Source of the DNA: Naegleria gruberi
Taxonomy: Eukaryota
Assembly (NCBI GenBank): GCA_000004985.1
Contig: GG738886.1
Strand: one strand, 5' to 3'
DNA length: 64,000 nt
Shown: positions 1 to 64,000 of the stretch, piece after piece
Numbering within the stretch: the stretch's first letter is position 1
Layout of the letters: each line of letters opens with the position of its first letter
Made by a program: the position numbers and the translations under genes
Notes under the pieces: generated by a model
The model's database searches: none
The model's input: only the letters and a program-made list of their open reading frames with translations
Told to the model about the DNA's origin: nothing

Positions 1-252
1 TTTTACATACAAATGGTTTTAGATGATAGATACCAATTTGGATTTTGGTTGGAGAGTGGTCAAATAGGAGGAAATGAAAACACAATTTTCAATTTACCAT
101 CCTTTAACCAAAAATCTTTGAAAATTGATATGGTGGTGATAATGTGAATACATTAGAGTATAAATAATTAATTGTCAAGTTAAGGTGGAATGAATACTAT
201 GAAAGATTCAAGTGCAATTATCTATTAAAGACGCTTTGTGATAAAAGAAGAA

Positions 253-2404
253 TTAATATTGTGAATGTTTTAATTGTTTAATAAAGCAACAAATATTTAG
301 AATTGGTCCTTCGTGTAAACCTGCGTTTTTCAAGGTAACTTTGAGTGTTTCCTCTTCCACAGCCAAGAGAGATTCACTATTAAAGTCCTTTTCTTCCAAA
401 TATTGTAACAATAGTTTCAAATGATCTTCCCTTAGTTTCAAATGCTTGTTTTGGTGAGCTCGCTTTAAAAAAGTGGCAAGTTCCTTTTCATCCAAATTTG
501 AAAAGTCCACCACTTTATCTTCTTGTGTCTTTTGCTTTTTTGAACTTCCATAAGGTGAAATATGCTTATCTGATAACTCTTGAGACTTATGTTTAGAATC
601 AATACTTAAAAAGGTATTAGTATTTGTTACCCATTCTTGCAACAACATAAAATCTTCGGTCATTTCTAATAAATTCAAACCAGGGATAAGCTCTGGACTC
701 TTGTCTAATTGAAAAAGCAGGAAGTTAGAATTTTGCCTTAACAGCGTATTTACAGACTTTATATTCTTTCCAGAGAGTGCTAATGGCCAAACAGTCAAAA
801 ACAATGCAATACAAGGTGTGCAATGTGCTCTCTTTTTTTTGTTTGACTGGCTGTTGGCAGAGTTTAGGATACGATCAAAGAATATTTTTGCTTGAAGGGT
901 GGGTTCTTTCAAACAAGTAATTTGGACAACCAAGTGGAACTTTACCCATTGATTGTCAAAACCCAAGGCAGAATATGGTAAAATTAAATCTACACATGAA
1001 CTGTCCTCACCTCCATCCCTTGCCATCATTGGTCCTATCACATCAATATCCTCAGGTTGCCCTATGAATGAGGAATAATGTTTCTTGTTCGAATCAATTA
1101 TAATAGATGAGAATTTGTTCTTTTTTGATAATACGTTGGACATGGGCACTGAGGGTTGAGTACTGGTTAAGGAGCATAATTGCAAGCCAAATTTGTACAC
1201 TGTACCCTATGACTGCAACAGTACAACAGTTATTGAAAGTGTCAAGCCACTCCTTAGGGAAATACAAAGTGTTTTCTCTAATGTACCTTAATGTGAAATT
1301 ATCTGGAATTGCTAGTGTAATTGTATCATCTCTTTCCTGATTGATTCTAACCAATCCAGAATGGTTAAAAGGAAGGAGATATTGAATAACTTGATTTGAA
1401 GTACTACCAGTCAAAACACCATTTCCATCCTTTTTCAATCCAAAATCGTTTGGAAATGAAAAAATCATTACTAATTTTTCTAATAGTGCTTCATTTTCAA
1501 ATGATTGTTTTCCGATATTGAGAAGTTGTTCCAACATTTTCTTTTGTTTGGTCTTGTAGATGTAATAAGCACCATCAAGGGTATCTTGTAGCAGTTGTTT
1601 TGTAATAGGTTTTGACTGATTTCTTAATTCTTGTAAGAAGTAGAGTATGTTCTTTGGCGTTCCTGCCACTTCTTCTTCAATCTTGTTTTTAATTTCTTCT
1701 GATTGTTCGATCGTTTGGTTTTGCATTTTCAATTCTTCCCATTTTAATACATTATTCAACACCTTTTTAACTCGTTCTGCAGTAAATGGTGGCAAAGGAG
1801 GACAAGCAATAGATTGAAAATAACTCGTTCCGTTAATTTCGTCATTTCCTAAAGCAGTTGTTCCTGTAAGTATCATCTTTACATTATGCGAGCAAGGCAT
1901 TAAGGAAGAAAGAGTTTTAAAGAACTCTTGATTCATCACTAACTGACATTCGTCTAAATGAAGAAACAGAAATGAATATTTCCCTAATACTTTCTCCACA
2001 GTCAAAGATATCATTAAGAAAGGAGTTTCCAGTCCGTGTGGATTTCTAACCATAATTGATTTGTTTGTTTGGCTAAACTCTGATATACAATCCACAACTG
2101 AACCAAAAAACTGTCGCCACCTAACCTCAGAACGTCCAATGTATCCGGATATACTTGGATGTATTGTTACTTGATAAACATTAGTATAAATTTTTGAAAT
2201 ATTATTGATAATTGTTGTCTTTCCTGTGCCTGTCGGTTCAAAAAGAGTCATTATTTTAGCCTTGTTGTTATTGGGTGGTGGAGACTGTATGAACGATACA
2301 ATACTCTGCTCTACACTAGGGGATGGATCATAGAATGGAATTTCCTCAGCAGCAAGCTTCTTTTGCATATCATTCACTCCATCTTCCTTAAACAAATGTG
2401 CCAT
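253..2404 (-). CDS. P-loop NTPase of unknown family (AAA+/STAND-like); 2 exons join(2404..1206,1162..253)
   Basis: ORFs 1094..2404 and 253..1200 overlap in different frames and are joined by a 43-nt intron (GTACAG...CCAG; + coords 1163..1205). Splicing gives ...CCTVAVIG|TQPSVPMSNVLSKK... Walker A is LFEPTGTGKTTII and Walker B is FLFLHLDECQ. About 700 aa; the family was not recognised. Confidence 0.5.
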
Positions 2405-2704
2405 ATTTTTTATATTGGTTTATTTGCTTCAAAATTGTGGCGGGAAAATACATGGTACTAATTGAAATACAGATCAAACAACATTCTTAATATCTTCCAA
2501 AATAAATAAGGAAAGGTTAAAGACCAGCTTCAAGAGTTTGAAGATTCAACTTTGAAAGAGAAATTGATTCCAATATTTTAGATCATGTTATTGATCAATC
2601 ACAAGTTTCTCTTTCTTATTAGATATTTCAAGATGATGCCAAATCCAATCTTTGGGTTCAACTTTAACTCATTGATTAATTTTACCTGGTATTGTAATAA
2701 AAAA

Positions 2705-3953
2705 ATGAATGATGAATTGAAAGTTAAATGTCAATTAATTGATCTTTATGATGGAGATGGCACTGATCGATCGCAACAATTATTGAAAGGAAAATACAAT
2801 GATGAACGGTTCAATCATAGGAGGGAATTTATGAAGGTTTTTGTTAGGATTAGGCCTCCAAGTGTGCGGGATTTAGAATTACATCAGGGTGTGGCGATCC
2901 AAACAAATGATGATACCAAAATCGAATTAACATATCAGCACACTAATACAACAAGAGTTGGAGGAGTAGAAGGAGAAGGATTAACAGCTTGTGATCAAAA
3001 AGAAGAATTTATTGTGGATCGAGTATTTGACTTCGGACGGAATAATGATAATATTTGGAATTATTTTGGAGAGGAAATGGTTCATCAATGTTTGAAAGGA
3101 TTTAATTATTCTTTAATTTCATAGTGAGTATTTGAAATTCGATAACAAATATGGAATTATTGATGAATATTAGTGGACAAACAGGATCTGGGAAAACTTT
3201 CACCCTTCTTAATAATGAAAATGGTCTTGTTCCACTGTTTGGAGAAAGTATCTTTAGACAATTGGAAGATAAAGGCAATTTTTCACAGCTGGAATATGTT
3301 ATTGAGATGAGTGTTCTTGAAATTTATAATGAATCTTGCTATGACATGTTAAATAACAGTACAATTAAATTGAAAATAAGGTAAATAGGATTGTTGGTCA
3401 TGATTCTAATGTTAGTAGAGAGACAAGGGATGAAGGTGTTCATGTTGAAAATATAACACAACATCAAGTTAATTCAAAAGGGCAAATTGAGGAATTATTA
3501 AAAACAGCTCGTAAAAATTTGATGTTCAAGCAAACGAATATGGGACAAGCATCGTCGAGAGGAACTTTGATTTACTCATTTAGACTCTCACAACTGAACT
3601 CAAATGGACTAGTAAGAAAATCTTTTATTCATTTTGTGGACCTTGCTGGAAGTGAAAGACTAAAGAAGACTAACACCACACTACTTGAAAGAAACAAGTC
3701 CATTAGCACCTTCTCGAAGATTCTCCACGCCTTAGACTGTAGCCAACCTAAGGCATATCACATTCCATATAGAGAATCCAAGTTGACTCGTCTTTTGCAA
3801 GAGAGTTTGGGTGGAAATTGCAGGACAATAATGTTATTCCATGTATCTCCTTCCAATAGCTGCAGCCAAGAATCTCTTTCAACACTAAGAGAAGCAAAAT
3901 CAGCCAAATATGCAATGACCAGGCCAAAAAAACCTCATCACGAAAGCAAGTAA
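2705..3953 (+). CDS. Kinesin motor domain protein; exons approx 2705..3123, 3174..3380, 3416..3953 (start may be 2630)
   Basis: Kinesin signatures: MKVFVRIRP; the P-loop ISYGQTGSGKTFTL is reconstituted across a 50-nt GTGAGT..TAG intron (3124..3173); SSRGT; switch II DLAGSER; IPYRESKLTRLLQESLGGN. A second short intron (3381..3415) joins ...KLKI to SRETRDEGVHVENI. The motor sits at the C-terminal end of a ~420-aa protein. Confidence 0.8.
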
Positions 3954-4147
3954 AAAAATTTTGTTTTGCAAATTCTATTTTTATTTCACTCAAAATTTTA
4001 AGCTGTATGCCTTAATGCAAATTACATGTTTTTCCAAAGCAAAAAAAAAGGAAACAAGTCACAACCCGCTTTTTTTCCTCCCTGTTAAATTACCAGTGCA
4101 TTTGCAGTTAATACTTAATAAGACCAAAAGAAAATTTCACAACTAGC

Positions 4148-5579
4148 ATGAAGATCAACAGCACCTCCTCTATCATCATTAATACTCACATCATGAAACA
4201 ACCAGAAGTTAATTTTGAGGAACAACCAGTTGTTCTTTCCTTGGATGTAACATTTTCAAGCCCATTACTTAAATCAACAATTGACAATCAAAGAAAGCTC
4301 CATGAGAATTGGTGTAAGGAGGCAGATCTATTCAGAAATGCCATTATCACTCCTTTGGAATATTGTGTCAGAGAAGAATCAAGATTTGGAAAACGAAAGC
4401 AAGAATATTCTCCTTATGTAATTAAAGGTCAAGAATTTATTTACATGAAAAAGTTAAAGAATCTTAGTGAGGACATGGAAGAATGCTCCACAACAAACGA
4501 ACGATACGATTCACCAGTGAGAGATGGTGTTGAACAATCCAAAAAGAAGAAACGTTTCTATTGTGAACAAGTTGATAGTTTGGAAGCCATTCCAATTGAA
4601 TTGAGAAACAGCAAAGAGTACATGATGGAACGTGTTAAGAAAAATGGTTTGTATCTTCATTATGCTCATCCTAGATTGCTGTTTGATCAAGAATTGTTAT
4701 TGGAAGCTATACGAAATAACGGAGATGCTTTCAAATATGTTCCATTTACATTTAGAAAAGATGAAGAATTCTTGAAAAGAGCTCTTGAATTGAATGGTGA
4801 TGCTTTTATGTTTCTTCATGGGGAGATGAGAAAGAGGAAAGATTTATTCGATTCTGCCATAATAACAAGTGGAAGAGCATTCGAACATGCAGACAATTCA
4901 ATAAGAACTGGTTATTTCAATGCAGTTCAAGCTGTGTCAAAGTACTGGAGCAATCTTTCACATTAGAGCATCTGTACCTTACTATTCTAATTTAATTAAT
5001 ATTATTCTCAGTTCTAATCAATTACAAGACTCTGAATTGGTTAATTCAAACTTGATCACCGATAGGTATGATGCATTGACATATCTTGACATTTCACACA
5101 AGGCATTTATTATGGCAACAAGAGAATGTAGGAATGATGAGGCAGTAATTATAAAGGCATTGAGAAAGAATTTAATCATTGCCAACTATCTCACTATTGA
5201 ACAATGGAATATTATCATTAACCATCCAATTATCGTGGAAATAGTTCGATTCCCAGCTCTAGAAATGAATCTTGATACAGCAACACTCATTCTTGAAAAT
5301 TCAACGTTGCTTGAGAATGTTAGAGCTCTTGTTAAAAGATATCCATCATTAACAAAAAGTTTAACCAATTTGGAAATGATATTTGATCCTTTCATATTGA
5401 GATATTTACCAAAAAGAGAACAATTTAGAATTCTCTTTGGTAAAGAAGAAAAATTCAAAAGTACTGCACAAGTTACAGACTTTGATATGAACTTGAATTT
5501 GCTGAAAGAGAGATTTGCAAAATCACATCCTGGATTAGTTATTCCTTTCCACAGATTTGGATTAATACAAAAAAAGTAA
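4148..5579 (+). CDS. DUF4116-like repeat protein (tandem ~35-aa repeats AL.YAS...LR.D.E.VL.AV..NG)
   Basis: Two overlapping ORFs (4148..4966 and 4920..5579) in different frames. They are joined either by a putative 25-nt intron (4942..4966, GTACTGG...ATTAG) or by a frameshift. Repeats such as NGLYLHYAHPRLLFDQELLLEAIRNNGDAFKYVP resemble the DUF4116 unit and are paralogous to the genes at 53058..54786 and 60668..62425. Confidence 0.55.
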
Positions 5580-5678
5580 CTTGTTTATCACTTACCTAAA
5601 ATAAAAGCATTGCAAATAAATTACAAAAAAGGGTAGAAAACAAGCAGATATTTAATAAATTAATCTTTAGAATGTAAA

Positions 5679-6776
5679 TTATTCATATCTATCAAACGCA
5701 AGAGTTTTAAGAATGTTAAATTCTTCTTTCATTTCTGGAGTAACCACCATCTTGTCAAAAAATCTTTCCAACACTATTTTGAATTCAGAAATAGAGAGCT
5801 TAAAGTAGGAGCAACATTCGAGTAGATTTTGAATTCTTTGGATTTGTTGGGTTGTGTTGACACTAATAGTTGTTTGGGAGGAGCATATTTCAAGAAGGAT
5901 TTTAGATGCATCTGCAGTTCTATTCAAACCTTGAAGGAGGGGTAAAAAATCCAACAAGTTATCATGAGTTGTCCACAGAGTTGAAATAATAGATGAAATA
6001 TCTTTCTTTGAAATTAGTAATGATTTCAAATAGCTCATAATATTGTGAGACAATTTGAATTTCTCGTTCCAAATATCGAAAAATTCATTATTGACCTTAT
6101 TTGTTTTCACTAATTTGATGTATGTTGTATAGAATTCATTCTTTAAATTCTCCAAATAATTAGTGACTATAAAAGTATTTAACCTGACTAATCTAGTTTT
6201 GTAAATCCTGGTAATATCCAAGCAGGTTTCCAAGGATTTTGAATTAAACGAAGTCTTTCCACGATACATATTTGCATTCCAAATTCTAGATTGGAATAAT
6301 TCTAATGAAAGCTTGATATTATAAAAATGATAATAAAACTTCTTAATCATTTTTTCATCTCTCTCCACAAAGGGTTTCCCATTATTGATCTTGCTCAATA
6401 AATATGGTCCAACATTTTCGAATAGAATCTTAAGGCTCTTCTTTGGATAGTAAATCATTAAAGTTTGTCGTGGTGTGAACTTTGTCAAATTTTCCCAATA
6501 TTCTTCTCCTCTCCTAAAATATTTGTGTCTAACACGAGGTAATGTCTGTCGTTTGCCCTTGAATGTTGGTTGATGACTATAATCATATTCCAATTCGGAA
6601 ATATACTGCTGCATCAATTTGAATCTAATATTGGGACAACAATTAGATACAAAGCCCGGATAACACTTCAGCAAGGCATACAATTCATTCCTATCGAGAA
6701 AATCAAAAATACGACTAAATATCTTTTGTGGTAATTGATTCATTTTTTTCTTGATTTTCTCACAATTTTTGATCAA
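5679..6776 (-). CDS. F-box-like protein, single exon
   Basis: The N-terminus LPQKIFSRIFDFLDRNELYALLKCYPGF matches the F-box consensus (LP.eil..If..L....l). The remaining ~300 aa have no recognised domain. Confidence 0.4.
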   Translation of the reverse strand: MIKNCEKIKKKMNQLPQKIFSRIFDFLDRNELYALLKCYPGFVSNCCPNIRFKLMQQYISELEYDYSHQPTFKGKRQTLPRVRHKYFRRGEEYWENLTKFTPRQTLMIYYPKKSLKILFENVGPYLLSKINNGKPFVERDEKMIKKFYYHFYNIKLSLELFQSRIWNANMYRGKTSFNSKSLETCLDITRIYKTRLVRLNTFIVTNYLENLKNEFYTTYIKLVKTNKVNNEFFDIWNEKFKLSHNIMSYLKSLLISKKDISSIISTLWTTHDNLLDFLPLLQGLNRTADASKILLEICSSQTTISVNTTQQIQRIQNLLECCSYFKLSISEFKIVLERFFDKMVVTPEMKEEFNILKTLAFDRYE

Positions 6777-6970
6777 GAGCTAAATCATTCTCCATTCTGA
6801 AATTGAATGTTTTACAATGAAAATTAAAGTTTGAAATTGTGGTTATTATAATCCTTCTAAGAATCGTGGGTAGAGATTTTCTTTTTCTGCAAGAGTATAA
6901 TAATTAAGCTATAAAAAATCAACTTGTATTAATGTCTATATGTACACAGAGTTGCTTGAAAACAACTCTT

Positions 6971-8515
6971 TCAATAGGCAGTATTTGTTACTACAATTTC
7001 TATATCACTCACATGTCTATTTCTATATGAATTTTCCAATTGTCTAAAGAAGTATTGAATCATTTTGCTATGTTTCTCGGCTATAATCATTACCATATCG
7101 AATATATTAGCACTAGCAATACAGTAAAACTTACTTGCTACAATCAAAGAGAATTCTGAACCACCAGCAATTTTAACATCATCCAGGAAAGAAAACTTGA
7201 AAGGCAGTTCCAACTCTAATTGTCCCTTGTTCTTCTCTGTTTCATAAACTAGAACATTTTTGTAATAAATCCTACTCAAAAAATTTGAATTACATACTAT
7301 GTGATTTGTATCTGAAAAATGTTCTAGTAAATATTGGATAAATTTCTAGATTTACAACATCAGGACTATGTTGGGTAAGTGGTTGAGGAAGGTCAACATA
7401 ACTAAACATCTCACTTTCATTTTTATGCTTTGTTCCTAGTTGACCATTATCATTCCAACCATTAGCAACAACTGCAAAAGGTCCTGGCTTTTCAATCTGT
7501 TGTCCACCAGTTATAACCATGGAATGATATCCTAATTTACAAGCGTATGCTCTCAGTACATTTTGGAAAACATCCAATTTATGATAATATTCATAACTTT
7601 TAGATGCAAAGACTATTACAACAATAAACAACTCTGAAATTGCCAATCGACTTACTTTGATTATTTTCATTTGAACCTGTTACCCAAACTTCTGAATTGT
7701 CAGATAATATCAGAGTAAAATAACGTCCACAGTATAGCTCCTTAATGGTATGTTTCATTTCCTTTTGACATTTTCCATCAACGTGAAAATATGATTGAGC
7801 AAACTGTTCAGTATCTGTAGCACTTTTTGTTCCCTTAACAACGTGTTGATTTCACACAATTTTTGTAAACTTACTGTTTGAAAGAAGGAGGAATAACCAC
7901 AACCATATGCCCATCTCCTGTTCACTGCAAGACAGGTATGATATCTTCCACAGGAAAAGTGAGTAATTTCTCTTTTTATAGGTGTTTCCTCAAAGAAATC
8001 ATCTTCATCCCAAAGAAATTCACAACTTGCCTCTGTAAACTGTCCAACATTAGAATCATTCAATAATTTTCCTTTTTGTTTGAAAATTTTATCACTTCCA
8101 TAATTAAACAACCTATTACACTTTGTAACAATCCAAACATTACCCTCTCCACCATCAATAAACTTGATTTCCAAACGTTTTGATTTAAATTCGGTATGTC
8201 TAATAATTTTCAAAGCATCACCCAAACAATTTAATTCTAATATTATCATCATTATCAGAAAATCATCAAATTACTAAAGATTCTCCTACCTGTAATTGTC
8301 ATATCAGAATGTACAACAAAAAATCCTTGATTAATAGAAGAAACATATAAAATTTGTTCCGATCCAACAAAAACTGAAGCCAAATCCAGCATGTTATGAT
8401 AATCACCTGTTTTGGTGGATTGCAAAATACGATCATCCTCCGATTGCACTCTGAAAGGTGTATTTTGTTTGGTGAGAAGAACAATACGATGATCAGAAGT
8501 TTTGTTTCTTTTCAT
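6971..8515 (-). CDS. RCC1-like repeat (beta-propeller) protein, about 4 exons (8515..8255, 8252..7755, 7670..7290, 7279..6971 approx)
   Basis: Four consecutive minus-strand ORFs separated by gaps of a few nt to about 85 nt, consistent with short introns. RCC1-type motifs: VVANGWNDNGQLG, HFSCGRYHTCLAVNRRWAYGCGYSSF, YVSSINQGFFVVHSDM. Exon junctions were not resolved. Confidence 0.45.
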
Positions 8516-8663
8516 TTTTTTTGATTAAAAACCTAAATTCAGCTTTTTTACAATGAGTATTGAAAGTATTGAAGTATTATTATTGAATATTGAATATATT
8601 TGAAATAATGTACATTTTATTTAGATAAAAAATCAAGTATTTGTGTTCTCTTCAGTTCAGAAA

Positions 8664-10584
8664 TTATTGAATGAAACATTTCTTATTGGCATCATCCAAC
8701 TGGTTTTCTTCACCTTGTTTCACCCCATCATGATCAGTTGTTGCAACTGTGTTTGAAATGGTGTGACGAGGAGAAGGATTGGTTGTGTGGCCTTCGATAC
8801 TGACATTGTTGTTGGCCATCATTTGTGAAATTTCCTTCAAATTGTCCTCAGTTAAGCCAGCAGTGAGAGCTTTGGAATTTGCATAATATTTGGATTGTCT
8901 CTTGTCCTGGGATTGATTTACATTGATACGAAAATAGGGTGTTTCTTGATCTGCTTCTGCAAAACTCTTTTCAACCAGTTGTTTCATCTTTTCATCATCT
9001 TCTGATTCATTGATACTGCTTGTGGTTGATTCATCGTCCATAGATTGATTATTTTCCTTTTGATTAATGGTATGACCGTGAATGTGAGTGCCTGATTCCT
9101 CCTCTAGTTCATAATGATTCATATCATAGTGATGCTTATCCTCTTCACCAATATCCTCTTCATATTCATCGTGTTCACTCTCATTGGAAATTTCACTTTC
9201 TGTGAATTTTTCAAAATAGTCACGATCCTGAACTGTTGGTACGAATTTTGGAACCTCAATAATCCTCTGTTTAAATGCAACATTATAATCCTCTGCCAAA
9301 CTTTCACATGTTTCATGAGCTTCATCCAAAATTCCCTTCGGTGTCACTTGCACAACCTTAGCAAAAATAGTATTAATGACATCAGTGCACAATTCATCAA
9401 TTCCTTCACCTGTTGCAGCACTTACTTCCCTATAAATAATATTCTTTTCTTTTGCCATTTCAATTGCTTCCTCTCTGGAAACATCTCTCTTTGAATCGTT
9501 TGAACCATTGTTTTCCTTTCCTGAATCAGTACTTGATGAGGAAAGTGTTGAATTGTGTCCAAATCGAGTAGATCCATGATACTTTTGAAAATTATCACAC
9601 TTATTTGCAACTAGGAAAATTGGTAAATTAGGATTTCTCTTTCTAATCATTGGCAACCACTTGTTGATTGAATTGAAATAGGAACGTTTACTTCTCACAT
9701 TGAAAACAATAATAACACAATGTGTAAATGTTCCATACATTCTGCAAACTTTCACATATGTTCCAATATCAACAATATTCGAATCATAAATTTGTAATTG
9801 AATGGAATTGTTTGGTTCGTAGGTGTGTTGAATGAGTGATGAAAATTGGGACATTCCCTCCGTACTAATTAACTTTTTAATGTATTCCTTCTTGGGTGAT
9901 TGTCTAGTGAGTAATCTAAACATGACACTTGACTTTCCGACTATTGTGAAAATGTTGATGCTAAATATTATTCGAAAGTATAATGATAAACTTACCCTTC
10001 TTATCTCCCAAAATCATGACTTTAAATTGATAATTATGAATCAAAGGAGAAAAGTAACACGGATTATTATAAAGTGGAATATTAGATTCGTCCAAAGTTT
10101 CGTCCACTTTCTCTTCATTAGTGTCTTGTTGCTCTGAGAGTAATATTTGTTTCATATCCTTTTCAACATCATAATTTCTCTCAATACCTCTCCTCCAACG
10201 CCATCTCGAATATCTCGTCAATAGAAAGTACAATTCTTTCCATTCATACTTCTTCAATGATGGTACTGCAGCAACTGTTGGTGAAGAATTTAATGATGTT
10301 GGTGATGATTTATTCAATAGTGATGGAGATGATGAGAATGTTGCAACTGATGGTGATGATGGTGTGAATTGATGAGGAAGAAATTGAAGTTTTAATTCAC
10401 GTTCCAACAAGAGTTGCCACAAGTTGGAATCCTCCAATGCTTGATTCCACTCCTTTGAGATGGTGTAGCACTGTTTGAGAATGGTTTTTGTATCGAGGAA
10501 GAGCATAATGTTACGAAAGGATAGCAGTGGACCTGTATCGGCTCCTGATGTTATTGGAAAGAATGGAGTAGCGTCTCGAGGCAT
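8664..10584 (-). CDS. F-box + Rab/Ras-like small GTPase fusion protein; join(10584..9996,9940..8664)
   Basis: N-terminal F-box: LSFRNIMLFLDTKTILKQCYTISKEWNQALEDSNLWQ. A 55-nt GTAAGT..TAG intron (9941..9995) reconstitutes the P-loop ILGDKKVGKSS. Switch I is ISTEG, G4 is LVANKCD, and switch II is degenerate (LQIYDSNIVD in place of WDTAGQE). A long acidic/Ser-rich C-terminal tail follows. Confidence 0.65.
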
Positions 10585-10687
10585 TTTGTTAAACTAATTG
10601 GATGTCAACGTTGAAGATAAAAGAAAATTATGATGATGGGTAGTTGAGCCCTTCACAAAATTACATGTCAGATTGGGTTTTTATTGT

Positions 10688-12850
10688 TTACAAAGTTCTC
10701 AATTCAGAGAGTTTTTCAAGGAAAGATTGTGGTGTGAGGATTGAGGTAGATCCAAAGAATACATCCATACTGTGTTCTGACATCAATTCGTAACAACTTC
10801 TTGTTTCGCTGTGTGTCATACCACCAATTACAAAGACGAACATCTTCATACTATTGTCAATCTTGGTACTTGTTGTTGTTGAGATGGTTGTTTCTTCTGG
10901 TTCTGAACCGCCCTTCTTCTTATTCCATGTTGGACCACCAGTCTTTTTAGATCTCAAATCACTTGTTGTAGATTCAGACCTGCTTGATGAGGTCTTTGAA
11001 GAAGAAGCAGTAGAAGCTTTACCTGTATCCTTATTGGAAAGCTTAAAGTTACTTGGTGGATCGTTAATGTATGGATAATTTTCTGTTTCCAATTTACCAG
11101 TCATACATTTTTCAGCAAGTTCCTTAATCTTTGGAGTATATCTGGAGAGTTGATAACCAACTTCCTTATCGCTACCGCCTGACTTTTTGAACGAGTCAAA
11201 GAATTTAGACAACTTGGATGAAAATCCACTCTTTGAGGATTTGATCAAGGCAGCCAAATTATTAATAGTATCAATACGTTCGTCGGTCAATCTGGCCATT
11301 CTACATAACTTGTCCTTCTTGTCATCCATCTTTCCTTGATTGAAAATAACGAACAACATAATTAATCTCATCTTGTTTTCATCATCCACACTGTTGTTTG
11401 AGAGAATAGCTCCAATAGTAGTCATGAGTTCTTTAGTGGTAGCCTTTTGACCTTCTGGAGATTCACCAGTAGCCATATTTTGTTCTTCAATAGCAATCTT
11501 GCTCAAGCTTTGTTCACGGAAAATTGTCAATAAATCCTTGTTGATTTGTTTGTGCATAGAATACATTGAGAGATTCTTTTGGTATTGAGGGAGTTTTCTG
11601 ATCATGTCAGACATTTCAGCAGCTTCCAATTTCTTACCAACTTCCTTCTTTTGAGCATTTGAAATATCTTGATGTTCGTTCAAGAATTGGTCAATTTCCT
11701 TTTGTAATTCTTTACCGAGTTCAGCAAAGTGAACGTGTCTAAATCTTTCCCATACTGGATCATACTGTTCGTCCAATAAAACTCTCTTTGTCTTTTGTTG
11801 TTTGTCTCCACTTGTGAATGAGTAACTGTAGATATTATCCTATAATAATAATAATAAATTATAAAAAATCCAAATGAAATCAATACAGAATAATTTTGAA
11901 TTGTTAGAAAACAAGTACAAAATTAAAACATACCAAAGGTGAAACCTTGACCAAATCATAAGTCATAGCTTGATAGGTAAATTCGTGGAGAAGAGGAGCA
12001 TTAATGTCTTCAGTACGGTCTACAATTAAAACAATGGATTTATCCTTGGTAAGTCCCTTTGACTTGGCAATCAAATCATAGAGTCTACTGGCAGCAGTTT
12101 TAGAAACAACTGAATCGGAAGCATAACGAACATATGGAGCAAATCCAGAGGTCAAGAAGAAGGTATATAATTGGTCGGCAATTTGATTGGCATACTTTTC
12201 CTTTTCACGGTTGTCAACATCCAACATTCTTTGAATATCGTTTTGTTGTTTAAAAGTAAAAATTGGTCTTTCAACTGCAAGGAAATCAATATTGACTTCA
12301 GACAAGGTTTTTACACGAGCGTGAAGTCTAGATCTTGAAATTTCCTCCATTAAACTTTCAGGTAATCCTATTATTATTGTTATTATTAATGTTGTTGTAT
12401 AATAATTAATTTTGTATTCGAGTCCAATCATTCGGCATCACAAATATAATTAATAACAGTATTGTTTGGGCAATAGTGTAAATAACACATTAAAATTAAT
12501 GTATACATACTACTGGTGAAAAGTAGGTGAGCATTTCCGTAAGTTGGTTTGTTTGGAGTATTATAATCTTCAATAACCTTTTCTACAGAACTTTTAGTTG
12601 GGGAAACAAAGTAAATAGCATCCATGGTAGGGAATGGTTGTCTCTTCTTGGACAAACTTTCAATAATTGTAACATTCTTAACCATCAGATCGCTTACTTT
12701 ACAAGCTGAAGAAATGACTTGCATAGCATTATCATCAACAATTAAAACTTTCCATTGGTCCTTTTCTCCAACACCTTCCAATACCTTCAACAAGGAAGCT
12801 TTGACTTTTTCTCTAATATTGAGAGATGTAATGCCCGTTGATCTCGACAT
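10688..12850 (-). CDS. Sec1/Munc18 (SM) family protein; join(12850..12511,12367..11944,11839..10688)
   Basis: N-terminus WKVLIVDDNAMQVISSACKVSDLMVKNVTIIESL...MDAIYFVSPT; LLHEFTYQAMTYDLV; C-terminus MFVFVIGGMTHSETRSCYEL...GSTSILTP. Two GTATGT..AG introns (143 and 104 nt). About 638 aa. The SM subfamily (Sly1/Vps45/Vps33/Munc18) was not resolved. Confidence 0.75.
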
Positions 12851-13181
12851 TTTTTTTATATTATTTTAATTTTAAAAAAGAGACGTTGAAATCGCGACTC
12901 ATCATTCCATCTATTTAATTTATTATTAAATCGACTCTATGAACATGGTCACGTTTCAATGTTTTACAACTGTATTACATTATGGTCATTTCAAGTTTGT
13001 TGAAAATAATCCATTCATAAAATCATTAAGATGATCATAAATAACTTGCTTCTAGACAATCCCAATTAGTGCCACATTAATAAACCCTTCAAGGAAGATT
13101 CATCAAAGGTTGCCCCACCCAATTTGAACAATGTAATTACATTCCTCCAAACAACATCATCATTAACATTATATTGAAAAA

Positions 13182-14469
13182 ATGTTTCCACAACAGTCAC
13201 ACAAACTCATACTCCTATTGTCTTGCTGTTGCAGTCTCCTATGGTTGGGATCATGTGTTGAGGGTGTCCTATTCGAGGCCACTTCACCTCTCTTTACCTA
13301 TCGACATGGCAGATACTTGAGGGAGAAGGATGCAATTCTATTTGATTGGAGTGGAATGATTATATCAACCCAATTTGTCTATAAACAGGATGTGAATGCA
13401 ACGATGAACATTTTGAATGCAATGGTTCATTTCAAGAGTCATCGACATACTTATAATGTCTACTTGTGGAGATTGAATGAAAATAATGAAAGAGTTAAAT
13501 TGCTTCAACATTCCTTGCTGGCTTGTAATTTGACAGCAGAACACTTTGAGGTGAATTTTAATTGGCCAAAGGATACGATGAGTCAATCCTATACTATTCA
13601 AATGGAATTGGAAAAGAGAACAGAGCCACATCTTGGTATTGTCTCCTTTTATGGAATAACCTTCACTCAAGCTGTTGCACCAGTCTCAATATCGAACACT
13701 GTCAAGAGAGCTAATGATTTGAAGATTGAATTTATTGGAGATTCAATTACTTGTGGGTAACTATTTCTATATATTTAAAGGATTATTAAGCAACCTATTT
13801 ATATAGATATGGTAATTTAGGTAAGCCTCCATGTGGATTTAGTCCTCTTACTGAGGATGTTCACGAGAGTTTTGTTGAAAAAACTGCAAGATATCTGAAT
13901 GCATCTGATATTCATGTTCAATGCTGGAGTGGCAAGGGAATGGTCAGAAATCATGGTGATAAGAATACCACAAGTGCTGAACCATTCTCAACCTATTACC
14001 CAAGAACATTGGCCAATGATCCAAATATTTTATGGAATTTCCAAAAGATATTTGTTCCTGATATTGTTGTCATTACATTGGGAACCAATGATTTCAGTAC
14101 AGCTCCAAGACCTTCATACGAAGAGTTCAGTGGGGCCTATCAAAAATTCCTTGACTATGTCTTTTCACAGTATGCTCCAGTTAAGGGACCTTCTTTCAAA
14201 GTTGTAATGGTTGTAAGTTTTTTTTGATTCATATTTAGAATTAATGATTGTAGAGTCTTGTAACTTTTGGAAATTATGGAGATTACATCCAACAAGTTGC
14301 TGAGAGACAACAAGGTTATGGAAAGAATCTATTCTTTGCAAACTTGAGAGATTTATTACGTAATTTCACACCTGAAGATAAGGGATGTGGAATTCACCCA
14401 AGTGTTGCTGGAGATGAAAAGATGGCCAAAATGTTGAGTGCTTTCATTTCCCAAAAAGTAATAAACTAG
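13182..14469 (+). CDS. Secreted SGNH/GDSL hydrolase (CE2-like, N-terminal beta-sandwich); join(13182..13752,13821..14212,14254..14469)
   Basis: Signal-peptide-like N-terminus LILLLSCCCSLLWLGSCVEG. SGNH blocks: block I FIGDSITC, block III ITLGTNDF, block V GIHPSVAGDEKMA. Two introns (68 and 41 nt) give in-frame junctions: ...GDSITC|KPPCGF and ...KVVMV|SLVTFGNYG. Confidence 0.65.
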
Positions 14470-14549
14470 TTCTTTAAATAGTACTTAAACTAACTAACAT
14501 TCTTTGTTTCCTTGACTTGAAAACTCTTATTTGAAATATTTTAAATGAT

Positions 14550-17411
14550 TTATTTCTTAGATTTAATCATAGACTTGAGTTTTTGTTCTTCAGGAGTTTC
14601 TTCAGATTTAGGTTCTTCCTTTGGAAGGTTCTTCTTTCTTTCCTTTTCTTCCTCAATGATATTTCTCTTTGGTTTTGTGAAACTGGCCAAATAATTCAAA
14701 GTGTTTTGATTTTGTTGAGTGAGATAGGAGAGTGTGGCCATCTTTTGTTGCAAAACTCTGACCAGAGATCTAAAGTTTGCTCCATGAGAAGTTCCAGTCA
14801 GTTTTCTTTGAGCTAACACTGACTTGAGCCAAACCATACAGAATTGAATTCTCGTAGAATCATTAGTTTCCCTCGAGAGGAATTGCAAAAATCTATCAAG
14901 GTAATTATCTGGAATAGATCTGACAATTAAAGGAACTGAATCAACTGGTATAGCATTGAAAACTTTGACCAAAATGGAAGGTTCGTTCAATCTGATGGAA
15001 TTGATAAAAGCTTCAGTGTAGCTTTCTTCTTCCAAAAGTTTCATGATCGATTCTGGAGTTATAGATGGATCAATATCCAATGGTTGGAATGAACCTTCCT
15101 TAGAAGCATTACTGAAAATCAAAATACCTTCATTTGGAGAAACAATGGAAAACTCGGAATTAGTTGGACTGACACAAATTCTATCAACTTGAATATTTGG
15201 TTTGAGTTCCAATTGGTTACCTGGAATTGTTTGTTCACCAATCTTTTTACTCTTATTACCACTCTTTCTTGTATCCTTTCTGTCATCTCTAATCTTCTTA
15301 ATGAGAGGATTCAACAAATCCATATCGAACATTCCTTCGAGAGACATGTTGAAACTGACAATAAATCTCTTAATCAAAACCTTTTGTTTAACATTATACA
15401 TGCAAACAAATGGTTGGAATTTACCTCCACAGAGAACATGTTGACCATCTCCAGTATATGAAATACAGGAGAAGTAATCACCATTAGGATTGGTAAACAG
15501 TGTTTGAATATCTCTCTTACAATCAATGTATCCAAGTGATTTAACGTTCAAAATATCAAAGAATTGAACTTCACCATTCATAACAACAGCTGCAAGTTCA
15601 GCACCATCAGTTGGTCTGACAGCAACATCCAAAATTTCAGATGAAAATTCTATTGGTTCAGCAGCTTGTTTAGAACCAAAAATATTCCACAGTTTACATG
15701 ATTTATCCCAAGAGCTTGAAATGAGTGTCGATTCGTTGGCAATTGTAAATTGGAGGCGAGTAACTGGAGCAGTGTGAGATTTGATAACTTCAAGTAATTG
15801 ATTTGTTTGAACGTTCCACATGTAAATGTTATAAGATGTAGAACCAGAAGCAATAACAATTTCACCACTAGGATCAACTGTTAAGCATGAAAAACCTTCA
15901 GCATCAACACTGGTAAACATTCTAAATTGTTTGTATCTGAGAACGTCAAAGGCACGAACAGTACCATCAAGACTGCTAGTATATAAGGCAGCATCTCTTG
16001 ATCCAGGAGGTCTACTGAATATCATTCCAGTTATTGGACCAGAGTGAGCATTTGGTAAATTGCAAAAACATTGATTATTCTCGGTTGAGTATACTTTGAT
16101 TGTTCCTTGATAGTCACCACTGGCTAAGAGTTGACCATTTTCATTGTAGCATGATGTTGTAATTTGTGAAGAGTGGTTGGATTGGTTATAAATAAATGTT
16201 TCACTTTCATAATCAAATACAGCAAGTTGATTTTCCTTAGAGAATGCAATCCATGTACTGTTTGGTAATGTAATATCTGTCTTGATATCTGTATCTTCAT
16301 CTTCTTCTCTAACAGTTATGGATGGTGTTGATTGATTATTCTTGACCATTTGTTCAATAGTGGAAGATGATGTTAAAAATTGAATGCCATCAATATTGTG
16401 TGGCTTTCCCAATCTGTAAATAATTTGATCATTTTCAATATCATAAATTTCAAAACATCCAGCATGACCAATTCCATAAACAAGTAAATTTGATGTTGGA
16501 TGATAACTACAACACTTGATTCTCATTTTACCATCACCTCTATTTTGCTTATTCTTCTTTGAAGCATCAGTCTTGGAAGTTAAATCAACCTTCTTAATAA
16601 TTTGCCATTGCTTCTTTGCAGAGTTAAAAGACCAGTGAAGGAAACAACCTTTAGCATCAAGTGAATAAATTTGACCTGGATTTTTCTTTCTATGTTGCTT
16701 GTTAAAAACGAAAAAGCATCCAACAATTTCATCCTTATTACCAGATAATATATGATGATTTGAGAAAAGATCCACCATTTCAACTCCACTTTGTTCTAAA
16801 TCTAATTTGTAAACATGTACAATACCATCATTGGTTCCGACTGCAATAAACTTTGAATCAATCCAATCTGCACAAGTATGACAAACAGCTTCCTTAACAT
16901 CACCCAATTTGATTGGTCTAGAAGAAGTCTGATGAAGCATTGAATTATCTTGATTGTTCATTACTGCTGATTGGAATTTGTAAATTGAACATTTAGATCC
17001 TAGGAAACAAACCAAATCCCCATTTGGTGATGGTACAACACTATCTACACGAGGTTCTAAAAACTTGTCGAATTTTGACAGAATAATTCCTTTAGGATAA
17101 CTCAACAATGTAAGTGTACCATCTTGAGAGACTGTACAAACTGCTCTATTGTTATGAAGTAAGCAAAATGATTGAATATTATACTTGTGTCCATAGAAAC
17201 TTGTTTTACTAGAATTTGAAGCAAAATCCACCGAAGTAATACGATTTCCTACAGGTGAAAGTAATTTTTGTCCGTCCAATGTAAAACATATTCTATTCTT
17301 ATTATTTGTGTCATCTTCATTCTCGGTCGTGTATACTTTACCGAGGAGAGAATTGAAATAAAAATCAGTTCCGCTCGAGACTGAAACTGCTGTTGATGTT
17401 GTTGTTAACAT
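14550..17411 (-). CDS. WD40-repeat protein, PWP2/UTP1-like (SSU processome), single exon 953 aa
   Basis: Multiple WD repeats (e.g. SSSWDKSCKLWNIFGS, IYMWNVQTNQLLEVIKSHTAPVTRLQF) and a C-terminal Utp12-like region (PLIVRSIPDNYLDRFLQFLSRETNDSTRIQFCMVWLKSVL). Size and architecture fit PWP2. Confidence 0.6.
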   Translation of the reverse strand: MLTTTSTAVSVSSGTDFYFNSLLGKVYTTENEDDTNNKNRICFTLDGQKLLSPVGNRITSVDFASNSSKTSFYGHKYNIQSFCLLHNNRAVCTVSQDGTLTLLSYPKGIILSKFDKFLEPRVDSVVPSPNGDLVCFLGSKCSIYKFQSAVMNNQDNSMLHQTSSRPIKLGDVKEAVCHTCADWIDSKFIAVGTNDGIVHVYKLDLEQSGVEMVDLFSNHHILSGNKDEIVGCFFVFNKQHRKKNPGQIYSLDAKGCFLHWSFNSAKKQWQIIKKVDLTSKTDASKKNKQNRGDGKMRIKCCSYHPTSNLLVYGIGHAGCFEIYDIENDQIIYRLGKPHNIDGIQFLTSSSTIEQMVKNNQSTPSITVREEDEDTDIKTDITLPNSTWIAFSKENQLAVFDYESETFIYNQSNHSSQITTSCYNENGQLLASGDYQGTIKVYSTENNQCFCNLPNAHSGPITGMIFSRPPGSRDAALYTSSLDGTVRAFDVLRYKQFRMFTSVDAEGFSCLTVDPSGEIVIASGSTSYNIYMWNVQTNQLLEVIKSHTAPVTRLQFTIANESTLISSSWDKSCKLWNIFGSKQAAEPIEFSSEILDVAVRPTDGAELAAVVMNGEVQFFDILNVKSLGYIDCKRDIQTLFTNPNGDYFSCISYTGDGQHVLCGGKFQPFVCMYNVKQKVLIKRFIVSFNMSLEGMFDMDLLNPLIKKIRDDRKDTRKSGNKSKKIGEQTIPGNQLELKPNIQVDRICVSPTNSEFSIVSPNEGILIFSNASKEGSFQPLDIDPSITPESIMKLLEEESYTEAFINSIRLNEPSILVKVFNAIPVDSVPLIVRSIPDNYLDRFLQFLSRETNDSTRIQFCMVWLKSVLAQRKLTGTSHGANFRSLVRVLQQKMATLSYLTQQNQNTLNYLASFTKPKRNIIEEEKERKKNLPKEEPKSEETPEEQKLKSMIKSKK

Positions 17412-17742
17412 TTTTTTTGAACACGCAAATTTTATGTTTTTTTCAAATTATTTGAAATTGTTGAACAACAATAGATTCGATATCAGAACAGAACCACCAC
17501 ACTTGTTTCTTGAATAATGATCGTGAGAGAGAAGCAATTATCGGAGTGTTGGTTTCATGATATTGAAGAATAGATATTAAAGTTAATAAACACTTCATGA
17601 ATTTTCATATTTATTTTTGTATCATCACGTGAATATTTCATGAGTTTCTCAAAGTAGTACTAATAGGGCAATCAGCAAGTTGTTGCTACTGAAATAAATT
17701 ATATCTTCTTCTTTTAATTTTTACAATAATAATAATAATAAA

Positions 17743-17964
17743 TTATTCGTAATATAATTCAAGTCCACTTCCATCACTAATTTCATAGTCATCAATGGTA
17801 ATGTCGTCCTTCAAGACTTGATTCCACCTCTGGAATCTAATCTTTTCAGGTTTGGTACCAATTTGTGCAGCAGTTAATTTCTTCAAGTCTCCGATGGTGT
17901 CGTCTTCATTACACTTGACTCTGATCTTTTTACCTAAACGATCGTTCAATACAACTTCAATCAT
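17743..17964 (-). CDS. UBL5: Ubiquitin-like protein 5 (Hub1/UBL5), 73 aa
   Basis: [73 protein letters not shown] is near-colinear with Hub1/UBL5 (MIEVV.NDRLGKK.RVKC...LELYY), with the same length and no C-terminal GG. Confidence 0.9.
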
Positions 17965-18081
17965 ATTTTTTTTTAAATTGTAAATTTAATTTTCAATTCT
18001 TGAACCTGTTGCAATACTATTAAATAGTAATAATAATAAATACTCTATTTAAATTGTAAAATATTATACCAATAATAATTA

Positions 18082-18717
18082 TTGATTATGATAATGGCCA
18101 ACAAAAAGTGTCATCCATCCAGACAGAAAAAAATGTTTAAAAAACAAACCTTGTGCTGCTTGCTCTTGTTAGCAACACTCTTCTTGCTCTCAACCTTCCT
18201 TTCAACTCCAATTAATTGTCAAGAACAGAGTGATGATAACTCCTCCGAATCACCATTCTCCAATCAATATGATTACTATCAAGTTTTGGGAATTTCACAA
18301 AATGCAACCACACAAGAAATCAAGGCTGCCTATAGAAAGCTCGTCATGAAGTATCATCCAGACAAACACAGAAACAAATCAATGGAAGAACAGGAAAAGA
18401 TAAATCAAACTTATCAGAAAATTGCTCAAGCCTACGAAGTACTTTCAAATCCAGAGCAAAGACAGCAATATGATGCATTCAAGGATTTTGCAGAGTCAAT
18501 TGGATTGGATGAAGCTTTCATTGAAATGTTGGTCTATCTTTTGATTGGAAGTGGATACTTATTGTTGGCTGTCATTGTTTTAATTTTGATTATTATTGTA
18601 TTGCTTGTTTCGATTAGTTGTTATTGCATTTGTAAATGTTGTTGCTGTAGAAGTAGTGGCAGTAGTGAAAAATCCAAGAGTGAAAAGAAACATTCAAAGA
18701 AGGAAAAACAACATTAA
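18082..18717 (+). CDS. J-domain (DnaJ) membrane protein with Cys-rich C-terminus
   Basis: J domain DYYQVLGISQNATTQEIKAAYRKLVMKYHPDKH. Hydrophobic N-terminal signal/anchor, a C-terminal TM segment (LLAVIVLILIIIVLLVSI) and a CYCICKCCCC cluster. Confidence 0.7.
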   Translation: MIMIMANKKCHPSRQKKMFKKQTLCCLLLLATLFLLSTFLSTPINCQEQSDDNSSESPFSNQYDYYQVLGISQNATTQEIKAAYRKLVMKYHPDKHRNKSMEEQEKINQTYQKIAQAYEVLSNPEQRQQYDAFKDFAESIGLDEAFIEMLVYLLIGSGYLLLAVIVLILIIIVLLVSISCYCICKCCCCRSSGSSEKSKSEKKHSKKEKQH

Positions 18718-19075
18718 TTGGAATTATTATAAATTAATTTATTGGACTAAATGTAACTAAATGTATGTGGTTATTTCGAGTGCACTGATGAAGTGAGATA
18801 TCAAAAGTTATTATTACACAAAACATATGGAGAATATTACCTAATATGGCCCAAGGTTGAGGGAATCTTTCAATTCTTTGAATTGATACATTTCATGTGG
18901 AATGTTGCATTCAAATAATGATACAATTCGGAAAACCAAATTTAATTTGTAATTAGATATTTAGGTGTTTTTATTGATTCAGCAAGAACCCTTAGTTAAT
19001 GTACAGGTTTTAGGGTTGTATTATTGTTGATTTTCGTATTGTTGGTAAGAAAGTGTTGTCTTTCCTATCATTAAC

Positions 19076-19727
19076 TTATTCTTGTGGTTGTTGAGGAATA
19101 GAGACTTCATAATTCTTAATATCATCCATGGCTTGGTTTCTGTGATAATCCTTATCAATGTTTTCAGCCTTCAAGAACCTACAAAGCTTCTTATCCGTAA
19201 TACAAATGTGTGTAATCAACCAGTCAGACAAAAACATAAGAGCTTCCATCGCAAATCTAGAATTGTGAGTTTCTTCAACCTTTGATTTCAGGGAGAAGAT
19301 CTTTGAAATGAATTTTCTGTGAGTTTCCTTATGGTTGTCTTTAACGCTTGCTTCATAAGCAATACATCTGTCCATCAAGGACTCTTCTTCTTTAAAGTGG
19401 AAGTCAGTGTAGATAGCAAGTCTTTCAAAAACTTCCAGAATGAGGTCCATATCACCCATATTGATAGCGTGGTTAAGTTTGTTGATAAGGATGACTAAGA
19501 CTTTGTGTTGTTCGTCAATCATGTTAACTCCTAACTTGTATTCTTGATCACTCCAAGGAATAAGAACCTTGCCGGTAAGGAATTCGTCTAATAAAATGTT
19601 TAACAAGAATAAAAAGTAACTTCTACTTACCATCAGAGTGTGGTTGAGCACCTTTTCCTCCCTTATTCTTCTCTGTATCTTGGTCTGAAGATTGTTTATT
19701 ACCCATGCATGAAGCTGATCCGCCCAT
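19076..19727 (-). CDS. Hemerythrin-like protein with N-terminal myristoylation motif; join(19727..19631,19587..19076)
   Basis: Hemerythrin HHE metal-ligand pattern: IDEQHKVLV, HFKEEE, H..H..F and the spacing downstream. Exon 1 (MGGSASCMGNKQSSDQDTEKNKGGKGAQPHSD) is joined to exon 2 through a 43-nt GTAAGT..TAG intron (19588..19630). Confidence 0.7.
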
Positions 19728-20541
19728 TTTTATTATTGTTGTTTTGTTTCAAATTGTAGTTTTTTAATTTTAATTGAGAGAGAAAAACTACTGCCAACAT
19801 TTGTAACCGATTTTAGGCGGCAAACAAAATTCAACAATAAAACATAACGGCAGCCTGCATAAGTTAAGTTCCGTTATTGTGAACATTAAAGCGCGTTCAG
19901 GGCGTTTTACCTTTTTCTCCAAATAAGGCCATTTTTAGACCTGTTTTTAAGGTGGGATATTAAATATCTCCAGTGAATATCAGTAAGCTTGCCAGTTCGA
20001 GTAGCAGTATTATAATAGAATTTACAATTCATTAAGGAACTATCCAGTAAGTGTGGTTATTAATATTCGTTAAGTGATACAACTGTTAATTCACCAATGT
20101 TCAATATAATACATTGTTTGTGTCCAAACATCAAACTCTGTGGAAAACCAAAATTTGAGATCTATGTATAAGGAGCCAATAAATATCATACTCTGTGTTA
20201 AACAAAGCTAAACAATGAGTTGCTTTTTGGGTCTCCCTTAATTGGTAGGACCGATTTGCAAAAAAGGAGCTACATCAATTATAAACGTCTGATTGTTGAT
20301 GTCGTAACCTTAATATATTACTCAGTACATAGTGTAATGTTAGTGTTATTGCATTGTTGCATGAGGGAGTCGAGTTATCAATTTTGGTAGTTACGAGTTT
20401 TCTCCAAATGAAGGTTTCCTTATTTCTAAACAAGTTTTCGTCCACAACAAGTTGGAGAATTAGCTTGAATCCCATTTTAACTCAATTGAACGATAAGGCA
20501 ATCCAAGCAAAATGGTTCTGAAATGACTCTCTAATTAAACT

Positions 20542-21663
20542 TTAAATCTTTGTTTCTACCATAACCACTCTTTCATATCCAGACAAATCTTTAGCTGTTC
20601 CTAAGAATTGAAGACTTGATCTGCTATTGATAATTCTTTCTCTCAATGAATTAGCTTGGTCATAGCCAACCTCCATTACGCAATGACCATTCAGATTATA
20701 CTTGCTAGAGAGTACATTATCCACAAGTAGGTAATTGTAAAAATCAAATCCATCCAATCCTCCATCGAGTGCCATGTGTGGTTCGTGTGTTGAGACATCC
20801 TTATCAAGTTCATTTTGCACAACATTGGTTGGAATGTATGGAGGATTACTAATGATGAGATCCATCTCCAAATCCTTATGAATCCAATCATCATCTTTGA
20901 AAATGTCGTGCTGGATAAACTCTAATTCTTTCAAATCTTTTCCTGCCAATTCCATATATTTTGGAATGAGATTTTGTGCATTTAACGTGGCAACTTTTAA
21001 AGCTCCCTCACTCTTATCAATACCAAATGCCCTCACTTTTTGAAGGCCAATTTTTTCCAATTCCAATAAGAGAGTAATCAAGAGACAACCACTCCCAACT
21101 CCAATTTCCATAATTCTCAAAGGTCTATCAAGTTGAGACAAATTTGTCACACCGTTTCTTTTCAAAATGAGTGGAACAATTTGATTGAGTGTTGTTTCAA
21201 TTAATACTTCTGAATCAACTCTTGGAATTAAAACTCTTGAATCAACATTAAAATTCCTCCCAAAAAAGTCTACATTTCCAACAATATATTCCATTGGTTC
21301 ATAATTACATCTTCTCTTGATAAATTCCTGAAATTTTAAATACTCATCATTGGATACTTTTCGTTCTCGTTTTAATTGATTATATAATTCCATAGGTGTT
21401 CTTTTCAATGATGGACAAAGGGTGTGAAATAATAATTGGCGAGCTTCTCCCTCTGCATCATGTTCAATGTGTTTAAATTGAAGTGAGTTCCGAAGTTGAT
21501 TTTCTCCAAACTCCAAAGCACTTTTAACATTTACATTTGAAAGATTAGATTGATGATGGAAGTAGCGAAATGTCAAACTATTCCGAATATTTGTTAGTGG
21601 TGATGACATGGATTTAACTTGGTTGGCAATAGTGTGGTTACACCAATAAACAACTTGTTTCAT
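20542..21663 (-). CDS. HemK/PrmC-family N5-glutamine methyltransferase (MTQ1-like)
   Basis: Catalytic NPPY motif (LIISNPPYIP) and the SAM-binding region MEIGVGSGCLLITLL. The architecture matches release-factor glutamine methyltransferases. Confidence 0.75.
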   Translation of the reverse strand: MKQVVYWCNHTIANQVKSMSSPLTNIRNSLTFRYFHHQSNLSNVNVKSALEFGENQLRNSLQFKHIEHDAEGEARQLLFHTLCPSLKRTPMELYNQLKRERKVSNDEYLKFQEFIKRRCNYEPMEYIVGNVDFFGRNFNVDSRVLIPRVDSEVLIETTLNQIVPLILKRNGVTNLSQLDRPLRIMEIGVGSGCLLITLLLELEKIGLQKVRAFGIDKSEGALKVATLNAQNLIPKYMELAGKDLKELEFIQHDIFKDDDWIHKDLEMDLIISNPPYIPTNVVQNELDKDVSTHEPHMALDGGLDGFDFYNYLLVDNVLSSKYNLNGHCVMEVGYDQANSLRERIINSRSSLQFLGTAKDLSGYERVVMVETKI

Positions 21664-21751
21664 TTTTTTTATTTTACAATTTAATTGAGATTATCTATTC
21701 ACATGAAAGATGGCAAGTTGTAAATGTGCATTGGGACGGATAACAGGCCAA

Positions 21752-22777
21752 TTACTTTCTTTCACCAAACTTGGAGTGACCTGTCTTTTTGGCGTGAAGA
21801 GTAGCCTCTTTTTCTCCCTTAATAAATTCACCACATTGAAGACATTTCAGCGTGAAAGTGGCAGTGTCAGTAAATTGATGTTGATTGTGGAGTTGTTTTA
21901 CAAGTTCAAGGGCTTTTGTAGAGGAAATGTCATCATCTGCTGGCAGGATTGTAATGTCCAATTCTTCTGGACCTTGTGGAACTGGATTAATGGCCAATGC
22001 ATCATAGTGAATACCATCATAGAGGAGAAGAATTTTCCCCTTAATTAATGGATCTCCTTCGCCATAGACATCTCTTCTATTCGATGTCACATCAAAACTG
22101 TCCACACGAATATTGTAAAATTGAGACAAGATCATAATTTCCAAACTTCCACCCCAGCTATTATCTTTCATAATCCATTCACAGTAAGCCTTTGGACTTT
22201 GTCCCAAAATTGCTTCATTGAATTGGATAGGGTCGTTCAAAATCCAATCTCTAATGACTCTTCTCAATGCAGGAGCTCTCTTCTTTTTCCTTGATTCACA
22301 TCCTTCCAAACAATATGCAAATGCATTGAAAAGACAAGAATTGTCACTGTCTATTACTCTTTTGATAACAACACTCTCAGCAATAAGTGTCGAATCATCT
22401 GTTCCAACTGAATGTGGTCTTGGAGGCACATCAGAATATGATTCAGGCTTGATAATCTTGTAGCTTGATGGAGTTATATCATCATCTTCCACTACTATTG
22501 GTTGAGAATTATTTACAATAGAGGCATATTCACTAGTCTCCTCAACAATAAGTGATTCACCAGATTTTACTCCAATATCACTCAACTTTTTTGCATTGAA
22601 TTCCGATTGATTTTGTTGGCCAGCAATTTCTTGTGGAGGAAATCCCATCTTTAATTTTTGTTTTGATGGCTCGATTTTACTCTCTTTTTGTATTTGTTGT
22701 TTGAGCCAATCAACAGTGGAGGAAAAATCAACTCCTCTTAGGGCCATCTGAGAGGCTGGTAGTCTAATTCGAATCAT
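21752..22777 (-). CDS. OTU-domain deubiquitinase OTU1/YOD1-like (UBX-like N-terminus, OTU core, C-terminal C2H2 zinc finger)
   Basis: N-terminal ubiquitin-like fold MIRIRLPASQMALRGVDFSSTVDWLKQQIQ. OTU catalytic Cys box DNSCLFNAFAYCLEG. C-terminal C2H2 zinc finger CLQCGEFIKGEKEATLHAKKTGH. Confidence 0.8.
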   Translation of the reverse strand: MIRIRLPASQMALRGVDFSSTVDWLKQQIQKESKIEPSKQKLKMGFPPQEIAGQQNQSEFNAKKLSDIGVKSGESLIVEETSEYASIVNNSQPIVVEDDDITPSSYKIIKPESYSDVPPRPHSVGTDDSTLIAESVVIKRVIDSDNSCLFNAFAYCLEGCESRKKKRAPALRRVIRDWILNDPIQFNEAILGQSPKAYCEWIMKDNSWGGSLEIMILSQFYNIRVDSFDVTSNRRDVYGEGDPLIKGKILLLYDGIHYDALAINPVPQGPEELDITILPADDDISSTKALELVKQLHNQHQFTDTATFTLKCLQCGEFIKGEKEATLHAKKTGHSKFGERK

Positions 22778-22882
22778 TTTTTTGTGTTTTAAAAATAGAT
22801 GATAAATCCATAAAAAGTTGCTTCTTTACAAAATATTATTCAAATTAAAGATGAACATGTGACAATTGTTTTTGAATCCTAT

Positions 22883-23857
22883 TTATTGTTTTTTCTTTTT
22901 TAATCCAATTCGCAATTCAAAATCATCAATCTCTCTCATTTGTTTGTCTGGATTAAAGAGATCTGTTTTCCGATGTTGCTCATGAATTCTTTCAATCTTT
23001 CGTTGCTCCTTTTCTTCAGCCAAAATTTCCTTTTCAAATTCCTTGTGGTCATGTAAATTTCTCAACAGTTTGACTGTACTCTTGTGACTTGAGCTGTTAC
23101 TGAAAGTTGTGACAAAGGTGGAGCTTGTTTTTGTAGAGGACAGAGTTGCAGATTTGTTACCTAACCTCGAACTTTGTGGTCTTGAACTACTTGGACGAGG
23201 TATTGTGGATCTAGGGGTTGGGGGAATGCTCATTGAACTCTCTGATTTTGTAAAGGTGAGTCTGGCACTAGAGGAAGGTGTTGGTGATCTGGAGGTTGAG
23301 GTTGGTCTTGCATAGCTTGGAGTGCTGCTGTTTTGTTGAACTGGTCTACTTTCATTGTACAATTCTCTGGCACTCTCCAAACAATCGCTCAGGGAAAATG
23401 GATGTTCAGAGTATTGATCTGCCAGAGAGTAGGGATAGTGTTTGAAATTCTTCTTTTTAAGGTTCTGATAATTTCCAAACGACGAGTAATTAGGGGAGTA
23501 AAAACCAGCCTTCTTTTCTGCTGGAATGTGTGTTATCTTCTCTAGTTGATGTTTTCTATTGGCTGATAAGGTACCAAGGAATGCAGTAAATGTTTCAGCT
23601 TGTTGATTTGATGTTGCATAGAGTTTGGAGGGAGATACTGATTGAGGAACGTGTCTTGCTTGGGTCTTCTTATGGAAAACAGTGGGAGAGGAAGATAACA
23701 CCTGTTGATAGTTTTTAGAGATATTATCTTTGCATCCGCTGGAAATATCTGTTTTTTGTCTTAGATTTGTTGTTAAACTATAGTGATAGCCTTCGGAAGC
23801 AAAAGCACTCGATTCTACATTTCTATTGAAATGTCTTGGTGATTCTACGAGAGCCAT
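22883..23857 (-). CDS. Hypothetical Ser/Pro/Thr-rich protein with basic coiled-coil C-terminus
   Basis: A long ORF with a low-complexity S/T/P-rich middle and a KEFEKEILAEEKEQRKIERIHEQHRK C-terminus. No recognised domain. Confidence 0.3.
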   Translation of the reverse strand: MALVESPRHFNRNVESSAFASEGYHYSLTTNLRQKTDISSGCKDNISKNYQQVLSSSPTVFHKKTQARHVPQSVSPSKLYATSNQQAETFTAFLGTLSANRKHQLEKITHIPAEKKAGFYSPNYSSFGNYQNLKKKNFKHYPYSLADQYSEHPFSLSDCLESARELYNESRPVQQNSSTPSYARPTSTSRSPTPSSSARLTFTKSESSMSIPPTPRSTIPRPSSSRPQSSRLGNKSATLSSTKTSSTFVTTFSNSSSHKSTVKLLRNLHDHKEFEKEILAEEKEQRKIERIHEQHRKTDLFNPDKQMREIDDFELRIGLKKKKQ

Positions 23858-24594
23858 TATTTACACTATTTACAGAAGAATAAATTATTGAGGTTTTTTG
23901 AGCTATTAATTACTAGAAGCACACAGGATTACTATTGTTGCTGTTGCTATTCTTGTTGTTGATTCAGCGATTGGCCTTGATTTGTGTAACGGCTAGAGAT
24001 TGAACAATCTCTATGACAGAAGCTGACTGAAACAAAAGAGTTCCAGTGGTTTGGAGTTTAAGGTTTTTTTTTTGAAAGGCCTATTCGTTCAAGCCAACGT
24101 TCCTTTTGTTGCTTCTACAAGTACATTAACCAACTCTAACTGACATCAAGATTTCATTCTTATTTATTTGAAAAAAGTAACCTTAGAGGGAAATATGCTC
24201 CAAACAAATAGTGGGTTCATTTGTTCCAACATCATGTTTCGGAAATGTCACCCCTGGCATGTGTCAATACCATTATGTAATAATATTACTACAGTAACAA
24301 CTTCATCGACAGAGCTATATCTCTGAGAATTAATATTTGGAAACCAATAGAGTTTATTGAAGTTAGCAAATAATAATAACATTGCCTCTACGGCAGTGAC
24401 GAGAAATAATCAATCAAACTTGACAATGAATGCAGCAGTGACACAAAACCCATTATCCTCTTCAAATACTCCAACCATTGTAATTCCTAATAATAATAAT
24501 AATAATATCATACAACAACAGGATCAATCATGAAAATTTAAAGTTAATAATTTGAGGTAAAAACCTTATTAAAATTTTCCAACTCGCCACGTTA

Positions 24595-24665
24595 CCGTCT
24601 CGGGAGGAATCGAACCTCCGTCAATGGATTCAAAGTCCACTATGCTACCATTACACCACGAGACG
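24595..24665 (-). tRNA. tRNA-Gln (anticodon UUG)
   Basis: Reverse complement: CGTCTCG TG GTGTAATGGTAGCAT AG TGGA CTTTGAA TCCA TTGAC GGAGG TTCGATT CCTCC CGAGACG G. The acceptor stem is 7 bp, the D-loop is Gln-type GGTGTAATGG, the anticodon loop CUUUGAA gives UUG, and the T-loop is TTCGATT. Confidence 0.85.
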
Positions 24666-24962
24666 AGCACATTTAATAACCACTTGATTATACCATAGAT
24701 AAAGAATCAAAAATGTCACTCTCAAAATATTTTTAATTTGATATAGAGGAAAGGTACGGTTTACAATTTTAAAACTTGTTTTCCATTTTGATAAATTAAA
24801 AAATATTGAAAAAAAATAGGGGAGAAACTGTGAACTCTTTCTCGATAGATATTGTATTTGGGGTTGTGATTTTTCTACTGTATGTAGATATTAATGTCTA
24901 GTATTAATGGTAAATTTTTTTAAAAGTTAGTCTGGAAGAACACGAAGAAAAAAGATGATGTT

Positions 24963-24982
24963 TGCGTCGACCGGGAATTGAA
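24963..24982 (-). tRNA. Detached 3' portion of tRNA-Gly(GCC): T-loop, 3' T-stem, 3' acceptor strand and discriminator
   Basis: Reverse complement TTCAATT CCCGG TCGACGC A. This is the exact complement of the 5' acceptor strand GCGTCGA and the T-stem CCGGG of the 5' portion at 25445..25502. Confidence 0.7.
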
Positions 24983-24983
24983 C

Positions 24984-25444
24984 GGGTTATGGAATTACCT
25001 AATGTGGAAATTGAATTCAATTTTGAAATTGAATTAATACAATGTTTTTTAAATTATTATTATTTAAATGTATTTCACATTAATTTTGATAATGTAATAT
25101 TAAAGATATTGATGATTGGGTATAGGGGAACGGAATTTCCTAATTGGGAATGTCATCACACCAACAATAAATTAAATTTATTATTTATTCATTGATGTTC
25201 ACTAACACATTACATGATGAAACAATTCAAACATTTACTCAAACTTTAAACATTAACATTAACCATCGGGTAACGGATTTTAATACATGTACAGTATGTT
25301 TATAATTGGTCGACGCACAGAAATTTAAATAAAAAGAATTAACAATAATAAAAGCAAAATGCTCACAACATTGGAGAACGGGAAATGAAATTCCCAAATT
25401 AAATTGAGAAACAACACAATCACAATAATTCATACTATCAAAAT
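24984..25444. mobile_element. 461-bp AT-rich insertion splitting the tRNA-Gly gene within its T-loop, flanked by an 8-9 bp direct repeat (G)AATTGAAC
   Basis: (G)AATTGAAC occurs at 24975..24983 and again at 25444..25452. Removing 24984..25452 restores a perfect 71-nt tRNA-Gly. The insert has no long ORF and no clear terminal inverted repeats. It contains a palindrome AATTGAATTCAATT near its left end and an inverted copy of GGTCGACGCA at 25306..25315. Confidence 0.5.
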
Positions 25445-25502
25445 GAATTGAACCCGGGTCACGGCGATGGCAACGCCGTATTCTACCACTAAACCATCGA
25501 CG
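25445..25502 (-). tRNA. 5' portion (about positions 1-60) of tRNA-Gly (anticodon GCC), interrupted in the T-loop
   Basis: Reverse complement GCGTCGA TG GTTT AGTGGTA GAAT A CGGCG TTGCCAT CGCCG TGAC CCGGG TTCAATT. The anticodon stem is a perfect 5 bp, the loop gives anticodon GCC, and it closely matches eukaryotic tRNA-Gly-GCC. The 3' T-stem and acceptor strand are missing here and lie 461 bp away. Confidence 0.8.
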
Positions 25503-25612
25503 CTTCTTGAATCATTATTCAGGCTGTTTATTTTATTTAAGGTAACCCTGTTAGTAATCTCCCGCCATTTTTAGTTGTTTTCATCTACAGTCATGAAATT
25601 TAATTTAAAAAA

Positions 25613-26630
25613 ATGATGCAACAACACCAAGAATGTAATGCTCAATACAAGTCCATCAGTAGAAGTATCGAGCAAACAACAAATCAGGTGAATGTTCATT
25701 TGAGAAATTTGGATCGGCTGAAGAAGAAGATGGTCAGTGAGGAAAAGAAGAATGCCATTAATTTATTAAAAAGTATGAGAATTGAAACTGGTGGAGCAGA
25801 GATACCATTCAGTAAACCTCGGAAGAGAGGAATTACATCGAAATTTTCCAATGGGGTTGGATTAAAATCAGAAGACTTGGCTGATGAATATTTGGTTCCT
25901 TTAAAACAGAGATATCCTGAAACTGGGTGTAGGTTTTGAATATTGTTTTCTCTTGATGGAGATGAGTTTACACTTATATTGGAATTTAATCATATTGAAT
26001 TGTTTCAAACAATTGTTTGATAATGGTTTCAACGAGAATAGATGATTTTGAAGTGAAGGATATTGAAGATATCAAAGATTTCGATAAGGATTCTAAATAT
26101 TATGAACAAATGCATGAATTGATCCACTCTCCACGAAATACTATTCCTGATATAATAGATGAAAAGAAAAAGAGAAGAGAGGAGGAAGAACGTAAAAAGA
26201 AGGAGGAACAAGAAGAGGCTATGAGACTTGAACGCAAAAACAAACTCAAAACCAAGTTAATAGCCTCAAAGAAATTAATCATGCTCAGTTCATTATCTTT
26301 CAAACGAACTTCAAGGTAAGATTCTTTCTCAATCAATTCTTACAAACTCAATTCAGTCAACTTGAACACAAAGCACAAGAAAAACCAGTGGAAGAGGAAG
26401 ACGAATTTGAAAAAACAAGAGCCGAACTCTTTGGCTCAAAACCGAAAAAAGTTGAAACTCAAAAAACACCGCCTACAGAAAAGAAAGCCTCCTCACTCCT
26501 CAAAATGTTGGGTATTCCAGAAGGTGAGGATTCAAGAGATAGTAGTCCAACCAATGAAAAGAGTCAAAGAAAACCTCAAGTCTCATTCTCAGCCATGATG
26601 GAGAGAAGATATTCAAACAAGAAGATGTAG
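25613..26630 (+). CDS. Hypothetical Lys/Glu-rich protein, 3 exons approx join(25613..25926,26037..26315,26357..26630)
   Basis: Three same-strand ORFs linked by GT..AG introns (about 110 and 41 nt). The second, GTAAGA...TTCAG, gives ...FKRTS|QLEHKAQEKPVEEEDEFEK. Charged low-complexity protein with an RKRGITSKFSN motif. No family assigned. Confidence 0.4.
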
Positions 26631-26776
26631 GAATGGAAAGGAATTGATGTTTTCTCTCAATTTTAAACCAGTGCTTTGTCTTGATTGAAAATAATTTCGC
26701 AGACAAGTCGGCGTAATTATTCAATGCAGTGTGGATAACAATTTTGGTGATATTGAAAAAAACAATATCGTAAAGA

Positions 26777-27418
26777 ATGTCTAGACGTTTAAAGGACTAT
26801 TATGGCTTGCTTAGTGTTGCAAGAAATGCAACACAATCAGATATTAAAAAAGCCTATGTAAAATTAGCAAAATTATACCATCCCGATTTACATGATAATA
26901 ATGATCCAAAGTTTACATCCAAACAGGAAATGTTTAAAGAAATTACAGAAGCCTATAGTATTTTAAATAATCCAAGGAAGAGAAGTGTATATAATACAGA
27001 ATTATATGAAGTTGAAAAGGCAACAAATCTACGAGATGGATCTTCAGTACCACTCGAACCAAAATTATATGAAATGAGTGCAGAAGAAAAAGAAGCTCTC
27101 GGAAAGCAAATTAAAAAGATTAGATTTAGGAAAGTGAGGAGATTATTTATTATTGTTTTGGCTTTATTCGTCATTGGTTGGTATGCCAAATTCAAGTATA
27201 TTTTCTTGAGAATGTACAACAGAGATATTGGAAACAAAGTAATATTTAAGGATAAAGAAGGAGTGGACGCAGAAGTTATTTCCGAAGTGAATAGAAGATT
27301 TTCTGCTGAATTGGCAAGAGTCAGAGAAGAAAGAGAAAAACAAGGAATTCTTCGTCAACCAACCAAAAAGATGGGAACCGCTGCTACTGCAAACACAAAC
27401 ACTGTTGAAAAGGAATAA
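26777..27418 (+). CDS. J-domain (DnaJ) protein with a single TM segment
   Basis: J domain DYYGLLSVARNATQSDIKKAYVKLAKLYHPDLH with a degenerate HPD context. TM helix LFIIVLALFVIGWYAKF. Single exon. Confidence 0.7.
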   Translation: MSRRLKDYYGLLSVARNATQSDIKKAYVKLAKLYHPDLHDNNDPKFTSKQEMFKEITEAYSILNNPRKRSVYNTELYEVEKATNLRDGSSVPLEPKLYEMSAEEKEALGKQIKKIRFRKVRRLFIIVLALFVIGWYAKFKYIFLRMYNRDIGNKVIFKDKEGVDAEVISEVNRRFSAELARVREEREKQGILRQPTKKMGTAATANTNTVEKE

Positions 27419-27433
27419 ATATTATATGTTTAT

Positions 27434-30400
27434 TTATGGAATAGAGCCTTCTGAAAGGGAGAGGGTAGTGGATTCGACAGAAGCAGAGCTTGCAAAATTG
27501 TTACTATCGTAACTATTGGCATTAGCTTCCTTAGTTGTTTCAATACTAGTTGTTAATAATGGTTCTTTCTCATTAGGTTTGTCTTGATCTTGATCATCTT
27601 GTTTAACTAGTTCTTGAATATCTTCTTCAGATAATTCTTGAGCATACATTACAGCACCTTCCAAACAAGTTAAATAATAAACAACCTCACTGTTTCTTGA
27701 CTGTGAAGAATACTTTGATATATAAGAAAGAGCAGAATGAATATTTGGAAGATGAGCATGAACAACTACATAAACCAAGATTGGGAAGAATTCATCAGCT
27801 CCAAAAGAGAAATCTTTTCCTCTTTGAGAACAATTATCCTTAGCAATGATATGTATTTGTCTCGCACAAGAATACACACAATGAAGCATGTCAATTGGAG
27901 ACACACAATAATTCAAATACCCAAGAGTAGCAATAGGATCATAGAATGGAGTTTGATTTTGTTTGTGAATCATTTCCTTGATGCTATTCTGTTTTCCAGT
28001 AAACTTAGCTCTTATAGGTAAAAACTTGTTGGCAACACCAAGTTGATTAGCAGTAAGTTTTCTTAAGAGTCTGACTTGTTGTTGGAATTTGTAGTTTTCT
28101 TGAGATTGTGACTCAATTTCAATCTTTTGAAGTCTAAGTCCAAGGCCAAACTCATTGTAAATCAATCGAGAAACGAGTCTCAATATTGCTTGCTTTTCCA
28201 AGTCAGTTTTGATGGCATGTCTATCACTCAAGTAATCAACATAAATGACAACATATTCAGCAATTTCAGCTGGAGGGACCTTTTCAAGTCCTGCATTATT
28301 GATTTCCTTCAAGAATGTTCTGAGAGATTGACCTTCTTCTGTACGTTGATCAGCAATCAAATCAAAAAATTCTTGTTCAATTTCCAATCTTTGATCATTT
28401 TCAACACAATTGATGAAAGATTGCCAAGTTTGATCATCAAGATGAACGTCTTTTTGCATTGAATTTCCCTCATTGAGAGAATGGAAGTTGCACAATGGTA
28501 CAACAGGTTCTTCAATAAATCTTTGAATGATGGATTTCAACCTAATTGTCACCTCCTTCTTGGTGATAACCTTCTTATTAATGTTGCTATCCTTTTTCAT
28601 TTGAGTGTACCTTTCAGACAAATCCTTGGAAATTTGTTCTAAAAGAATAATTTCATTCCATTGGGAGGATAGTGATTCATGATCGCTCAAAATATCCTCC
28701 ACGTCCTTATAGAATGATTCATTCTTTACATAGTGAGGAAGTAAATTGTAACACTTCATATTGATATCACCTGCTTGCTCTACTTGTTTCAATTGTTGAG
28801 CTTGTTGTACAAGAATTTCGCGAATGATTTTAATTCTGTCCTTGATAAGAGTCTTGCAACCCTTTTCGAGTTCTCTTCTTTGCTTGAGTCTGATTAATTT
28901 ACAGCTGGATAATTCCTTAAATATTTCAATTAATTTAGAATCATGACATCTTTGCAAGAATGCATACTCTTGTTGCATCTTTTCATATTCAATCTCTTGT
29001 CTCTTTCTCAAATCTTTTACAACTTGTCTACTTTCCTTGAGGTAGTTGGAAAGTCTTTGGTCGTATTTAATCAATTCATCTCGCCAATCCTCTTCACTTC
29101 TCTTCTTTGGAGCAGATGTGAAAAGCTTTTTGAATAAATTTTCCTTCTTTGGTTGGAAATGTTTAAGTTCAGAATTGTTGGTAATGAAAGTATGTCTCTT
29201 TTGTCTGGTTGGAGAGCTTGGTTCCTTTTCCTGAAGAAGAGGTTGAGCAATAATTGGGGGAATTACAATCTTTTGAGCATTCTCTCTGAAAATGAAAGAA
29301 GTTGTCGATGTGTTTGGATCTACATAGGCTTTCTTGTCAAATGATTCAAACTCTGTATTGATTGTTGAATCCAAAAATCGTGATTGGTTAAAACTCTCTG
29401 ATATTACTCCTTCAGAAGGTTTGCTGAGAGCCTTATTGTTCTTCTTGATAGAGACAGGTGGAGATGATTTTTCTCTGTTTGTTGTAGATTTTTGTGGTGT
29501 GTTAGGTTCAGAAGAGGCACCAAGGAAGTACTTTTTCGATGAGTTATCCTCCTCCTTCTCTTGAATAAATTGTCTCATATGCTTTCTGATTTTCACATTC
29601 TTCTTGGCAGATAATCCATTCTCATCACTCTCTTCTTCATCAGATTCTTCAGTATCATCCTCTGAGAATTTTAAAAAGTATTGTCGTTTGGATTCATCCA
29701 TATTGGTGGTAATTTCTTCATCCCAATCTCTTCTCAATTCAGAGACCCATGAAGGAATATTATCGGCCACTTGTGGTAAAACTTGTTTAATAGTGTCAAT
29801 GTTCTTATTGGCACTGTCCTTCTTTTTCTTTGCATTGGGAATGAAATAGTTTACCTATGTTGTAAGAAAGTATGTTTGTTTAAAATTACTCACATTAATT
29901 ACAGTTTCAGGAGGTACGTCCTTTGTTTCTACAATTACTTCTTCATCTTCCTTCACTTTTTGATAATACTTTTTAATATTCTCTTCAAGAGAAGAGAAAT
30001 TATCTTGGTTGGAAAGGGCTGGAATTGATGAATTGTTATGAACTATTATTGGTTGTTGGAAAATGGATGATTCTTCCTCTTCTTCGTGAACTTGAGATGC
30101 GAGTAGAGACTCTCTATTATTGGAGGAAATATTGGAAATATTGGACGTTGTTCGTTGTTGTTGTTGTTGCTCTGAAGGGAGTTGGGATTTGTTGTTGGTA
30201 GTTATGGTAGGAGGTATGTTGGTAGATTCTTGTTGTTGTTGGGAAAGAGGAGTAGAATTTGTCTGTGATGATGGGGAAAGGATGAAAGAAGGAGATTGGA
30301 GTGGAAGTGAAGAGGTTAATTCATCCCTTGTTACGGATGATCCATCAGATGGAACAGAGCTATTTGGCATACTACTGGGAGTAATAGAAAGGGAGGCAGG

Positions 30401-30790
30401 TAAACTTCTATTGTGATTAAAACTTGAAGAAGGAGAAGAAAAGGAAGGAGAAAGAGAAAGACTTGTCGTATCAGAATCTAACGGGCAAGATGAGGAGGAT
30501 GAAGAAGGAATATTAATAGGATTATTGGCAGGCTTACCCGATAATATTTGGACTGATTGTTGTTGATCGATAATTGTTGAACTTGTCTTTACCATTAAAT
30601 CATCAATATTCGCCATAGGAGAGGAACCACTACCTTGAGAAAGAGCCTTCGACAACATGCTCTGATGGGAATTGTCAGAGCAGGCATGATAATTGGTTGC
30701 CGGCGTCGTAGTAGTCATCGAACAAGACGATGAGACAGAAGCTTCCTGTTGATCATGATTAGAATGCTTCTCTTGTCGTGGTTGTTCCAT
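27434..30790 (-). CDS. VPS9-domain protein (Rab5-family GEF) with S/T/Q-rich N-terminal region; join(30790..29894,29854..27434)
   Basis: VPS9 catalytic core: GADEFFPILVYVVVHAHLPNIHSALSYISKY...EVVYYLTCLEGAVMY. The N-terminal low-complexity exon is joined by a 39-nt GTGAGT..TAG intron (29855..29893) that skips an in-frame TAG, and both ORFs share one frame. Confidence 0.65.
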
Positions 30791-31282
30791 TTTTTGCGCT
30801 GTGTTTAATAATCAGCTGAATATCTTGCAAATAAGTTTTTTTGGCTCTACCTTGATATCAAGCCTCACATGGAAGGCATCACGACGATATTCGAACGGTT
30901 ATTTGAGACTCTTTTCAATGTTGCAGTGTTATTAAACAACAAGTGTATGTTTCCCAATACTCCAGTGAATGATATTATTTCTCCAACAAGAGGATGAATA
31001 AATTCATTGTTGTTAAGGAAATTAAACCTCACCTAAATATGTGTTGATTATAATGTTGCGTATTAATATCGGGTCATATTTTACAATGAATTTTTAATCC
31101 TATTTAATGAACATAACAAAATTTAGATGTTTATACCCTAATCCCGATATCAACATTGAATATTACAGTGAGCCAACAATATTTAATAATAATGATATTA
31201 AACAATAGTTTAGAGCATTAAGAGTTAAATAAACTAGAATATCATTTATTTTTAATATTTTTTTTGAAAACAATATTAAAAA

Positions 31283-32303
31283 ATGAGCACTGAGAATAAA
31301 TCTTCACCAACAGAGTTGCTTGCCTCTCTTCCTGCAGGCGTTGTTGTTCCACCACCTCCAGTCAAGCCATCATGGGGAAAGACTGAAATGGGTTTCGGAT
31401 TCAAGAGTCCAGAAAAGCCATCTGAACAATTTATTCAAGACTCTTTCTGGTCAGGTATGTATTGTAGTGGAATTTTAGATGATTTATTTTCTTTGGTGTG
31501 TATTGTTGAACAACAATATAAAATTGAACAACCAATTATAATGATGGATTTTATTAATAACATTGCTATCATGATGATGGTTTCAATTACTTTTCTTGTT
31601 GGATGAAAATTATTTTATTGTCGTGATGATGACGCGGAACATTTGATGAATTAATATTTTGCTGATGGTGGAAATAATGTGGATACTTTGATTGGATATT
31701 CTTTAAAAACTTTATTACAACAACAACAATAACAAAAACTATTGTTAAATATCACCAATAACAGCTGTCTATGGTCTCGGTGCTGGTACTGTTGCTGCTT
31801 GGTTCTACGATTATAAGAAGACTCGTATGCCTTACTTCAAGGCCCTTTCTCTGCACGGTAAAATTGTTAAAGGACCATTCTCTGTTGTGACAGCTTTCGG
31901 TGTTTCTCATGCTGCCATGAATGCTTTCTGGGATATGAAGAATGCTGATGGAGAAGATAGATTTGCCAAGGAACAATCTGTTTCACAAAAGACTATTTCA
32001 GGATTTGTTGCTGGTTCAACAGTTGGTCTCCTTAGAGGTAGCCCATCACTTATGGTTCTTTGGGGTTCAATCTTTGGAGTCTTATCTTGGGGATACAACA
32101 AATACAGACTTGAATTTTATCCAACTGATAAGGCCAGAAGACAACAATTGTATAATGAAAAGTTTGTTCCATCAAGTGAACCAGCTCCAGAATATCTTAA
32201 GGAAGACAATATCAATAGTGACAGAATGATCTCAACATTCTTTTTCGAAGAACAAGTCCCAAAGAAAAAGAATACCTGTCCAGTTAAATTCGAAGAACAA
32301 TAG
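31283..32303 (+). CDS. Small membrane protein, possibly Tim17/Tim22/OEP16-family-like; join(31283..31454,31765..32303)
   Basis: Pro-rich N-terminal exon and a 310-nt GTATGT..ACAG intron. The second exon has glycine-zipper TM segments (AVYGLGAGTVAAWFY, GFVAGSTVGLL, LWGSIFGVLSWG). The family assignment is tentative. Confidence 0.35.
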
Positions 32304-32348
32304 ATGGGTAACTGAAATACTTAGGGACAATAAATTATTATTAAATAT

Positions 32349-34503
32349 TTAATTTTCATTCGTTTGATTTTTGATATGTTTCAATATTGATACCATCTGC
32401 TTGTAATCTTCTAGTAAGGAATTCACATCCTTCAATCGTAGATCTTCAGCAGTGGCATTCTCAAATTTAAACTCGTTGAATATGGTTTCGTTATTCTTTA
32501 CAAATGAAACAAGGTTTTCCCACTTTTTGTCATGGTTTACATGGGAAGAAACCATGTCAACTCTTGCCTCGTCTGTTGTGGTCTTGTTATTACAATTTTT
32601 TACAGATTCTTCTATTGAAGATTTTGAAAGGGAATCGGATTCTTCAAGCTGTTTTGGAGGAGATTGGATTTCACATTCCATTATTGGTGACATGATGGTT
32701 TCGTCTGGTGTTTTCACAGAATCAACAGTATCCAATAATAGTTTTTCAGGACTTTTCTCTTCTTTTTTCACATATTCCGTTATTTCATTCATGGCTTCTT
32801 TTGGTACTTCCTTAATAATAGCTATATGAGAATTGCTTGATTGTTGTTTTGATTCTCCTGTTGCATGTTGTACGCTTTCCTTTCCAAAGACATCCTCAAA
32901 GTTTATCATTTGTTGGAAGGTAGTTTCATCCATGTTAAGCATTGTATGATCACATCCTTGCCAAAATGCCATAGCAGATTCAAGTGATGTAAGGAAATAT
33001 CCAGAATGGCCTTCCAAGCTTTGTGGATTTCTGTACTCACTAATATATCTGGGTATTTCAGTTAGGAATAATTGAACAATTTGAAAAATACTTACTTGAT
33101 ATTCGAGTGCAAATGAGGAACATTTGATCTCAATACAATAAATATTAAAAGTGGTAAAAAATCGTCTGCACTTGGGGCATTTCCACCACTTCCTCCTGAT
33201 TGTTCATGCATGGATCGTTTTAAAAGATTCATTGTAAGATGACAACAGTTTGAAACACAAATAAGCTTGTCTCTTGGTGTCTTGTAAAAACTCATCTTTT
33301 TCAATTCTTCAATTGCTTTCTGGAATAGAGGATCTGTGACTAACCTAGCTGAAACATCAAGATTTGCAGGTGTCACTACTCGTTTAAATAATGCAATTCT
33401 TGATCCAATTTGATTGTCAATTTCAATATCTTCCAAAGTTGGTGAAAACACTCTATAATAACAATGATAATGCAACAGTAAAAAAGTTATGAAACAACTG
33501 AGAAAACTTACTTGGAATAAATCTTGGTCATTACATATTTCTCAATTCCTTCTCTAGCATTCATCAAATCTTGTTCGGTGGCATTCTTCCACTGCTCGTG
33601 AGATGATATTTCTCTCATGATGTGAGCTAAAAATGATTGAACTTTGTGTGGATGTTCTGGTGTATAGTCAGTATTGGAAATTTCAAAAGTAAATTTCTTA
33701 ATATCTCTGGTCAATTGTACAACTGATTTGTCTTTGAGTTTTTGTAAAAATGACTTGAAATCAAATTTGTAATCCTTCTTTTCCGAATTAAAAGCAGATG
33801 TAGTTTCCTTTGGTTCTGCCTTTTTTTCAAATAATTGATTATCATTTCCAGTATTGTGATTGTCTATAATTTGATTGATTCTTGATTCTGTTTCTTTTGG
33901 GGTTGGTGCTTTTGATTTGGTTTTCTCAAATCCATTGGTTCTAATAAATAATTTTGTTTCATCTTCATTGATTGAATATTCTACATGATCTGATATGAAG
34001 CTTTCCTCAAGGGAGGATGATCCTGATAAAGAGTTTGGTACAGAGCTTGAAAAGCTTCCAGAATGGTTTCTCGTACTAATACTAATAGGTTTGGAACCTA
34101 AAGGTGAATTTACATTATCAATTGTGACAAAATCCTTGTCTCCATCATTATCAAAAACCATAGAGTAGGATCTGGAAAATTTCCTTTGTTGGTCATTAGA
34201 TGAACGATAGGATTTTTCATCTTGAGTCCAAGCACATCCACTGTAGGTAATTGGTTGTGATATCAAATAGAGTCTGACTTGAGAGGGTATGTTTTCTGAA
34301 TCTTCGTTATTTCCAAAATCATTTTTTGGTGATGTTCCAAATATTGAGAGTGGTTGTTGTTGTTTGATAGATGTTTCTCTTTGTGACAGTGAAACAGAAG
34401 ACTTTCCAGATATATCAACTTCTCCCTTTCTCAAAATTTGAATTTTGCTTTTTACATCCAAAGGTTCATCAAATGCACAATGTCCATCACTATTCATCAT
34501 CAT
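32349..34503 (-). CDS. Second VPS9-domain protein; join(34503..33512,33452..33096,33038..32349)
   Basis: VPS9 core SADDFLPLLIFIVLRSNVPHLHSNIKYISEYRNPQSLEGHSGYFLTSLESAMAFW is reconstituted across 59- and 57-nt GTAAGT..AG introns. Ser-rich N-terminus and acidic C-terminus. Confidence 0.6.
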
Positions 34504-34531
34504 ATGAATCTTGAAATTTCAATTTAAAAAC

Positions 34532-34945
34532 CTACATTTTTCTAAAAGTAAACAATTTAGATGGTTCTTCAAAGAAAGCAATACATTCCTCTCCAGTTGG
34601 AGGTCCATCAATAATTAAAATTGAAACTCCATCAGGAGCAAAAACTCCTCGAATTCCATTCATTGTAATAAATTGATTCGGATTTTGTTTGTTTACTATT
34701 GCAATGTGACTCTGCAGAAAATCAATACTTGGTGCTACAATACTATTCGGAGAAGATTTTTTAAATAGAGAGGAATTATTAATATTGGACAAGCACAAGG
34801 CAACACTTTGATCATGTGGAAACAATAAGATGGCATCCTTTTCTATTATATTTCCAACAACTGATGAAAATTGTTTATTTTCCCTCAAAGATCGAATCAG
34901 TCGATTATTTTGCTTTTCATATTCAAAAAAGTTGGATGGCGGCAT
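34532..34945 (-). CDS. Hypothetical small protein (137 aa)
   Basis: Single ORF with a plausible ATG and compact spacing to its neighbours. No confident family; it weakly resembles a small longin/roadblock-like fold. Confidence 0.3.
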   Translation of the reverse strand: MPPSNFFEYEKQNNRLIRSLRENKQFSSVVGNIIEKDAILLFPHDQSVALCLSNINNSSLFKKSSPNSIVAPSIDFLQSHIAIVNKQNPNQFITMNGIRGVFAPDGVSILIIDGPPTGEECIAFFEEPSKLFTFRKM

Positions 34946-35508
34946 TTTTTTAATAATTCCATCAAATTATTTTTAGAAAATAGAACGTGTTTAGAATCAT
35001 GGGTGATTTTTAAACAAATAAAACTAGTTATTAAGGATTTAAATTAATATAATTCCCGAGCCAGTGAGAATGAATTATAAAGAATAATAGAATATATTAT
35101 CGAGATTATTCTTATTCCAGATAATATAAACGAAAATTCATTTCTTTTAATGTGGGACCTTAATTTTTTATACAACAAGGAATGGTGAAAGTGCATTATT
35201 GAAGTAAGCAAACCATAGGAGTTATATTTCCCCTAGATTCTTTATTTCTCATTAAAAAACCATTTGGTTGTTATGGGAGCTATCATAAAAAGGGCAGAGC
35301 TGTTGAGTCCTTTCATTATTTGGGCATTGATCGGCTTATTGGGAACTTTAAATGGAACTTTGATTTTTAACTACGATATCGTATAGTCGTAATGGTAAGC
35401 AGTAAGTAGTTTAATTGGGATATTGCATTAAACACTTTGATTTCTTGCCTTCACTCTTAATATTCGGAAGAATAAGGAACCTTATATTTTAAAATTTTAT
35501 TTTTTTTG

Positions 35509-36543
35509 TTAGTGTAGTATATCTGATATTGATACTGCCTTTCTAAATGTTTTCGATTGAGATGTTCCAAAAAGATCTGCAATTGAAGGAAGAGTTTGAG
35601 ATCCAACATTTAAATGATTGGTTGGTGTTGAACCTGGATATACTATTTCACTGCTGGAAATCTTACTTGGATAGGGCGAGTAATGCTCGACTGTAGGAGG
35701 GGAAGGAGGTTCATTTATATAATGTTCCTTACTAACAGCATTCTGAGTTGATATTGTTGCTTTCAGTGGACTTGAAGTTTGCTTCAAATCTGTTGAAGAT
35801 GCATTTCCCCAAATAAGGTTAGCATGTCGCGCCTTATCTTGAGGGAGATCGTAGAATTTTTCACTCAATGGTTGTGATGGCCAAATTTGTCTTACAGGGT
35901 GTGTCATTTTGTGAGTTTTCGAGATTCCGTGTGAAATACGAATTGGATATGAATTTTGAACGTTACTGCTGCGAGAATGAAGGTAGGATTGATGAGGGTG
36001 GTAATGAACGACATAATGTTGAGCAGGTTGGGGTGGAAGAGATGTAAGGGCAGGAGCTGCAATAGGATGTATAACAGTTTTAAGGTAGGCATGAGGGATT
36101 GAAGGAAGTGTTTGGGCATAGTATTGGGTTGGTTGTACGGTTGTTGTGGTTGAAATACATGCATGTGGAGAGAGTGGTTTTGTTACTTGATAAACAGGAG
36201 TGTATGGTTGCGTTGAATGGGGTTTTGTTGCTTGTTGTGGTTTAACTAGTGGTTGCACTACTGGTGGTTGTTGTATTGATGGTGGAATAGATTTCTGGTT
36301 ATGAGCATTCACTGTTTTCGTTGAAGACTTATTTGAAGTGCTAGAGCTGGATGATGCATTAGAGTGGCTTGTATTCAGTGGAGAACCTCTGTGTTGATCT
36401 CTGTTTTGAATTGTAGCTTGATTCACATCCCTTATTAAATGAATTGGAAAGGTTGAGTGACATCCTGTTTGTGTCTTTTGCAGTTTTTTGTCCTTTCCAC
36501 TTGGTTTGTATTCAAAGAATTTAATGTGAGTTGCGGCTGGCAT
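35509..36543 (-). CDS. Hypothetical Pro/Gln/Thr-rich protein
   Basis: A 344-aa ORF with low-complexity P/Q/T/H composition and the N-terminus MPAATHIKFFEYKPSGKDKK. No recognised domain. Confidence 0.3.
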   Translation of the reverse strand: MPAATHIKFFEYKPSGKDKKLQKTQTGCHSTFPIHLIRDVNQATIQNRDQHRGSPLNTSHSNASSSSSTSNKSSTKTVNAHNQKSIPPSIQQPPVVQPLVKPQQATKPHSTQPYTPVYQVTKPLSPHACISTTTTVQPTQYYAQTLPSIPHAYLKTVIHPIAAPALTSLPPQPAQHYVVHYHPHQSYLHSRSSNVQNSYPIRISHGISKTHKMTHPVRQIWPSQPLSEKFYDLPQDKARHANLIWGNASSTDLKQTSSPLKATISTQNAVSKEHYINEPPSPPTVEHYSPYPSKISSSEIVYPGSTPTNHLNVGSQTLPSIADLFGTSQSKTFRKAVSISDILH

Positions 36544-37486
36544 ACTGATTGAGAGAGTAGTTTAGTTTGTTTTGTTAATGTAAATTTGTGAGGTTAGACT
36601 TTTGGAGGAAATGCTAGGTTGGTAAATATACAAATATGAATGATATCTTGATACAACTAACAATAACAATTGAAGAAATGGTATCAATTAAAGCGGTGGA
36701 TAATAGCAAAAAGTGCTGCTTGTGTTCTGGCAGAAGGCTTGTATCCGGGTTGTTATTGTTGGGTAGAAGAACTGTTGAGGAATGTATTCACTCTTAATAA
36801 TTGCTCGTCGTTTGTTTTTTTTGTTTGACTTGTTGTTGTACTGCAGTAGTAGTGAGCGGTGTTGTCTTTAAAAAACACACGCTGTTATTGTGCATCTCAG
36901 TCTGCAACCCACAACAAGCAATGCCCTCTTTGTGCAGCAATCCTCACCTAAAATCTCTAATGAGGCATTCATTTTGTCTTTTGTTTTACTGAATGGTTGG
37001 ATACTGCCGGATTCCCTAAATTTACTTATTTGAGGTTGCTTAATCCTCAAATTGATTTTTAGCTTGTTATTGTATGAGATGCAAATACACGAATTTAGTA
37101 AGATCTACCCTCATAGTGAAGTTTAACATGAGAGATTTGTGCTAATTGGTTCTGAGAATGGGTGTATTTATTAAAATGATGGGTGTGATGGTTGTAGTAT
37201 TGATGTGTGTTGATGACCAACATTACTGGACTAGATAAACTATGACCCCATTTGGAAGGAGGCGAACTTGAACTTGAGAAAGAAATCTGTCATGACATTT
37301 CATTGAGTATAATCTTTTTCTTTGGATAATGCAATAGGTGATTTACAATCTGATACAAGGCATCTACACCAAGATTCATTGTAATAGTAAATATTAGATT
37401 GGGCACATTTATTTAATAATGGAAAGTTACTTCTCGAGATAGTTCTCCTATATTCAAATCTCTCTTTCAAGGGGAAATAAGTCCAT

Positions 37487-39529
37487 TTACTTTGCAGAGC
37501 ATTTTGTACAATTACAATCGAATCTATATTGTTCCTTTAGTTTTTTCTTTCTTTCATCGGTGGAGAGATTTTCGTCAATATAACTAATGAGGATTTCATC
37601 TCCCTTAGATAATGCAGCACTAGTTGAAGAGTTACTTGTAATAGTTGTTGTAGTAGTAGTATCAGTATTACTACTGGATAGATTGCTGTCGGTTGTAGGA
37701 GTTATTGAAGAGGCATACACACTCACTTGATGTGTAATATAATCAGAGACACTGACAGCATTTGGATTACATGAGTGATTCATGCAATTGTGAATGGCAA
37801 ATGCACCCATTCCCTTCATGCTTAATGATTTGAGAGTTTCAGTTCTTGTAGCTTCCTCTTCAAAGTTTTTGCAATGCAAGAGTTCGCACACCTTGTTTCG
37901 TATTTGAACCTTCTCATGTGCAGCAAGATGCAACTCTGTAATTGGATGGATGGTCGAGCAATTTTGCAATATTAATCCATGAAGAGAACGATACTGCTTA
38001 ACACTACACAAAATATTCAATATTTGAGAAATTTGTTGGGCATGAGATTTTAAATATTCTGCGTTCTCAGCTGAATTACTGCACTCTGTGAAATAACCAT
38101 CTTGAATCGCATACTCAATGCTCTCCTTAATTAATTGAGCAGAAAGTGAGTCGAATGGATGAGGTTCTTCATGTTGAACAAACCTCTCAAATCTATGCAA
38201 TGCCTTAGAAAAAGATACGAGAAAAACATCCTCACTTGGACTCTCTAGTAATCGATTAAGGAAACAAATCCATTCGACAACGTTTTTAGATGATTGTAAT
38301 ATGAATATGTATGAATAAAATTATCCGCAACACTTACCGTTCTGTAAAGAGGAGTCAATATCTTGGTACTCACGTAATAAACTCCTTAAGAAATCCGTAA
38401 ATACTGTAGCCATGATTTTTGCAATCAGGAGTGGAGCTGTTCTGTGTTGTTTGACAGTTAATCTTTCCAGTAATGTGATTGGATGGTCTGTTGTTTTACT
38501 GGCGTTGCTGCTTGTGGCAGAGTCTGATAATTGTGGGGTTACACGATCTCTACTGCAGAGTACAGAGTGATATTGATTCCATGATTTCTCTCTGCACAAC
38601 TCACAGCAGTAGGTCACTGCTGAACAATGTTCACATGAAACAAATGTCTTGGCTGTGGTCAATTTTTCTGAGAGAATTTCCTTGCATTCCTCGTCTTTCA
38701 TTATTTGACCAATGAATGGAAATTGTTGAATTGTCTTTTCACTGAAAATTGTTTTCATACAATGATGGCAATGGTCAATCTTGGCATAGAATGGGTTTTC
38801 TGAACTGTCAGTAATGACCTGACTGCAGAGAGGTTCCTCTCTAAACAATAATTGTCCACTGTGTGCTTTATCTGCATTCAAACAGACAACCTTTCCCTCC
38901 TCCTTATTCTTAAACTTGACAGAAATGACATCTTGTCCCTCCTTGAGTAGAGAATTCATTTCCATCTTATATTCTTGTTCCATCATTAAATTGGAGAGTT
39001 TTTCCAAGAGTGGTCCAACCAATTGTTCCCAATCACTCATTGATTTTTTCAGATAATTCTCCTGAACTTGAAATCTTTGTTGTGGAGCAATTTTTTCATT
39101 ACTCATGATGGATAGACACTTTCTCTTCATCCATTCATGGAGTGGAGCCAACTCTTGCAAGATAAAATCCTGAATTTCACTCAATGAATTATTTTCCTGA
39201 TTTTGATGAGTCATTTGAGCATGCTGTTTGATAAGAGTTTCACATTTGTGAATTAATACTTTTTGAGTCAATTCGAACCATTTCAAATGTTTATCAGAGA
39301 GTGGTGCACTCAATATAAAATCGGAGGGAATTTTACTTTCGTTTGTTGTTGTGGTAGTTTCTAAAGAGGATGATGAATGAACACTTCTCAGTCTTTCCAA
39401 TAATTGATCAATCTTTTCTGATACGTTATCAGCATTGGATGATGATGATGGTGTATTATTGCTGGTGGATAATTCATTGAATTGTTTAGTGCAATTATCA
39501 ATAAATTCATCAAATGTTGGTGATGACAT
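37487..39529 (-). CDS. SET + MYND zinc-finger protein (SMYD-like lysine methyltransferase); join(39529..38338,38244..37487)
   Basis: MYND finger CHHCMK...SCEHCSAVTYCCELCREKSWNQYHSVLC. SET signature GFAIHNCMNHSCNPNAV and the post-SET Cys cluster (FDCNCTKCS). A 93-nt GTAAGT..TAG intron (38245..38337). Confidence 0.75.
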
Positions 39530-39803
39530 TTTTTTGTGATGTTTGAAAGGAAATTAAATGCAAGCTTGAAAAGTATTAGATTGGAAAATTAACATTTTGA
39601 TGCTGCTTTTCCGATCATTAATATTTAAAATATTGTAATGTTTTAATATTATTAATATTTAATTTAATACTTTTAAAAAGCAAGAACAATGAACCATGTT
39701 CTCCAAAATTACATGATCCTACGTTCTATGATTACAAAGTTATTGATGAACAAATCAAAAAAAGAACAACAATAGTAGTAATACAATCATCATCATCACC
39801 AAC

Positions 39804-41558
39804 ATGGGAAATACACAACAGTCAAAGCCTGGTGGCCATTCTTCAATGAAGGGAATTTCTTCATCAACTTCCGTATCTAATAAGAGCAATAGTGAGGTTC
39901 CTCCCTCACAGAAATCAAAGCTTCCCTTGGAGAATATAATTACCTGTTTTAATGTTGAAGAAGGACCACTCTTCATATCTAAAGAAGCAAGAAATTATAA
40001 AGCCAGCTCGTTGAATCAGCACTCCATCTTGGATTTGAGAACAAATCAAAGGCTATTAGAGATTTTACAGAAGAGAATTAAATTACCAACAACAACACTG
40101 GAAAATAGCAATCCTAATGATAATATACAAGTATCAATGGTGATAATAGTGGTGCAAATGTTGTAAATGCTGATCAGAATGAGGAAAATAATAATGAAGA
40201 TCATCTGTTATCGGAAGAGTTATTATTGCTTTCTGAATATAAAAAGACGATAACAGAGAGGGTGAAACGATTCTATTTGGATGAAAGTGTTATGGGGGTG
40301 GAGGAAGAAAGAGCATTTGCTTGCTTGTTGGGATTAATGATTGGCGATGCTTGTGGAGCTCCACAAGAATTTTCATGGTATAAAGTACCTCCAAAGGTTT
40401 CATCTGAATCTGAATGGTTAGTTGACAAGATTTGGAAGCAGGATAAGGAATTTTTCGAGTTGACCTCAATGAATGATGAGCATGTTTGGAAAAAGCCACA
40501 CCATAACAAGTTCTTTTTGAAAGTTGGTCAATTTACTGATGATTCCAGTATGGTAGGTAGTAATATTCATTTGTTTGCAATTCTAATTTCATAATCATCA
40601 AAAATTATAGGCCTTGTGTGTTATGGATACACTAGTACAAAAGGTAATTGATGAAATTCATCAAAGGGAATGTCTTAATGCGGAGCAAAATAATGAAAAC
40701 TCGTTCAATTTTGATGGAAGAGAAATGAGACTTAGATTCCTCAATTGGGTTTATTTTGGATATAATAACACATTTGGAAAGGATGATTCAACACCTGGAT
40801 ATGGATCATCATGTGGATTGGGTTCAAATGTCAGAAGTTCCATTGTTGAGTTTATGAAAGATCCTAAAAGTGAGTTAACAAATGCAGGCGATTTAAATAC
40901 TTCTGGAAATGGAAGTATAATGAGATTAGCTCCTGTGCCAATATTTTGTTTGAAACTTGTGGAGAGTTTGGATAATACCGAACAAGTGGAATCTGCTTTA
41001 AGGATGGCTCACAAGCACAGCAAGACAACTCATCAAGGTGATGAAGCAGCAGAGCTTTGCAGGTTAATGACTTTCATAATTATTAATGCTGCCAAAGCTG
41101 CACACTCTATGAAACCACTCGAAATCAAAAAGCACATCTTTGACTTGTTGGAGAGTGGGAAATTCCAAAGCACTGTGGAGAGTGTCAATTGTCTTGTAAA
41201 GAGTCAAGTTGAAAATGGAAATGTAGAGGCAAGAAATTGGAATTGGAAAGATTTAAACTATCAGTATTGTCCTGAAAGAGCAGAAAAGGATAAGGGATAC
41301 ATTGGTTCGTATGCAATGGATGCTATGGCTATGGCCTTACATAATTTGGCTTTTACAGACTCATTTGAGGATGCCATCTTGCTGACTGCTAACATAGCCG
41401 GTGATTCAGACACAGTATCTGCCATTGTTGGACAGATGGCAGGAGCAATTTATGGGCTAAAGGCTGTTCCATTAGACTGGATTGAAAAGGTTTTATTCTG
41501 GGATTACAATGAGGATATTTTATTGAGATTATCAATTATTTATAATCATAATTTTTAA
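39804..41558 (+). CDS. ADP-ribosylglycohydrolase (ARH/DraG family) with N-terminal MGNTQQS myristoylation motif; join(39804..40130,40178..40552,40611..41558)
   Basis: ARH motifs FACLLGLMIGDACGAPQEF, SGNGSIMRLAPV and ANIAGDSDTVSAIVGQMAGAIYG. Introns of 47 nt (40131..40177) and 58 nt (40553..40610), both GTA..AG. Confidence 0.75.
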
Positions 41559-41625
41559 TTATTTACAAATTAGTTTACAATTATTCGTCATTATCTGACC
41601 AATAAGCTGTGGAATAAGATAAGTT
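41452..41625. repeat. Copy 1 of a ~160-bp direct repeat (3' end of the ARH CDS plus the convergent 3' end region)
   Basis: About 92% identical to 43166..43335. It covers the last 35 codons of the ARH gene (IYGLKAVPLDWIEKVLFWDYNEDILLRLSIIYNHNF*) and, on the other strand, a relic C-terminus ...SDNDE*. Confidence 0.8.
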
Positions 41626-41718
41626 TTGTAATCGTGAAATTAATTCGACGATTAAAACTATTTTAGTTATGAAAATTATGAATAGGAAAAGAATTTATTC
41701 GAATTCTCTGACATTACA

Positions 41719-43020
41719 TTAAATACCATATTTAAACCAATTATATAAAAGAGAAGATAATTTTACAGTTTGAAAGAACCATTCTTCACTTTGTAATACC
41801 GAAGAAACGATAGAAAATTCACGAAGTAATAATCGAACAGATTGATCTGAAATCATTCGATTTCTAATATGATTTTGCACAATATTTGGAAATGACAAGT
41901 TTTCAATGTTAAAAACAATTGCTTCCTCAATTGAATCATCCCACAATTTTCTTAACTTTCCTATGAATCCAAGGGTCTCTCCACTGTTCAAACAATCCTG
42001 TTTCATCAAATATTCACAATGATTCCCAATTTTAGAAAGAGCAGGATTTGAATCATTCCTCATATCGACGAATGCAAACAGAAAAAATAATGGATGTAAT
42101 AGAATGGGATCTTCAACTGTTTCCAAGAATGAATATTGACCACCTGAAAATAATTCTTCACCTCTTTTCTCTAATCTATTATATTTACATGCCATATCTA
42201 GTGTCATTTCAGGAAATTCCTCAAATCTCAATTGAATATATCTGATTAAAATATTATTAACTGCCAGTTTGGGATCAAACTTATCTAGAATTTCAAGAAA
42301 TAGTGTTGGGTAATTGCAGTTCAGAAAATAACAGCTGGATAAATTGAAGGTCTTGAAGTGTTTTTTTGGTTTGCCAAAGTTCGCAAACAAAATGATTCTT
42401 TCATCCTTTTGAGGAGATTGATTATGAAATTGTGTTCCAATAACATAATATGACCCATCGTCTGGAATATTAGAGACCAATAATTGAGAATAGTTCCATT
42501 TTGAGTCATAACTTGAAATTACATGATCTGAAATTTGTTCTGTGCAATCAGATTGTTCATGGAGAGTAAAGCTCTTCTTGGCTCTATTAGAAAATATCCA
42601 ATCTAAACTAATGAAAGAACGAGTTTCTTCCTTTTCTTTTTGTAATATCATCTTTGCACCCAATGTATTTTCGAATATGTAAGTGCCATTGATATGTTCT
42701 TCCAGAGCCCAAACAGTTTTATCAGAATTTCTAAAGTAAATTACTGGTTCTTGTTTTTCCTTAGCCATTGAGGTAATCTTCATCCTATCAACAACCGAAA
42801 CCATTCCAAATTTCATTGGTGAGGAGGTTGTTCCGTAAGGAATTCCATAATTTACAATGTTGCATAGTTGTGAAACAGGAACATGCTCTCCACAATCTAA
42901 TATTGCCAAAACCGTATAACAACTCTCATCAACACACTTCTCTAAAATCATTGGTTTCGCGTTGGTTACAGATGATGTTTGTGTGGCTTGCTTCCTTTTC
43001 CTTAATTCTTGTTGCTGCAT
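41719..43020 (-). CDS. Hypothetical protein (433 aa), single exon, located between the two repeat copies
   Basis: Intact ORF with its ATG at 43020. No recognised domain. Confidence 0.4.
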   Translation of the reverse strand: MQQQELRKRKQATQTSSVTNAKPMILEKCVDESCYTVLAILDCGEHVPVSQLCNIVNYGIPYGTTSSPMKFGMVSVVDRMKITSMAKEKQEPVIYFRNSDKTVWALEEHINGTYIFENTLGAKMILQKEKEETRSFISLDWIFSNRAKKSFTLHEQSDCTEQISDHVISSYDSKWNYSQLLVSNIPDDGSYYVIGTQFHNQSPQKDERIILFANFGKPKKHFKTFNLSSCYFLNCNYPTLFLEILDKFDPKLAVNNILIRYIQLRFEEFPEMTLDMACKYNRLEKRGEELFSGGQYSFLETVEDPILLHPLFFLFAFVDMRNDSNPALSKIGNHCEYLMKQDCLNSGETLGFIGKLRKLWDDSIEEAIVFNIENLSFPNIVQNHIRNRMISDQSVRLLLREFSIVSSVLQSEEWFFQTVKLSSLLYNWFKYGI

Positions 43021-43165
43021 TTTTTATTTGCTACATTATGTTTTTGATTCTTAGTGTAGTAAGTTACTATTCTATTCTGACTGAGGGAAAAACTCAACAC
43101 AATTCTTTCATTTCAGATAAGAAATGCTGGAAACAGTCATCTTCATTGATTCCAATCTAAAGTGA

Positions 43166-43335
43166 AAAAATTTATTGGCTTGAGGCTGTGCCATTTGACT
43201 GGATTGAAAAGGTTTTATTATGGGATTACAATGAGGACATTTTATTGAGATTATCAATTATTTACAATCATAATTTTTAATTATTTACAATTTAGTTTAC
43301 AATTATTCGTCAGCATCTGAGCAATAATCTGTGGA
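43166..43335. repeat. Copy 2 of the ~160-bp direct repeat
   Basis: Aligns to 41452..41625 with one 1-nt indel. The ARH-tail reading frame is preserved (WLEAVPFDWIEKVLLWDYNEDILLRLSIIYNHNF*) although no ARH gene lies upstream. Its far end forms the genuine 3' end (CSDADE*) of the histone-fold gene at 43303..43857. Confidence 0.8.
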
Positions 43336-43857
43336 ATAGTCACTATCATCATTCTTTGCCATATCTTTCACTGCATCAACGGTAGTGCCATTGTAAACAG
43401 TAATATTCCACAATCGTTTGGAACATTGGTTGATGGTTTGGAAGGTGATTTGCTTCTTCTTATTGTATTGTGTGATTATAGAAGCATCTCTCATCAGCTC
43501 ACCCAACAGTTGATCAAACATTTCTCTTGCCTTTTCATAAACGTCTGCTGAAATTCTCTTGCATCCATGAATTTTGGCAATTTTCTGGATTGACGCCTTC
43601 TTTAAAATTCCTTTTGGTTTCTCCTTCTCAGGTTCAGTCTTCTCACTACTAGATTTTCTAATGGATTTTGATGGGGTAGATGTTGCAGATGTTTTCTTCT
43701 CCGGTTTTGGTGCCTTTGCACTTGAAGATGATGCTGTAGGTGTTGTCTTTGGTGTGGTTATTGTGTCCTTGCTTGATTTTTTGGCCTTCGGAGTGGTTGT
43801 TTCTGGTTTCACAGTTTGAGGGTGTCTTGGACTCTTTTGTGCTTGCTTTGGAGGCAT
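43303..43857 (-). CDS. Histone-fold protein with H4-like fold, Lys/Pro/Thr/Ser-rich N-terminal tail and acidic C-terminus
   Basis: CKRISADVYEKAREMFDQLLGELMRDASIITQYNKKKQITFQTINQCSKRLWNITVYNG aligns position by position with histone H4 ([59 protein letters not shown]). The ATG is at 43857 (MPPKQAQK...). Confidence 0.5.
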   Translation of the reverse strand: MPPKQAQKSPRHPQTVKPETTTPKAKKSSKDTITTPKTTPTASSSSAKAPKPEKKTSATSTPSKSIRKSSSEKTEPEKEKPKGILKKASIQKIAKIHGCKRISADVYEKAREMFDQLLGELMRDASIITQYNKKKQITFQTINQCSKRLWNITVYNGTTVDAVKDMAKNDDSDYSTDYCSDADE

Positions 43858-44079
43858 TTTTTTAATTTGTTTTTGATGGCAAAAGTTATTTTTGTTCTTG
43901 TAGAAATTCGAACCAAAAACATGGATTTTTGTTTTGGAAACAAACTTGTGCGATAAACAAGCCATTGTGATTAATAGTACTTTCCTTATGTGTGGAAGCA
44001 CAACAGTTAGCACCAGTGAAAACAATGAGGATTTTTACCTGAAGTTTTACAATGAAAATAAAGTGCTGTGATAAAAAGT

Positions 44080-47000
44080 TTATTCGTAAACCTCAGCAAA
44101 GATAGTGTTGGAACGACCAAATATTTCTGGTGAGTACATTTCTTCACATTTGGTTGGTGGAATAATGAAGGATCCGATTTGAGTGGCACGACACAAATGT
44201 TTGAAAGTGTGAGTTCCTTCCCAGAGCAAACTGGAGAATGCTTCAACACGTTCATCTCTACTATTGACATGTTCATACCATGGATAGTTCCACCAACATC
44301 TAGATTTCTTAACTTCACCTGAAGGAGCGTTACCTTTCAATTCAGGATTAATTGGTTCCAAACCAGCAGGTAAAAAGTCAACCAAAGCAACATGATAACG
44401 TCTACTGGTATTAGTGAATGTAATGATAACTCTAACCAATTCACCAGCTTTAAATTTCCAACAGTTTCTTGCCTTATCAAATTGAGCATGAGATGGATCA
44501 GTAACACCCTCATAGCTTCTCTCAATTTGGAATCCATAATCAAGAGCTGGTAATAATAAATTCTTAGGAGCATAGTCCATTCCAATTCTATAGTACAATC
44601 TACCAGGACCTTCCTTCAAGATGGCCAATGTTTGTGCACCTTCAGTGGTAGTAAGTTGTCTCATTGGAATAGTAAGAACATTTTCATCCTTATTTCTTCC
44701 CTTGAAAACTTGTTCTCCACAATAATCTTCTCCAAGCCACATCTTGGCAGTGAAATCAGGAGTGACACCTTCAAAGACATGGAAATAACTGTTGAGAGCA
44801 AGAAGGATGAAAACATTTTCTTGAGTATTGCCCCATCTTCCCTTCTTCTTATGAGCTAAAAGTCCCTTGACAACCTTTGGAATGAGATTATTTTGTGGTA
44901 CCATATGAATGAGCATTTCCAAACAAATTCCATCAGTTCTTCTATCACTGTGCAACATGATAAGCTTGCTGCTTTGCTCATCTCCATAGCTTGTAACAAA
45001 GTTGGCTGTTTGAGCAGTTTCATTGACTCTCATTAAAATATAATTCACAATTTCAGTCGATTTTGTTGTGGCTTCCTTTCCATTGGCAAAGAACATTGCT
45101 GAAGCAGTCCAAGACAAAGTTTCAAGACAAGTATCCTTCAATCCACATTCTGAATATAATTGGTCAGCTTTTTGTTTGGCTCTTGAATCTCCCAATAGGG
45201 CGGCAACATAATAAGCATATGATCTAATGGCATATTTTGATGAAGGAGAGTAATATGTATCACGAATATAATTCTCAATATCACAGAGGAAATTAGTGAG
45301 TTTGGAAACAACATTATTATTGAGAGAATAACCTGCAATCTTGGCTCTAGCAAAGGCATGACCTACGTGGCAAGAAAGGTAAGGACTGACTGAATAATCA
45401 CTTCTGTAAGTCCACCATCCGAATCCACCATTTGGAAATTGTCTTCCATTCAAAATACCCAACGATAATTGTACAGTAGAGTTAAGCATAATTGAGCTTG
45501 GAATATCCTTGACCTTGAATGCTTGAAGTACATCCTTGAGAGCAACAATTGATAAAATCTTACTTGACAATTGTTCACAACATTCAAAGGAATAGTTGTA
45601 AACATAAAGGAAGGCATCAGTCAAGGCAGACAATGCTGTACTACTGGTAGTGATTTGTAAGCCACCAAATTGAGGATAGATATTTTCTGGAGCCTTAACT
45701 GGTTGGAATGTAGTGCAATCACCATCCAATTCACCATAATGAGCAAATGCTTCTGTGGTTGCTGGTGTGAATACTCTGAGTTCCTTTTCAACAGCATCAG
45801 AAAAGTTGATCAATTCGGAAACAGAAACAGCAACTTGGAATTTAGAAATACCAACCTTGGTTGCTTGCATTGGGAATCTCAATTCAGCTCTCTTAAGAGC
45901 AGGGATTTTAACATTCAAACCTCTCTTGGATGGATCCAACAATTCGAGTCCATCATAGGCAACAGCAATATGAACATTCAAATCAATAAGGGTTTGATTT
46001 TGTAAAACACAAGCAAATTCTGCCTTATCACCAAAGTTCAAAAATCTTGGAAGGGAAGGTCTAATTGCTAGTGGCAATTGTGCAACAATTGAAGATTCTC
46101 CCAAGCCGTACAAACTATCTAGTTTGGTAGAAACAGCTGTAATTCTGTATCTCGTCAAATTGTCAGGTAATTTGAATGGCACTCTGGCCTTGCCTTGAGC
46201 ATCTGTTACACATACTGGACTAAAGACAGCAACTGGATTGAAATTCTTTCTGACAACAATGGCAGATCCAACTTCCTCACCTCCTTCACATCCACCAGCA
46301 TCGTCATTACATTCTTCGCACTCTTTTTCCTCACATCTCTTTTTGGATTTCTTACAACTTTTCCTTTCTTGCACTTCTTCTTGGCAATCACAATCATCAT
46401 AACAACAACAGGAACGACATAAACATCCTTCACACTTGCAACATTCACATTCATCATCATCACATTCTTCCTCATCAGAACTATCTTCAGGAGGAGATTG
46501 AATGTTGATATTATCAAAACTCTTGACAAATACGTGGTCTCTCAATGAGAACTCTGAGAAGCTTTGGCCAGTACCAACTATGAATGTGCTCAAAGGATTA
46601 GATATTCTATAGCCAGTCAATGAAAGAACAGCTTCATCAACAGCAACGAGACAAACCTCACTTCCAGCTTGTGGTTTAGAGTTTTCCTTGTCAGTTACCA
46701 AAACATCAACAAAGGTCTCAACACCTGGAGTAACAAATTGCTTCTCTGGAGTGACCAATACATCGAGTTGATGCACTTTGGATGAGACACCAATATAACA
46801 AGTTCCATTTGCGTACGCAGGTTGTTTTGGGAGGTCGAGAGGTAATCCAAGAGAATCACTTCTTGATTCACTACCTTGGAGCATTACACTAACTGTTACA
46901 TTTGGAATGTGTTCTTTGGTAATTTTGAGAGTGAATTCAGTTGATCCAACTTCTGGATCAATGGTGATTGGAATATTATCGATTACAGAATTGAGGCAAA

Positions 47001-50000
47001 CAGTAACAACACCATTAGCCTTACCGTCGAATGGAGATTGAATCAAAATTTTGGCTTCTTCTCCAATTTCATACATTCCTTTGTCTGCAACCAAGAGGGC
47101 TTGTTGCTTTGAAAGTCTTGAACCAACAACATCCTTCTTTGATTTACCACCAGTTACGTATAGGGAGTTATTTGAAGAGTTAGTTAAACCGGTTTCTGTA
47201 TCCTTAATTCTCAATGTGAACTTGTAGTTACCACCCTTATCGAAACTAATAGGATATTTGACTGGTTCAGATTCAGACTTGAATACCTTCTTGAAAACTT
47301 CAACAGATTCATGAACAACACTGAACCCCTTCTTCTTTTCAACGGTTGTTGTAGCAACCAGTTCCATATCAATACCAGGAATAGTATTACCTTCAAGATC
47401 AGTGGTAACCATGAATAAATTGGTTTGAACATTTGGTTTAACAAACATCTTTTCAATCTTCATTCCACAATAATATTTGCAAGGGTGAACAGTAAATGTA
47501 GTGGAATCATTAATAGTTTGACGATTAATATCTTGAACCGATGTTTCAACAGTAATGTTCATTGGAGATTTCTCTTGTCTTTCGGTTTCATCGAAGAGGA
47601 TTGCAATTTCATGTTCACCATCAGAATTACAAACACCTTCAAATGTAACTGGTTTGTAATTTTCACTTCCATAAGTATCATAACACCAATAACGATAAAA
47701 TGGATTTGAGATGTAAGTGGAGAAGTTGAAACCAGAAAAGTTTGGTGGGGTATAACTTGTCTTTGATTGTTTGATAACATAGGAACACTTTGAACCAGAG
47801 AGACCTCCACCTGAGTAGTATGCTGCTTGGGTCTTGAGAATTGTTAAGTTATTAACAATATATCTGCATGGTGGGACAGATGTTGAGACTGTAAATTCTG
47901 GAGTACGGAACTCTTGTACATTAAAGTTTGTATGCATTGTCCTACCGTTGAACTCAATGGAATGAGAGCCCAAGTTAACATTGTCTGGAATTGAAAACTT
48001 AATATCAAAGGAACCATGTTCTGAGATGGTGTATTTTCCAGTGTGATATTTTGCACCTCTAGAATCTTTAACAATGTATTCATAAGTTCCCTTTTTTGGT
48101 AGAGTTGGAATAGTTCTTGATCCGTACTTTTCAACCTTGAGTTCTCTACAAATACCCTTGATGAAAATCTCTTCTCCAGGTTTATAGAGTCCTCTATCGT
48201 TGAAAATATTATATGCTAATCTATCATCAATTCTGTAGTGATAAAGGTATAAATCTGGAATAAAGCAGGTATCATTCAAATAAGATCCAATCAGTGTATA
48301 TTCACTTCCGTTTGAGGTGTGACTAAGAACAGCAATTCCTGTTTCAGAGTCTGGTTTTGTGCTAAATGATGGAAGGAATTTCTTTTGTTTGAAACTAACA
48401 TCAGATTTGATGACAGTTCCATCAATTAAAGAATTGGCCCAACAGTAAACATTACCTGTTCGTGTATCGAAAAAGCCATCCATTGCCATCTTTGTCACCT
48501 GAATCCAGGAAATGTAAACTGGTCTGTATTTCCAATTATCTTTCCAATGTGTTTTGGATGGTTCAACTGCAACCAAAAGTTGACCTAACATGTCATTTGG
48601 ATGTTGTAAGTATTGGGTCAAGTCAATTTCTGTATCAACTGGTTCATCTGGTTGACCATTGGTATTTACCATAGTGTCAAGAACTTTTTTTCCAGAAAGA
48701 GATAATGTTGCATTGGAATAAGCATCATAGTAGAAAACATTGTTTGAATAATCACCTGGTTTAACTTGATAAACTTGGACATGGATAGCTTCAAGATTTA
48801 CACTGAATACGGAGAAGGATGGTTTAGTATTGACAGTAGGATCAATAACCATCATTCCGGTCTTGTAGGCTTGTAAAGATTGAGCTGCTGGTCCAACTTG
48901 GAAAGTAAAGTTATTTTCTCCTGCAAGTTTTTGTCCCCAAACATCTGTTATTTGACCAGAGAGTTGAACTTGGTATGTGGTACGTCCCTTAATATTACCA
49001 GATATTGTCAAGTAATTTCCAGATGGATTAATACGTAATCTTTCAATAGGTGGTTGAATACTTATATGTTCCTCATTTAATAATTCAATATCAATATTAT
49101 TACTAAATGTGAAAGAGAATGGTTCCAATGGAAGCTTTCCACCAGTATGGGAAGTAACTTTGAATTCTGGATAGTTTGTAGCTGTGAAGGAAATATCTTT
49201 TTCTGTTCTCAAAGGACCTTCAATAGATCTGGCTCCTTGCAATAATGTTATAGCGAGGGTTTCTGACAGGGCTACTCTCCTACTTGCTACATCAATTTCA
49301 ATCCAAACATGTCTATTTGGAGCAGAATTTTCCAATTTGTAATTTACAGAATTGTACAATGAGGATGATCTCTTTTCCAATGAAGATTCTTTAAGCTTTC
49401 CTTCAATATAACTCTTTACAACTGAAGTACGGCCATCATTTTGAACCAGCTTGCAAGAGTATCCAGGTATATTTACACTAGAAAAGATTTGGTTTGGATC
49501 AATATCTTGATCAAACTCCATATAAACAAATGGAAATTCGTTAATTGGAACTGCATGGTAACTATTTGGAAGATAGTTGAGCATTGTCAATCTAGGTGTT
49601 TCAAATTTAAAGGAAACATTCTTATCCAATACTCCTCCAACACTAGACTTGGTTTTTTCACAATCAATAGTGACTGTGTATTCCGTAGACATGTCAAATC
49701 TATAATTTGGTTCAAAGAATAAAGTCTTTGCACCCATCCATCTAAATCTACCACCATTCTTTGGGAATGGTTCAATTTTTACAAAAGAAAAATCTTGATC
49801 ATGAACATCTTCAACACCAGACACAGCAACCATTGGCTGAGAGAATGTGATGGAAATATGTGGCACTGATCGATCAACTGGACCTTCTGGCAAATATCTC
49901 ACCACTGCCAAACTTGATCCCAACAATGCTTCTTCTTCCTTTCTCACTTGTTCTGGTTTTTCCAATTTCTCTTCTGGTGGGAATGGAATTTCATTAACAT

Positions 50001-50334
50001 CAGCACTTCTTGGAGGTTTGAGGGTTTTTTCTCTCATGAAAAAGTCACCTTCTTCTGATGTTGATTTTTGAATTTGTGGCAATCTGGCCAATAATTTCTC
50101 TGTCAATTCATCACCAAGAGATTCAACACTTGCACCACTCTTTTGATCCTCATCCTTCTTGACAGAAGTTGCCTTTGATCCAAGTAAAATCATGGCAGTA
50201 GAATCTTCAGGTGTTGGCTCCCTAACATGAATATTCAACCCAACAGTGTAATCTTCATTATTTGCACCAAGAATGCTTGTCTCACTGCAAGGTTCCTCCT
50301 CTTCATAATCCATATCATCATCATAAAACACCAT
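44080..50334 (-). CDS. Alpha-2-macroglobulin/thioester-containing protein family member, single exon about 2085 aa
   Basis: Thioester-like region NYSFECCEQLSSKILSIVAL (CxEQ in place of GCGEQ). The thioester-domain region FPNGGFGWWTYRSDYSVSPYLSCHVGHAFARAKIAG and the domain order fit the A2M family. The acidic N-terminus (MVFYDDDMDYEEEEP) has no signal peptide. Confidence 0.8.
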   Translation of the reverse strand: MVFYDDDMDYEEEEPCSETSILGANNEDYTVGLNIHVREPTPEDSTAMILLGSKATSVKKDEDQKSGASVESLGDELTEKLLARLPQIQKSTSEEGDFFMREKTLKPPRSADVNEIPFPPEEKLEKPEQVRKEEEALLGSSLAVVRYLPEGPVDRSVPHISITFSQPMVAVSGVEDVHDQDFSFVKIEPFPKNGGRFRWMGAKTLFFEPNYRFDMSTEYTVTIDCEKTKSSVGGVLDKNVSFKFETPRLTMLNYLPNSYHAVPINEFPFVYMEFDQDIDPNQIFSSVNIPGYSCKLVQNDGRTSVVKSYIEGKLKESSLEKRSSSLYNSVNYKLENSAPNRHVWIEIDVASRRVALSETLAITLLQGARSIEGPLRTEKDISFTATNYPEFKVTSHTGGKLPLEPFSFTFSNNIDIELLNEEHISIQPPIERLRINPSGNYLTISGNIKGRTTYQVQLSGQITDVWGQKLAGENNFTFQVGPAAQSLQAYKTGMMVIDPTVNTKPSFSVFSVNLEAIHVQVYQVKPGDYSNNVFYYDAYSNATLSLSGKKVLDTMVNTNGQPDEPVDTEIDLTQYLQHPNDMLGQLLVAVEPSKTHWKDNWKYRPVYISWIQVTKMAMDGFFDTRTGNVYCWANSLIDGTVIKSDVSFKQKKFLPSFSTKPDSETGIAVLSHTSNGSEYTLIGSYLNDTCFIPDLYLYHYRIDDRLAYNIFNDRGLYKPGEEIFIKGICRELKVEKYGSRTIPTLPKKGTYEYIVKDSRGAKYHTGKYTISEHGSFDIKFSIPDNVNLGSHSIEFNGRTMHTNFNVQEFRTPEFTVSTSVPPCRYIVNNLTILKTQAAYYSGGGLSGSKCSYVIKQSKTSYTPPNFSGFNFSTYISNPFYRYWCYDTYGSENYKPVTFEGVCNSDGEHEIAILFDETERQEKSPMNITVETSVQDINRQTINDSTTFTVHPCKYYCGMKIEKMFVKPNVQTNLFMVTTDLEGNTIPGIDMELVATTTVEKKKGFSVVHESVEVFKKVFKSESEPVKYPISFDKGGNYKFTLRIKDTETGLTNSSNNSLYVTGGKSKKDVVGSRLSKQQALLVADKGMYEIGEEAKILIQSPFDGKANGVVTVCLNSVIDNIPITIDPEVGSTEFTLKITKEHIPNVTVSVMLQGSESRSDSLGLPLDLPKQPAYANGTCYIGVSSKVHQLDVLVTPEKQFVTPGVETFVDVLVTDKENSKPQAGSEVCLVAVDEAVLSLTGYRISNPLSTFIVGTGQSFSEFSLRDHVFVKSFDNINIQSPPEDSSDEEECDDDECECCKCEGCLCRSCCCYDDCDCQEEVQERKSCKKSKKRCEEKECEECNDDAGGCEGGEEVGSAIVVRKNFNPVAVFSPVCVTDAQGKARVPFKLPDNLTRYRITAVSTKLDSLYGLGESSIVAQLPLAIRPSLPRFLNFGDKAEFACVLQNQTLIDLNVHIAVAYDGLELLDPSKRGLNVKIPALKRAELRFPMQATKVGISKFQVAVSVSELINFSDAVEKELRVFTPATTEAFAHYGELDGDCTTFQPVKAPENIYPQFGGLQITTSSTALSALTDAFLYVYNYSFECCEQLSSKILSIVALKDVLQAFKVKDIPSSIMLNSTVQLSLGILNGRQFPNGGFGWWTYRSDYSVSPYLSCHVGHAFARAKIAGYSLNNNVVSKLTNFLCDIENYIRDTYYSPSSKYAIRSYAYYVAALLGDSRAKQKADQLYSECGLKDTCLETLSWTASAMFFANGKEATTKSTEIVNYILMRVNETAQTANFVTSYGDEQSSKLIMLHSDRRTDGICLEMLIHMVPQNNLIPKVVKGLLAHKKKGRWGNTQENVFILLALNSYFHVFEGVTPDFTAKMWLGEDYCGEQVFKGRNKDENVLTIPMRQLTTTEGAQTLAILKEGPGRLYYRIGMDYAPKNLLLPALDYGFQIERSYEGVTDPSHAQFDKARNCWKFKAGELVRVIITFTNTSRRYHVALVDFLPAGLEPINPELKGNAPSGEVKKSRCWWNYPWYEHVNSRDERVEAFSSLLWEGTHTFKHLCRATQIGSFIIPPTKCEEMYSPEIFGRSNTIFAEVYE

Positions 50335-50573
50335 TTTCTCTCCTATTAAAATTAAATAAAAATTATAATTATCAATCAAAAGAATGTTGCTGTATTTTTT
50401 TTGATCTGTTGGGAGTTGGAGATCGGCACCTATTTTATGCCTGTTCGGATGAACTTGTGTGGATAAGGAGGCGAACAGGGAATCATTAAAAGGAAGAACA
50501 TAATGAGCATTTCAAGATGTAATAACTCTCATTGTGTGAATGGCACACTGAGAGTAATTGATGAACGAAAAAT

Positions 50574-51700
50574 CTATTCTAAAGGTAGTCTATAAACAAA
50601 GTTATCTATTGCTGCCTGGTATCGTAGACGGTCTTGCTGAGATTGTTCTTCATAGTATTGTAATTGTTGTGTGGAGAGTTTTTCCCATGCAGCAGAGATT
50701 TCTGAATAATCAATATCCCATGTTGGATTGATTTTTCTCTTCTCTTCTGTGTACTCTTCGGTAAAGACAAGAAATGGAGCTCTAATGAAATGGGTTCTCA
50801 TTAAATAGGAAGCTTTGTCTTTTCTTGATTCTGGAATGAGTGCCATGTGCAAGTCATTGAATAATTTCACTGGTTGAGTGATTAATCCATTACAATTAGG
50901 TGATCCTGTAATTTGTAAAAAATCTGATAGTAATTTCTCATTTTGAATTTCCATATTACTAAAGGTTGCATGAGTAAGGAAGACGTTAGTTATTACGCCA
51001 TAAAATTCACCATTATCCCTCATGCAGACCAAAAATCGATGAGTACAGAGGAAACAAAATCCAACCCTGAATACATTTTGTAATCTCCACTCTTTTAACA
51101 CAAGTTTCAATTTTTCTTTTTCATCATCTAACAAGGCACCAATTGTTAATTTCATAGTTTCATCAAGATCTTTCAGTCCTATCTTTTTCAAACTCGCAAT
51201 TAAACTCAATACTTTCCAATAAAAATGTTCTTTCCAAGAATATCCCAATAAACTCAATTTTTTCACAGCAGATGAATCTTCCAATATGTTGAAAATTTCT
51301 CCTAATGGCATTGGAGATCCTGCAGACAAATCAACTCGTTGATAATTATCCAAATCACATCCAATCCTATCAAGAGAAAGTAATGGGAACTCTTCACTCA
51401 AATTCTCAACATGACACACAATATTAGAAAAGTAATATTTGCAAAACTGCTCACTCGTAATAAAGTCATTCCACTTCCGACAGACCATTCTACACGGATC
51501 AGTATTTAATGATGATGATTTAGAAACTTCTTCATGATCGGAATTCTGAATTAGTAAATGAATAAATCGATAGCTATATAAAATATTATTGATATGAAAT
51601 AAATACTAACACACAATAACAATTCACACGGATGAAAATATGTAAAGACATGAACAATAATTTCATCTTGTTCAAACCAGGCCTTTGCTTGCTGTTCCAT
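50574..51700 (-). CDS. F-box protein; join(51700..51611,51534..50574)
   Basis: Exon 1 is MEQQAKAWFEQDEIIVHVFTYFHPCELLLC (the N-terminal half of an F-box). After a 76-nt GTTAGT..TCAG intron, exon 2 continues ...MVCRKWNDFITSEQF (the C-terminal half). The acceptor choice is uncertain. Confidence 0.45.
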
Positions 51701-51857
51701 TTTATTATTGTTGCTTTTCCAAGAGCGCCCAAAGTTTTCTCGTTGTTACCGTTACTATTTTTTAATTTTTAAATTTTTAAAAAAAACCTACATCATCAAA
51801 TGAAGCTTGAGGAGTACATGTTCATCATCATTCCAAGATGTGTGGAGTAAAAAGAAG

Positions 51858-52772
51858 TTATTGTAGGGAGCATCGCTTTTTCTTTCTTTTTGGTACAGAT
51901 ATTGCATGAGTCATTAATGCTGATTTTATACACAACTCTACAAACTGTGTCATAATTTCATCACCATCCTCCAATGATGAAATTTCATAATAGGTCAGGC
52001 ATTTGTGTTCCTTACAAAACTTGATAGCATTCTGTACAGTAACATCATCCTCTTTGGTTTTTAAATCCTTTTGAGTTCCTAATATTAACATTGGAGTGTG
52101 TGGCATGTAGTGATTGGCGTAGGGAAGCCACTTTGATTTGATTCTTTCTAAACCGTATACACGTCTGAATGGGAATGTTGCCACAAAGAGATCACTTCCA
52201 AACATTAAGAGAGGAATCATTCGTTCATAATCCATATCAGAAACATCTACAAAATCAATACAGAACTTTCTTCCCTCAATGGAAATGTGATATTGGAATT
52301 GATTATCTAAATTGTATTTACCCAACCTCTTCAATAGATCGGTTACACCAGAATGGTGATCACCTAAAACAGCCACTTTGAAATGAGGTAGTGGACATTT
52401 CAATTCTTCCACTGATTTTTGTAAAATTTTGTCATAGCTTTCGTATTCATAATTTTCAGTAAATTTCAATAATTCCATTCCACACACTTGCAAATAGTGA
52501 AGATAATAATTTTCTTTCGGATCTTCTTTCATTAAAATAGAATAGTGGCATGCATATCCATATTCCAATACTGGTTTTACTTTCGAATAATTTTCCAATT
52601 TCCTATCGTAATGTTTCTTCCACAATAAATCACTCGATCCAATCACATAAAACTCCTTACAAACCATCATGTAATTCACCAAACTCTTCACATTAATAAA
52701 CGAACAAATCAGCATCCACTCATCATTCGAAACACGTTGATGATGATTCATTTTTTTGTTATCAAATTTCAA
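51858..52772 (-). CDS. F-box + Rho-family pseudo-GTPase fusion with C-terminal CAAX box
   Basis: N-terminal F-box DEWMLICSFINVKSLVNYMMVCKEFYVIGSSDLLW. The Rho/Rac-like domain aligns with Rac1 throughout (FKVAVLGDHHSGVT...IDFVDVSDMDYERMIPLLMFGSDLFVATFPFRRVYGLERIKSKWLPYANHYMPHTPMLILGTQKDL). The P-loop Lys/Ser and switch II DTAGQ are lost. It ends with the CAAX box CSLQ. Confidence 0.6.
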   Translation of the reverse strand: MKFDNKKMNHHQRVSNDEWMLICSFINVKSLVNYMMVCKEFYVIGSSDLLWKKHYDRKLENYSKVKPVLEYGYACHYSILMKEDPKENYYLHYLQVCGMELLKFTENYEYESYDKILQKSVEELKCPLPHFKVAVLGDHHSGVTDLLKRLGKYNLDNQFQYHISIEGRKFCIDFVDVSDMDYERMIPLLMFGSDLFVATFPFRRVYGLERIKSKWLPYANHYMPHTPMLILGTQKDLKTKEDDVTVQNAIKFCKEHKCLTYYEISSLEDGDEIMTQFVELCIKSALMTHAISVPKRKKKRCSLQ

Positions 52773-53057
52773 CTGTCCTTTTTCTTTCTTCCAAAACTAA
52801 TTGATCTTGTAATTATTATTGATTTGAATTGTAAAATTAAGATTTATTAGCAAAAAAATGAAAAGAAAGGTGGAATGCATCGAATCAGGCAGAGAGAATG
52901 ATACTTCGGAAGTTTATCAACCTAAGCAACAGTATAGAAAATTAACTTCCACTTCATCTCCTTCTGCCTCGACATTATCTACTTCTTCATCGGGGATTGT
53001 TGGGAATTCTTGTCATAATAATTATTTATTTGATGATGAATTTAATATAATGGATCG

Positions 53058-54786
53058 GTGACTGTAATTTTGAGTGATTTCTTGTTGAGAGGAATGTCCT
53101 ATGATGATACTGATCATTTTCCTCAACAACATCGATGGCTAACAGGTAAATTCCAATCTCAAACCAAAGGGAAGCTTAAGTGGATGAAAAGAAGGGATGA
53201 ATTGTTTGAGAAACGTTCGTCATTCATTCCGATAGAATTTTGCCATGATAAGGAATTGGTTTTGCACATGTTTAAAACAATAGAAATAGATGCACATGTA
53301 TTTGATTGCATTCAAGCTGATGTGATAGACAATGATTTGCTTGTTAGAATTATGAATAGATTGAATGATAGTTCAGTTAGATCTGAAGCAATAGATAATT
53401 TTATAGAACTTTTCAAAAGGTATAATATTACCTTAGACGGAAATTCAAAGGAAGGAAAGGAATTTGTTTCAGCCTATGAGATGGAAAATGGCAAGTATGA
53501 AACAGCCTTAAAACTATTCATAGCAAGTGGGAACGTCTCTAATATATTAAGACAAGATGTTGATTTCATTTACGACGTATTTAAACATTTTAATGGAGAT
53601 GAAAGAATGTTACATATTGTACTTTATTTTTGTATGGCAGATAAGGATGCTTTGCTTAGGTTCGCAGAGATTAATCCACATGTGGTGGCTTGTGCATCAC
53701 AAGAATTTCAACAAGATGAGAACTTTCTTAGAGAACTCATTGATACGAACACTGACTATCTGAAACATTTAATATTTGCTACCGAACACGACAAGAATAG
53801 TGCAAAAGCAAAGAAATGCAGGGAAATATTATCAAATGATTCGTTGAGAAGAAAGATGGAGAATGACGAGAAGTTTATACTACATTATTGTGCTGTCGAT
53901 CCTGAACTTTTCAGGTTGATCTCTCCAAAATTACTAGTTGACAAGAAATTCTTATTCAACATATTGGAAAAGATAGAGAAATGCCCTTTTGCATTGTCTA
54001 CAGTTTTGAATCATATTCCAGAAGTCATGAAAAGCGATTTTGATATTATGTTAAAGGCAGTTAAGATAGATCCTATCTCTTTTATGCATGCTTCTGATCA
54101 GCTAATGCATGACCAAGAATTTGTATTGAAATGTCTTGGACGGTATTCTGATCTAATATTTCCAATGATTCCTAATGAATTCCTTCAAGATAGAGAATTC
54201 CTTATGGAGATGTTGGAAATAAATGGAAGCTTACTTGAGTATGCTCCTTCTGAATTCCAAGGTAAGTTAATAATATTACACATTCTAACAATGTTAAAAA
54301 GATGATGAAGAGATGGTTCTTCAAGCCTTAAAATCTGACGGTGGTTCAATTGATTTTGTCTCTACACGGCTTAAAAACGATAGAGATTTTCTATTAAAAG
54401 CCAAGAAGCAAACAAATCTATATGTGAACCTGCTATCGAGGGCTATTGTAAATGATGAATTCTTACTGGAATCATTAGAATCACCATTTGTGGATGATGT
54501 TTATGAAGAAATAGAAGCACGAGGCTTAAGGGACAATTATGACTTTATGAAAGAAGCCATAAAAAGAGTGTATAGTTACACTGAATTACCAGATAATTTT
54601 AAAGCGTTGAAGGAAATGTCATTATTGGCAATATCAGTTGATGGTAGAGAATTAAAGTATGTTCACCATAAGGATGACCTTGAGGTTCAAAAGGCTGCCG
54701 TGAACCAAAATGGATATTTCATTAAGCAATCACAAGAATTGTTGGACTATAGGTTAGAATGTGCATATTTTGGATGCAAGATTTGA
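53058..54786 (+). CDS. DUF4116-like repeat protein; join(53058..54261,54302..54786), with a possible 5' exon at 52858..53061
   Basis: Repeats such as FILHYCAVDPELFRLISPKLLVDKKFLFNILEK and LLEYAPSEFQ|DDEEMVLQALKSDGGSIDFVS. A 40-nt GTAAGT..AAAAAG intron (54262..54301) keeps the repeat periodicity. Confidence 0.55.
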
Positions 54787-55128
54787 TAAAAAATCATTTA
54801 TTCAGTTCACTTAACAAATGTAACAAATCTCTCCTCAAAACATTACTCCTGGTCCATTTGGATTACAATCTAATATTCTAAAATAAAACCCCGCTCTTAT
54901 TAAGGAAGGGGTTGTATATTGATATTTGCCAATAAACTGTATATACAGGGGAGTTACAATCGACTGTTAGGTCCCAACATGCAGAGATTTTCAACACATA
55001 GAATATAGAGAGTGCATGTTAATAAATCTTCAAAACAGTAATGAACTCGTTACTGGGAGGATTTTATCCAAACCACTTCCACATTTCCAACCTCCATTAG
55101 TTAGCGATCACACAATTATCTTAAAAAA

Positions 55129-56220
55129 ATGAAACCATTCACCACTTCTACTTCATCACTGGTATATTTAATGGTGATAAGTTGTGTGGCATGTTCATGC
55201 GTATGTATGATGGTTCATGCAGCCTCATCCACCTCTCAGTGCAGTAACATTACCATCCAGACTCATGTTGATGAGTTGGAGAGGGAAATTGCAGAGCTCA
55301 CATGTATTCAAAACAGACTCTCCAATGTCATCTCAGCCCTCAACATGAGTGCTTCAGTGAATGGCCAAATAATTAGAACAAGACAACGACAATTAGAAAA
55401 GATTTCCACTGCCTTATCCTTACTTGTTCAGGAGAGCACGTTCCTTAAGAATGTAACAAATCCAGTTTCTACTATTGTTTCAACAACTTCAAACATTGTC
55501 TCTACAAGTCAAGGGTTTATGTTTGGTGATGGAAGAAAAGCTCCTTCTTGTAGACAATACAGATATCCTGACTATCCATATCAATACGAAAATCAAGGAA
55601 GTGGACTCTATGTTATTGAGCCATCTCCAAATTTGATCATGGTTGTGTATTGCGATATGACTACTGATGGAGGAGGGTGGACACTTATTGCAGGTATTCG
55701 TTCTGATTATGAAGGCATTCACTATCACACATTTGAGGATTCAACAGCTATTTCAAGCTCGAATGTGACTTCGTTCCATATCAAGACACAAGCTCTGCTA
55801 GCCAACTCCACTCAAGTTAGAGCTGCCTCAGATGCAACTACAAATCCACAAACTGCTTTTTATACTTCCAATTGGCCATACAGTGCCTCTTGTACCATAA
55901 CCACTAGCTTGAGAAATGCCATCCAAAATACTCCAACAAGTGTTAATGGAGATTTACCAGCAAGTTGTAAGATCCTAACTGGATTGACTCAAGTTCCCAA
56001 TATTTTCACATATGGAAAAACATGTAATGGCCATTCGACAGGTTTTCGTTTGGGTTTCGCACATGGGAATTGTGTTGGACATTTGAGTGAATCAAGTTTT
56101 ACAACATTTTCTTTCAGTGGAGCTGCAGAAGGTGGTTTAAGCAGTGCAAGTACTGAAAAAGGTGTTTTTTATAGTTTTAATGGTGAAAAAAGCAGAAATG
56201 GAGCCATTTTTTTAAGATAA
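55129..56220 (+). CDS. Secreted fibrinogen-related-domain (FReD) protein with N-terminal coiled coil
   Basis: Signal peptide LVYLMVISCVACSCVCMMVHA and a heptad-rich segment. FReD core: SCRQY...GSGLYVIEPSPNLIMVVYCDMTTDGGGWTLIAGIRSDYEGIHYHTFEDS. Confidence 0.65.
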   Translation: MKPFTTSTSSLVYLMVISCVACSCVCMMVHAASSTSQCSNITIQTHVDELEREIAELTCIQNRLSNVISALNMSASVNGQIIRTRQRQLEKISTALSLLVQESTFLKNVTNPVSTIVSTTSNIVSTSQGFMFGDGRKAPSCRQYRYPDYPYQYENQGSGLYVIEPSPNLIMVVYCDMTTDGGGWTLIAGIRSDYEGIHYHTFEDSTAISSSNVTSFHIKTQALLANSTQVRAASDATTNPQTAFYTSNWPYSASCTITTSLRNAIQNTPTSVNGDLPASCKILTGLTQVPNIFTYGKTCNGHSTGFRLGFAHGNCVGHLSESSFTTFSFSGAAEGGLSSASTEKGVFYSFNGEKSRNGAIFLR

Positions 56221-56376
56221 TACCCTCCTTTTGTGAATGAAACAATTCCTTTATTTGGAACTTATTTTTACAAATAAAGTAATTTTTCTCCACCACAATT
56301 CTGACTCCTTGTTCCTTTGAATAAAAGAAAATGAATTTCTTTTTGAAATCACAATAATTATAATTATTTAAAAAAA

Positions 56377-58071
56377 ATGATTACTGACGGCAGTGATGAA
56401 GTAGTCGATCAATTTTGGTTCGGTATTGATTTTGGAAATTCCTTCATCAAAGTTTCAGCCAATGCTCCCGAATGTCCATTCGATTCCATTTCCGAAGAGA
56501 AAATTATTAAATTGTCAAATCATTTCAATTCCAGTATCGTTTGTATGATGGAATCGAACCTGACACGATTTGAATTAATTGGCTATGATGATAAAGCAGA
56601 TAATGAATTTATTGATTTTACAATTATTAATATTAAAAGATTAATTGATAATCTATCGGATGAAAATCAAATGAATGAAATTGAGATATTGGGAGTGGTA
56701 CAGACTGATAATGATGATGATAAGAGGTTTATTACTCAAATAGTAATGGAGAATGTGAAATTGAGATCGAGGGATGATTTGGAGAACTTGAACAAATTAG
56801 CTCTGATTAGGATTATGGATAGAAAAACAAATTCCTCAATTGAAATTCCACTTTTTACTGTTTTGTTAAAATTGTTTGAAAAATTGAGAAGGAAAATAGT
56901 TCAAAACAATGATTCAAAACTACTTTTATGTAATATTGCTACAATTCCAGTATTTTACAATGATTTACAAAATAATTTTGTTAAGGTTGCATTTGAAATG
57001 GCTGGATTTAAGGTGGAAAGAACCATTCGTGAAACGGTTGCTGCAGCAAGAGCATACGATTTTGAAAGCAAAACAGAAAGAGACATGTTGGTTCTCGATT
57101 GTGGAGCTACCAAGACTATGCTCTCACTATATCATGTAGATGAAGGAGTTTATGAACTATTGGAATTTATTTCAGATAGCAGTGTTTCAGGAAATTCGAT
57201 AGATGAAGCACTGGTTGACTATTGTGAATTGGAGTTTAAAAAGAAAACAAAAAAGATACTTGACAATCAGAACGCACGAAAAAGACTTCGTGAGGCATGT
57301 AAGATGGCTAAAGAGAAATTAAATAGTGATAGCACACCTCTCAATGTTTCAATACATGTTGATTCATTGATGGATGGAGTTGATTTCTCTATAATACTAA
57401 GCAAACCAAAGTTTGAGCAAATCATTACACCAACATTGTCAAAGATAGCATCCTTATTGAATTCCTTTTTAGAATCTAGAACCATCCATTCTATTAATGA
57501 TTTGATATTATGTGGGGCAAGCAGCCAAATCTCAAAATTTACATCAGTAATTAGAGAATTTTTCAAATCCAATCAGCAGTTCGTGGTTCACGATAGCATT
57601 CCTCCAAAAACTATCAATGCAAGAGGTGCTGCTTCATTCTGTGAACTATTCAGAGTTGAACAAAGTTATTGGGTTAATGCAGTATTATCACTTAGTATTG
57701 GGATTGAACATGAGAGGAAAATGTTTATTTTAGCAGATAGAAATACCTATCTCCCATTCCAAAAATCATTCATTATCGAAAAGAAGGTCAACCCTGCCAC
57801 CAATCAATACCACTTTAAACTTTATATGGGTGAAAGAGCTATACCGAGTAATAATTTATTTATGGGAGAGGTTTGCATTCCTAATAGTCAATGTGATAAT
57901 ACCAATATCAAACAATTCAAATTAGATGTAATCATATCAGAAAATGAAATTCTCTTCCTCTCCATTCATGATAACTTACAAGAGTATCATTTCCAAGCAG
58001 ATTGGACCCATCTCACTCGAGAATTAGTTGAGCAGAGTATTCAATTAGGTCACCTGGATAAATCATCATAA
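56377..58071 (+). CDS. Divergent Hsp70-like (actin-fold ATPase superfamily) protein with degenerate nucleotide-binding motifs
   Basis: Colinear with the Hsp70 nucleotide-binding domain. FGIDFGNSFIKVSA corresponds to IGIDLGTTYSCV. IPVFYNDLQNNFVKVAFEMAGFKVERTIRETVAAARAYDF corresponds to VPAYFND.QRQATKDAG.IAGL.V.RIINEPTAAA. LDCGATKT corresponds to DLGGGTFD. LCGASSQISKFTSVIREFF corresponds to GGSTRIP.VQ..L..FF. Confidence 0.7.
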   Translation: MITDGSDEVVDQFWFGIDFGNSFIKVSANAPECPFDSISEEKIIKLSNHFNSSIVCMMESNLTRFELIGYDDKADNEFIDFTIINIKRLIDNLSDENQMNEIEILGVVQTDNDDDKRFITQIVMENVKLRSRDDLENLNKLALIRIMDRKTNSSIEIPLFTVLLKLFEKLRRKIVQNNDSKLLLCNIATIPVFYNDLQNNFVKVAFEMAGFKVERTIRETVAAARAYDFESKTERDMLVLDCGATKTMLSLYHVDEGVYELLEFISDSSVSGNSIDEALVDYCELEFKKKTKKILDNQNARKRLREACKMAKEKLNSDSTPLNVSIHVDSLMDGVDFSIILSKPKFEQIITPTLSKIASLLNSFLESRTIHSINDLILCGASSQISKFTSVIREFFKSNQQFVVHDSIPPKTINARGAASFCELFRVEQSYWVNAVLSLSIGIEHERKMFILADRNTYLPFQKSFIIEKKVNPATNQYHFKLYMGERAIPSNNLFMGEVCIPNSQCDNTNIKQFKLDVIISENEILFLSIHDNLQEYHFQADWTHLTRELVEQSIQLGHLDKSS

Positions 58072-58329
58072 TGATGAGATTTAGTCTAATCAATTTTGTT
58101 ATTGTTTTTGGTTTGGATTAATAAATTCCTGATTTGGAAGTGAGGAATTCCTAATCAGTTCCACAATAATCAGATTCTGGCCTGTCTTTCAGGTAAATCC
58201 CATATATTCTCAATTATTTAATCAAAGAGTTTAATCAGAGAAATCAAATATCATATTTATTGGTCCACAATTCTTCAAATGCATATGATGAACTTGGATT
58301 GTAAAGTTATATTAAAAAATTAAAAAAAA

Positions 58330-59582
58330 ATGTCCCTCTTACCCTTTTCCCTCTTTCACGATCACACGGAAAGCATTGATTATTTTCACCAGCCATTCTT
58401 TACAGATGTTCCAAAACACTTGGTCCATAAATTTGGAAAAATCAAATTTATTCTCTGTAGAGAATCGAGCTGCTATGTAGTATCGGAACATGATGAATTA
58501 TTTGTTCGTTCATCAGCTCATCATCTTTGGGAGAGACATGTGTTGGATTTTAAATGGCCTAACGAAAGAATTGTTAAAATCAGTGCAAGTTATCATGCCT
58601 GTGTATTATTGTTACAATCTGGAAATAGAAATGTGAGAGTATTTGCATGTCAAACAAATGATTATGGAAGTGATTATGTATTTGGAGAACAGAGAGGAAA
58701 TGTTACTGTAAATGTAGAGCTAGTAAATGATGAATCTAGTTGGAATACTAAAGTTTGGTATAGAGTTGAAGATTTCGATTCATTATTGAAGGATGGAGAA
58801 TATATTACCAATATATCATGTGCTGCTTTCACATGTTGTTTCATAACTTCTCATGGAAGATTATTGGCGTGTGGATGTAATCAATTTGCTGAAATAGCTC
58901 AACCAAAACAAAATACTTCTAATTATAATATTGCTAAAATTCAAGAATGTTGCTTTGATCCTAATAATGAGTGCAAAAAACCATTCTTTGTTAAAACAGT
59001 GAACGGAGATCACAATATCATTGCCCTGACAAAGGATCACGATATATTCTATTGTGGATATACTATGGATTACAATGGTCAAGATTTACCAGTTATGAGA
59101 CAATTGGGTAGAATTCCTCAAATGGAAGATAATGAACACTTTATTGATATATCTGCAACATATTATGAAAAGTTATATTTAACAAGTAGGTTTTTATTGA
59201 TCTATTTCAATCTAATGTATTGCAATAATTGTAATTGAAATAACAAGACAAATTCAATTTATATAAGGACAATGCATTCTATTGCCACCTTCCAGAAGTG
59301 ATTGGTGAGAATGTTTTTTCATGCCAAATGAGCGCTTCAAGTTCAGGATATATCTTGGTGATTAACAATTCCATGGTTTATTCTTTGGACAGTAGTGCAT
59401 TAAATCTCATACATACAGTTGAAAAACCAAGACCATTTCAAACTCTTTGCTCAACCACATCCCAATGTTCGATTATTTATTGGGAATATTCTACAGAGTC
59501 CAAGAATTTAAAGGAGCTACGAGAAAATTTCAAACATAGGGCAAGGGATGGTTTACTTTCAGATCTTTTAATTACCATTTAA
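58330..59582 (+). CDS. RCC1-like repeat protein, 2 exons (approx 58330..59185 and 59296..59582)
   Basis: RCC1-type repeats (ITNISCAAFTCCFITSHGRLLACGCNQFAEIAQP; DHNIIALTKDHDIFYCGYTMDYNGQ). An intron of about 110 nt is inferred and the acceptor is ambiguous. Confidence 0.4.
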
Positions 59583-59766
59583 TGTTGCAAATAAACATAT
59601 TTATCATACAAAGGCAAAAGGAAGTTAAACATATTTCTCTTTTGATATTTGGTAAAGCAAGAAAGTTGGCTGCAAAACAAAAAAGCTTGACCTGAAAAAT
59701 AAAAACCTAAAAATACTATAAAAACAGAAACACAATTCCCAACCAACAATAAAAAAACACAACAAC

Positions 59767-60639
59767 ATGATCTCACAGGAAGACTACAGCAGGGAAATGA
59801 ACAGAAGAACTGCAATGGCAGAGTTTTCAAGACGTGTGAACGGTTTGTCATCGACAGCAACTCAATGTACCATACAAACATCAACTAAAACATCAGAGGT
59901 TAGTGGTTCCTCCATAGGACCATCTCCTGACCATGGTCTTTCAAACATTAGAGCTCCACGTATCAACAAATCACCCACTAGAATTGTTAAACAAGCAAGA
60001 AAGTCAAAAATTGCTGAACAAGCTCTGAGGAAGATTGTTCTTGCTTACTTGGAGAGCAATTTCATGACCAAATCAAAAACAGAATTCCAGAAGGAAACAA
60101 GATCCAATTTCCAAAAACACATTCTCATTGGGTTCATTCTCCAAGGAAAGAATTATTTGGGTGCCTATGAATATTTTAGATCGTTCTTTACAGTCGATCA
60201 ACGATCTATCTTTACAAGGGAGGACATTCATGATATTAGAACTGTCTCTACTTTCTTGTTGGGAGCTCATTTCTGTTCATGTGTTGCCAAGTAAGTATAA
60301 TTGAATTTTAGAAAGATTACAAAGATGCTGACTAGTAAAAACAAAGGAGAATTGAAAACGTGTAATGAACTGATATCCGAATTATTAAACGAATTTTCCA
60401 ATGGAAAAGGAGATATATTCAAGTGGAGACAGAAATTAAACGCTATTGAAGAACGAGGGGATTACCAGCCAGATGTTGGAGAACTCATATTAGTCCTTAC
60501 TGTACCTATTGGTAGATTGGAGGAACGAATTCCACATTTCAATGTTATGGAACCTCTTTCTGATGAGGAAAAGCAAGCATTGGATGCTGTACTTGTGAGC
60601 AATGCAGAAGATTCTGAAGATTCTCAATCCTCTGAATAG
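59767..60639 (+). CDS. LisH/CTLH-like protein; possibly join(59767..60290,60312..60639)
   Basis: LisH-like KIVLAYLESNFMTKSKTEFQKE followed by CTLH-like ILIGFILQGKNYLGAYEYFRSFF. The two ORFs could be joined by a 21-nt GTAAGT..TTTTAG element (60291..60311), or the gene may simply end at the TAA at 60292. Confidence 0.35.
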
Positions 60640-60667
60640 TTTTTGTAGGAACACTGAAATATAAAAA

Positions 60668-62425
60668 TTAATTTGAATTTCCTTTTAGAACTTGAGAGAG
60701 TTCAATAATTTCTGGTGATACTTGTAGCCGATGGGAAACATACTCCAAGGCATTATAATCCCTCTTCATTGCTTCAATGACAATTTCAGCACAATCCCTC
60801 ATTTCATTGGAGGCATACTTTAGGGCTAGACCATCATTTTGCACTGCCTTCATGACAACCTCGAATGTATTTCTCCACTCAAAGCTTGCAAATCTGAGAG
60901 CATATCCTTCAGAATTAACGGCTTCCATGATAATGTCTCTATTAGAAATTGTCTCTTCTGTGTCGTGTGTTGTTGGCTTACTTCTGTACTCTGTATTCAC
61001 ATATTCCAACATGGAGCCTTGTCGTTTCACTAATGCCAAAACAACCTCTCTGTCTTTCATCAATTCGGGGGATATATAATTGAACGAATTAGGATTAATT
61101 TCAATAAATCTCAATACAAAGGATTTGCAAGATCTTAGTCTTTCAGAGGCAAAAGTAATATTTTGGGACAGTAATACAAGTTCTTCATCTTCTCCCCAAT
61201 GTATGATAATGTCTGGATCTCTTGCTTTGTATAGGCATCCAAATGCAGTTGGATCTTGGCTAACAGCCGTCATAACAATTTCTCTATCTCGTTTGAGGTC
61301 ATCACTCGCTAAAATAAGATTATGCCCATAATTTCTAACAGCTTGCAATACAATCTCTCTATCATCCCAAAAATCTGGGGCATAGTTGAGTGATTCTCCA
61401 CGATTGGAAACAGCTTACAGTACCAAATCTCTGTTTTGCTTCAAGTCATCATGCAAGTATTGTAGTGACGAGCCAAATGACGAAACTGCTAATAATCCAA
61501 ATTCTAAAGTACCTCTAATTCTCTCTGAAAATTCCTTAATGCACATTCCATCTAATGGAAGAACTATCCTTGCCAGAGAATCATTATCTCGTAATTTTTC
61601 AGAGACCACCTTTATCACTGCAGGATGTTTCTGGGCAACTATCTGTACAATTTCTAAATCATTATTATACATATCCACAAGATATTTGAAAATAGCTGGA
61701 TTTCTTCTAACACATTTCAAAATGAAACCCCTATTCGATTTAATTTCCTTTGAAATAAAAGCAAACGGCTCTGAATCTTTCTTTATCACAAATGTAATAC
61801 TCTTATAGAGCGAACTTTTCAAGCTCATTAAATTCAAAAAATCCAAATTATTTACAGCACTATCCTTAAACATATCCTTCCTAAATCTCAAAATCCAATA
61901 CTTGAAATGTTCAAATTGCTTTCTCCAAGAAACCATTGAATCACACATTGCTATTCCATCTCCAATCGTCCACACCAACTTTCCTTCCGAATTGACTTGA
62001 CTCGTCCACTCTTCAACTGGCCATAAACTTTTACTGGGATGAAACTCTTTAATTGCCTCTTGTTTCCTCTCATGCTTTGATGGCACAATAAACAATTTGA
62101 AAAACTCTTGAGCATATAATGAATCAATTCCCATCACCTCCATTGTTTCGTTCAATTTTTCATCCTCATCTTCCAAAGTCAAATTATTGTATTTCCTTCT
62201 CTCCATTCGTTGTATGAGGAATGAATTAATAATCAGGAGCCAATTCCTAAATTCTCTCTTCTCCACCTGAATGGCCAAGTATTGAAAAAGCCTACAAGAA
62301 AGTGCAAAGCTTCTCCTCGACCTATCATCTAGAAATTCAATTATACTCTGAATCAATTCGGAAGGTAAATTGTTTACCATCTCAATCATCATTGTATTAT
62401 TATTAGCACTAACGAGTAGAGACAT
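60668..62425 (-). CDS. F-box + DUF4116-like repeat protein interrupted by a single in-frame TAA (61415..61417); possible pseudogene or readthrough
   Basis: N-terminal F-box LPSELIQSIIEFLDDRSRRSFALSCRLFQYLA. Downstream repeats continue in the same frame across the stop: ...LKQNRDLVL*AVSNRGESLNYAPDFWDDREIVLQAVRNYGHNLILASDDLKRDREIVMTAV... The candidate 49-nt intron there would break the repeat frame. Confidence 0.5.
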
Positions 62426-62582
62426 TTTTTCTTGATGGTTTTATATATGGTTGTTGTATATATTAATTCCTCATTATGTCTATCATTTGGAACCTATTGA
62501 TAACATATCAATTGATAAAATGTAATAATATTAAATAGTCGCAGTTACAAAACTATTAAATAATAATATTTAAAAAAAAAAT

Positions 62583-64000
62583 ATGCAAAAGGATGATGAA
62601 CAGAAGATATTAATTTCCGAAGAGGATTTATTTGATAAAGCCTTTGGTCTGTACGAGGAACGATCATTCGATGAAGCCATCAAAATATTGGAAAAATTGG
62701 TCAAGTCGTTTGATGAAGGAGGATTGTTGGATCGACCATTGGAAAATAACGATTCATTCGATAAAGCAACAGTTTATTATTATTTGGCCAATTGTTATAG
62801 AGAAATTAGTAGATTTAAATTAGCAAGGGAATATTATGAAAAGGCTAGAACTTGCTTGGCAGAACAAAAGGAATCGGATTTTATTGATATTCAGGATGTG
62901 TTGAATGATTATGCCCTAGGTTTGGTTAGAGATGGAAATACAGAAGAATCTAAAAAGTTATATGAAAGGTTTGTTTACTATAGTAGTATTAGTAGTATAA
63001 TTAAGTGTAATTACATTTAATAATATAATTTATAATTTAGTGTTTTGGAATTGAATTCAAAGAACGTATCTGCTTTGAGTGGATTGGCAGCTTGTTATTT
63101 ATTGCTTGGAGATATACCGGCATCGAAAAGATTAATTGAAAAAGCTTTAAAGGTCAATTCTGAATATTATCATGTTTATCATGTTCGAGGAATGATTTAT
63201 GATGAAGAAGGAGATTACGAAAATGCAATCAAAATGTATAATCAATCTTCATTTTTAAATCCAATGTATGCAAGGAGTCATTATAATAAGGCATTATCCT
63301 ATGAGAAATTATTTTTGATTGAACAAGCCATTGATGAATATAGAGAATGCATTCGTCTTGATTCAACTCATATTTCATCTCATCAAAATTTAAGTTATTG
63401 TTATTTGCAAATGGGTGAAAAAGATAGAGCTATCAAGATATTACATGAAATTTTATCAAAAAATATTGATGCAAATTCAATGGCTGATATTTCGGATAGC
63501 TTTAGAGAAATTGGAGATGATGAAAAAGCTTGTCAAGTGTTAACTTCAGCAATTTCTTTAGATCCAACAAATGCTGAAATATATATTAGGAGAGCAGATC
63601 TTTATAAACATATGGAGAAGAAAAGTTTAGCATTGATGGATTATTTAAAGGCATGTGAATTGGATCCGCTCAATGATGAATACAAGCTACTGTATAGAAA
63701 TACGAAATTAGGGCCTGACAGACATACAGTAGCATTGTTTGGTAACGATTCATTTTGTCAATTAGGAAATACATCTACGAATGAGAGAAATATTGTTTGG
63801 AAACCTGTTTTTGTCTCTGCTTGTAATGATAGAGTGAAAAATATTTATTTTGGAACTGTATTTTCTTTATTTTGGGCTGAAGATGTAGCAGGTGAATCCA
63901 ATGTTTTTGAATGTGGATTTTTGAATGGTGTGGAGTATTTGCTATTTGAAAAGTTAGTCTTTCCACCAAAAACAGGTCGTGTGAAACAAATTTCTCCAGG
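62583..64000 (+). CDS. TPR-repeat + RCC1-like protein, 5' part (runs off the window end); join(62583..62968,63041..>64000)
   Basis: Exon 1 is TPR-like (YYYLANCYREISRFKLAREYYEKA). A 72-nt GTTTGT..TTTAG intron follows. Exon 2 has further TPRs (VSALSGLAACYLLLGDIPASKRLIEKALKVNSEYYHVYHVRGMIYDEEGDYENAIKMY...) and then RCC1-like VALFGNDSFCQLGNT. The reading frame is open to position 64000. Confidence 0.5.

Follow-up and report, generated by a model that had tools for sequence, protein, structure and literature searches.

A bacteriohemerythrin-type protein with a conserved, predicted N-terminal lipid anchor in Naegleria gruberi

In Naegleria gruberi, fatty acylation at the N-terminus most probably holds a di-iron hemerythrin on the cytosolic side of a membrane. 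Its gene lies within the window, the whole 64,000-nucleotide stretch of contig GG738886.1 that was analysed, and the initial annotation had read it as a hemerythrin carrying a myristoyl/palmitoyl-type anchor on an exon of its own. That core reading is supported in silico by a conserved exon structure, by purifying selection, by a Gly2 motif in 13 of 13 group members, and by intron-less relatives in which motif and domain share a single open reading frame (ORF); the lipidation is predicted. The known hemerythrins carry or store O2 as soluble proteins or act as sensor domains within fused ones, and no report of a lipidated or lipid-anchored single-domain hemerythrin was found in the literature searched. 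New here are the conserved position and phase of the intron, the purifying selection on the anchor, and the 13-member Gly2 group. The features of the locus are listed below in window coordinates, with exon and intron boundaries as read from the sequence.

19076-19727, minus strand: hemerythrin gene, Naegleria gruberi NAEGRDRAFT_70784.
19631-19727, minus strand: exon 1, 97 nt, ending after base 1 of codon 33 and reading MGGSASCMGNKQSSDQDTEKNKGGKGAQPHSD; splicing yields a product identical to XP_002674140.1.
19692-19727, minus strand: anchor, codons 1-12 of exon 1, MGGSASCMGNKQ, read from the sequence and with a PROSITE-type rule.
19632-19691, minus strand: linker, codons 13-32 of exon 1, hydrophilic and K/G/S/D/E-rich, a predicted disordered tether (from its variation and AF2 pLDDT).
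19588-19630, minus strand: intron, 43 nt, GTAAGT...TTATTAG, phase 1, with an in-frame stop inside.
19076-19587, minus strand: exon 2, encoding the rest of the protein, with a TAA stop at 19076-19078.
19160-19573, minus strand: hemerythrin domain, residues 38-175 (Pfam, NCBIfam, DcrH-Hr alignment, AF2, Foldseek).
19079-19159, minus strand: C-terminal tail, residues 176-202, partially conserved (AENIDK.Y.R..AMDDIKN.E) in Naegleria and Willaertia orthologues.

Read without splicing, the frame of exon 1 reaches a stop after 34 codons; the spliced product of 202 amino acids matches N. gruberi XP_002674140.1 (EFC41396.1, D2VPA3) exactly. The database labels XP_002674140.1 only as a "predicted protein." A phase-1 intron is found at the same position in five genomes, those of three further Naegleria and of Willaertia besides that of N. 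gruberi, with lengths of 43 nt in N. gruberi, 179 nt in N. fowleri, 167 nt in N. lovaniensis, 53 nt in Willaertia, and 39 nt in a metagenomic Naegleria. Intron sequences have diverged between these Naegleria and Willaertia, with position and phase kept, and the OTU1-PrmC-hemerythrin synteny is conserved. The proposal of a separate first exon joined through a 43-nt intron to a hemerythrin was thus borne out, both by the identity of the spliced product with XP_002674140.1 and by the conservation of the structure in Naegleria and Willaertia.

The gene model could nevertheless be wrong, or exon 1 irrelevant, if a downstream start or a retained intron made the working hemerythrin soluble and the MG motif were coincidental; we consider this very improbable. 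Exon 1 of N. gruberi has no transcript or peptide match in the literature and supplements searched: XP_002674140, D2VPA3, NAEGRDRAFT_70784, A0A6A5BS88, and FDP41_003544 matched in no searchable full text, and the gene had no match in the part of the supplement text covered for PMC11964265, PMC8134430, and PMC9035749. An ATG at 19633, overlapping the splice donor, opens an unspliced ORF of 185 amino acids, MVSRSYFLFLLNILLDEFL... (MVSRSYFLFLL), that runs into the domain, and prokaryote-style gene callers give 150-amino-acid products from an internal Met (P0003 and P0016). The intronic-ATG ORF exists in N. gruberi only, however, and was rejected as a conserved feature on its absence from N. fowleri, N. 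lovaniensis, and Willaertia, and a start at the internal Met55 would remove a conserved N-terminal part of the domain that aligns with bacterial N-termini. The purely synonymous variation of codons 1-12 in exon 1, and the intron-less relatives, where one ORF preceded by upstream stops encodes both motif and domain, also argue against this alternative. Scans of metagenome contigs with degenerate patterns for the spliced junction and for the anchor-coding sequence gave 0 matches each; these zeros are uninformative, because the collection lacks even the known JGI contig L004, which the anchor-coding pattern should have matched.

The assignment of exon 2 to an HHE-type hemerythrin domain is well founded, with three family models above their cut-offs, all seven ligands, and the expected fold. 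The domain scores 45.7 bits with PF01814 in Pfam (cut-off 25.3), 105.6 bits with the NCBIfam bacteriohemerythrin model NF033749 (cut-off 84; 2e-30), and 99.7 with TIGR02481 (cut-off 51.75), while the animal-type model TIGR00058 falls below its cut-off (48.7 vs. 131.85). Alignment to DcrH-Hr places the di-iron ligands at H60, H96, E100, H118, H122, H159, and D164 (seven of seven), and the pattern H...HxxxE...HxxxH...HxxxxD is invariant in all 12 members of the clade. The pocket residues W155 and L156 are likewise present in 12/12, and occur in 197/197 and 164/197 of the other matches, respectively; from ligand spacing, L156, which precedes the sixth ligand by three residues in the hydrophobic O2 pocket, is probably equivalent to L114 of McHr and L98 of P. 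gouldii. In the AF2 model, helices span residues 54-76, 79-106, 112-139, and 142-173 at pLDDT 95-98, and the predicted fold is confidently an up-down four-helix bundle. Its top Foldseek matches are DcrH-Hr and McHr, at a target-normalised TM of 0.84-0.90 (0.89-0.90 against 2avk and 3waq, with an rmsd of 1.9-2.0). The product is a bacteriohemerythrin-type di-iron protein of the O2-binding class, with ligand binding predicted.

Cys168 is an unusual, clade-conserved cysteine beside the metal site, present in 12/12 clade members and in 5/197 sequences elsewhere (p=6e-16). The C-terminal tail is modelled with low confidence, as a short helix over residues 185-194, and 12 of its 27 columns carry amino-acid changes among four Naegleria.

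The N-terminus, M-G-G-S-A-S-C, satisfies a PROSITE-type myristoylation rule, MG-{EDRKHPFYW}-x-x-[STAGCN]-{P}, and is the sole one to do so among the 313 ATG-initiated ORFs of at least 30 amino acids in the window. The residues initially singled out, Gly2, a small residue at position 3 (Gly3), Ser6, and Cys7, are all present on reading the sequence against this rule; N-myristoylation is predicted at Gly2 and S-palmitoylation at Cys7, while Ser6 is the residue that the consensus favours. The canonical dual-acylation cysteine stands at position 3 (MGC...), and most proven cases lie at positions 3-6. Here position 3 is Gly, and because the cysteine comes at position 7 the anchor is plausible rather than "textbook," as it had been called: the Gly2 motif fits the rule, the cysteine is not at the canonical position. 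The segment after the motif, MGNKQSSDQDT, is hydrophilic and without a hydrophobic stretch, and with AF2 pLDDT of 46-51 over residues 1-30 (46-61 over residues 1-40) the N-terminal 30-35 or so residues are predicted to form a disordered tether ahead of the domain. N-myristoyltransferase (NMT) is near-universal in eukaryotes; in a literature search for NMT in Naegleria, the only paper naming both concerns the Plasmodium enzyme, and the UNC-119 homologue of Naegleria, described below, is an indirect pointer to the presence of NMT there.

A second gene of the window, at 39804, had been described as a neighbouring ADP-ribosylglycohydrolase that shares the myristoylation motif. Its ORF does begin MGNTQQS, and a PF03747 domain follows downstream at 40614-41558. 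The motif, however, is not canonical, since MGNTQQS has Gln at position 6 (Ser at 7) and so fails the PROSITE-type rule, and the gene, about 20 kb from the hemerythrin gene, is hardly a neighbour. Brute-force enumeration of introns at this gene left 429 GT-AG combinations that keep the frame open.

Codons were compared among four Naegleria, with changes classed as synonymous-only or amino-acid-changing. The 12 anchor codons show 8 synonymous-only and 0 amino-acid-changing differences, the encoded anchor peptide being identical in all four, whereas the linker shows 4 synonymous-only and 10 amino-acid-changing codons, together with 8 gapped columns (Fisher p=0.0017 for the contrast of anchor and linker); for the hemerythrin domain the corresponding counts are 78 and 12. 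Purifying selection is acting on the anchor codons and not on the linker. The N. fowleri orthologue, FDP41_003544, has an identical anchor, Willaertia retains G2, S6, and C7, and Cys7 is found in 5/5 Naegleria and Willaertia orthologues.

HMMER, run exhaustively against 1.84 billion representatives, returned 14,951 matches. The only ones with eukaryote-like N-terminal extensions all begin with MG motifs, namely MGSAHC, MGSALSVKKKKK, MGGAVS, and MGNAC; N. lovaniensis P0213 begins MGSALSVGRKSSTKK. Three further relatives had MG starts hidden by gene-calling choices, and with the mis-called starts corrected they read MGCSASIQ, MGCSASVQ, and MGSAICT. N-terminal anchors of this kind are easily missed by gene calling, as these three concealed starts indicate. 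The group includes members from Logan and ENA (runs SRR10674841/2, SRR28082858, SRR12418001, SRR25336392, and ERZ27237394), and Naegleria and Willaertia each contribute at least two paralogues.

A Gly2 myristoylation motif that satisfies the rule is present in all 13 members of the group, which have in common Gly2, small residues at positions 3-4, and S/T/C at position 6. The motif is kept even as the extension varies in length from 35 to about 185 residues, with linkers that cannot be aligned between relatives. The second membrane signal is variable: Cys3 (MGC) occurs in P0117 and P0166 only, Cys5 in P0039, Cys6 in P0017 and P0033, and Cys7 in others, while basic residues replace the cysteine in P0021 and P0213, and in P0024 a second signal is not evident. 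Among the intron-less relatives a single ORF covers motif and domain, the MG codon is the first ATG, and an in-frame stop stands just upstream of it in 7 of 8 contigs. Neighbor-joining point estimates place 12 members in an exclusive group, with bootstrap values for its single origin of 6-9/100; with a bootstrap of only 6/100, single origin is not claimed from the tree alone. Together these sequences point to a small group of eukaryote-type hemerythrins, hitherto undescribed, that amoeboid protists tether to a membrane by a predicted lipidation.

Conservation of residues 1-12 does not by itself specify the selected function, and the N-terminus might instead serve a non-lipid purpose, as a translation-initiation context, an N-degron, or an organelle targeting peptide. 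The features that the 13 members share, as opposed to the rest of the extension, are exactly the determinants of NMT recognition, and the hydrophilic N-terminal segment is not a signal peptide or a presequence of the amphipathic kind. We therefore hold a non-lipid function to be extremely unlikely.

It is also conceivable, if rather unlikely, that the protein is N-myristoylated and yet the lipid is no constitutive anchor. Myristate could act as a reversible switch controlled by ligand or redox state, or as a signal for protein-protein interaction or UNC-119-dependent trafficking, with Cys7 unpalmitoylated and serving, for example, as a redox-active thiol. The off-canonical position of Cys7 would suit such a reading, as would the lack of a second signal in P0024, the basic residues in place of cysteine in two members, and the proximity to the metal site of a second unusual clade-conserved cysteine, Cys168. 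Naegleria has, in addition, an UNC-119 homologue located at the flagellar rootlet, and proteins of the UNC-119 type act as chaperones for partners that carry myristate (PMC4588520). Against it, a cysteine lies within 3-7 residues of Gly2 in 10 of the 13 members at varying positions, the pattern of membrane-proximity palmitoylation rather than of a structural or catalytic thiol, and in the prediction the first 35 residues are disordered and do not pack on the domain, so that there is no obvious myristate-sequestering pocket.

The analysis establishes the structure of the gene, the identity of the domain with its ligands and fold, and the motif together with its conservation and the purifying selection on it. 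Under the preferred reading of a membrane-tethered hemerythrin, we infer the acylation itself, the membrane location, the ligand binding, and the physiological role. The initiator Met would be removed and NMT would place myristate on Gly2 co-translationally; the weakly membrane-bound protein would then be S-palmitoylated on Cys7 and so locked onto the membrane. The disordered hydrophilic linker of about 30 residues would keep the four-helix di-iron domain mobile but close to the bilayer, where it could bind O2, and probably NO too, as a local sensor, buffer, or scavenger. A role in O2/NO sensing or buffering at the membrane is suggested by analogy.

The nearest structural counterparts are the bacteriohemerythrins DcrH-Hr (Desulfovibrio vulgaris; PDB 2AVK, 2AWC) and McHr (Methylococcus capsulatus; PDB 4XPX), which belong to the same family and share the seven ligands, the four-helix bundle, and the pocket Trp and Leu. 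Both also work beside a membrane: DcrH-Hr forms the cytoplasmic part of a chemoreceptor that spans the membrane, and McHr reportedly delivers O2 to the membrane-bound pMMO. Bacteriohemerythrins occur either alone, as single soluble domains, or in fusion with signalling proteins of the membrane-spanning kind (hemerythrin plus MCPsignal among the HMMER matches), whereas the N. gruberi protein has neither partner domain nor transmembrane segment, its sole membrane device being a eukaryotic acylation motif on a disordered linker. It differs from them further in the clade-specific Cys168 and the 27-residue C-terminal tail.

Soluble hemerythrins are found in the same organisms and belong to the same O2-binding superfamily. 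Those of Naegleria (Nfa1, Nf hemerythrin, and the cytosolic one of N. gruberi) are monomeric, cytosolic proteins of about 13-15 kDa. The soluble N. fowleri paralogue, "Nf hemerythrin" (A0A6A5BXL4), binds O2 and NO and, judged from its cloning primer, begins MATTIPSP..., with no Gly2 motif (PMC11964265); the N. gruberi hemerythrin studied by experiment is cytosolic and serves as a cytosolic marker (PMC8134430). The comparison with soluble hemerythrins of free-living amoeboflagellates, as initially proposed, sets the present protein apart: the soluble ones are cytosolic, Nf hemerythrin lacks the motif, and all are absent from the best 150 of the 14,951 HMMER matches, which marks them as a separate lineage. 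N. gruberi hemerythrins have been recorded as "single-domain and long," with the extension left uninterpreted (PMC4919030).

A similar design is seen in globin X, a small O2-binding metalloprotein whose N-terminal extension carries both acylation sites; in zebrafish GbX the myristoyl and palmitoyl sites are both needed for membrane targeting (PMC3176823). Other N-acylated, membrane-bound globins include C. elegans GLB-26 and arthropod globins, and such proteins have been proposed to protect membrane lipids or to serve in redox sensing and signalling (PMC3176823, PMC3520999). The likeness is one of analogy and not homology, globin X being a haem globin and the protein described here a non-haem di-iron four-helix bundle. 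SH4-type N-termini, such as those of Src-family kinases, G-alpha, plant CBL1, kinetoplastid HASPB, and calflagins, likewise combine Gly2, a small residue 6, and a nearby cysteine, and their alternative of myristate plus a basic patch is also met in P0021 and P0213; in proven cases, however, the cysteine is mostly at 3-6, as against Cys7 here, and the literature searched gave no report of a hemerythrin as the cargo of an anchor of this type. Dual acylation directs plant CBL Ca2+ sensors to the plasma membrane, and CBL-related sequences occur in Naegleria (PMC4990929).

A more far-reaching proposal, which we regard as improbable, is that these proteins are gas sensors of an ancient eukaryotic hemerythrin family tethered to membranes, the lipid-anchored counterpart of bacterial DcrH-type receptors. 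Dual acylation would take them to the plasma or flagellar membrane, as in the kinetoplastid calflagins and HASPB, and O2 or NO at the di-iron site, perhaps read through Cys168, might govern encystment, aerotaxis, the change from amoeba to flagellate, or the ability to withstand host NO.

The closest parallel to the tethered hemerythrin is found in the acylated membrane-bound globins, and it was the discovery of globin X that raised the question of gas-binding proteins at membranes. If the preferred reading is true, Naegleria, including the pathogen N. fowleri, and its relatives would place an O2/NO-reactive di-iron centre at a membrane. This would bear on O2 sensing and buffering in these microaerophile-tolerant amoebae, on how they withstand NO from macrophages, for which a soluble paralogue has already been put forward, and on the value of NMT as a target for drugs against N. 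fowleri.

The window is AT-rich (31–38% G+C) and eukaryotic, and the hemerythrin gene on its minus strand (NAEGRDRAFT_70784; exon 1, 19727–19631; exon 2, 19587–19076) very probably has the structure listed here.

19727, minus strand: start ATG in an A-rich context, ATAATAAAAATGGGC (reverse complement read)
From 19727, minus strand: exon 1 open frame, 32 codons plus one base, MGGSASCMGNKQSSDQDTEKNKGGKGAQPHSD
19630–19588, minus strand: intron of 43 nt, phase 1, with a consensus-like donor (GTAAGT) and a T-rich tract ahead of TAG

The intron was chosen by enumerating all frame-keeping GT–AG pairs. Exon 1 is followed by GTAAGTAGAAG...TTTTATTAG and then by a long frame opening DEFLTGKVLIPWSDQEYKLGVNMIDEQHK...; unspliced, its frame meets a TAG two codons inside the intron. 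The coordinates, intron length, and N-terminal sequence proposed in the initial annotation are right, because the spliced product (202 amino acids) exactly matches N. gruberi XP_002674140.1 (EFC41396.1; UniProt D2VPA3), which carries only the database name "predicted protein."

That the protein is a hemerythrin, as had been proposed, is borne out by matches to Pfam PF01814 (1.2e-11, residues 52–167) and to the NCBIfam bacteriohemerythrin model NF033749 (2e-30; 105.6 bits against a cut-off of 84); TIGR02481 was also matched, and the animal-type TIGR00058 fell under its threshold. Among solved structures, the best sequence matches are the DcrH hemerythrin-like domain (2AVK; 4.5e-16) and the Methylococcus bacteriohemerythrin (4XPX). 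All ligand motifs (IDeQHk, HFkeEE, HKEtHRkF, and HIxxxDKK) are present in the alignment, and the ligands H60, H96, E100, H118, H122, H159, and D164 are invariant across every relative examined. An AlphaFold2 model from a 50-sequence alignment has four long helices, with pLDDT of 95–98 over residues ~40–175 and low confidence for the N-terminal stretch of ~35 residues, a disordered tether, and for the C-terminal tail. The top Foldseek matches were to the bacteriohemerythrins of Desulfovibrio vulgaris (DcrH-Hr; target-normalised TM 0.89–0.90, rmsd 1.9–2.0 Å) and Methylococcus capsulatus (McHr; TM 0.84–0.85). The pocket residues Trp155 and Leu156 are conserved, and ligand spacing suggests that Leu156 is equivalent to L114 of McHr and L98 of P. 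gouldii. Judged by its sequence and predicted structure, the protein is a bona fide O2-binding member of the bacteriohemerythrin-type family.

Membership of exon 1 in the gene was judged on comparative evidence (orthologue loci and codon tallies). Orthologues were found in N. fowleri (FDP41_003544; 206 amino acids, 87% identical), N. lovaniensis (C9374_002761), a metagenomic Naegleria, and Willaertia magna (ABK040_016291; 74%). All five genomes share a phase-1 intron at the identical place, directly ahead of D(D/E)EFL. The intron sequences are mutually unrelated (43 nt in N. gruberi, 179 in N. fowleri, 167 in N. lovaniensis, 53 in W. magna, and 39 in the metagenomic Naegleria), and read-through meets a stop in each genome. 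The sole alternative that could be constructed is intron retention with initiation at an ATG at 19633 (minus strand) that overlaps the splice donor; it would give a 185-amino-acid protein, MVSRSYFLFLLNILL-DEFL..., with a hydrophobic N-terminus, but this ATG is found in N. gruberi only. The spliced reading, with the anchor motif on a separate first exon as had been claimed, is upheld by the shared intron and by the codon tally, in which selection on the motif is seen.

Codon changes among four Naegleria sequences (synonymous-only; amino-acid-changing; gapped columns)
Anchor, codons 1–12: 8; 0; 0
Linker, codons 13–32: 4; 10; 8
Hemerythrin region: 78; 12; 0

Anchor and linker differ (Fisher p=0.0017). 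Codons 1–12 are therefore protein-coding and held as tightly as the domain that binds the metal, and the linker drifts. A second Met-Gly is nested in the anchor (M8-G9-N-K-Q-S13; 19689–19706, minus strand). Initiation at Met8 would yield an N-terminus that fits the N-myristoylation rule given below but lacks the Cys; this motif is not conserved, since N. fowleri and N. lovaniensis have Glu as residue 13.

OTU1 deubiquitinase and PrmC/HemK methyltransferase genes lie upstream of the orthologues, as in the window (20542–22777, minus strand), and the order OTU1, PrmC/HemK, hemerythrin is kept across Naegleria and Willaertia (fetched loci L001–L003); the downstream neighbour varies between species. 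The W. magna orthologue has an extra 43-nt intron within the hemerythrin domain (3511–3553 of its locus, L003), absent in all Naegleria genes. Two other genes of the window concern us here.

18082–18717, plus strand: DnaJ-domain protein gene (PF00226), convergent with and adjoining the hemerythrin 3' end
39804–41558, plus strand: multi-exon ADP-ribosylglycohydrolase gene, with PF03747 at 40614–41558

The N-terminus of the DnaJ protein is hydrophobic and resembles a signal sequence, and the protein contains a transmembrane segment. Its juxtamembrane string of cysteines (SCYCICKCCCCRSS) resembles a multi-palmitoylation site and calls to mind the cysteine-string proteins. The second gene had been put forward as a neighbour that also carries a myristoylation motif. 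The open reading frame at 39804 does start MGNTQQSKPGG, on the same strand as the glycohydrolase domain, and its exons can be joined by 429 GT–AG combinations; however, with Gln at position 6 and Ser at 7 it fails the rule, and it lies 20 kb from the hemerythrin. It adds nothing to the case for a lipid anchor.

The rule is the PROSITE-type N-myristoylation pattern MG-{EDRKHPFYW}-x-x-[STAGCN]-{P} at the N-terminus; among the 313 ATG-initiated frames of at least 30 amino acids in the window, only MGGSASC fits it. The decisive evidence came from a HMMER search that covered 1.84 billion cluster representatives exhaustively (E≤0.001). It returned 14,951 matches, nearly all of them bacterial: single-domain proteins of ~135 amino acids, or proteins with the domain in tandem or fused to signalling domains. 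Every one of the few whose N-terminal extension is long, of low complexity, and eukaryote-like starts with a Gly2 motif, and a further profile search added P0213.

Eukaryote-type hemerythrins (P-numbers denote relatives): source; N-terminus; second signal
P0012, P0001, P0013, P0014: four Naegleria (P0014 from a metagenome); MGGSASC; Cys7
P0002: W. magna orthologue; MGSSASC; Cys7
P0017: Logan assembly; MGSAHCT; Cys6
P0021: second W. magna paralogue, ABK040_003321; MGSALSVKKKKKE; basic stretch
P0024: Logan assembly; MGGAVSL; none obvious
P0039: Logan assembly; MGNACTT; Cys5
P0117: Logan assembly; MGCSASIQ; Cys3
P0166: ENA assembly; MGCSASVQ; Cys3
P0033: Logan assembly; MGSAICT; Cys6
P0213: N. 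lovaniensis C9374_008278, 292 amino acids; MGSALSVGRKSSTKK; basic stretch

All 13 conform to the rule: the second signal is a Cys within positions 3–7 in ten and a basic stretch in two, and one has neither. Three seeming exceptions to the Gly2 start proved to be gene-calling artefacts, the automatic calls having masked the MG start with a downstream Met (twice) or an upstream GTG (once). The contig of P0117 has an in-frame upstream first ATG, giving MGCSASIQ; P0166 had been called from a GTG, and its first ATG gives MGCSASVQ; the P0033 frame starts 12 codons upstream of the call, at MGSAICT, preceded by an in-frame stop. The true MG starts lie at 165, 1795, and 533 of contigs L007, L008, and L012. 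A fourth call, on the JGI metagenomic Naegleria contig L004 (305–949), ignored the intron and continued past a TGA. Protein sets derived from metagenomes and Logan can thus easily miss acylation motifs.

In relatives without the intron, one frame covers both motif and domain; its first ATG is the MG codon, preceded at short distance by a stop in frame in 7/8 contigs, so the architecture of anchor motif, variable linker, and hemerythrin, as read from these frames, is independent of splicing assumptions. Bacterial matches starting MG lack the extension, their domain beginning at residues 2–7; they are irrelevant because bacteria are not known to have N-myristoyltransferase (NMT). With P0213, Naegleria has at least two paralogues of the eukaryotic type. 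P0213 and W. magna ABK040_003321 (L009, 2001–2546) form a second family, with MGSALSV followed by a basic stretch and no Cys. The window holds one hemerythrin locus only, and any N. gruberi MGSALSV-type counterpart would therefore sit elsewhere in the genome.

Neighbour-joining trees were built from the best 209, 100, or 80 domains; in their point estimates the 12 eukaryote-type sequences (P0213 apart) form an exclusive group, with bootstrap values of only 6–9/100 on 133 columns. Cys168 (KKLC; 19181–19183, minus strand), four residues past the last ligand, is Cys in 12/12 of the group and in P0213, and in only 5/197 other hemerythrins (p=6e-16); it might serve in redox chemistry or as a read-out. 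Only the Naegleria and Willaertia orthologues also have Cys161. The relatives' contigs range in G+C from 0.28 to 0.51 and so come from several different organisms. Common ancestry of the group is likely but not proven; repeated gain of the anchor would be of equal interest.

From established knowledge of protein lipidation, methionine aminopeptidase would uncover Gly2 and NMT would attach myristate co-translationally, a modification we consider quite likely. Because myristate by itself holds a protein at the membrane only transiently, a second signal is required. Here a membrane DHHC enzyme would S-palmitoylate Cys7, a step that we favour with less assurance; in the MGSALSV paralogues the basic patch would instead bind electrostatically. 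The hemerythrin domain would then lie within a few nanometres of the bilayer, and a membrane-tethered hemerythrin is, overall, probable. Among the homologues, Cys and basic residues stand in for one another as the second signal, which is the classic "two-signal" pattern; in our judgement this is the strongest argument that membrane binding is the selected function.

The role of the domain at the membrane can be suggested by analogy. DcrH-Hr is generally seen as the part of a membrane chemoreceptor that senses O2, and McHr reportedly feeds O2 to a membrane enzyme. In N. fowleri, a soluble paralogue binds O2 and also consumes NO (PMC11964265). Globin X is both myristoylated and palmitoylated and reaches the membrane only with both sites in place; protection of membrane lipids and redox sensing have been proposed as its roles (PMC3176823).

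"Single-domain and long" O2-binding hemerythrins have been recorded in N. gruberi, with the extensions left uninterpreted (PMC4919030), and the Naegleria hemerythrins studied experimentally are small and cytosolic. Judged by title or abstract, none of the papers listed as mentioning both hemerythrin and myristoylation appears to deal with a lipidated hemerythrin; by their titles, the papers listed on Naegleria and myristoylation do not have hemerythrin as a subject; and the accessions of this gene and its N. fowleri orthologue are absent from all searchable text. The gene is thus in databases yet uncharacterised, and the lipid-anchor reading appears new. The finding is real and beyond chance, the lipid anchor itself being a prediction. 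It is better supported than the initial annotation could know, because the motif defines a whole group of eukaryotic hemerythrins.

Follow-up and report, generated by a model that had tools for sequence, protein, structure and literature searches.

A 461-bp insert flanked by 9-bp direct repeats splits a tRNA-Gly(GCC) gene of Naegleria gruberi within its T-loop

Prokaryotic integrative elements, which are kilobases long and encode an integrase, use the tRNA T-loop as attachment site and bring their own copy of the tRNA 3' end, which leaves the gene intact. The duplications left by Mutator elements are typically of 9 bp (9-11 bp), and those left by Merlin elements of 8-9 bp. Dada DNA transposons reside inside multicopy small-RNA genes, including those for tRNA-Gly in Perkinsus and medaka, where they target nt 8-13 (A box) or the anticodon stem of tRNAs; they lack terminal inverted repeats, generate duplications of 6-7 bp and display subterminal inverted repeats that are equidistant from the ends and of which one copy is also present in the target, with internally deleted derivatives sitting at the same site (PMC3706591, PMC8869645). 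Non-LTR elements are also described within tRNA genes, namely NeSL-1_TV (tRNA-Pro), LIN15_SM (tRNA-Arg) and LIN25_SM (tRNA-Glu) (PMC4640811). Regarding introns, the lengths reported for tRNA genes range from 11 to 129 nt in archaea and from 6 to 133 nt in eukaryotes, the non-canonical introns of nucleomorphs having 3-24 nt (PMC4090602). For N. gruberi, with 924 tRNA genes reported (PMC2888827), nothing specific on tRNA introns or transposons of the genus was found in the literature, and the published Dada survey has no Naegleria entry. The locus analysed here, a tRNA-Gly(GCC) gene parted within its T-loop by non-coding DNA, shares individual traits with each of these systems.

The window (the whole 64-kb stretch of N. 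gruberi nuclear DNA that was analysed) has a GC content of 31-38% and is gene-dense, carrying ordinary eukaryotic genes such as those for WDR3/Utp12, OTU1, DnaJ, Hsp70, Sec1 and Ras, among others. The ORF at 27434-29770 (-) shows 100% identity to an N. gruberi VPS9-domain protein and that at 22883-23857 is identical to another predicted protein of the same species, while none of the ORFs in the window resembles a transposase, an integrase or a reverse transcriptase. The split gene has a tRNA-Gln(TTG) gene as its neighbour, which is intact as the initial annotation had described it, although the spacing of 280 bp given there had to be amended (Table 1).

The tRNA-Gly(GCC) gene is present as two correctly ordered halves on one strand, which overlap by a perfect 9-mer. 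The 5' half contains the 5' strand of the acceptor stem, the D arm with the A box, the GCC anticodon arm, the 5' T-stem strand, the T-loop and C61, keeping 10 of the 11 bases of the B box, while the 3' half holds the T-loop, the 3' T-stem strand, the 3' acceptor strand and the discriminator A. The 12 bases that follow the 9-mer in the 3' fragment (CCGGTCGACGCA) exactly complete T-stem, acceptor stem and discriminator, the chance of such a completion being ~1e-4 within 600 bp. Deletion of 24984..25453 (470 bp) yields a 71-nt tRNA that ARAGORN calls as tRNA-Gly(GCC), and no substitution is found in either half or in either 9-mer. The existence of a split tRNA-Gly(GCC) is beyond chance. Both the split and the 461-bp insert between the halves had been recognised in the initial annotation, and sequence and scripts agree on the extent of the insert. 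Its boundaries for the gene itself were nonetheless slightly displaced: the 5' part, then described as 58 nt at 25445..25502, starts one base further out, at 25503; the 3' part, then placed at 24963..24982, covers 24983..24963 (21 nt); and the deletion then proposed to restore the gene, 24984..25452, is inexact, leaving one G too many.

Table 1. Features of the split tRNA-Gly(GCC) locus; positions are those of the 64-kb window.
Feature	Position	Strand	Remarks
tRNA-Gly(GCC) 5' part, nt 1-59	25445..25503	-	Ends in GTTCAATTC; full sequence GCGTCGATGGTTTAGTGGTAGAATACGGCGTTGCCATCGCCGTGACCCGGGTTCAATTC
tRNA-Gly(GCC) 3' part, 21 nt	24963..24983	-	Starts with GTTCAATTC; full sequence GTTCAATTCCCGGTCGACGCA
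Left 9-bp direct repeat GTTCAATTC	25445..25453	-	tRNA positions 53-61
Right 9-bp direct repeat GTTCAATTC	24975..24983	-	Identical to left copy
Insert, 461 bp	24984..25444	no strand	Between the two tRNA halves
Subterminal direct repeat, copy A (TCAATTTAATTTGGGAATTTCATTTCCCGTTC)	25376..25407	-	37 nt in from insert 5' end
Weaker internal copy B of the 23-nt motif TTAGGNAATTYCRTNNCCCGTTC	25121..25143	-	
Subterminal direct repeat, copy C	24980..25014	-	Insert 3' end; last 4 nt (GTTC) overlap right 9-mer
Palindrome AATTGAATTCAATT	25009..25022	no strand	Holds target-like heptamer
Inverted copy of last 10 nt of tRNA (GGTCGACGCA)	25308..25317	+	Inside insert
T4 run, first in insert	25440..25443	-	2 nt past junction, sense direction
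T run 2 (T4)	25356-25359	-	Sense direction
T run 3 (T4)	25350-25353	-	Sense direction
T run 4 (T5)	25331-25335	-	Sense direction
T6 run, original RNA polymerase III terminator of tRNA-Gly	24948..24953	-	9 nt past tRNA 3' end
Intact tRNA-Gln(TTG)	24594..24666	-	68.8 bits; 296 bp downstream of split tRNA-Gly, same strand

An uninterrupted counterpart of the gene was recovered when metagenome contigs were scanned with 22 nt of the tRNA-Gly 5' half as query, a scan that led to a single contig, Naegleria-like (L004), with an intact tRNA-Gly(GCC) to which the repaired 71-mer is identical at 71/71 positions. The split copy differs from this gene by the insert and one extra 9-mer, and by nothing else. 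Regarding the Rfam tRNA model (RF00005), the intact gene scores 66.9 bits and the split copy 21.2 bits, the latter falling below the gathering score of 29 bits used here as the mark of a functional gene. The target sequence is thus duplicated at both junctions and its state before the insertion is known from L004, so that the earlier proposal of an insertion with flanking duplication into a tRNA gene stands, backed by perfect 9-mers as well as by the identical uninterrupted gene. Prokaryotic genomes scanned with the 3' 21-mer returned matches to archaeal tRNAs only, which are irrelevant here.

ARAGORN, when run on the unrepaired sequence, reports a 72-nt 'tRNA-Gly' at 25433-25504 that is really made of the 5' 59 nt plus insert sequence, and the Rfam search too finds the crippled gene at 25433-25504.

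Related Naegleria contigs are collinear with the window up to each side of the tRNA pair, where synteny is lost, placing the pair at a synteny breakpoint. The N. lovaniensis contig (L001) is collinear from VPS9 through DnaJ to a 108-aa ORF and has neither tRNA-Gly nor tRNA-Gln; an ENA metagenome contig (L011) shows collinearity with the opposite side (19103-23851) and is likewise devoid of the tRNAs; and three further contigs (L002, L003 and L012) are too short or without tRNAs. No orthologous empty site was recovered among the related Naegleria contigs examined.

 The duplicated positions comprise the seven T-loop bases and the closing pair G53:C61. Seen as DNA, the T-arm forms an inverted repeat whose arms, CCGGG and CCCGG, are 7 bp apart (CCGG-G TTCAATT C-CCGG), and the duplicated 9 bp, as read from the sequence, are exactly centred on its dyad. 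Such an arrangement suggests that a nuclease or transposase, element-encoded or otherwise acting at the site, would have introduced 9-bp staggered cuts symmetric about the T-arm dyad, one strand being cut between tRNA positions 52 and 53 and the second between 61 and 62; the 461 bp of AT-rich non-coding DNA would have been joined into the staggered cut, and gap repair would then have doubled positions 53-61. Repeat copy C of the insert overlaps the right 9-mer by 4 nt (GTTC), and CCCGTTC is the end of copy A as well; the true duplication might consequently be AATTC (5 bp), accompanied by 4 nt of microhomology between element and target, but a duplication of 9 bp centred on the dyad is the more likely of the two.

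Concerning its consequences, the insertion cuts off T-arm and 3' acceptor strand from the remainder of the gene, and any polymerase III transcript is expected to stop at the T4 run located 2 nt past the first junction, or no later than the T5 run 110 nt inside the insert, the split copy presumably yielding no tRNA. As the halves and the 9-mers are unmutated and the T6 terminator is still in place, the insertion would have hit a working gene and is probably fairly recent. Loss of the split copy would be tolerated because tRNA genes are highly redundant in the N. gruberi genome. Altogether, a formerly working N. gruberi tRNA-Gly(GCC) has probably been inactivated by a single insertion, the insert most likely being a non-autonomous mobile element.

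The insert, initially described as AT-rich and non-coding, has indeed a GC content of 25.4%, to be compared with 26-27.5% in the flanking spacers, and contains no ORF above 77 aa; no Rfam family was found in it at E up to 10. Its ends, ATTTTGATAG... and ...CCATAACCC, show no poly(A), A-rich or simple-repeat tail on either strand. Terminal inverted repeats, none of which had been obvious at first reading, are absent under any choice of boundaries, whichever duplication length from 2 to 9 bp is assumed; when the ends are compared without gaps, no more than 13/24 positions match. No exact inverted repeat longer than 7 nt joins the two insert ends, and the pair of 7-mers found near them, TCAATTT / AAATTGA, is AT-rich and lies at 38 nt and 34 nt from the ends.

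Direct repeats are, on the contrary to inverted ones, a feature of the insert. The 23-nt motif TTAGGNAATTYCRTNNCCCGTTC is present there in three direct copies and nowhere else in the 64 kb, the outer copies A and C extending to a 35-nt repeat with a score of 27, well outside shuffled sequences (mean 15.8, sd 2.0, maximum 22). Two further internal features had been pointed out in the initial annotation. The 14-bp palindrome echoing the target is indeed there, at the coordinates of Table 1. The inverted copy of acceptor-derived sequence is present as well, and the 10-mer GGTCGACGCA occurs only 2 times in the 64 kb with 0.00 occurrences expected; it is nonetheless weak as evidence, the local alignment of insert versus tRNA scoring 20, not above shuffled sequences (mean 16, maximum 26-30).

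The direct-repeat architecture, together with the flanking duplication, makes a non-autonomous mobile element without terminal inverted repeats the most likely identity of the insert. Searches for relatives covered (i) the 64-kb window, where blastn of the insert (word size 9) gave AT-rich low-complexity matches and no second copy, (ii) a database of 5.8 billion proteins, where a six-frame chimeric protein query of the insert found none at E up to 0.01, and (iii) viral contigs, where no exact junction pattern was found, the last two results being of little weight. The Mutator or Merlin affiliation put forward in the initial annotation agrees with the 9-bp length of the duplication but not with the missing terminal inverted repeats, and none of the superfamilies that leave 9-bp duplications (Mutator, Merlin) receives positive support.

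Several other candidates for the insert were considered. The Dada superfamily does not fit by duplication length and target position; a non-LTR retrotransposon or SINE by the missing tail, the lack of six-frame protein similarity and the lack of any tRNA, 7SL or 5S match inside the insert; a solo LTR by the lack of TG...CA ends; and a Helitron by the lack of an A|TC...CTRR|T junction. A C/D box snoRNA was discarded as the only match, to SNORD49, has E = 1 and no D box, a mitochondrial fragment as there is neither an open frame nor an rRNA match, and a group I or group II intron as no covariance-model match was obtained at E up to 10 (24000-26500) or at E up to 5 (whole window).

A special case of insertion would be that of a family specifically targeting the T-loop/B box of tRNA genes, Dada- or NeSL/R2-like, with the target recognised through target-like TTCAATT motifs close to the end of the insert. 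The exact centring of the insertion on the T-arm dyad points in this direction, as do the Dada-like lack of terminal inverted repeats and the end of the subterminal repeat, CCCGTTC, which merges into the target; Dada subterminal repeats are likewise present in their target, and tRNA genes would offer an abundant and safe one, with 924 copies (PMC2888827). In addition, the last 50 nt of the insert hold TTCAATT twice and its complement once, partly inside the palindrome, from which the third copy is 18 nt distant; 36 nt before the junction there is also TTCAATTTCC, which nearly copies the target TTCAATTCCC. Three TTCAATT/AATTGAA copies are reached in only 0.6% of other 461-nt windows, an enrichment that was spotted post hoc (P about 0.003-0.006). 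A single insertion cannot, however, show specificity, and this is a single observation; moreover, the 9-bp duplication departs from the 6-7 bp of Dada, whose targets are nt 8-13 or the anticodon stem, Naegleria is missing from the published Dada survey, and the insert ends are not linked by any exact inverted repeat beyond 7 nt. Targeting of this kind is accordingly regarded as rather unlikely, and the same holds for its wider formulation, an undescribed Heterolobosea family of short elements without terminal inverted repeats homing to the tRNA T-loop/B box, which can only be put forward tentatively.

Somewhat less probable still, the insert might be non-mobile DNA captured in a one-off event, either as filler during the repair of a staggered break or as an organellar or rDNA-plasmid fragment. 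The failure to find a further copy of the insert (in the 64-kb window and in one protein database), its lack of terminal inverted repeats and of a tail, and a composition like that of ordinary N. gruberi intergenic DNA are what such an event would leave. On the contrary, the palindromic target with a clean duplication of 9 bp at its centre bears the signature of enzymatic staggered cleavage and not of random breakage. The insert also has a subterminal repeat architecture of its own and no similarity to the rest of the 64-kb window, and it shows neither an ORF nor an rRNA match, such as a fragment from a gene-dense mitochondrial genome would be expected to contain.

The possibility that the insert is a very long non-canonical T-loop intron, which the tRNA splicing endonuclease would excise at a motif of the bulge-helix-bulge type so that the gene remains functional, was evaluated by folding, and is considered highly improbable. 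A symmetric motif can be drawn, formed by the 5-bp T-stem, a UUC bulge, a 4-bp AAUU:AAUU helix and a second UUC bulge, in which cuts at equivalent positions of the two bulges would restore the T-loop precisely as in the mature tRNA; neither exon bears a mutation, and non-canonical T-arm introns exist in some eukaryotes (PMC4090602). However, forming the central A-U helix is less favourable by 1.4 kcal/mol than keeping it open, the energies being -108.9 kcal/mol with the bulge-helix-bulge enforced, -110.3 for the cloverleaf alone, in which the central helix is not formed, and -115.0 when no constraint is set. The minimum-energy fold lacks the motif, the 5' strand of the T-stem (CGGGUU) being paired there with AACCCG at the end of the insert, and no inner helix h' is found beside the 3' bulge. 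The length of 461 nt is 3.5 times that of the longest reported tRNA intron and thus outside the reported range. Furthermore, sense-strand runs of T4, T4, T4 and T5 lie inside the first 115 nt; the first downstream T run is T4 to T6 in five Naegleria-type tRNA genes, and a polymerase III transcript should not cross the insert because these early runs resemble such terminators. The motif would require only about 4 of the 9 repeated bases, while a target duplication accounts for all 9, the same tRNA is known in uninterrupted form (L004), and where a single copy of a redundant eukaryotic tRNA gene bears a short insertion, it is generally taken as a pseudogene (PMC4090602). Length, internal T runs and an unstable motif therefore sustain the initial judgement against a normal intron. 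Were the insert spliced after all, it would greatly exceed all known tRNA introns in length, and no non-canonical one would have been known before it in Discoba. Mature tRNA-Gly reads across the junction would not be diagnostic in this respect because they are identical to the product of intact copies.

An assembly artefact joining unrelated reads inside the tRNA gene is hardly credible, since both junctions are precise and bear the same 9-mer, the halves, correctly ordered on one strand, add up to the full tRNA without a base missing, and the genes to the left and right show collinearity with related Naegleria contigs.

The locus is thus most likely a dead copy, an insertion-disrupted tRNA-Gly(GCC) pseudogene that is ordinary in kind, and any potential for novelty is confined to the identity of the inserted element. 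For annotation purposes it should be labelled a disrupted tRNA-Gly pseudogene, the output of tRNA finders being misleading here. Should many copies of the insert sit at the same T-loop position, the few elements known to persist in multicopy RNA genes would be joined by one with a third target region (the B box) and a new duplication length, which might help to account for the unusually high tRNA gene count of N. gruberi.

When the locus is compared with the known systems, the bulge-helix-bulge introns of Cyanidioschyzon merolae, of cryptophyte and chlorarachniophyte nucleomorphs and of Crenarchaeota (PMC4090602) have the T-arm position in common with it, whereas the insert has 461 nt against their ~130 nt at most, contains polymerase III terminators and would form an unstable central helix. 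With the prokaryotic integrative elements the locus shares an insertion point in the T-loop region and a short identical core at both junctions, but here the tRNA gene is broken and the insert is non-coding. Mutator-like elements (non-TIR MULE) and Merlin match by duplication length, and short non-coding derivatives are common in them; the insert differs in having no terminal inverted repeats at any choice of boundaries and no transposase. NeSL and LIN elements resemble it in lying within a tRNA gene without terminal inverted repeats, and their 5'-truncated non-coding copies of a few hundred bp are usual, although the insert holds no reverse transcriptase or endonuclease remnant in any frame and no A-rich or simple-repeat 3' tail. 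The likeness to Dada lies in the habitat, a small-RNA gene present in many copies, in ends without terminal inverted repeats, in a short duplication and in subterminal repeats that echo the target. On the contrary, the duplication is here of 9 bp (5 bp if GTTC belongs to the element) instead of 6-7 bp, the target is nt 53-61 (T-loop, B box), no transposase is encoded, the AT-rich 7-mer pair is the only candidate for equidistant subterminal inverted repeats, and the TTCAATT copies are at one end only. If a family directed to the T-loop/B box does exist, both its target region and its duplication length would be unlike those of every described element that targets tRNA genes.

Gene order in N. 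gruberi departs from that of two Naegleria relatives, N. lovaniensis (contig L001) and the source of ENA metagenome contig L011, exactly at the pair formed by tRNA-Gln and the split tRNA-Gly (24594-25503). Collinearity reaches 25631 on one flank of this pair and 23851 on the other, and neither of these two contigs carries tRNAs at the matching position. In N. gruberi a gap of 16 bp, free of tRNA genes, separates the ends of the VPS9 and DnaJ ORFs (27418 and 27434), while N. lovaniensis holds a tRNA-Phe(GAA) between the same genes; tRNA gene positions therefore change quickly among Naegleria species.

On the Naegleria-like metagenome contig L004, tRNA-Ile(AAT) is followed 87 bp downstream, on the same strand, by an intact tRNA-Gly(GCC), the two spanning 47-277. 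The motif CAAGAA lies directly upstream of the tRNA-Gly gene both there and in the window copy; these tRNA genes may thus share it as a conserved element upstream.

At the split locus, ARAGORN calls a full-length tRNA-Gly of 72 nt (25433-25504, minus strand), whose T-stem and acceptor are a forced fit made of insert sequence, CATTTTGATAGTATG. This apparently intact gene is a false call, which annotation pipelines could spread. The 21 nt of the tRNA-Gly 3' end (GTTCAATTCCCGGTCGACGCA) are matched exactly in six archaeal genomes (metagenome-assembled contigs L005-L010), presumably because sequence in the T-arm and acceptor is convergent or conserved; these matches have no bearing on the finding of a split tRNA-Gly.

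Additional features of the window and of the N. lovaniensis contig
Feature	Location	Strand	Remarks
C/D-box small-RNA matches sR5 and sR1, overlapping	10299-10377	+	E 0.4-0.6, 21-22 bits, below threshold
2099-aa ORF	44080-50379	-	bacterial-type alpha-2-macroglobulin domain set: bMG10, A2M_BRD, A2M, MG2, Big_5
ORFs with DUF4116 repeats (four)	4148-4966, 53058-54305, 60668-61348, 61415-62425		
tRNA-Phe(GAA), N. lovaniensis	L001 13348-13420	-	between VPS9 and DnaJ genes

Regarding the remaining features, the sR5 and sR1 matches fall within or adjoining the region of a Sec1-family ORF and are probably due to chance. The four ORFs with DUF4116 repeats look like a gene family that has expanded locally. 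The ORF with alpha-2-macroglobulin domains of bacterial type is here located on a eukaryotic chromosome; this gene was possibly acquired from bacteria.

Follow-up and report, generated by a model that had tools for sequence, protein, structure and literature searches.

A gene-bearing segment between two copies of a convergent gene junction in Naegleria gruberi: a probable single insertion with a 170-bp target-site duplication

The window considered here, a stretch of 64,000 nt from contig GG738886.1 of Naegleria gruberi NEG-M (GenBank assembly GCA_000004985.1), harbors an ADP-ribosylglycohydrolase (ARH) gene on the plus strand, followed on the minus strand by a gene for an orphan protein of 433 aa, a gene for a protein with a histone H4-like fold (HF), and a gene of the alpha-2-macroglobulin (A2M) family (Table 1). 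The assignment of ARH to its Pfam family is based on a score of 117.8 bits at a curated cut-off of 26.2. The annotated ARH protein (P0127, 524 aa) matches the gene and ends with IIYNHNF; its last intron (40553-40610) is confirmed and has a length of 58 nt. The tail of ARH is conserved in the orthologues of N. fowleri and N. lovaniensis, and Gly491 is invariant across six ARH orthologues. The HF protein matches histone H4 chains of the PDB over residues 70-149 (phmmer, E=3e-8), while the Pfam models Histone, CBFD_NFYB_HMF and TAF remain below threshold (E 0.1-0.6). Its N-terminal half is rich in S, T, P and K, and the protein carries an acidic tail.

Table 1. Coordinates of the genes and repeat copies at the locus (positions within the 64,000-nt window).
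Feature	Position	Strand	Content or basis
ARH gene NAEGRDRAFT_70795, ADP-ribosylglycohydrolase	39804..41558	+	Pfam PF03747, E=9e-34; last exon 40611-41558
R1, left copy of the duplication	41447..41616		functional ARH tail 41447-41558, spacer 41559-41580, HF-tail relic 41581-41616
Segment U, complete gene unit, 1552 nt	41617..43168	-	missing from the orthologous site in a related Naegleria (L001)
Orphan gene NAEGRDRAFT_70796, XP_002674148.1, 433 aa	41719..43020	-	100% match to P0001
R2, right copy of the duplication	43169..43338		ARH-tail relic 43169-43280, spacer 43281-43302, functional HF tail 43303-43338
HF gene NAEGRDRAFT_70797, 184 aa, histone H4-like fold	43303..43857	-	phmmer against PDB histone H4
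A2M-family gene, right-side synteny anchor	44080..50379	-	Pfam bMG10, A2M_BRD, A2M, MG2

The orphan gene is bordered by two direct repeat copies, R1 and R2, of 170 nt each, which align without gaps at an offset of 1722 nt and differ at 13 positions (92.4% identity). A first-pass annotation made from the sequence had described a repeat of about 92% identity at 41452..41625 and 43166..43335; the repeat itself was confirmed and its limits were corrected by a few bases. No other direct repeat in the window reaches 60 nt, so the match is not due to chance. R1 contains the closing 112 nt of the last ARH exon, with the final 36 codons (rather than the 35 first counted) and the stop, and on the minus strand a relic of the HF tail ending with YWSDNDE and a stop, as had been noticed. 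Conversely, R2 contains an ARH-tail relic whose frame is still open (IYWLEAVPFDWIEKVLLWDYNEDILLRLSIIYNHNF and a stop) and on the minus strand the working C-terminus of HF, which ends with DYCSDADE, stop included; this part of the initial description was borne out as well. The stop codons of ARH and HF are separated by 22 nt in both copies and not by about 60 bp as had been estimated. Likewise, the value of 1.7 kb given for the inserted segment corresponds to the repeat period of 1722 nt, and the unique, gene-bearing stretch between the copies comprises 1552 nt. In the sense of HF, AATAAA hexamers are located at 43214 and 43241 within the ARH-tail sequence of R2, at positions that are conserved in the related Naegleria described below. 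If AAUAAA is used in Naegleria, as we presume, the duplication would have kept these 3′ signals.

The unique segment U is positioned exactly between the two complete repeat copies and consists of a 3′ flank of 102 nt (41617-41718), the coding sequence, and a 5′ flank of 148 nt (43021-43168). With a GC content of 0.32 and a GC3 of 0.26 the coding sequence resembles the host genes, and the probability of an open frame of 433 codons arising by chance at the local base composition is 5e-15. U lacks terminal inverted repeats (in inverted orientation, its first and last 60 nt match over 6 nt at best), terminal direct repeats, a tRNA and any Rfam match. No Pfam domain was detected in the orphan protein at E<=5 and no sequence match in the PDB at E<=10, and the AlphaFold model calculated from the single sequence (pLDDT 35) is unusable.

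Among 1.84 billion representative proteins, the sole credited relative of the orphan protein is a fragment (P0122, 83% identical) encoded on contig L005 from a metagenome; the word-indexed protein search is not exhaustive, as it returned the orphan itself only and missed this fragment. A bacterial protein (P0123) reached E=1e-11, summed from eight weak stretches in a repetitive region, and was treated as spurious. Scans of IMG/VR and JGI metagenomes yielded no relatives of the orphan, a DNA pattern specific for the repeat had no match in the JGI metagenomes, and look-ups of the exact sequences of the orphan protein and the ARH exon-2 ORF gave no additional contigs. By tblastn, nothing significant was obtained at the loci of N. 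fowleri and N. lovaniensis. A second copy of U is absent from the window and no paralogue of the orphan occurs among the N. gruberi database proteins, so that the paralogue search proposed with the first-pass annotation led to a diverged relative and not to a donor locus, neither in the window, nor among these proteins, nor in the contigs recovered. Literature searches with the locus tags and with the run and project accessions found nothing.

The relative on L005 is a second, truncated and anciently diverged copy of the orphan gene, located beside a gene of the P0124 family, which is missing from the NEG-M proteome. A relationship between the orphan and the P0124 family was considered and rejected (hhalign probability 0.1%). 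The two orphan copies differ by a dS of about 0.33 with an omega of 0.2; thus, the orphan family predates the insertion and has been under selection. Judging from this substitution pattern, the predicted orphan is a real gene under selection and not a de novo or spurious ORF, and the searches described above indicate that it is specific to the N. gruberi group. At a dS of 0.33, the L005 copy is far more diverged than would be expected of a direct donor.

The orthologous locus was compared in a related Naegleria, represented by the Logan contig L001. In this contig, ARH is followed by a spacer of 21 nt, the HF orthologue (1293-1871) and the A2M gene, which is collinear between the window and positions 2150-3161 of L001 as well as with contig L009 from the metagenome. 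There is a single junction and no gene for the 433-aa protein, which confirms the ancestral arrangement that had been postulated, i.e. converging ARH and HF genes whose junction is now duplicated around a gene-bearing insert. L001 contains the ARH intron and hence represents genomic DNA; this empty site is known from one contig of one sequencing run, and L001 is quite diverged from N. gruberi (dS 0.6-1.4). N. fowleri and N. lovaniensis were unsuitable as further controls, since in both species an AMP-binding gene and not HF follows the ARH orthologue.

Within the 112-nt ARH tail, R1 and R2 agree with each other and differ from L001 at 17 sites, compared with three sites for each of the other two groupings. 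R1 and R2 are therefore sisters relative to L001, and the duplication is younger than the split from the L001 lineage; it would have arisen in the N. gruberi lineage. The same data could be read in the opposite direction if the arrangement were older than this split, U and one repeat copy had been lost from L001 by recombination between R1 and R2, and gene conversion had made the two copies look like sisters. Recombination of this kind would leave exactly one junction behind, and three sites at which R2 of the metagenome strain shows the state of R1 could indicate some conversion. However, with 17 shared derived sites against three and three, conversion would have to be almost complete, unconverted sites lie among the putatively converted ones, and no protein similar to the orphan was recovered from the L001 organism in a search that was not exhaustive. 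A loss in L001 is thus regarded as highly improbable, and a gain in N. gruberi is preferred.

Further information on timing was provided by a second strain, known from the metagenome contigs L005 and L009, which is more than 99% identical to the window (dS 0.005-0.012). L005 contains the junction of R1 and U, and L009 the junction of U and R2, both identical to NEG-M. Since both junctions are common to the two strains, the insertion predates the split of the metagenome strain from NEG-M. L005 departs from the NEG-M sequence at 42333 and runs on into an unrelated gene, so the structure of the insert is not uniform among strains. This could be taken to mean that whole gene units repeatedly enter and leave the junction of ARH and HF, by an uncharacterised process that needs no transposase and doubles about one nucleosome length (170 nt) of the target. 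The payloads between the two junctions, an intact orphan gene in NEG-M and the truncated copy with its P0124-family neighbour in the metagenome strain, would then represent successive cassette exchanges and not an assembly artefact; we consider this distinctly unlikely.

The second strain also helps to trace the fate of the repeat copies. In the ARH-tail part, the polarisable differences between R1 and R2 are mostly derived in R2, and R2 of the metagenome strain (L009) carries a 2-nt deletion that shifts the frame of the relic. In the HF-tail part, NEG-M and the metagenome strain share all four differences; of these, only 41591 can be polarised, and here R1 shows the derived state. Hence, the redundant remnants, of the HF tail in R1 and of the ARH tail in R2, have probably been decaying in a complementary fashion since the insertion.

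As a different explanation for the open relic, it had been proposed that R2 serves as an alternative 3′-terminal exon of ARH, with the orphan gene nested in a 1.7-kb intron. In line with this, the relic has an open frame of 36 codons and is preceded by an AG dinucleotide (43161-43162), and four of the eight differences from R1 are synonymous (chance P=0.044). Two of these four (CTA/CTT and TAT/TAC), however, arose in the functional copy R1, and an open frame was retained in 55% of simulations with random substitutions. In addition, the invariant Gly491 is replaced by Trp in the relic of NEG-M, the frameshifting deletion is found in a strain at a dS of only about 0.01, and the whole arrangement is missing in L001. 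The annotated ARH model ends in R1, and the confirmed ARH intron measures only 58 nt. Almost no credence is left for an exon function, and the reading of R2 as a decaying relic is retained.

Taken together, the locus is most probably explained by a single insertion in the lineage of N. gruberi, during which a gene-bearing fragment of 1552 nt without the hallmarks of a transposon or retroposon entered along with a target-site duplication of 170 bp. This explanation is supported by the empty site in the relative, the sisterhood of R1 and R2, the junctions shared with the second strain, the loss of the relic frame, and the absence of marks of mobile elements. In the ancestral state, ARH and HF would have converged with 22 nt between their stop codons, so that the 3′ untranslated region of each gene ran into the coding tail of the other. 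A complete, host-like gene specific to the N. gruberi group would then have been inserted with its own short flanks, and the 170 nt covering both gene ends would have been duplicated on either side, leaving ARH and HF each with a full C-terminus and the original downstream sequence. At so tight a junction, presumably only insertions that duplicate both 3′ ends would be tolerated. The repeat is accordingly read as a product of the insertion and not as its mediator, the role it had been given at first.

A duplication in more than one step was also considered. That a larger block was duplicated in tandem is ruled out, as U has no similarity to the sequence after R2. Alternatively, a tandem duplication restricted to the 170-bp junction might have been followed by insertion of U into its dispensable middle, and small tandem duplications are indeed common. 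Yet U lies exactly at the boundary of two complete and ungapped copies, which for a later, independent insertion would be a coincidence of about 1 in 170; both copies being complete with U exactly between them argues for one event. Campbell-type integration is a variant of this scheme, as a single crossover with a circle carrying the repeat and U gives exactly the order repeat-insert-repeat, but the circle must already have carried this 170-nt junction, and no second source of the repeat is present in the window. Both variants together are judged very unlikely in comparison with the single insertion.

Regarding the type of insertion, the duplication of 170 nt contrasts with the short and fixed duplications of 2-11 bp left by cut-and-paste transposons, and the sole ORF contains no Pfam domain at E<=5. 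Retroposition deserves closer consideration. U would then be a copy of a processed mRNA made by target-primed reverse transcription of the LINE type, with the second-strand nick at a distance of 170 nt from the first. This process yields variable and occasionally very long target-site duplications. The composition of U (148 nt, an intronless coding sequence and 102 nt) corresponds to the size of an mRNA, and long duplications are documented for retroelements (PMC5488345). Since introns are missing from most Naegleria genes, their absence here tells nothing either way. Against retroposition, the 3′ junction (41617) lacks an A-rich tract in both strains, and neither NEG-M nor L005 has a run of A or T at 41617-41718. 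Furthermore, no reverse-transcriptase ORF was noticed in a six-frame ORF listing of the region from 38 to 47 kb (a listing and not a domain search), and the truncated L005 copy is the sole relative in place of a parental gene. A poly(A) tract may, however, have decayed after the insertion; overall, we consider retroposition unlikely.

An insertion during the repair of a chromosomal break fits the locus better, and L001 presents the unoccupied orthologous site with one copy of the target. Most likely, a staggered break with nicks about 170 nt apart on opposite strands would have been repaired by filling both overhangs, and the fragment with the gene would have entered as filler, by capture or by copying. 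Equivalently, replication might have switched template to the donor, copied it and returned at a point 170 nt upstream. We infer this molecular route from its footprint.

The locus provides an unusually clean natural example of a compact eukaryotic genome accepting a new gene between convergent genes with overlapping 3′ ends. Owing to the long target duplication, both neighbours come away with a separate version of the end they had shared, after which the superfluous halves decay in a complementary manner. In addition, the arrival of a lineage-specific orphan gene, whose family is older and has been under selection, is dated, and the presence or absence of the insertion can serve as a simple marker in the N. 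gruberi species complex. As a footprint it is clean, but it represents fairly ordinary gene movement and reveals no new class of element or mechanism.

Among the closest known systems is gene movement in which gene-bearing fragments serve as filler when double-strand breaks are repaired (Wicker, Buchmann and Keller 2010, Genome Res; as described in PMC3445842). As in the cases described there, a non-collinear fragment carrying a gene with its own flanks occupies a site that is empty in a relative, duplicated target sequence lies on either side, and transposon termini are absent. Those cases come from large plant genomes, are often located near transposon activity and have identifiable donors, whereas U is found in a compact protist genome, with overlapping convergent 3′ ends as the target, a duplication of 170 nt and no known donor. 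Target-site duplications of 111 and 250 bp are documented around HERV-K HML-2 insertions (PMC5488345); these resemble the present case as one-off insertions with a duplication far above the canonical length of the element, which points to widely staggered cuts. In contrast to the recognisable proviruses and LTRs inserted there, U has neither LTRs nor an integrase or reverse transcriptase, and its orphan gene looks cellular. Like U, processed retrogenes made by LINEs are solitary gene copies without introns, placed at a new site and flanked by a duplication, but U shows neither a poly(A) remnant nor an identified parent, and its 5′ flank of 148 nt may be a promoter and not a 5′ untranslated region. 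Finally, polymerase theta end joining and template switching by MMBIR/FoSTeS likewise produce the order repeat-insert-repeat, with the duplicated length set by the overhang or the re-entry point; the templated inserts of these pathways usually comprise tens of bases, compared with the 1.5-kb gene found here.

Reading of the sequence at 40200-44400 together with repeat finding revealed an ungapped direct repeat of 170 nt, whose left copy R1 (41447-41616) and right copy R2 (43169-43338) are offset by 1722 nt and differ at 13 positions (92.4% identity). This is the sole direct repeat of at least 60 nt within the 64-kb window and confirms the observation made in the first-pass annotation. The earlier description of duplicated 3' ends of an ADP-ribosylglycohydrolase gene (ARH) and a histone-fold gene (HF) holds overall, apart from coordinates that were a few bases off and a spacer of 22 nt instead of about 60. 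The annotated ARH C-terminus (...IIYNHNF) falls inside R1. Both copies are complete and the inserted segment U lies exactly between them, a pattern more in line with one event than with tandem duplication and a separate, unrelated insertion. The architecture is that of a target-site duplication.

Features of the ARH/HF locus and of related contigs
Feature	Window	Other contig	Strand	Length	Remarks
ARH, NAEGRDRAFT_70795			+	524 aa	ADP-ribosylglycohydrolase, Pfam PF03747 match
NAEGRDRAFT_70796 (orphan)	41719-43020		-	433 aa	
HF, NAEGRDRAFT_70797	43303-43857		-	184 aa	Right-hand neighbor
A2M gene	44080-50379		-		Alpha-2-macroglobulin family, next gene right of HF
Repeat part 1			+	112 nt	Last 36 codons and stop of ARH
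Repeat part 2				22 nt	Spacer
Repeat part 3			-	36 nt	Stop and last 11 codons of HF
U	41617-43168			1552 nt	102-nt 3' flank, 1302-nt CDS, 148-nt 5' flank
Collinear block 1	40275-41589	L001 1-1301			
Collinear block 2	43169-43673	L001 1160-1660			
Collinear block 3	44079-45084	L001 2150-3161			
P0124-family gene		L005 2-1207	-	402 aa	N-terminal part, beyond the orphan fragment

The names of the three locus genes were taken from a cluster look-up. The 433-aa frame showed 100% identity to a Naegleria gruberi predicted protein. Residues 70-149 of HF match PDB histone H4 chains (E=3e-8), and all matches to Pfam histone-type models were sub-threshold. Besides this H4-like fold, the protein has a long N-terminal half rich in Ser, Thr, Pro and Lys, and its tail is acidic. 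The adjacent A2M protein (2099 aa) is of the bacterial type with bMG10, A2M_BRD, A2M and MG2 domains, and has a striking Cys/Asp/Glu-rich insert (…DDECECCKCEGCLCRSCCCYDDCDCQEE…) around its bait region. The first exon of ARH (39804-40166, plus strand) begins with MGNTQQSK, a possible N-myristoylation start; the corresponding proteins of N. fowleri and N. lovaniensis begin with MGQ...

The composition of U is host-like (GC 0.32, GC3 0.26; GC3 of the A2M gene 0.27), and the chance of a 433-codon open frame at this base composition is 5e-15. The encoded protein has no Pfam match and no PDB relative. Neither terminal inverted nor terminal direct repeats were present at the ends of U, tRNA and Rfam searches of the segment were negative, and U thus carries no recognizable mark of a mobile element. 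Retroposition of U is possible, although its poly(A) hallmark, sought at the 3' junction, is missing.

Outside N. gruberi, the ARH protein has its best match (89% identity) in a Logan protein of 311 aa, encoded on L001, a 3161-bp contig of a related Naegleria (run SRR25266757). The position of the 58-nt ARH intron of the window is likewise occupied by an intron in this contig, which therefore represents genomic DNA. L001 shares three collinear blocks with the window and contains a single ARH/HF junction: the stop codon of ARH ends at 1271 and that of the HF orthologue starts at 1293, so that both genes converge with 21 nt between them, and the 433-aa gene is absent from between them. This empty site supports the initial main reading, namely a gene-bearing insert between duplicated copies of the ARH/HF junction. 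Within the 112-nt ARH tail, R1 and R2 agree with each other against L001 at 17 sites, whereas R1 and R2 each agree with L001 at three, which places duplication and insertion on the N. gruberi branch after its split from the L001 lineage (dS 0.6-1.4). HF evolves fast between these species (dN 0.34, omega 0.31 against the orthologue at L001 1293-1871, minus strand). At the depth of N. fowleri (contig L002) and N. lovaniensis (contig L004) the synteny of the ARH locus is not kept, and ARH converges there on an AMP-binding enzyme gene, not on HF. The N. fowleri locus also contains, about 3 kb upstream, a piggyBac-type DDE_Tnp_1_7 ORF (L002 5948-6895).

Two contigs of ENA metagenome ERZ929261, L005 and L009, derive from a strain that barely differs from the window (dS 0.005-0.012 in ARH, HF and A2M). 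L009 spans 43134-47888 at 99.1% identity, including the last 35 nt of U, R2 and an identical HF protein, while L005 spans 39741-42333 with ARH, R1 and the same R1/U junction, and the event is therefore older than the split of the two strains. The suggestion that R2 serves as an alternative 3' terminal exon of ARH is rejected. The ARH-tail relic, the redundant half-copy in R2, has lost its frame in L009 through a 2-nt deletion; in the window, the Gly of the IYG motif, invariant in 6/6 ARH orthologues compared, is replaced by Trp. In 55% of simulations, eight random substitutions left the frame of the relic open, and of the four synonymous differences between R1 and R2, two originated in the functional copy. 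Polarized changes in the ARH tail fall mainly in R2. All four differences in the HF tail are common to both strains, and at site 41591, the sole one polarizable against L001, R1 has the derived state. To the extent that polarization is possible, the differences are consistent with complementary decay of the relics in R1 and R2. When NEG-M is compared with the metagenome strain, non-coding sequences (43858-44079, 43169-43302) show 3-5% differences plus indels, compared with only 0.5-1.2% at synonymous sites of ARH, HF and A2M, pointing either to constrained synonymous sites or to unusually mutable intergenic DNA. In L005, the first ARH exon has an insertion of 19 nt and a substitution level of 2.2%, far above the rest of the gene.

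Divergence between the window and L005 is 0-2% over 39741-41781 and rises abruptly to 11.2% over 41781-42333, where a frameshift of 1 nt and two deletions (33 nt and 3 nt) also occur, before similarity stops sharply at 42333. On the contig, this divergent stretch and the sequence beyond it occupy L005 1-2210. Across about 180 codons of the latter stretch, dS is 0.31-0.34, dN 0.07 and omega 0.2, values that indicate long purifying selection as judged from the codon changes. Since this dS exceeds the divergence of the two strains 30-60 times, the fragment is not the strain's orthologue of NAEGRDRAFT_70796; it is another member of the orphan family that diverged anciently and is now truncated and frameshifted. 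The adjoining P0124-family gene has no Pfam domain and no relation to the orphan was found. Orthologues with 42% identity are FDP41_012010 of N. fowleri and C9374_001073 of N. lovaniensis; the former encodes 680 aa and sits among several consecutive domain-less genes of 629-1074 aa. The protein search returned no NEG-M match, and NEG-M may thus lack the gene or its annotation. L005 reflects either ectopic exchange of the insert with a paralogous locus, which may be native, or an assembly chimera, which would span the 101-nt identical stretch 41681-41781. Under both readings, the orphan family is older than the insertion and has been under selection, which argues against de novo origin and against a first entry of the gene into the lineage with this insertion.

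To our knowledge, target-site duplications made by any transposase are far shorter than 170 nt. Two routes appear to fit the insertion of U best: a gene-bearing fragment would have been captured or copied at a break with staggered ends of about 170 nt, both overhangs being filled in, or replication would have switched template to the donor, copied it and resumed 170 nt upstream. Because the stop codons are only 22 nt apart, the downstream signals of ARH and HF would each fall within the neighboring gene. On the HF-sense strand, the ARH tail contains AATAAA hexamers 57 and 84 nt beyond the stop codon of HF; both occur at matching positions of L001 and are kept in R2. They are candidate signals, provided that Naegleria uses AAUAAA. 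A simple insertion would separate one or both genes from such downstream sequences, and the long duplication may have survived because both genes keep their candidate signals.

Overall, the locus provides a well-documented case of lineage-specific gene insertion, in which the target-site duplication is unusually long. The event is of a known type, to which it adds a new instance: plants offer documented cases of gene-bearing filler DNA in double-strand-break repair (Wicker et al. 2010, as summarized in PMC3445842), and some HERV-K insertions are flanked by duplications of 111 and 250 bp (PMC5488345).

What the first reader, a model, noticed from the sequence alone, without database searches (positions are those of the whole stretch)
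43303..43857. Histone H4-fold protein with a long K/P/T/S-rich N-tail and acidic C-tail
The 60-residue core matches histone H4 almost position by position (KRIS..VYE....L..LL....RDA...T.Y..K..IT..TI...SKR......YNG). However, the protein carries a roughly 120-aa lysine/proline/threonine-rich N-terminal tail and ends in DDSDYSTDYCSDADE. It is neither a canonical H4 nor obviously a known H4-fold partner such as CENP-T or CENP-S. Its 3' end lies inside the duplicated repeat described separately.
Basis: partly seen in the sequence, partly recalled or inferred. Interest (0 to 1): 0.5.

Follow-up and report, generated by a model that had tools for sequence, protein, structure and literature searches.

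The report
Fast-evolving histone H4 variant in Naegleria
This Naegleria gruberi gene encodes a divergent, quickly evolving copy of histone H4 with an 82-residue basic front tail and an acidic end tail; H4 almost never has variants, but nothing yet shows what this one does.

Summary
Window 43303-43857 (minus strand) is an intact 184-codon gene, identical to the unnamed N. gruberi 'predicted protein' XP_002674149.1 / NAEGRDRAFT_70797.

- **Family:** the fold region matches histone H4 and nothing else well. The family profile against H4 gives 96% probability, E 4e-9. CENP-T, CENP-S, TAF6, H3, H2A and H2B all score 9% or less. All top 60 solved-structure sequence hits are H4.
- **Relatives:** full-length relatives exist in a sister Naegleria (62% identity, same gene neighbours), N. 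fowleri (about 33%) and one environmental contig.
- **Selection:** it is under purifying selection (dN/dS about 0.25), yet its protein changes 5-6 times faster than the neighbouring genes.
- **Kept and lost H4 features:** it keeps the R45 equivalent, the basic second loop and Y98. It lacks every classical H4 tail mark site and has replaced R40, L49, K59, Y72 and Y88.

Best reading: a Naegleria-lineage H4 variant that pairs with an H3-type histone. Its basic tail probably binds DNA, and its acidic D-x-[DE]-[YF] end may bind H2A-H2B or chaperones. Function, partner and expression are untested. The 3' end does lie in a 170-bp duplication left by a 1.55-kb insertion.

The parts
43303..43857 (-). 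Complete coding sequence of the H4-like protein (184 codons plus TAA stop), equal to N. gruberi XP_002674149.1 / NAEGRDRAFT_70797
   Evidence: ORF list and sequence. 100% identity to the NCBI protein. Start conserved as MPP[KR] in sister Naegleria and N. fowleri, with an in-frame stop 9 codons upstream in the sister species.
43612..43857 (-). N-terminal tail, residues 1-82: K/S/T/P-rich, net charge +12.6, five [ST]P sites (SPRH, TPKA, TPKT, TPTA, TPSK), predicted disordered
   Evidence: Composition, charge and motif count. AlphaFold pLDDT 40-58 with no secondary structure. Conserved blocks MPP[KR], AQxK[ST]PR and K-x-E-[ST]-[TV]-TP across three Naegleria sequences.
43387..43611 (-). H4-type histone fold, residues 83-157: helices 87-96, 104-131 and 139-150, then the H4-like C-terminal segment ITVY (Y155 = H4 Y98). 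R101 (43555-43557) = H4 R45
   Evidence: PDB sequence hits are all H4. hhalign 96%, E 4.6e-9. AlphaFold pLDDT 84-94 across residues 91-150. Foldseek: top 50 hits are 26-35% identical; those overlapping searches are labelled histone H4 there; rmsd about 1.8 A over 71 columns for most. Position table.
43306..43386 (-). C-terminal extension, residues 158-184: a weakly predicted short helix (160-169), then an acidic disordered tail, net charge -7.6, with D-S-D-Y (171-174) and S-T-D-Y (175-178) at 43324-43347. D-x-[DE]-[YF] is present in all four family members
   Evidence: The resemblance to the acidic cap-anchor H2A-H2B-binding motif of Spt16, Anp32E, YL1 and APLF (described in PMC6101569) is an inference only.
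43858..44079 (-). 222-bp upstream intergenic region, the presumed promoter and 5' UTR, between the alpha-2-macroglobulin-like gene stop and the H4-like start. Contains a non-conserved in-frame ATG at 43963-43965
   Evidence: Promoter function is inferred from position only.
43169..43338 (.). Copy 2 of the 170-nt direct repeat. It holds the real 3' end of the H4-like gene (last 11 codons plus stop, 43303-43338), the short spacer, and a relic of the last ~37 codons of the ADP-ribosylglycohydrolase gene (43169-43280)
41447..41616 (.). Copy 1 of the 170-nt direct repeat. It holds the real 3' end of the ADP-ribosylglycohydrolase gene (stop at 41558), plus an in-frame relic of the H4-like gene's last 11 codons and stop (41581-41616, YSTAYWSDNDE*)
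   Evidence: Relic read from the alignment.
41719..43020 (-). Context, not part of the histone gene: an orphan 433-aa ORF inside the 1.55-kb segment inserted between the two repeat copies. The segment is absent in the sister Naegleria, where the H4-like and glycohydrolase genes are 21 nt apart
   Evidence: No Pfam match. Only itself found in the 5.8-billion protein collection. Sister-species contig L001.

Best explanation
This is a Naegleria-lineage paralogue of histone H4, best called an H4 variant. It is not a CENP-T, CENP-S, TAF6 or NF-Y-type histone-fold protein.

**Shown:**
- The fold region descends from H4. It keeps the hydrophobic core, the minor-groove arginine (R101 = H4 R45), the basic second loop (KKKQIT = KRKTVT) and the C-terminal tyrosine (Y155 = H4 Y98).
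- The gene is intact, syntenic in a sister species and under purifying selection. Its protein sequence nonetheless changes 5-6 times faster than the flanking genes.

**Inferred:**
- It forms a handshake dimer with an H3-type histone and is deposited on DNA in a nucleosome or nucleosome-like particle, at particular sites or life stages.
- The canonical H4 tail, with its acetyl-lysine, K20 and basic-patch signals, is replaced by an 82-residue lysine-rich tail with S/T-P-x-K sites. This tail would bind DNA electrostatically, like the SPKK-type tails of H1 and sperm H2B. It would probably be released by proline-directed (CDK-type) phosphorylation.
- The added acidic tail, with its conserved D-x-[DE]-[YF], either grips the DNA-binding surface of H2A-H2B, as chaperone cap-anchor motifs do, or recruits a dedicated chaperone, or folds back on the basic tail.
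- Replacement of H4 Y72 and Y88 suggests an altered contact with H2B.
For: **H4 descent**
- All PDB sequence hits shown are H4: single sequence E 3e-8, family profile E 2e-9.
- hhalign gives 96% probability, E 4e-9 for H4. Every other eukaryotic histone-fold family tested scores 9% or less, and an archaeal histone (HMfB) 50%.
- All top 50 Foldseek PDB hits are 26-35% identical to the query, and most fit at about 1.8 A over 71 columns. Those overlapping (e.g. 2hue_C, 4uuz_B, 7wlr_B) are labelled histone H4 there.

**Fold:** helices 87-96, 104-131 and 139-150, with pLDDT 84-94.

**Residues:**
- Retained in the family: I34, A38, R45, A69, T73 and Y98 are invariant. Positions 35, 36, 39 and 77-79 stay basic. 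H75 is kept in 3 of 4 members.

**A real gene**
- Full-length relatives: P0002 at 62% identity, N. fowleri FDP41_013417 at about 33%, and P0040.
- Synteny with the A2M-like and ADP-ribosylglycohydrolase genes in the sister species.
- dN/dS is 0.33/1.31 overall and 0.20/0.98 in the fold. Neighbouring genes have dN of only 0.053-0.066.

**Tails**
- Charges, [ST]P sites and the aromatic residues of the C-tail.
- Alignments.
- The cap-anchor motif is defined in PMC6101569.

**No replication-type histone 3' stem-loop.** AATAAA-like signals lie downstream, which fits a variant rather than a canonical histone gene.
Against: - There is no evidence here of expression, nuclear location, a partner or chromatin binding.
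- The N. gruberi protein misses Pfam thresholds: Histone 10.8-13.4 bits against a cut-off of 26.4.
- Positions important in canonical nucleosomes are changed in all members: R40 to I/M, L49 to D, K59 to D, Y72 to aliphatic, Y88 to polar. From my own knowledge, Y72 and Y88 lie in the H4-H2B dimer-tetramer interface, so octamer formation with standard H2A-H2B is uncertain.
- No H4 tail modification site is present.
- The family is tiny (four sequences, Neff 2.2), so the profile and the AlphaFold model rest on little data.
- The source organism of P0040 is unknown. Its contig is 42% GC against 33-38% for Naegleria.
- The cap-anchor and SPKK-like readings rest on short motifs in low-complexity sequence and could be coincidental.
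Confidence: 0.6

Rival explanations
1. Cryptic CENP-T-like kinetochore linker. The C-terminal histone fold would anchor at centromeric DNA, and the long disordered, phospho-regulated N-terminal arm would recruit the outer kinetochore. This would fill the apparent absence of the inner-kinetochore CCAN proteins in Naegleria.
For: The architecture is superficially the same: a disordered N-terminal arm with five [ST]P sites, followed by a C-terminal histone fold. [quoted passage not shown] Fast evolution is typical of centromere proteins.
Confidence: 0.05
2. A non-nucleosomal histone-fold subunit. An H4-derived fold would have been recruited into another complex (TFIID/SAGA-like, a remodeller accessory pair, or a repair complex), pairing with a non-histone partner rather than with H3.
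Against: Sequence-level similarity is specifically to H4, including the DNA-contact arginine, the basic second loop and the C-terminal TxY strand that docks H2A. TAF6 scores only 5-6%. At 184 aa the protein has no room for the TAF6 HEAT domain. A strongly basic tail (+12.6) suits DNA binding.
Confidence: 0.15
3. A soluble histone decoy or built-in chaperone. The H4 fold would sequester an H3-type histone, or the acidic cap-anchor tail would hold H2A-H2B, buffering histone supply rather than being stably incorporated.
For: The acidic tail has conserved D-x-[DE]-[YF] in all four members, resembling chaperone cap-anchor motifs (PMC6101569). Dimer-tetramer interface tyrosines are changed.
Against: DNA-contact residues are retained under selection. 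The highly basic N-tail is hard to explain for a soluble decoy. There is no precedent that I know of.
Confidence: 0.1
4. A decaying H4 duplicate or annotation artefact with no function.
For: Low identity to H4 (22-30%). No Pfam call. Annotated only as 'predicted protein'. Sits next to a recent insertion and duplication.
Against: Intact ORFs of similar length and architecture occur in at least three Naegleria genomes or assemblies, and one environmental contig encodes a protein of similar architecture. dN/dS is about 0.2-0.25, well below 1. Terminal motifs and the start codon are conserved. Synteny is conserved.
Confidence: 0.05

Closest known systems
Canonical histone H4
   Same: The three-helix fold aligns position by position from H4 I29 to F100 at 33% identity. 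R45, the basic second loop, T73, A69, I34, A38 and Y98 are kept. The predicted model fits chains labelled histone H4 at about 1.8 A.
   Different: The K5/K8/K12/K16 acetylation sites, the K16-R19 basic patch and K20 are all absent, replaced by an 82-residue K/S/T/P tail. A 27-residue acidic C-tail is added. R40, L49, K59, Y72 and Y88 are replaced in every member. It evolves fast (dN 0.33 to the sister species), whereas H4 is the most conserved histone (PMC4751559).
Elongated, deeply divergent H4 variants of dinoflagellates, Amoebophrya and Perkinsus (PMC4751559)
   Same: H4-derived folds with long extensions and strong divergence, coexisting with conventional H4. They are described as intriguing because H4 has the fewest known variants. 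The exhaustive search also recovered many long-tailed H4-like proteins from other organisms, several with the same L49-to-D change.
   Different: They come from an unrelated lineage (Alveolata, against Heterolobosea/Discoba). No specific sequence affinity was seen: the Naegleria fold is no closer to them than to canonical H4. The acidic aromatic C-tail was not found outside the four family members.
Trypanosoma brucei H4.V (PDB 9r1d, H3.V-H4.V nucleosome)
   Same: A lineage-specific H4 variant in a member of Discoba, shown structurally to form nucleosomes. It appears among the hits: phmmer E 1.3e-6 and Foldseek 27% identity.
   Different: From my own knowledge, H4.V is of normal H4 length and close to the trypanosome's own H4. 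It has no long basic tail and no acidic C-tail. No special relationship to the Naegleria protein was detected.
CENP-T (kinetochore histone-fold protein)
   Same: The general layout is shared: a disordered, phosphorylatable N-terminal arm followed by a C-terminal histone fold.
   Different: There is no profile similarity: 0.4-6%. The fold is H4-type and lacks the CENP-T two-helix extension. The arm is short and lacks hydrophobic binding motifs.
SPKK-type basic tails of H1 and sea-urchin sperm H2B, and acidic cap-anchor motifs of H2A-H2B chaperones (Spt16, Anp32E, YL1, APLF)
   Same: These are resemblances in how the tails might work. The N-tail has S/T-P-x-K/R sites in a lysine-rich tail. The C-tail has an acidic run with an aromatic residue three positions after an acidic cap (motif described in PMC6101569).
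   Different: These are short linear motifs, not homologous domains. Neither has been reported on an H4-type histone to my knowledge, and no binding was tested here.

Membership tests
Histone H4 family | Sequence or profile similarity specific to H4 across the histone fold | tested here: met
   All PDB sequence hits shown are H4, E 3e-8 and 2e-9. hhalign 96% probability, E 4e-9, against 9% or less for H3, H2A, H2B, CENP-T, CENP-S and TAF6.
Histone H4 family | Passes the curated Pfam histone model (PF00125, or PF15511 which I recall also covers H4) | tested here: not met
   N. gruberi protein: PF00125 10.8-13.4 bits against a cut-off of 26.4. CENP-T_C is not reported for it. Best family member: PF00125 E 1.1e-5.
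Histone H4 family | Three-helix histone fold (alpha1-L1-alpha2-L2-alpha3) followed by the short C-terminal T-L-Y strand | tested here: met
   AlphaFold helices 87-96, 104-131 and 139-150 at pLDDT 84-94. Foldseek rmsd about 1.8 A to chains labelled histone H4. ITVY aligns to TLY, with Y98 invariant.
Histone H4 family | DNA-contact residues (R45 minor-groove arginine; basic R35/R36/R39; L2 K77-R78-K79-T80) | tested here: met
   R45 is invariant. Positions 35, 36 and 39 are basic in nearly all members. L2 is KKKQ / KKKQ / RKKT / KRVR. R40 is lost in all members.
Histone H4 family | Canonical N-terminal tail (GK repeats K5/K8/K12/K16, basic patch K16-R19, K20) | tested here: not met
   No alignable counterpart exists. 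The region before the fold is EPEKEKPK, preceded by a K/S/T/P-rich tail.
Histone H4 family | Extreme sequence conservation between species | tested here: not met
   62% identity to the sister Naegleria and about 33% to N. fowleri. dN 0.33 against 0.05-0.07 for the neighbouring genes.
Histone H4 family | Heterodimerises with H3 or CenH3 and is incorporated into nucleosomes | not testable with these tools
   Multimer prediction with Naegleria H3-type proteins could not be submitted, and there are no experimental data. Replacement of Y72 and Y88 leaves H2B docking uncertain.
CENP-T | Histone fold matching CENP-T, with the C-terminal two-helix extension | tested here: not met
CENP-T | Long disordered N-terminal region carrying Ndc80/Spc24-25 and Mis12 binding motifs regulated by CDK | tested here: inconclusive
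   The region is disordered with five [ST]P sites. No helical or hydrophobic motif is present, and Naegleria-specific motifs are unknown.
CENP-T | Presence of the partner CENP-W | not tested
   No other histone-fold gene was found in the window when searching with the core histones H3, H4, H2A and H2B. A preprint reports the CCAN as apparently lost in Naegleria.
TAF6 / TAF6L | N-terminal H4-like histone fold plus a large C-terminal HEAT-repeat domain | tested here: not met
   hhalign 5-6%. The protein is 184 aa with the fold at its C-terminal half and no further domain.
CENP-S (MHF1) | Profile similarity to the CENP-S histone fold | tested here: not met
   hhalign 0.8%, E 0.07.
NF-YB / NC2 / Pol-epsilon type (Pfam CBFD_NFYB_HMF) | Passes PF00808 | tested here: not met

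The most novel reading that the evidence does not exclude
The protein is a dedicated H4 for a specialised chromatin domain, most interestingly the centromere. It would pair with one of the Naegleria CenH3 (CENP-A) paralogues in a lineage that seems to have lost the CCAN. Its basic, phospho-regulated N-tail or its acidic C-tail would take over part of the linker role. That would make it the first centromere-specific H4 variant, and would explain its CenH3-like rate of evolution. Other specialised domains, such as the nucleolar rDNA plasmid or cyst and flagellate chromatin, would be equally new for an H4 variant.
Probability: 0.07. Interest if true: 0.8.

Novelty: new variant of a known kind. 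Interest (0 to 1): 0.45.

Why it matters
[quoted passage not shown] A conserved but fast-evolving H4 paralogue is therefore unusual. This one discards every classical H4 tail signal and gains a basic S/TP-rich tail and an acidic aromatic tail.

It is unannotated: 'predicted protein', no Pfam call, and no paper in the searchable library mentions its accessions. Histone surveys that rely on Pfam thresholds would therefore miss it.

If it enters nucleosomes, it offers a natural experiment on how much of H4 is dispensable for the fold's job, and on what a tethered acidic tail does next to H2A-H2B. Naegleria is now tractable for antibody imaging of chromatin proteins, so the question can be tested.

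If it turns out to be a minor lineage-specific chromatin protein, its significance is modest.

Tried and rejected
**Searches that added little or nothing**
- Single-sequence Pfam scan gave only sub-threshold histone-fold hits.
- The word-indexed search of 5.8 billion proteins found only the protein itself with the single query. With the family profile it found only the input members.
- Two metagenome contig scans, with the N. gruberi protein and with P0040, found nothing.
- The AlphaFold-database fold library was unavailable.

**Hypotheses rejected**
- CENP-T, CENP-S, TAF6 and NF-Y-type membership were each tested and rejected.
- Viral origin: the neighbours are ordinary eukaryotic genes, syntenic in a sister Naegleria, with uniform GC content. 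Giant-virus histones are poor matches, for example Medusavirus H4 at 13% identity.
- Pseudogene: rejected by dN/dS and conservation.

**Other negative checks**
- No histone 3' stem-loop or other RNA family lies around the gene.
- No other histone gene is in the window.
- Accession searches in the paper library, and in the supplements of the chromatin-evolution study, found no mention. No supplement files were held for the Naegleria kinetochore preprint.
- The orphan 433-aa ORF in the adjacent insertion has no detectable homologue.
Full report
**Origin of the window and the gene**

The window is Naegleria gruberi nuclear DNA. The ORF at 43303-43857 on the minus strand has 184 codons plus a TAA stop. 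It is 100% identical to XP_002674149.1 / EFC41405.1 / D2VPB6, 'predicted protein', locus NAEGRDRAFT_70797.

Neighbouring ORFs are ordinary eukaryotic genes:
- a 2099-aa bacterial-type alpha-2-macroglobulin
- an ADP-ribosylglycohydrolase
- VPS9, Hsp70, WD40/Utp12 and DUF4116 proteins

GC content is uniform at 31-38%. No paper in the searchable library mentions the accessions. The supplements of the eukaryotic chromatin proteomics study that included N. gruberi do not list them. No supplement files were held for the 2026 Naegleria kinetochore preprint, so these could not be checked.

**Check of the observation**

The H4 resemblance is real and specific.
- phmmer against all PDB chains returns only histone H4 among the 60 hits shown. 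The best are Giardia and trypanosome H4 at E 3e-8 to 1e-7, covering query residues 70-149.
- tblastn of the four canonical core histones against the 64-kb window finds only this gene, with H4, at E 2e-8.

The composition of the tails is as described:
- Residues 1-82 are K 21%, S 17%, T 17%, P 15%, with net charge +12.6.
- Residues 158-184 are 29% Asp, with net charge -7.6, ending DDSDYSTDYCSDADE.

The one inaccuracy is the tail length. The H4-alignable region begins near residue 78-83 and helix alpha-1 is 87-96, so the tail is about 82-86 residues, not about 120.

The start codon is secure. The sister species and N. fowleri also start MPP[KR]. In the sister species an in-frame stop lies nine codons upstream. 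The in-frame upstream ATG in N. gruberi (43963-43965) is therefore not conserved.

**Relatives**

An exhaustive HMMER pass over 1.84 billion cluster representatives found three full-length relatives.
- P0002: 192 aa, 62% identity, E 7e-41, from a Logan assembly contig.
- P0011/P0072: N. fowleri FDP41_013417, 200 or 215 aa depending on the gene model. It is 35% identical in that search (31-33% in the alignments), E 4e-9.
- P0040: 184 aa, from an ENA metagenome contig of 42% GC and unknown organism, E 2e-4.

All four share the same layout:
- a start of MP[PA][KR]
- a long low-complexity tail
- the H4-type fold
- a conserved aromatic 'Y' strand
- an acidic tail containing D-x-[DE]-[YF]

All other hits are canonical H4, fused gene models, or long-tailed divergent H4-like proteins of other organisms. 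One exception, P0004, is an unrelated Cys-rich repeat protein. Profile and metagenome searches added no further members.

**Which histone-fold family**

- The H4 sequence was written from my own memory; it is identical to the H4 units in the fused proteins returned.
- The CENP-T sequences were read from the alignment output of the PDB search.
- The TAF6 and CENP-S queries were confirmed 100% identical to PDB chains.

| Target | hhalign probability | E-value |
|---|---|---|
| Human H4 | 96% | 4e-9 (72-76 columns, 33% identity, includes TLYGF) |
| Archaeal HMfB (from memory) | 50% | 1.6e-4 |
| H2B | 8.7% | 0.0039 |
| Human CENP-T | 6% | 0.006 |
| TAF6 | 5-6% | 0.006-0.007 |
| H3 | 1.7% | 0.028 |
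| CENP-S | 0.8% | 0.07 |
| Chicken CENP-T | 0.4% | 0.15-0.16 |
| H2A (from memory) | 0.2% | 0.26 |

The profile search of the PDB again lists only H4 in its top 60, at E 2e-9.

Pfam does not call the N. gruberi protein: Histone scores 10.8-13.4 bits against a cut-off of 26.4. Across the family the best Pfam hits are Histone (1.1e-5), TAF (4e-4) and CENP-T_C (0.028, one member only).

**Structure**

An AlphaFold2 model from the four-sequence alignment shows:
- residues 1-86 disordered
- helices 87-96, 104-131 and 139-150, with block pLDDT 84-94
- a weak helix at 160-169, pLDDT about 54
- a disordered acidic end

Foldseek against the PDB returns 50 top hits that are 26-35% identical to the query. 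Those overlapping (e.g. 2hue_C, 4uuz_B, 7wlr_B) are labelled histone H4 there, and most fit at about 1.8 A over 71 columns.

**What is kept and what is lost relative to H4**

Kept in all or nearly all members:
- I34, A38, A69 and T73
- R45, the minor-groove arginine
- R55 (K in one member)
- basic residues at positions 35, 36 and 39
- the basic second loop (KKKQIT, KKKQIT, RKKTIQ, KRVRIS, against KRKTVT in H4)
- H75 in three of four members
- Y98, which is invariant

Changed in all members:
- R40 to I/M
- L49 to D
- K59 to D
- Y72 to I/I/V/L
- Y88 to Q/R/K/H

The K16-K20 basic patch and the GK acetylation repeats have no counterpart.

From my own knowledge, Y72, Y88 and Y98 sit in the H4 contacts with H2A-H2B. 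The dimer-tetramer interface is therefore only partly preserved.

**Is it a functional gene, and how fast does it evolve?**

In the sister-species contig L001 the gene lies between the same alpha-2-macroglobulin-like gene and the same ADP-ribosylglycohydrolase gene. Nei-Gojobori estimates between the two species are:

| Region | dN | dS | dN/dS |
|---|---|---|---|
| H4-like, whole gene | 0.33 | 1.31 | about 0.25 |
| H4-like, fold | 0.20 | 0.98 | about 0.20 |
| H4-like, N-tail | 0.46 | 1.80 | about 0.26 |
| H4-like, C-tail | 0.44 | 1.23 | about 0.36 |
| Glycohydrolase neighbour | 0.066 | 1.44 | about 0.05 |
| Macroglobulin neighbour | 0.053 | 0.60 | about 0.09 |

The gene is under purifying selection, yet its protein changes five to six times faster than its neighbours. 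That is the opposite of canonical H4. Synonymous sites are near saturation, so the ratios are rough.

The N. fowleri orthologue is not syntenic. No histone 3' stem-loop was found, and AATAAA-like signals lie downstream of the stop. This fits a polyadenylated variant-type mRNA, though only weakly.

**Most likely mechanism**

Shown: it is an H4-derived histone fold that retains DNA-contact residues, and it is kept by selection in Naegleria.

Inferred:
- It pairs with an H3-type histone and sits on DNA in a nucleosome or nucleosome-like particle.
- Its tail cannot receive the canonical H4 signals. Instead it offers a lysine-rich arm with five S/T-P sites, positionally conserved in the three Naegleria proteins. 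This is analogous to the SPKK-type DNA-binding tails of H1 and sperm H2B, and is likely switched by proline-directed kinases.
- Its acidic tail carries D-x-[DE]-[YF] in all four members. This has the form of the cap-anchor motif with which Spt16, Anp32E, YL1 and APLF grip the DNA-binding face of H2A-H2B (PMC6101569).
- H4's C-terminus lies beside the H2A docking domain. A tethered motif there could stabilise or destabilise H2A-H2B, recruit a dedicated chaperone, or neutralise the basic tail in cis.

These tail mechanisms rest on short motifs in low-complexity sequence and are the weakest part of the account.

**Rivals**

- **Cryptic CENP-T.** This is attractive because a 2026 preprint concludes that Naegleria has apparently lost the CCAN and that cryptic components may exist. 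However, the fold is H4-type, the CENP-T extension is absent, and the short tail has no helical or hydrophobic binding motif. I give it about 5%.
- **Non-nucleosomal histone-fold subunit**, about 15%. Not excluded.
- **Soluble decoy or chaperone-like role**, about 10%. Not excluded.
- **Dead duplicate.** Contradicted by conservation and dN/dS, about 5%.

The most novel reading still open is a specialised H4 for centromeric chromatin, pairing with a CenH3 paralogue, or for another domain. I put this at about 7%.

**The repeat at the 3' end**

The 170-nt direct repeat lies at 41447-41616 and 43169-43338 and is 92% identical. It is a duplicated copy of the junction where the glycohydrolase gene and the H4-like gene converge.
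- Copy 1 holds the real glycohydrolase 3' end, plus an in-frame relic of the last 11 codons and stop of the H4-like gene (YSTAYWSDNDE*, 41581-41616).
- Copy 2 holds the real H4-like 3' end, plus a relic of the glycohydrolase 3' end.

Between the copies lie 1.55 kb carrying an orphan 433-aa ORF with no Pfam domain and no homologue. In the sister species the two stop codons are only 21 nt apart. This is therefore an insertion with a long target duplication in the N. gruberi lineage. It left the H4-like coding sequence intact.

**Verdict**

The gene encodes an unannotated, fast-evolving H4 variant with a novel tail architecture. It is confined, as far as the databases show, to Naegleria plus one environmental relative.

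It is a new variant of a known kind, and of moderate interest. It is unusual because H4 variants are rare. There is, however, no functional evidence and no expression data yet.

Noticed in passing
window 41447-41616 and 43169-43338, with 41617-43168 between them: A 170-bp direct duplication (92% identical) of the convergent 3' ends of the ADP-ribosylglycohydrolase and H4-like genes flanks a 1.55-kb insertion. In a sister Naegleria (L001) the two genes are only 21 nt apart. Each copy keeps a relic of the other gene's 3' end. This looks like an insertion with an unusually long target duplication.
   Followed up: yes
window 41719-43020 (-): The 433-aa ORF inside the insertion is an orphan. It has no Pfam domain, and the only match in the 5.8-billion protein collection is itself (N. 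gruberi 'predicted protein'). Its origin and the insertion mechanism are unknown.
   Followed up: partly
window 44080-50379 (-): An intronless 2099-aa bacterial-type alpha-2-macroglobulin (Pfam bMG10, A2M, A2M_BRD, MG2, Big_5). It has a striking Cys/Asp/Glu-rich insert (…DDECECCKCEGCLCRSCCCYDDCDCQEE…) where I would expect the bait region. It may be an acquisition from bacteria. It is conserved in the sister Naegleria (87% nt identity at the 3' end).
   Followed up: no
window 43963-43965 (-): An in-frame ATG lies 36 codons upstream of the annotated start (MACLSHKFVSK…). It is not conserved: the sister species has a stop codon nine codons upstream of its MPPR start.
   Followed up: yes
proteins P0015-P0022, P0027, P0031, P0058, P0064, P0065, P0069 (one search hits): Many long-tailed, divergent H4-like proteins from other organisms and metagenomes carry the same H4 L49-to-D change ('KR[IVLM]S.D.Y') as the Naegleria family. 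This makes them look more like the generic or archaeal histone-fold consensus. It is unresolved whether this marks a wider class of relaxed H4 paralogues or is convergence.
   Followed up: partly
L003 8001-8648 (N. fowleri VFQX01000019.1): The N. fowleri orthologue FDP41_013417 sits in a different gene neighbourhood (DUF455, FAM183, an AKAP7/2'-5' RNA ligase-like gene). It has two competing gene models, of 200 and 215 aa. The 215-aa model, starting MPPKK, matches the N. gruberi start.
   Followed up: partly
window 53058-54305 (+): A 415-aa protein with DUF4116 repeats, an uncharacterised repeat family. Not examined further.
   Followed up: no
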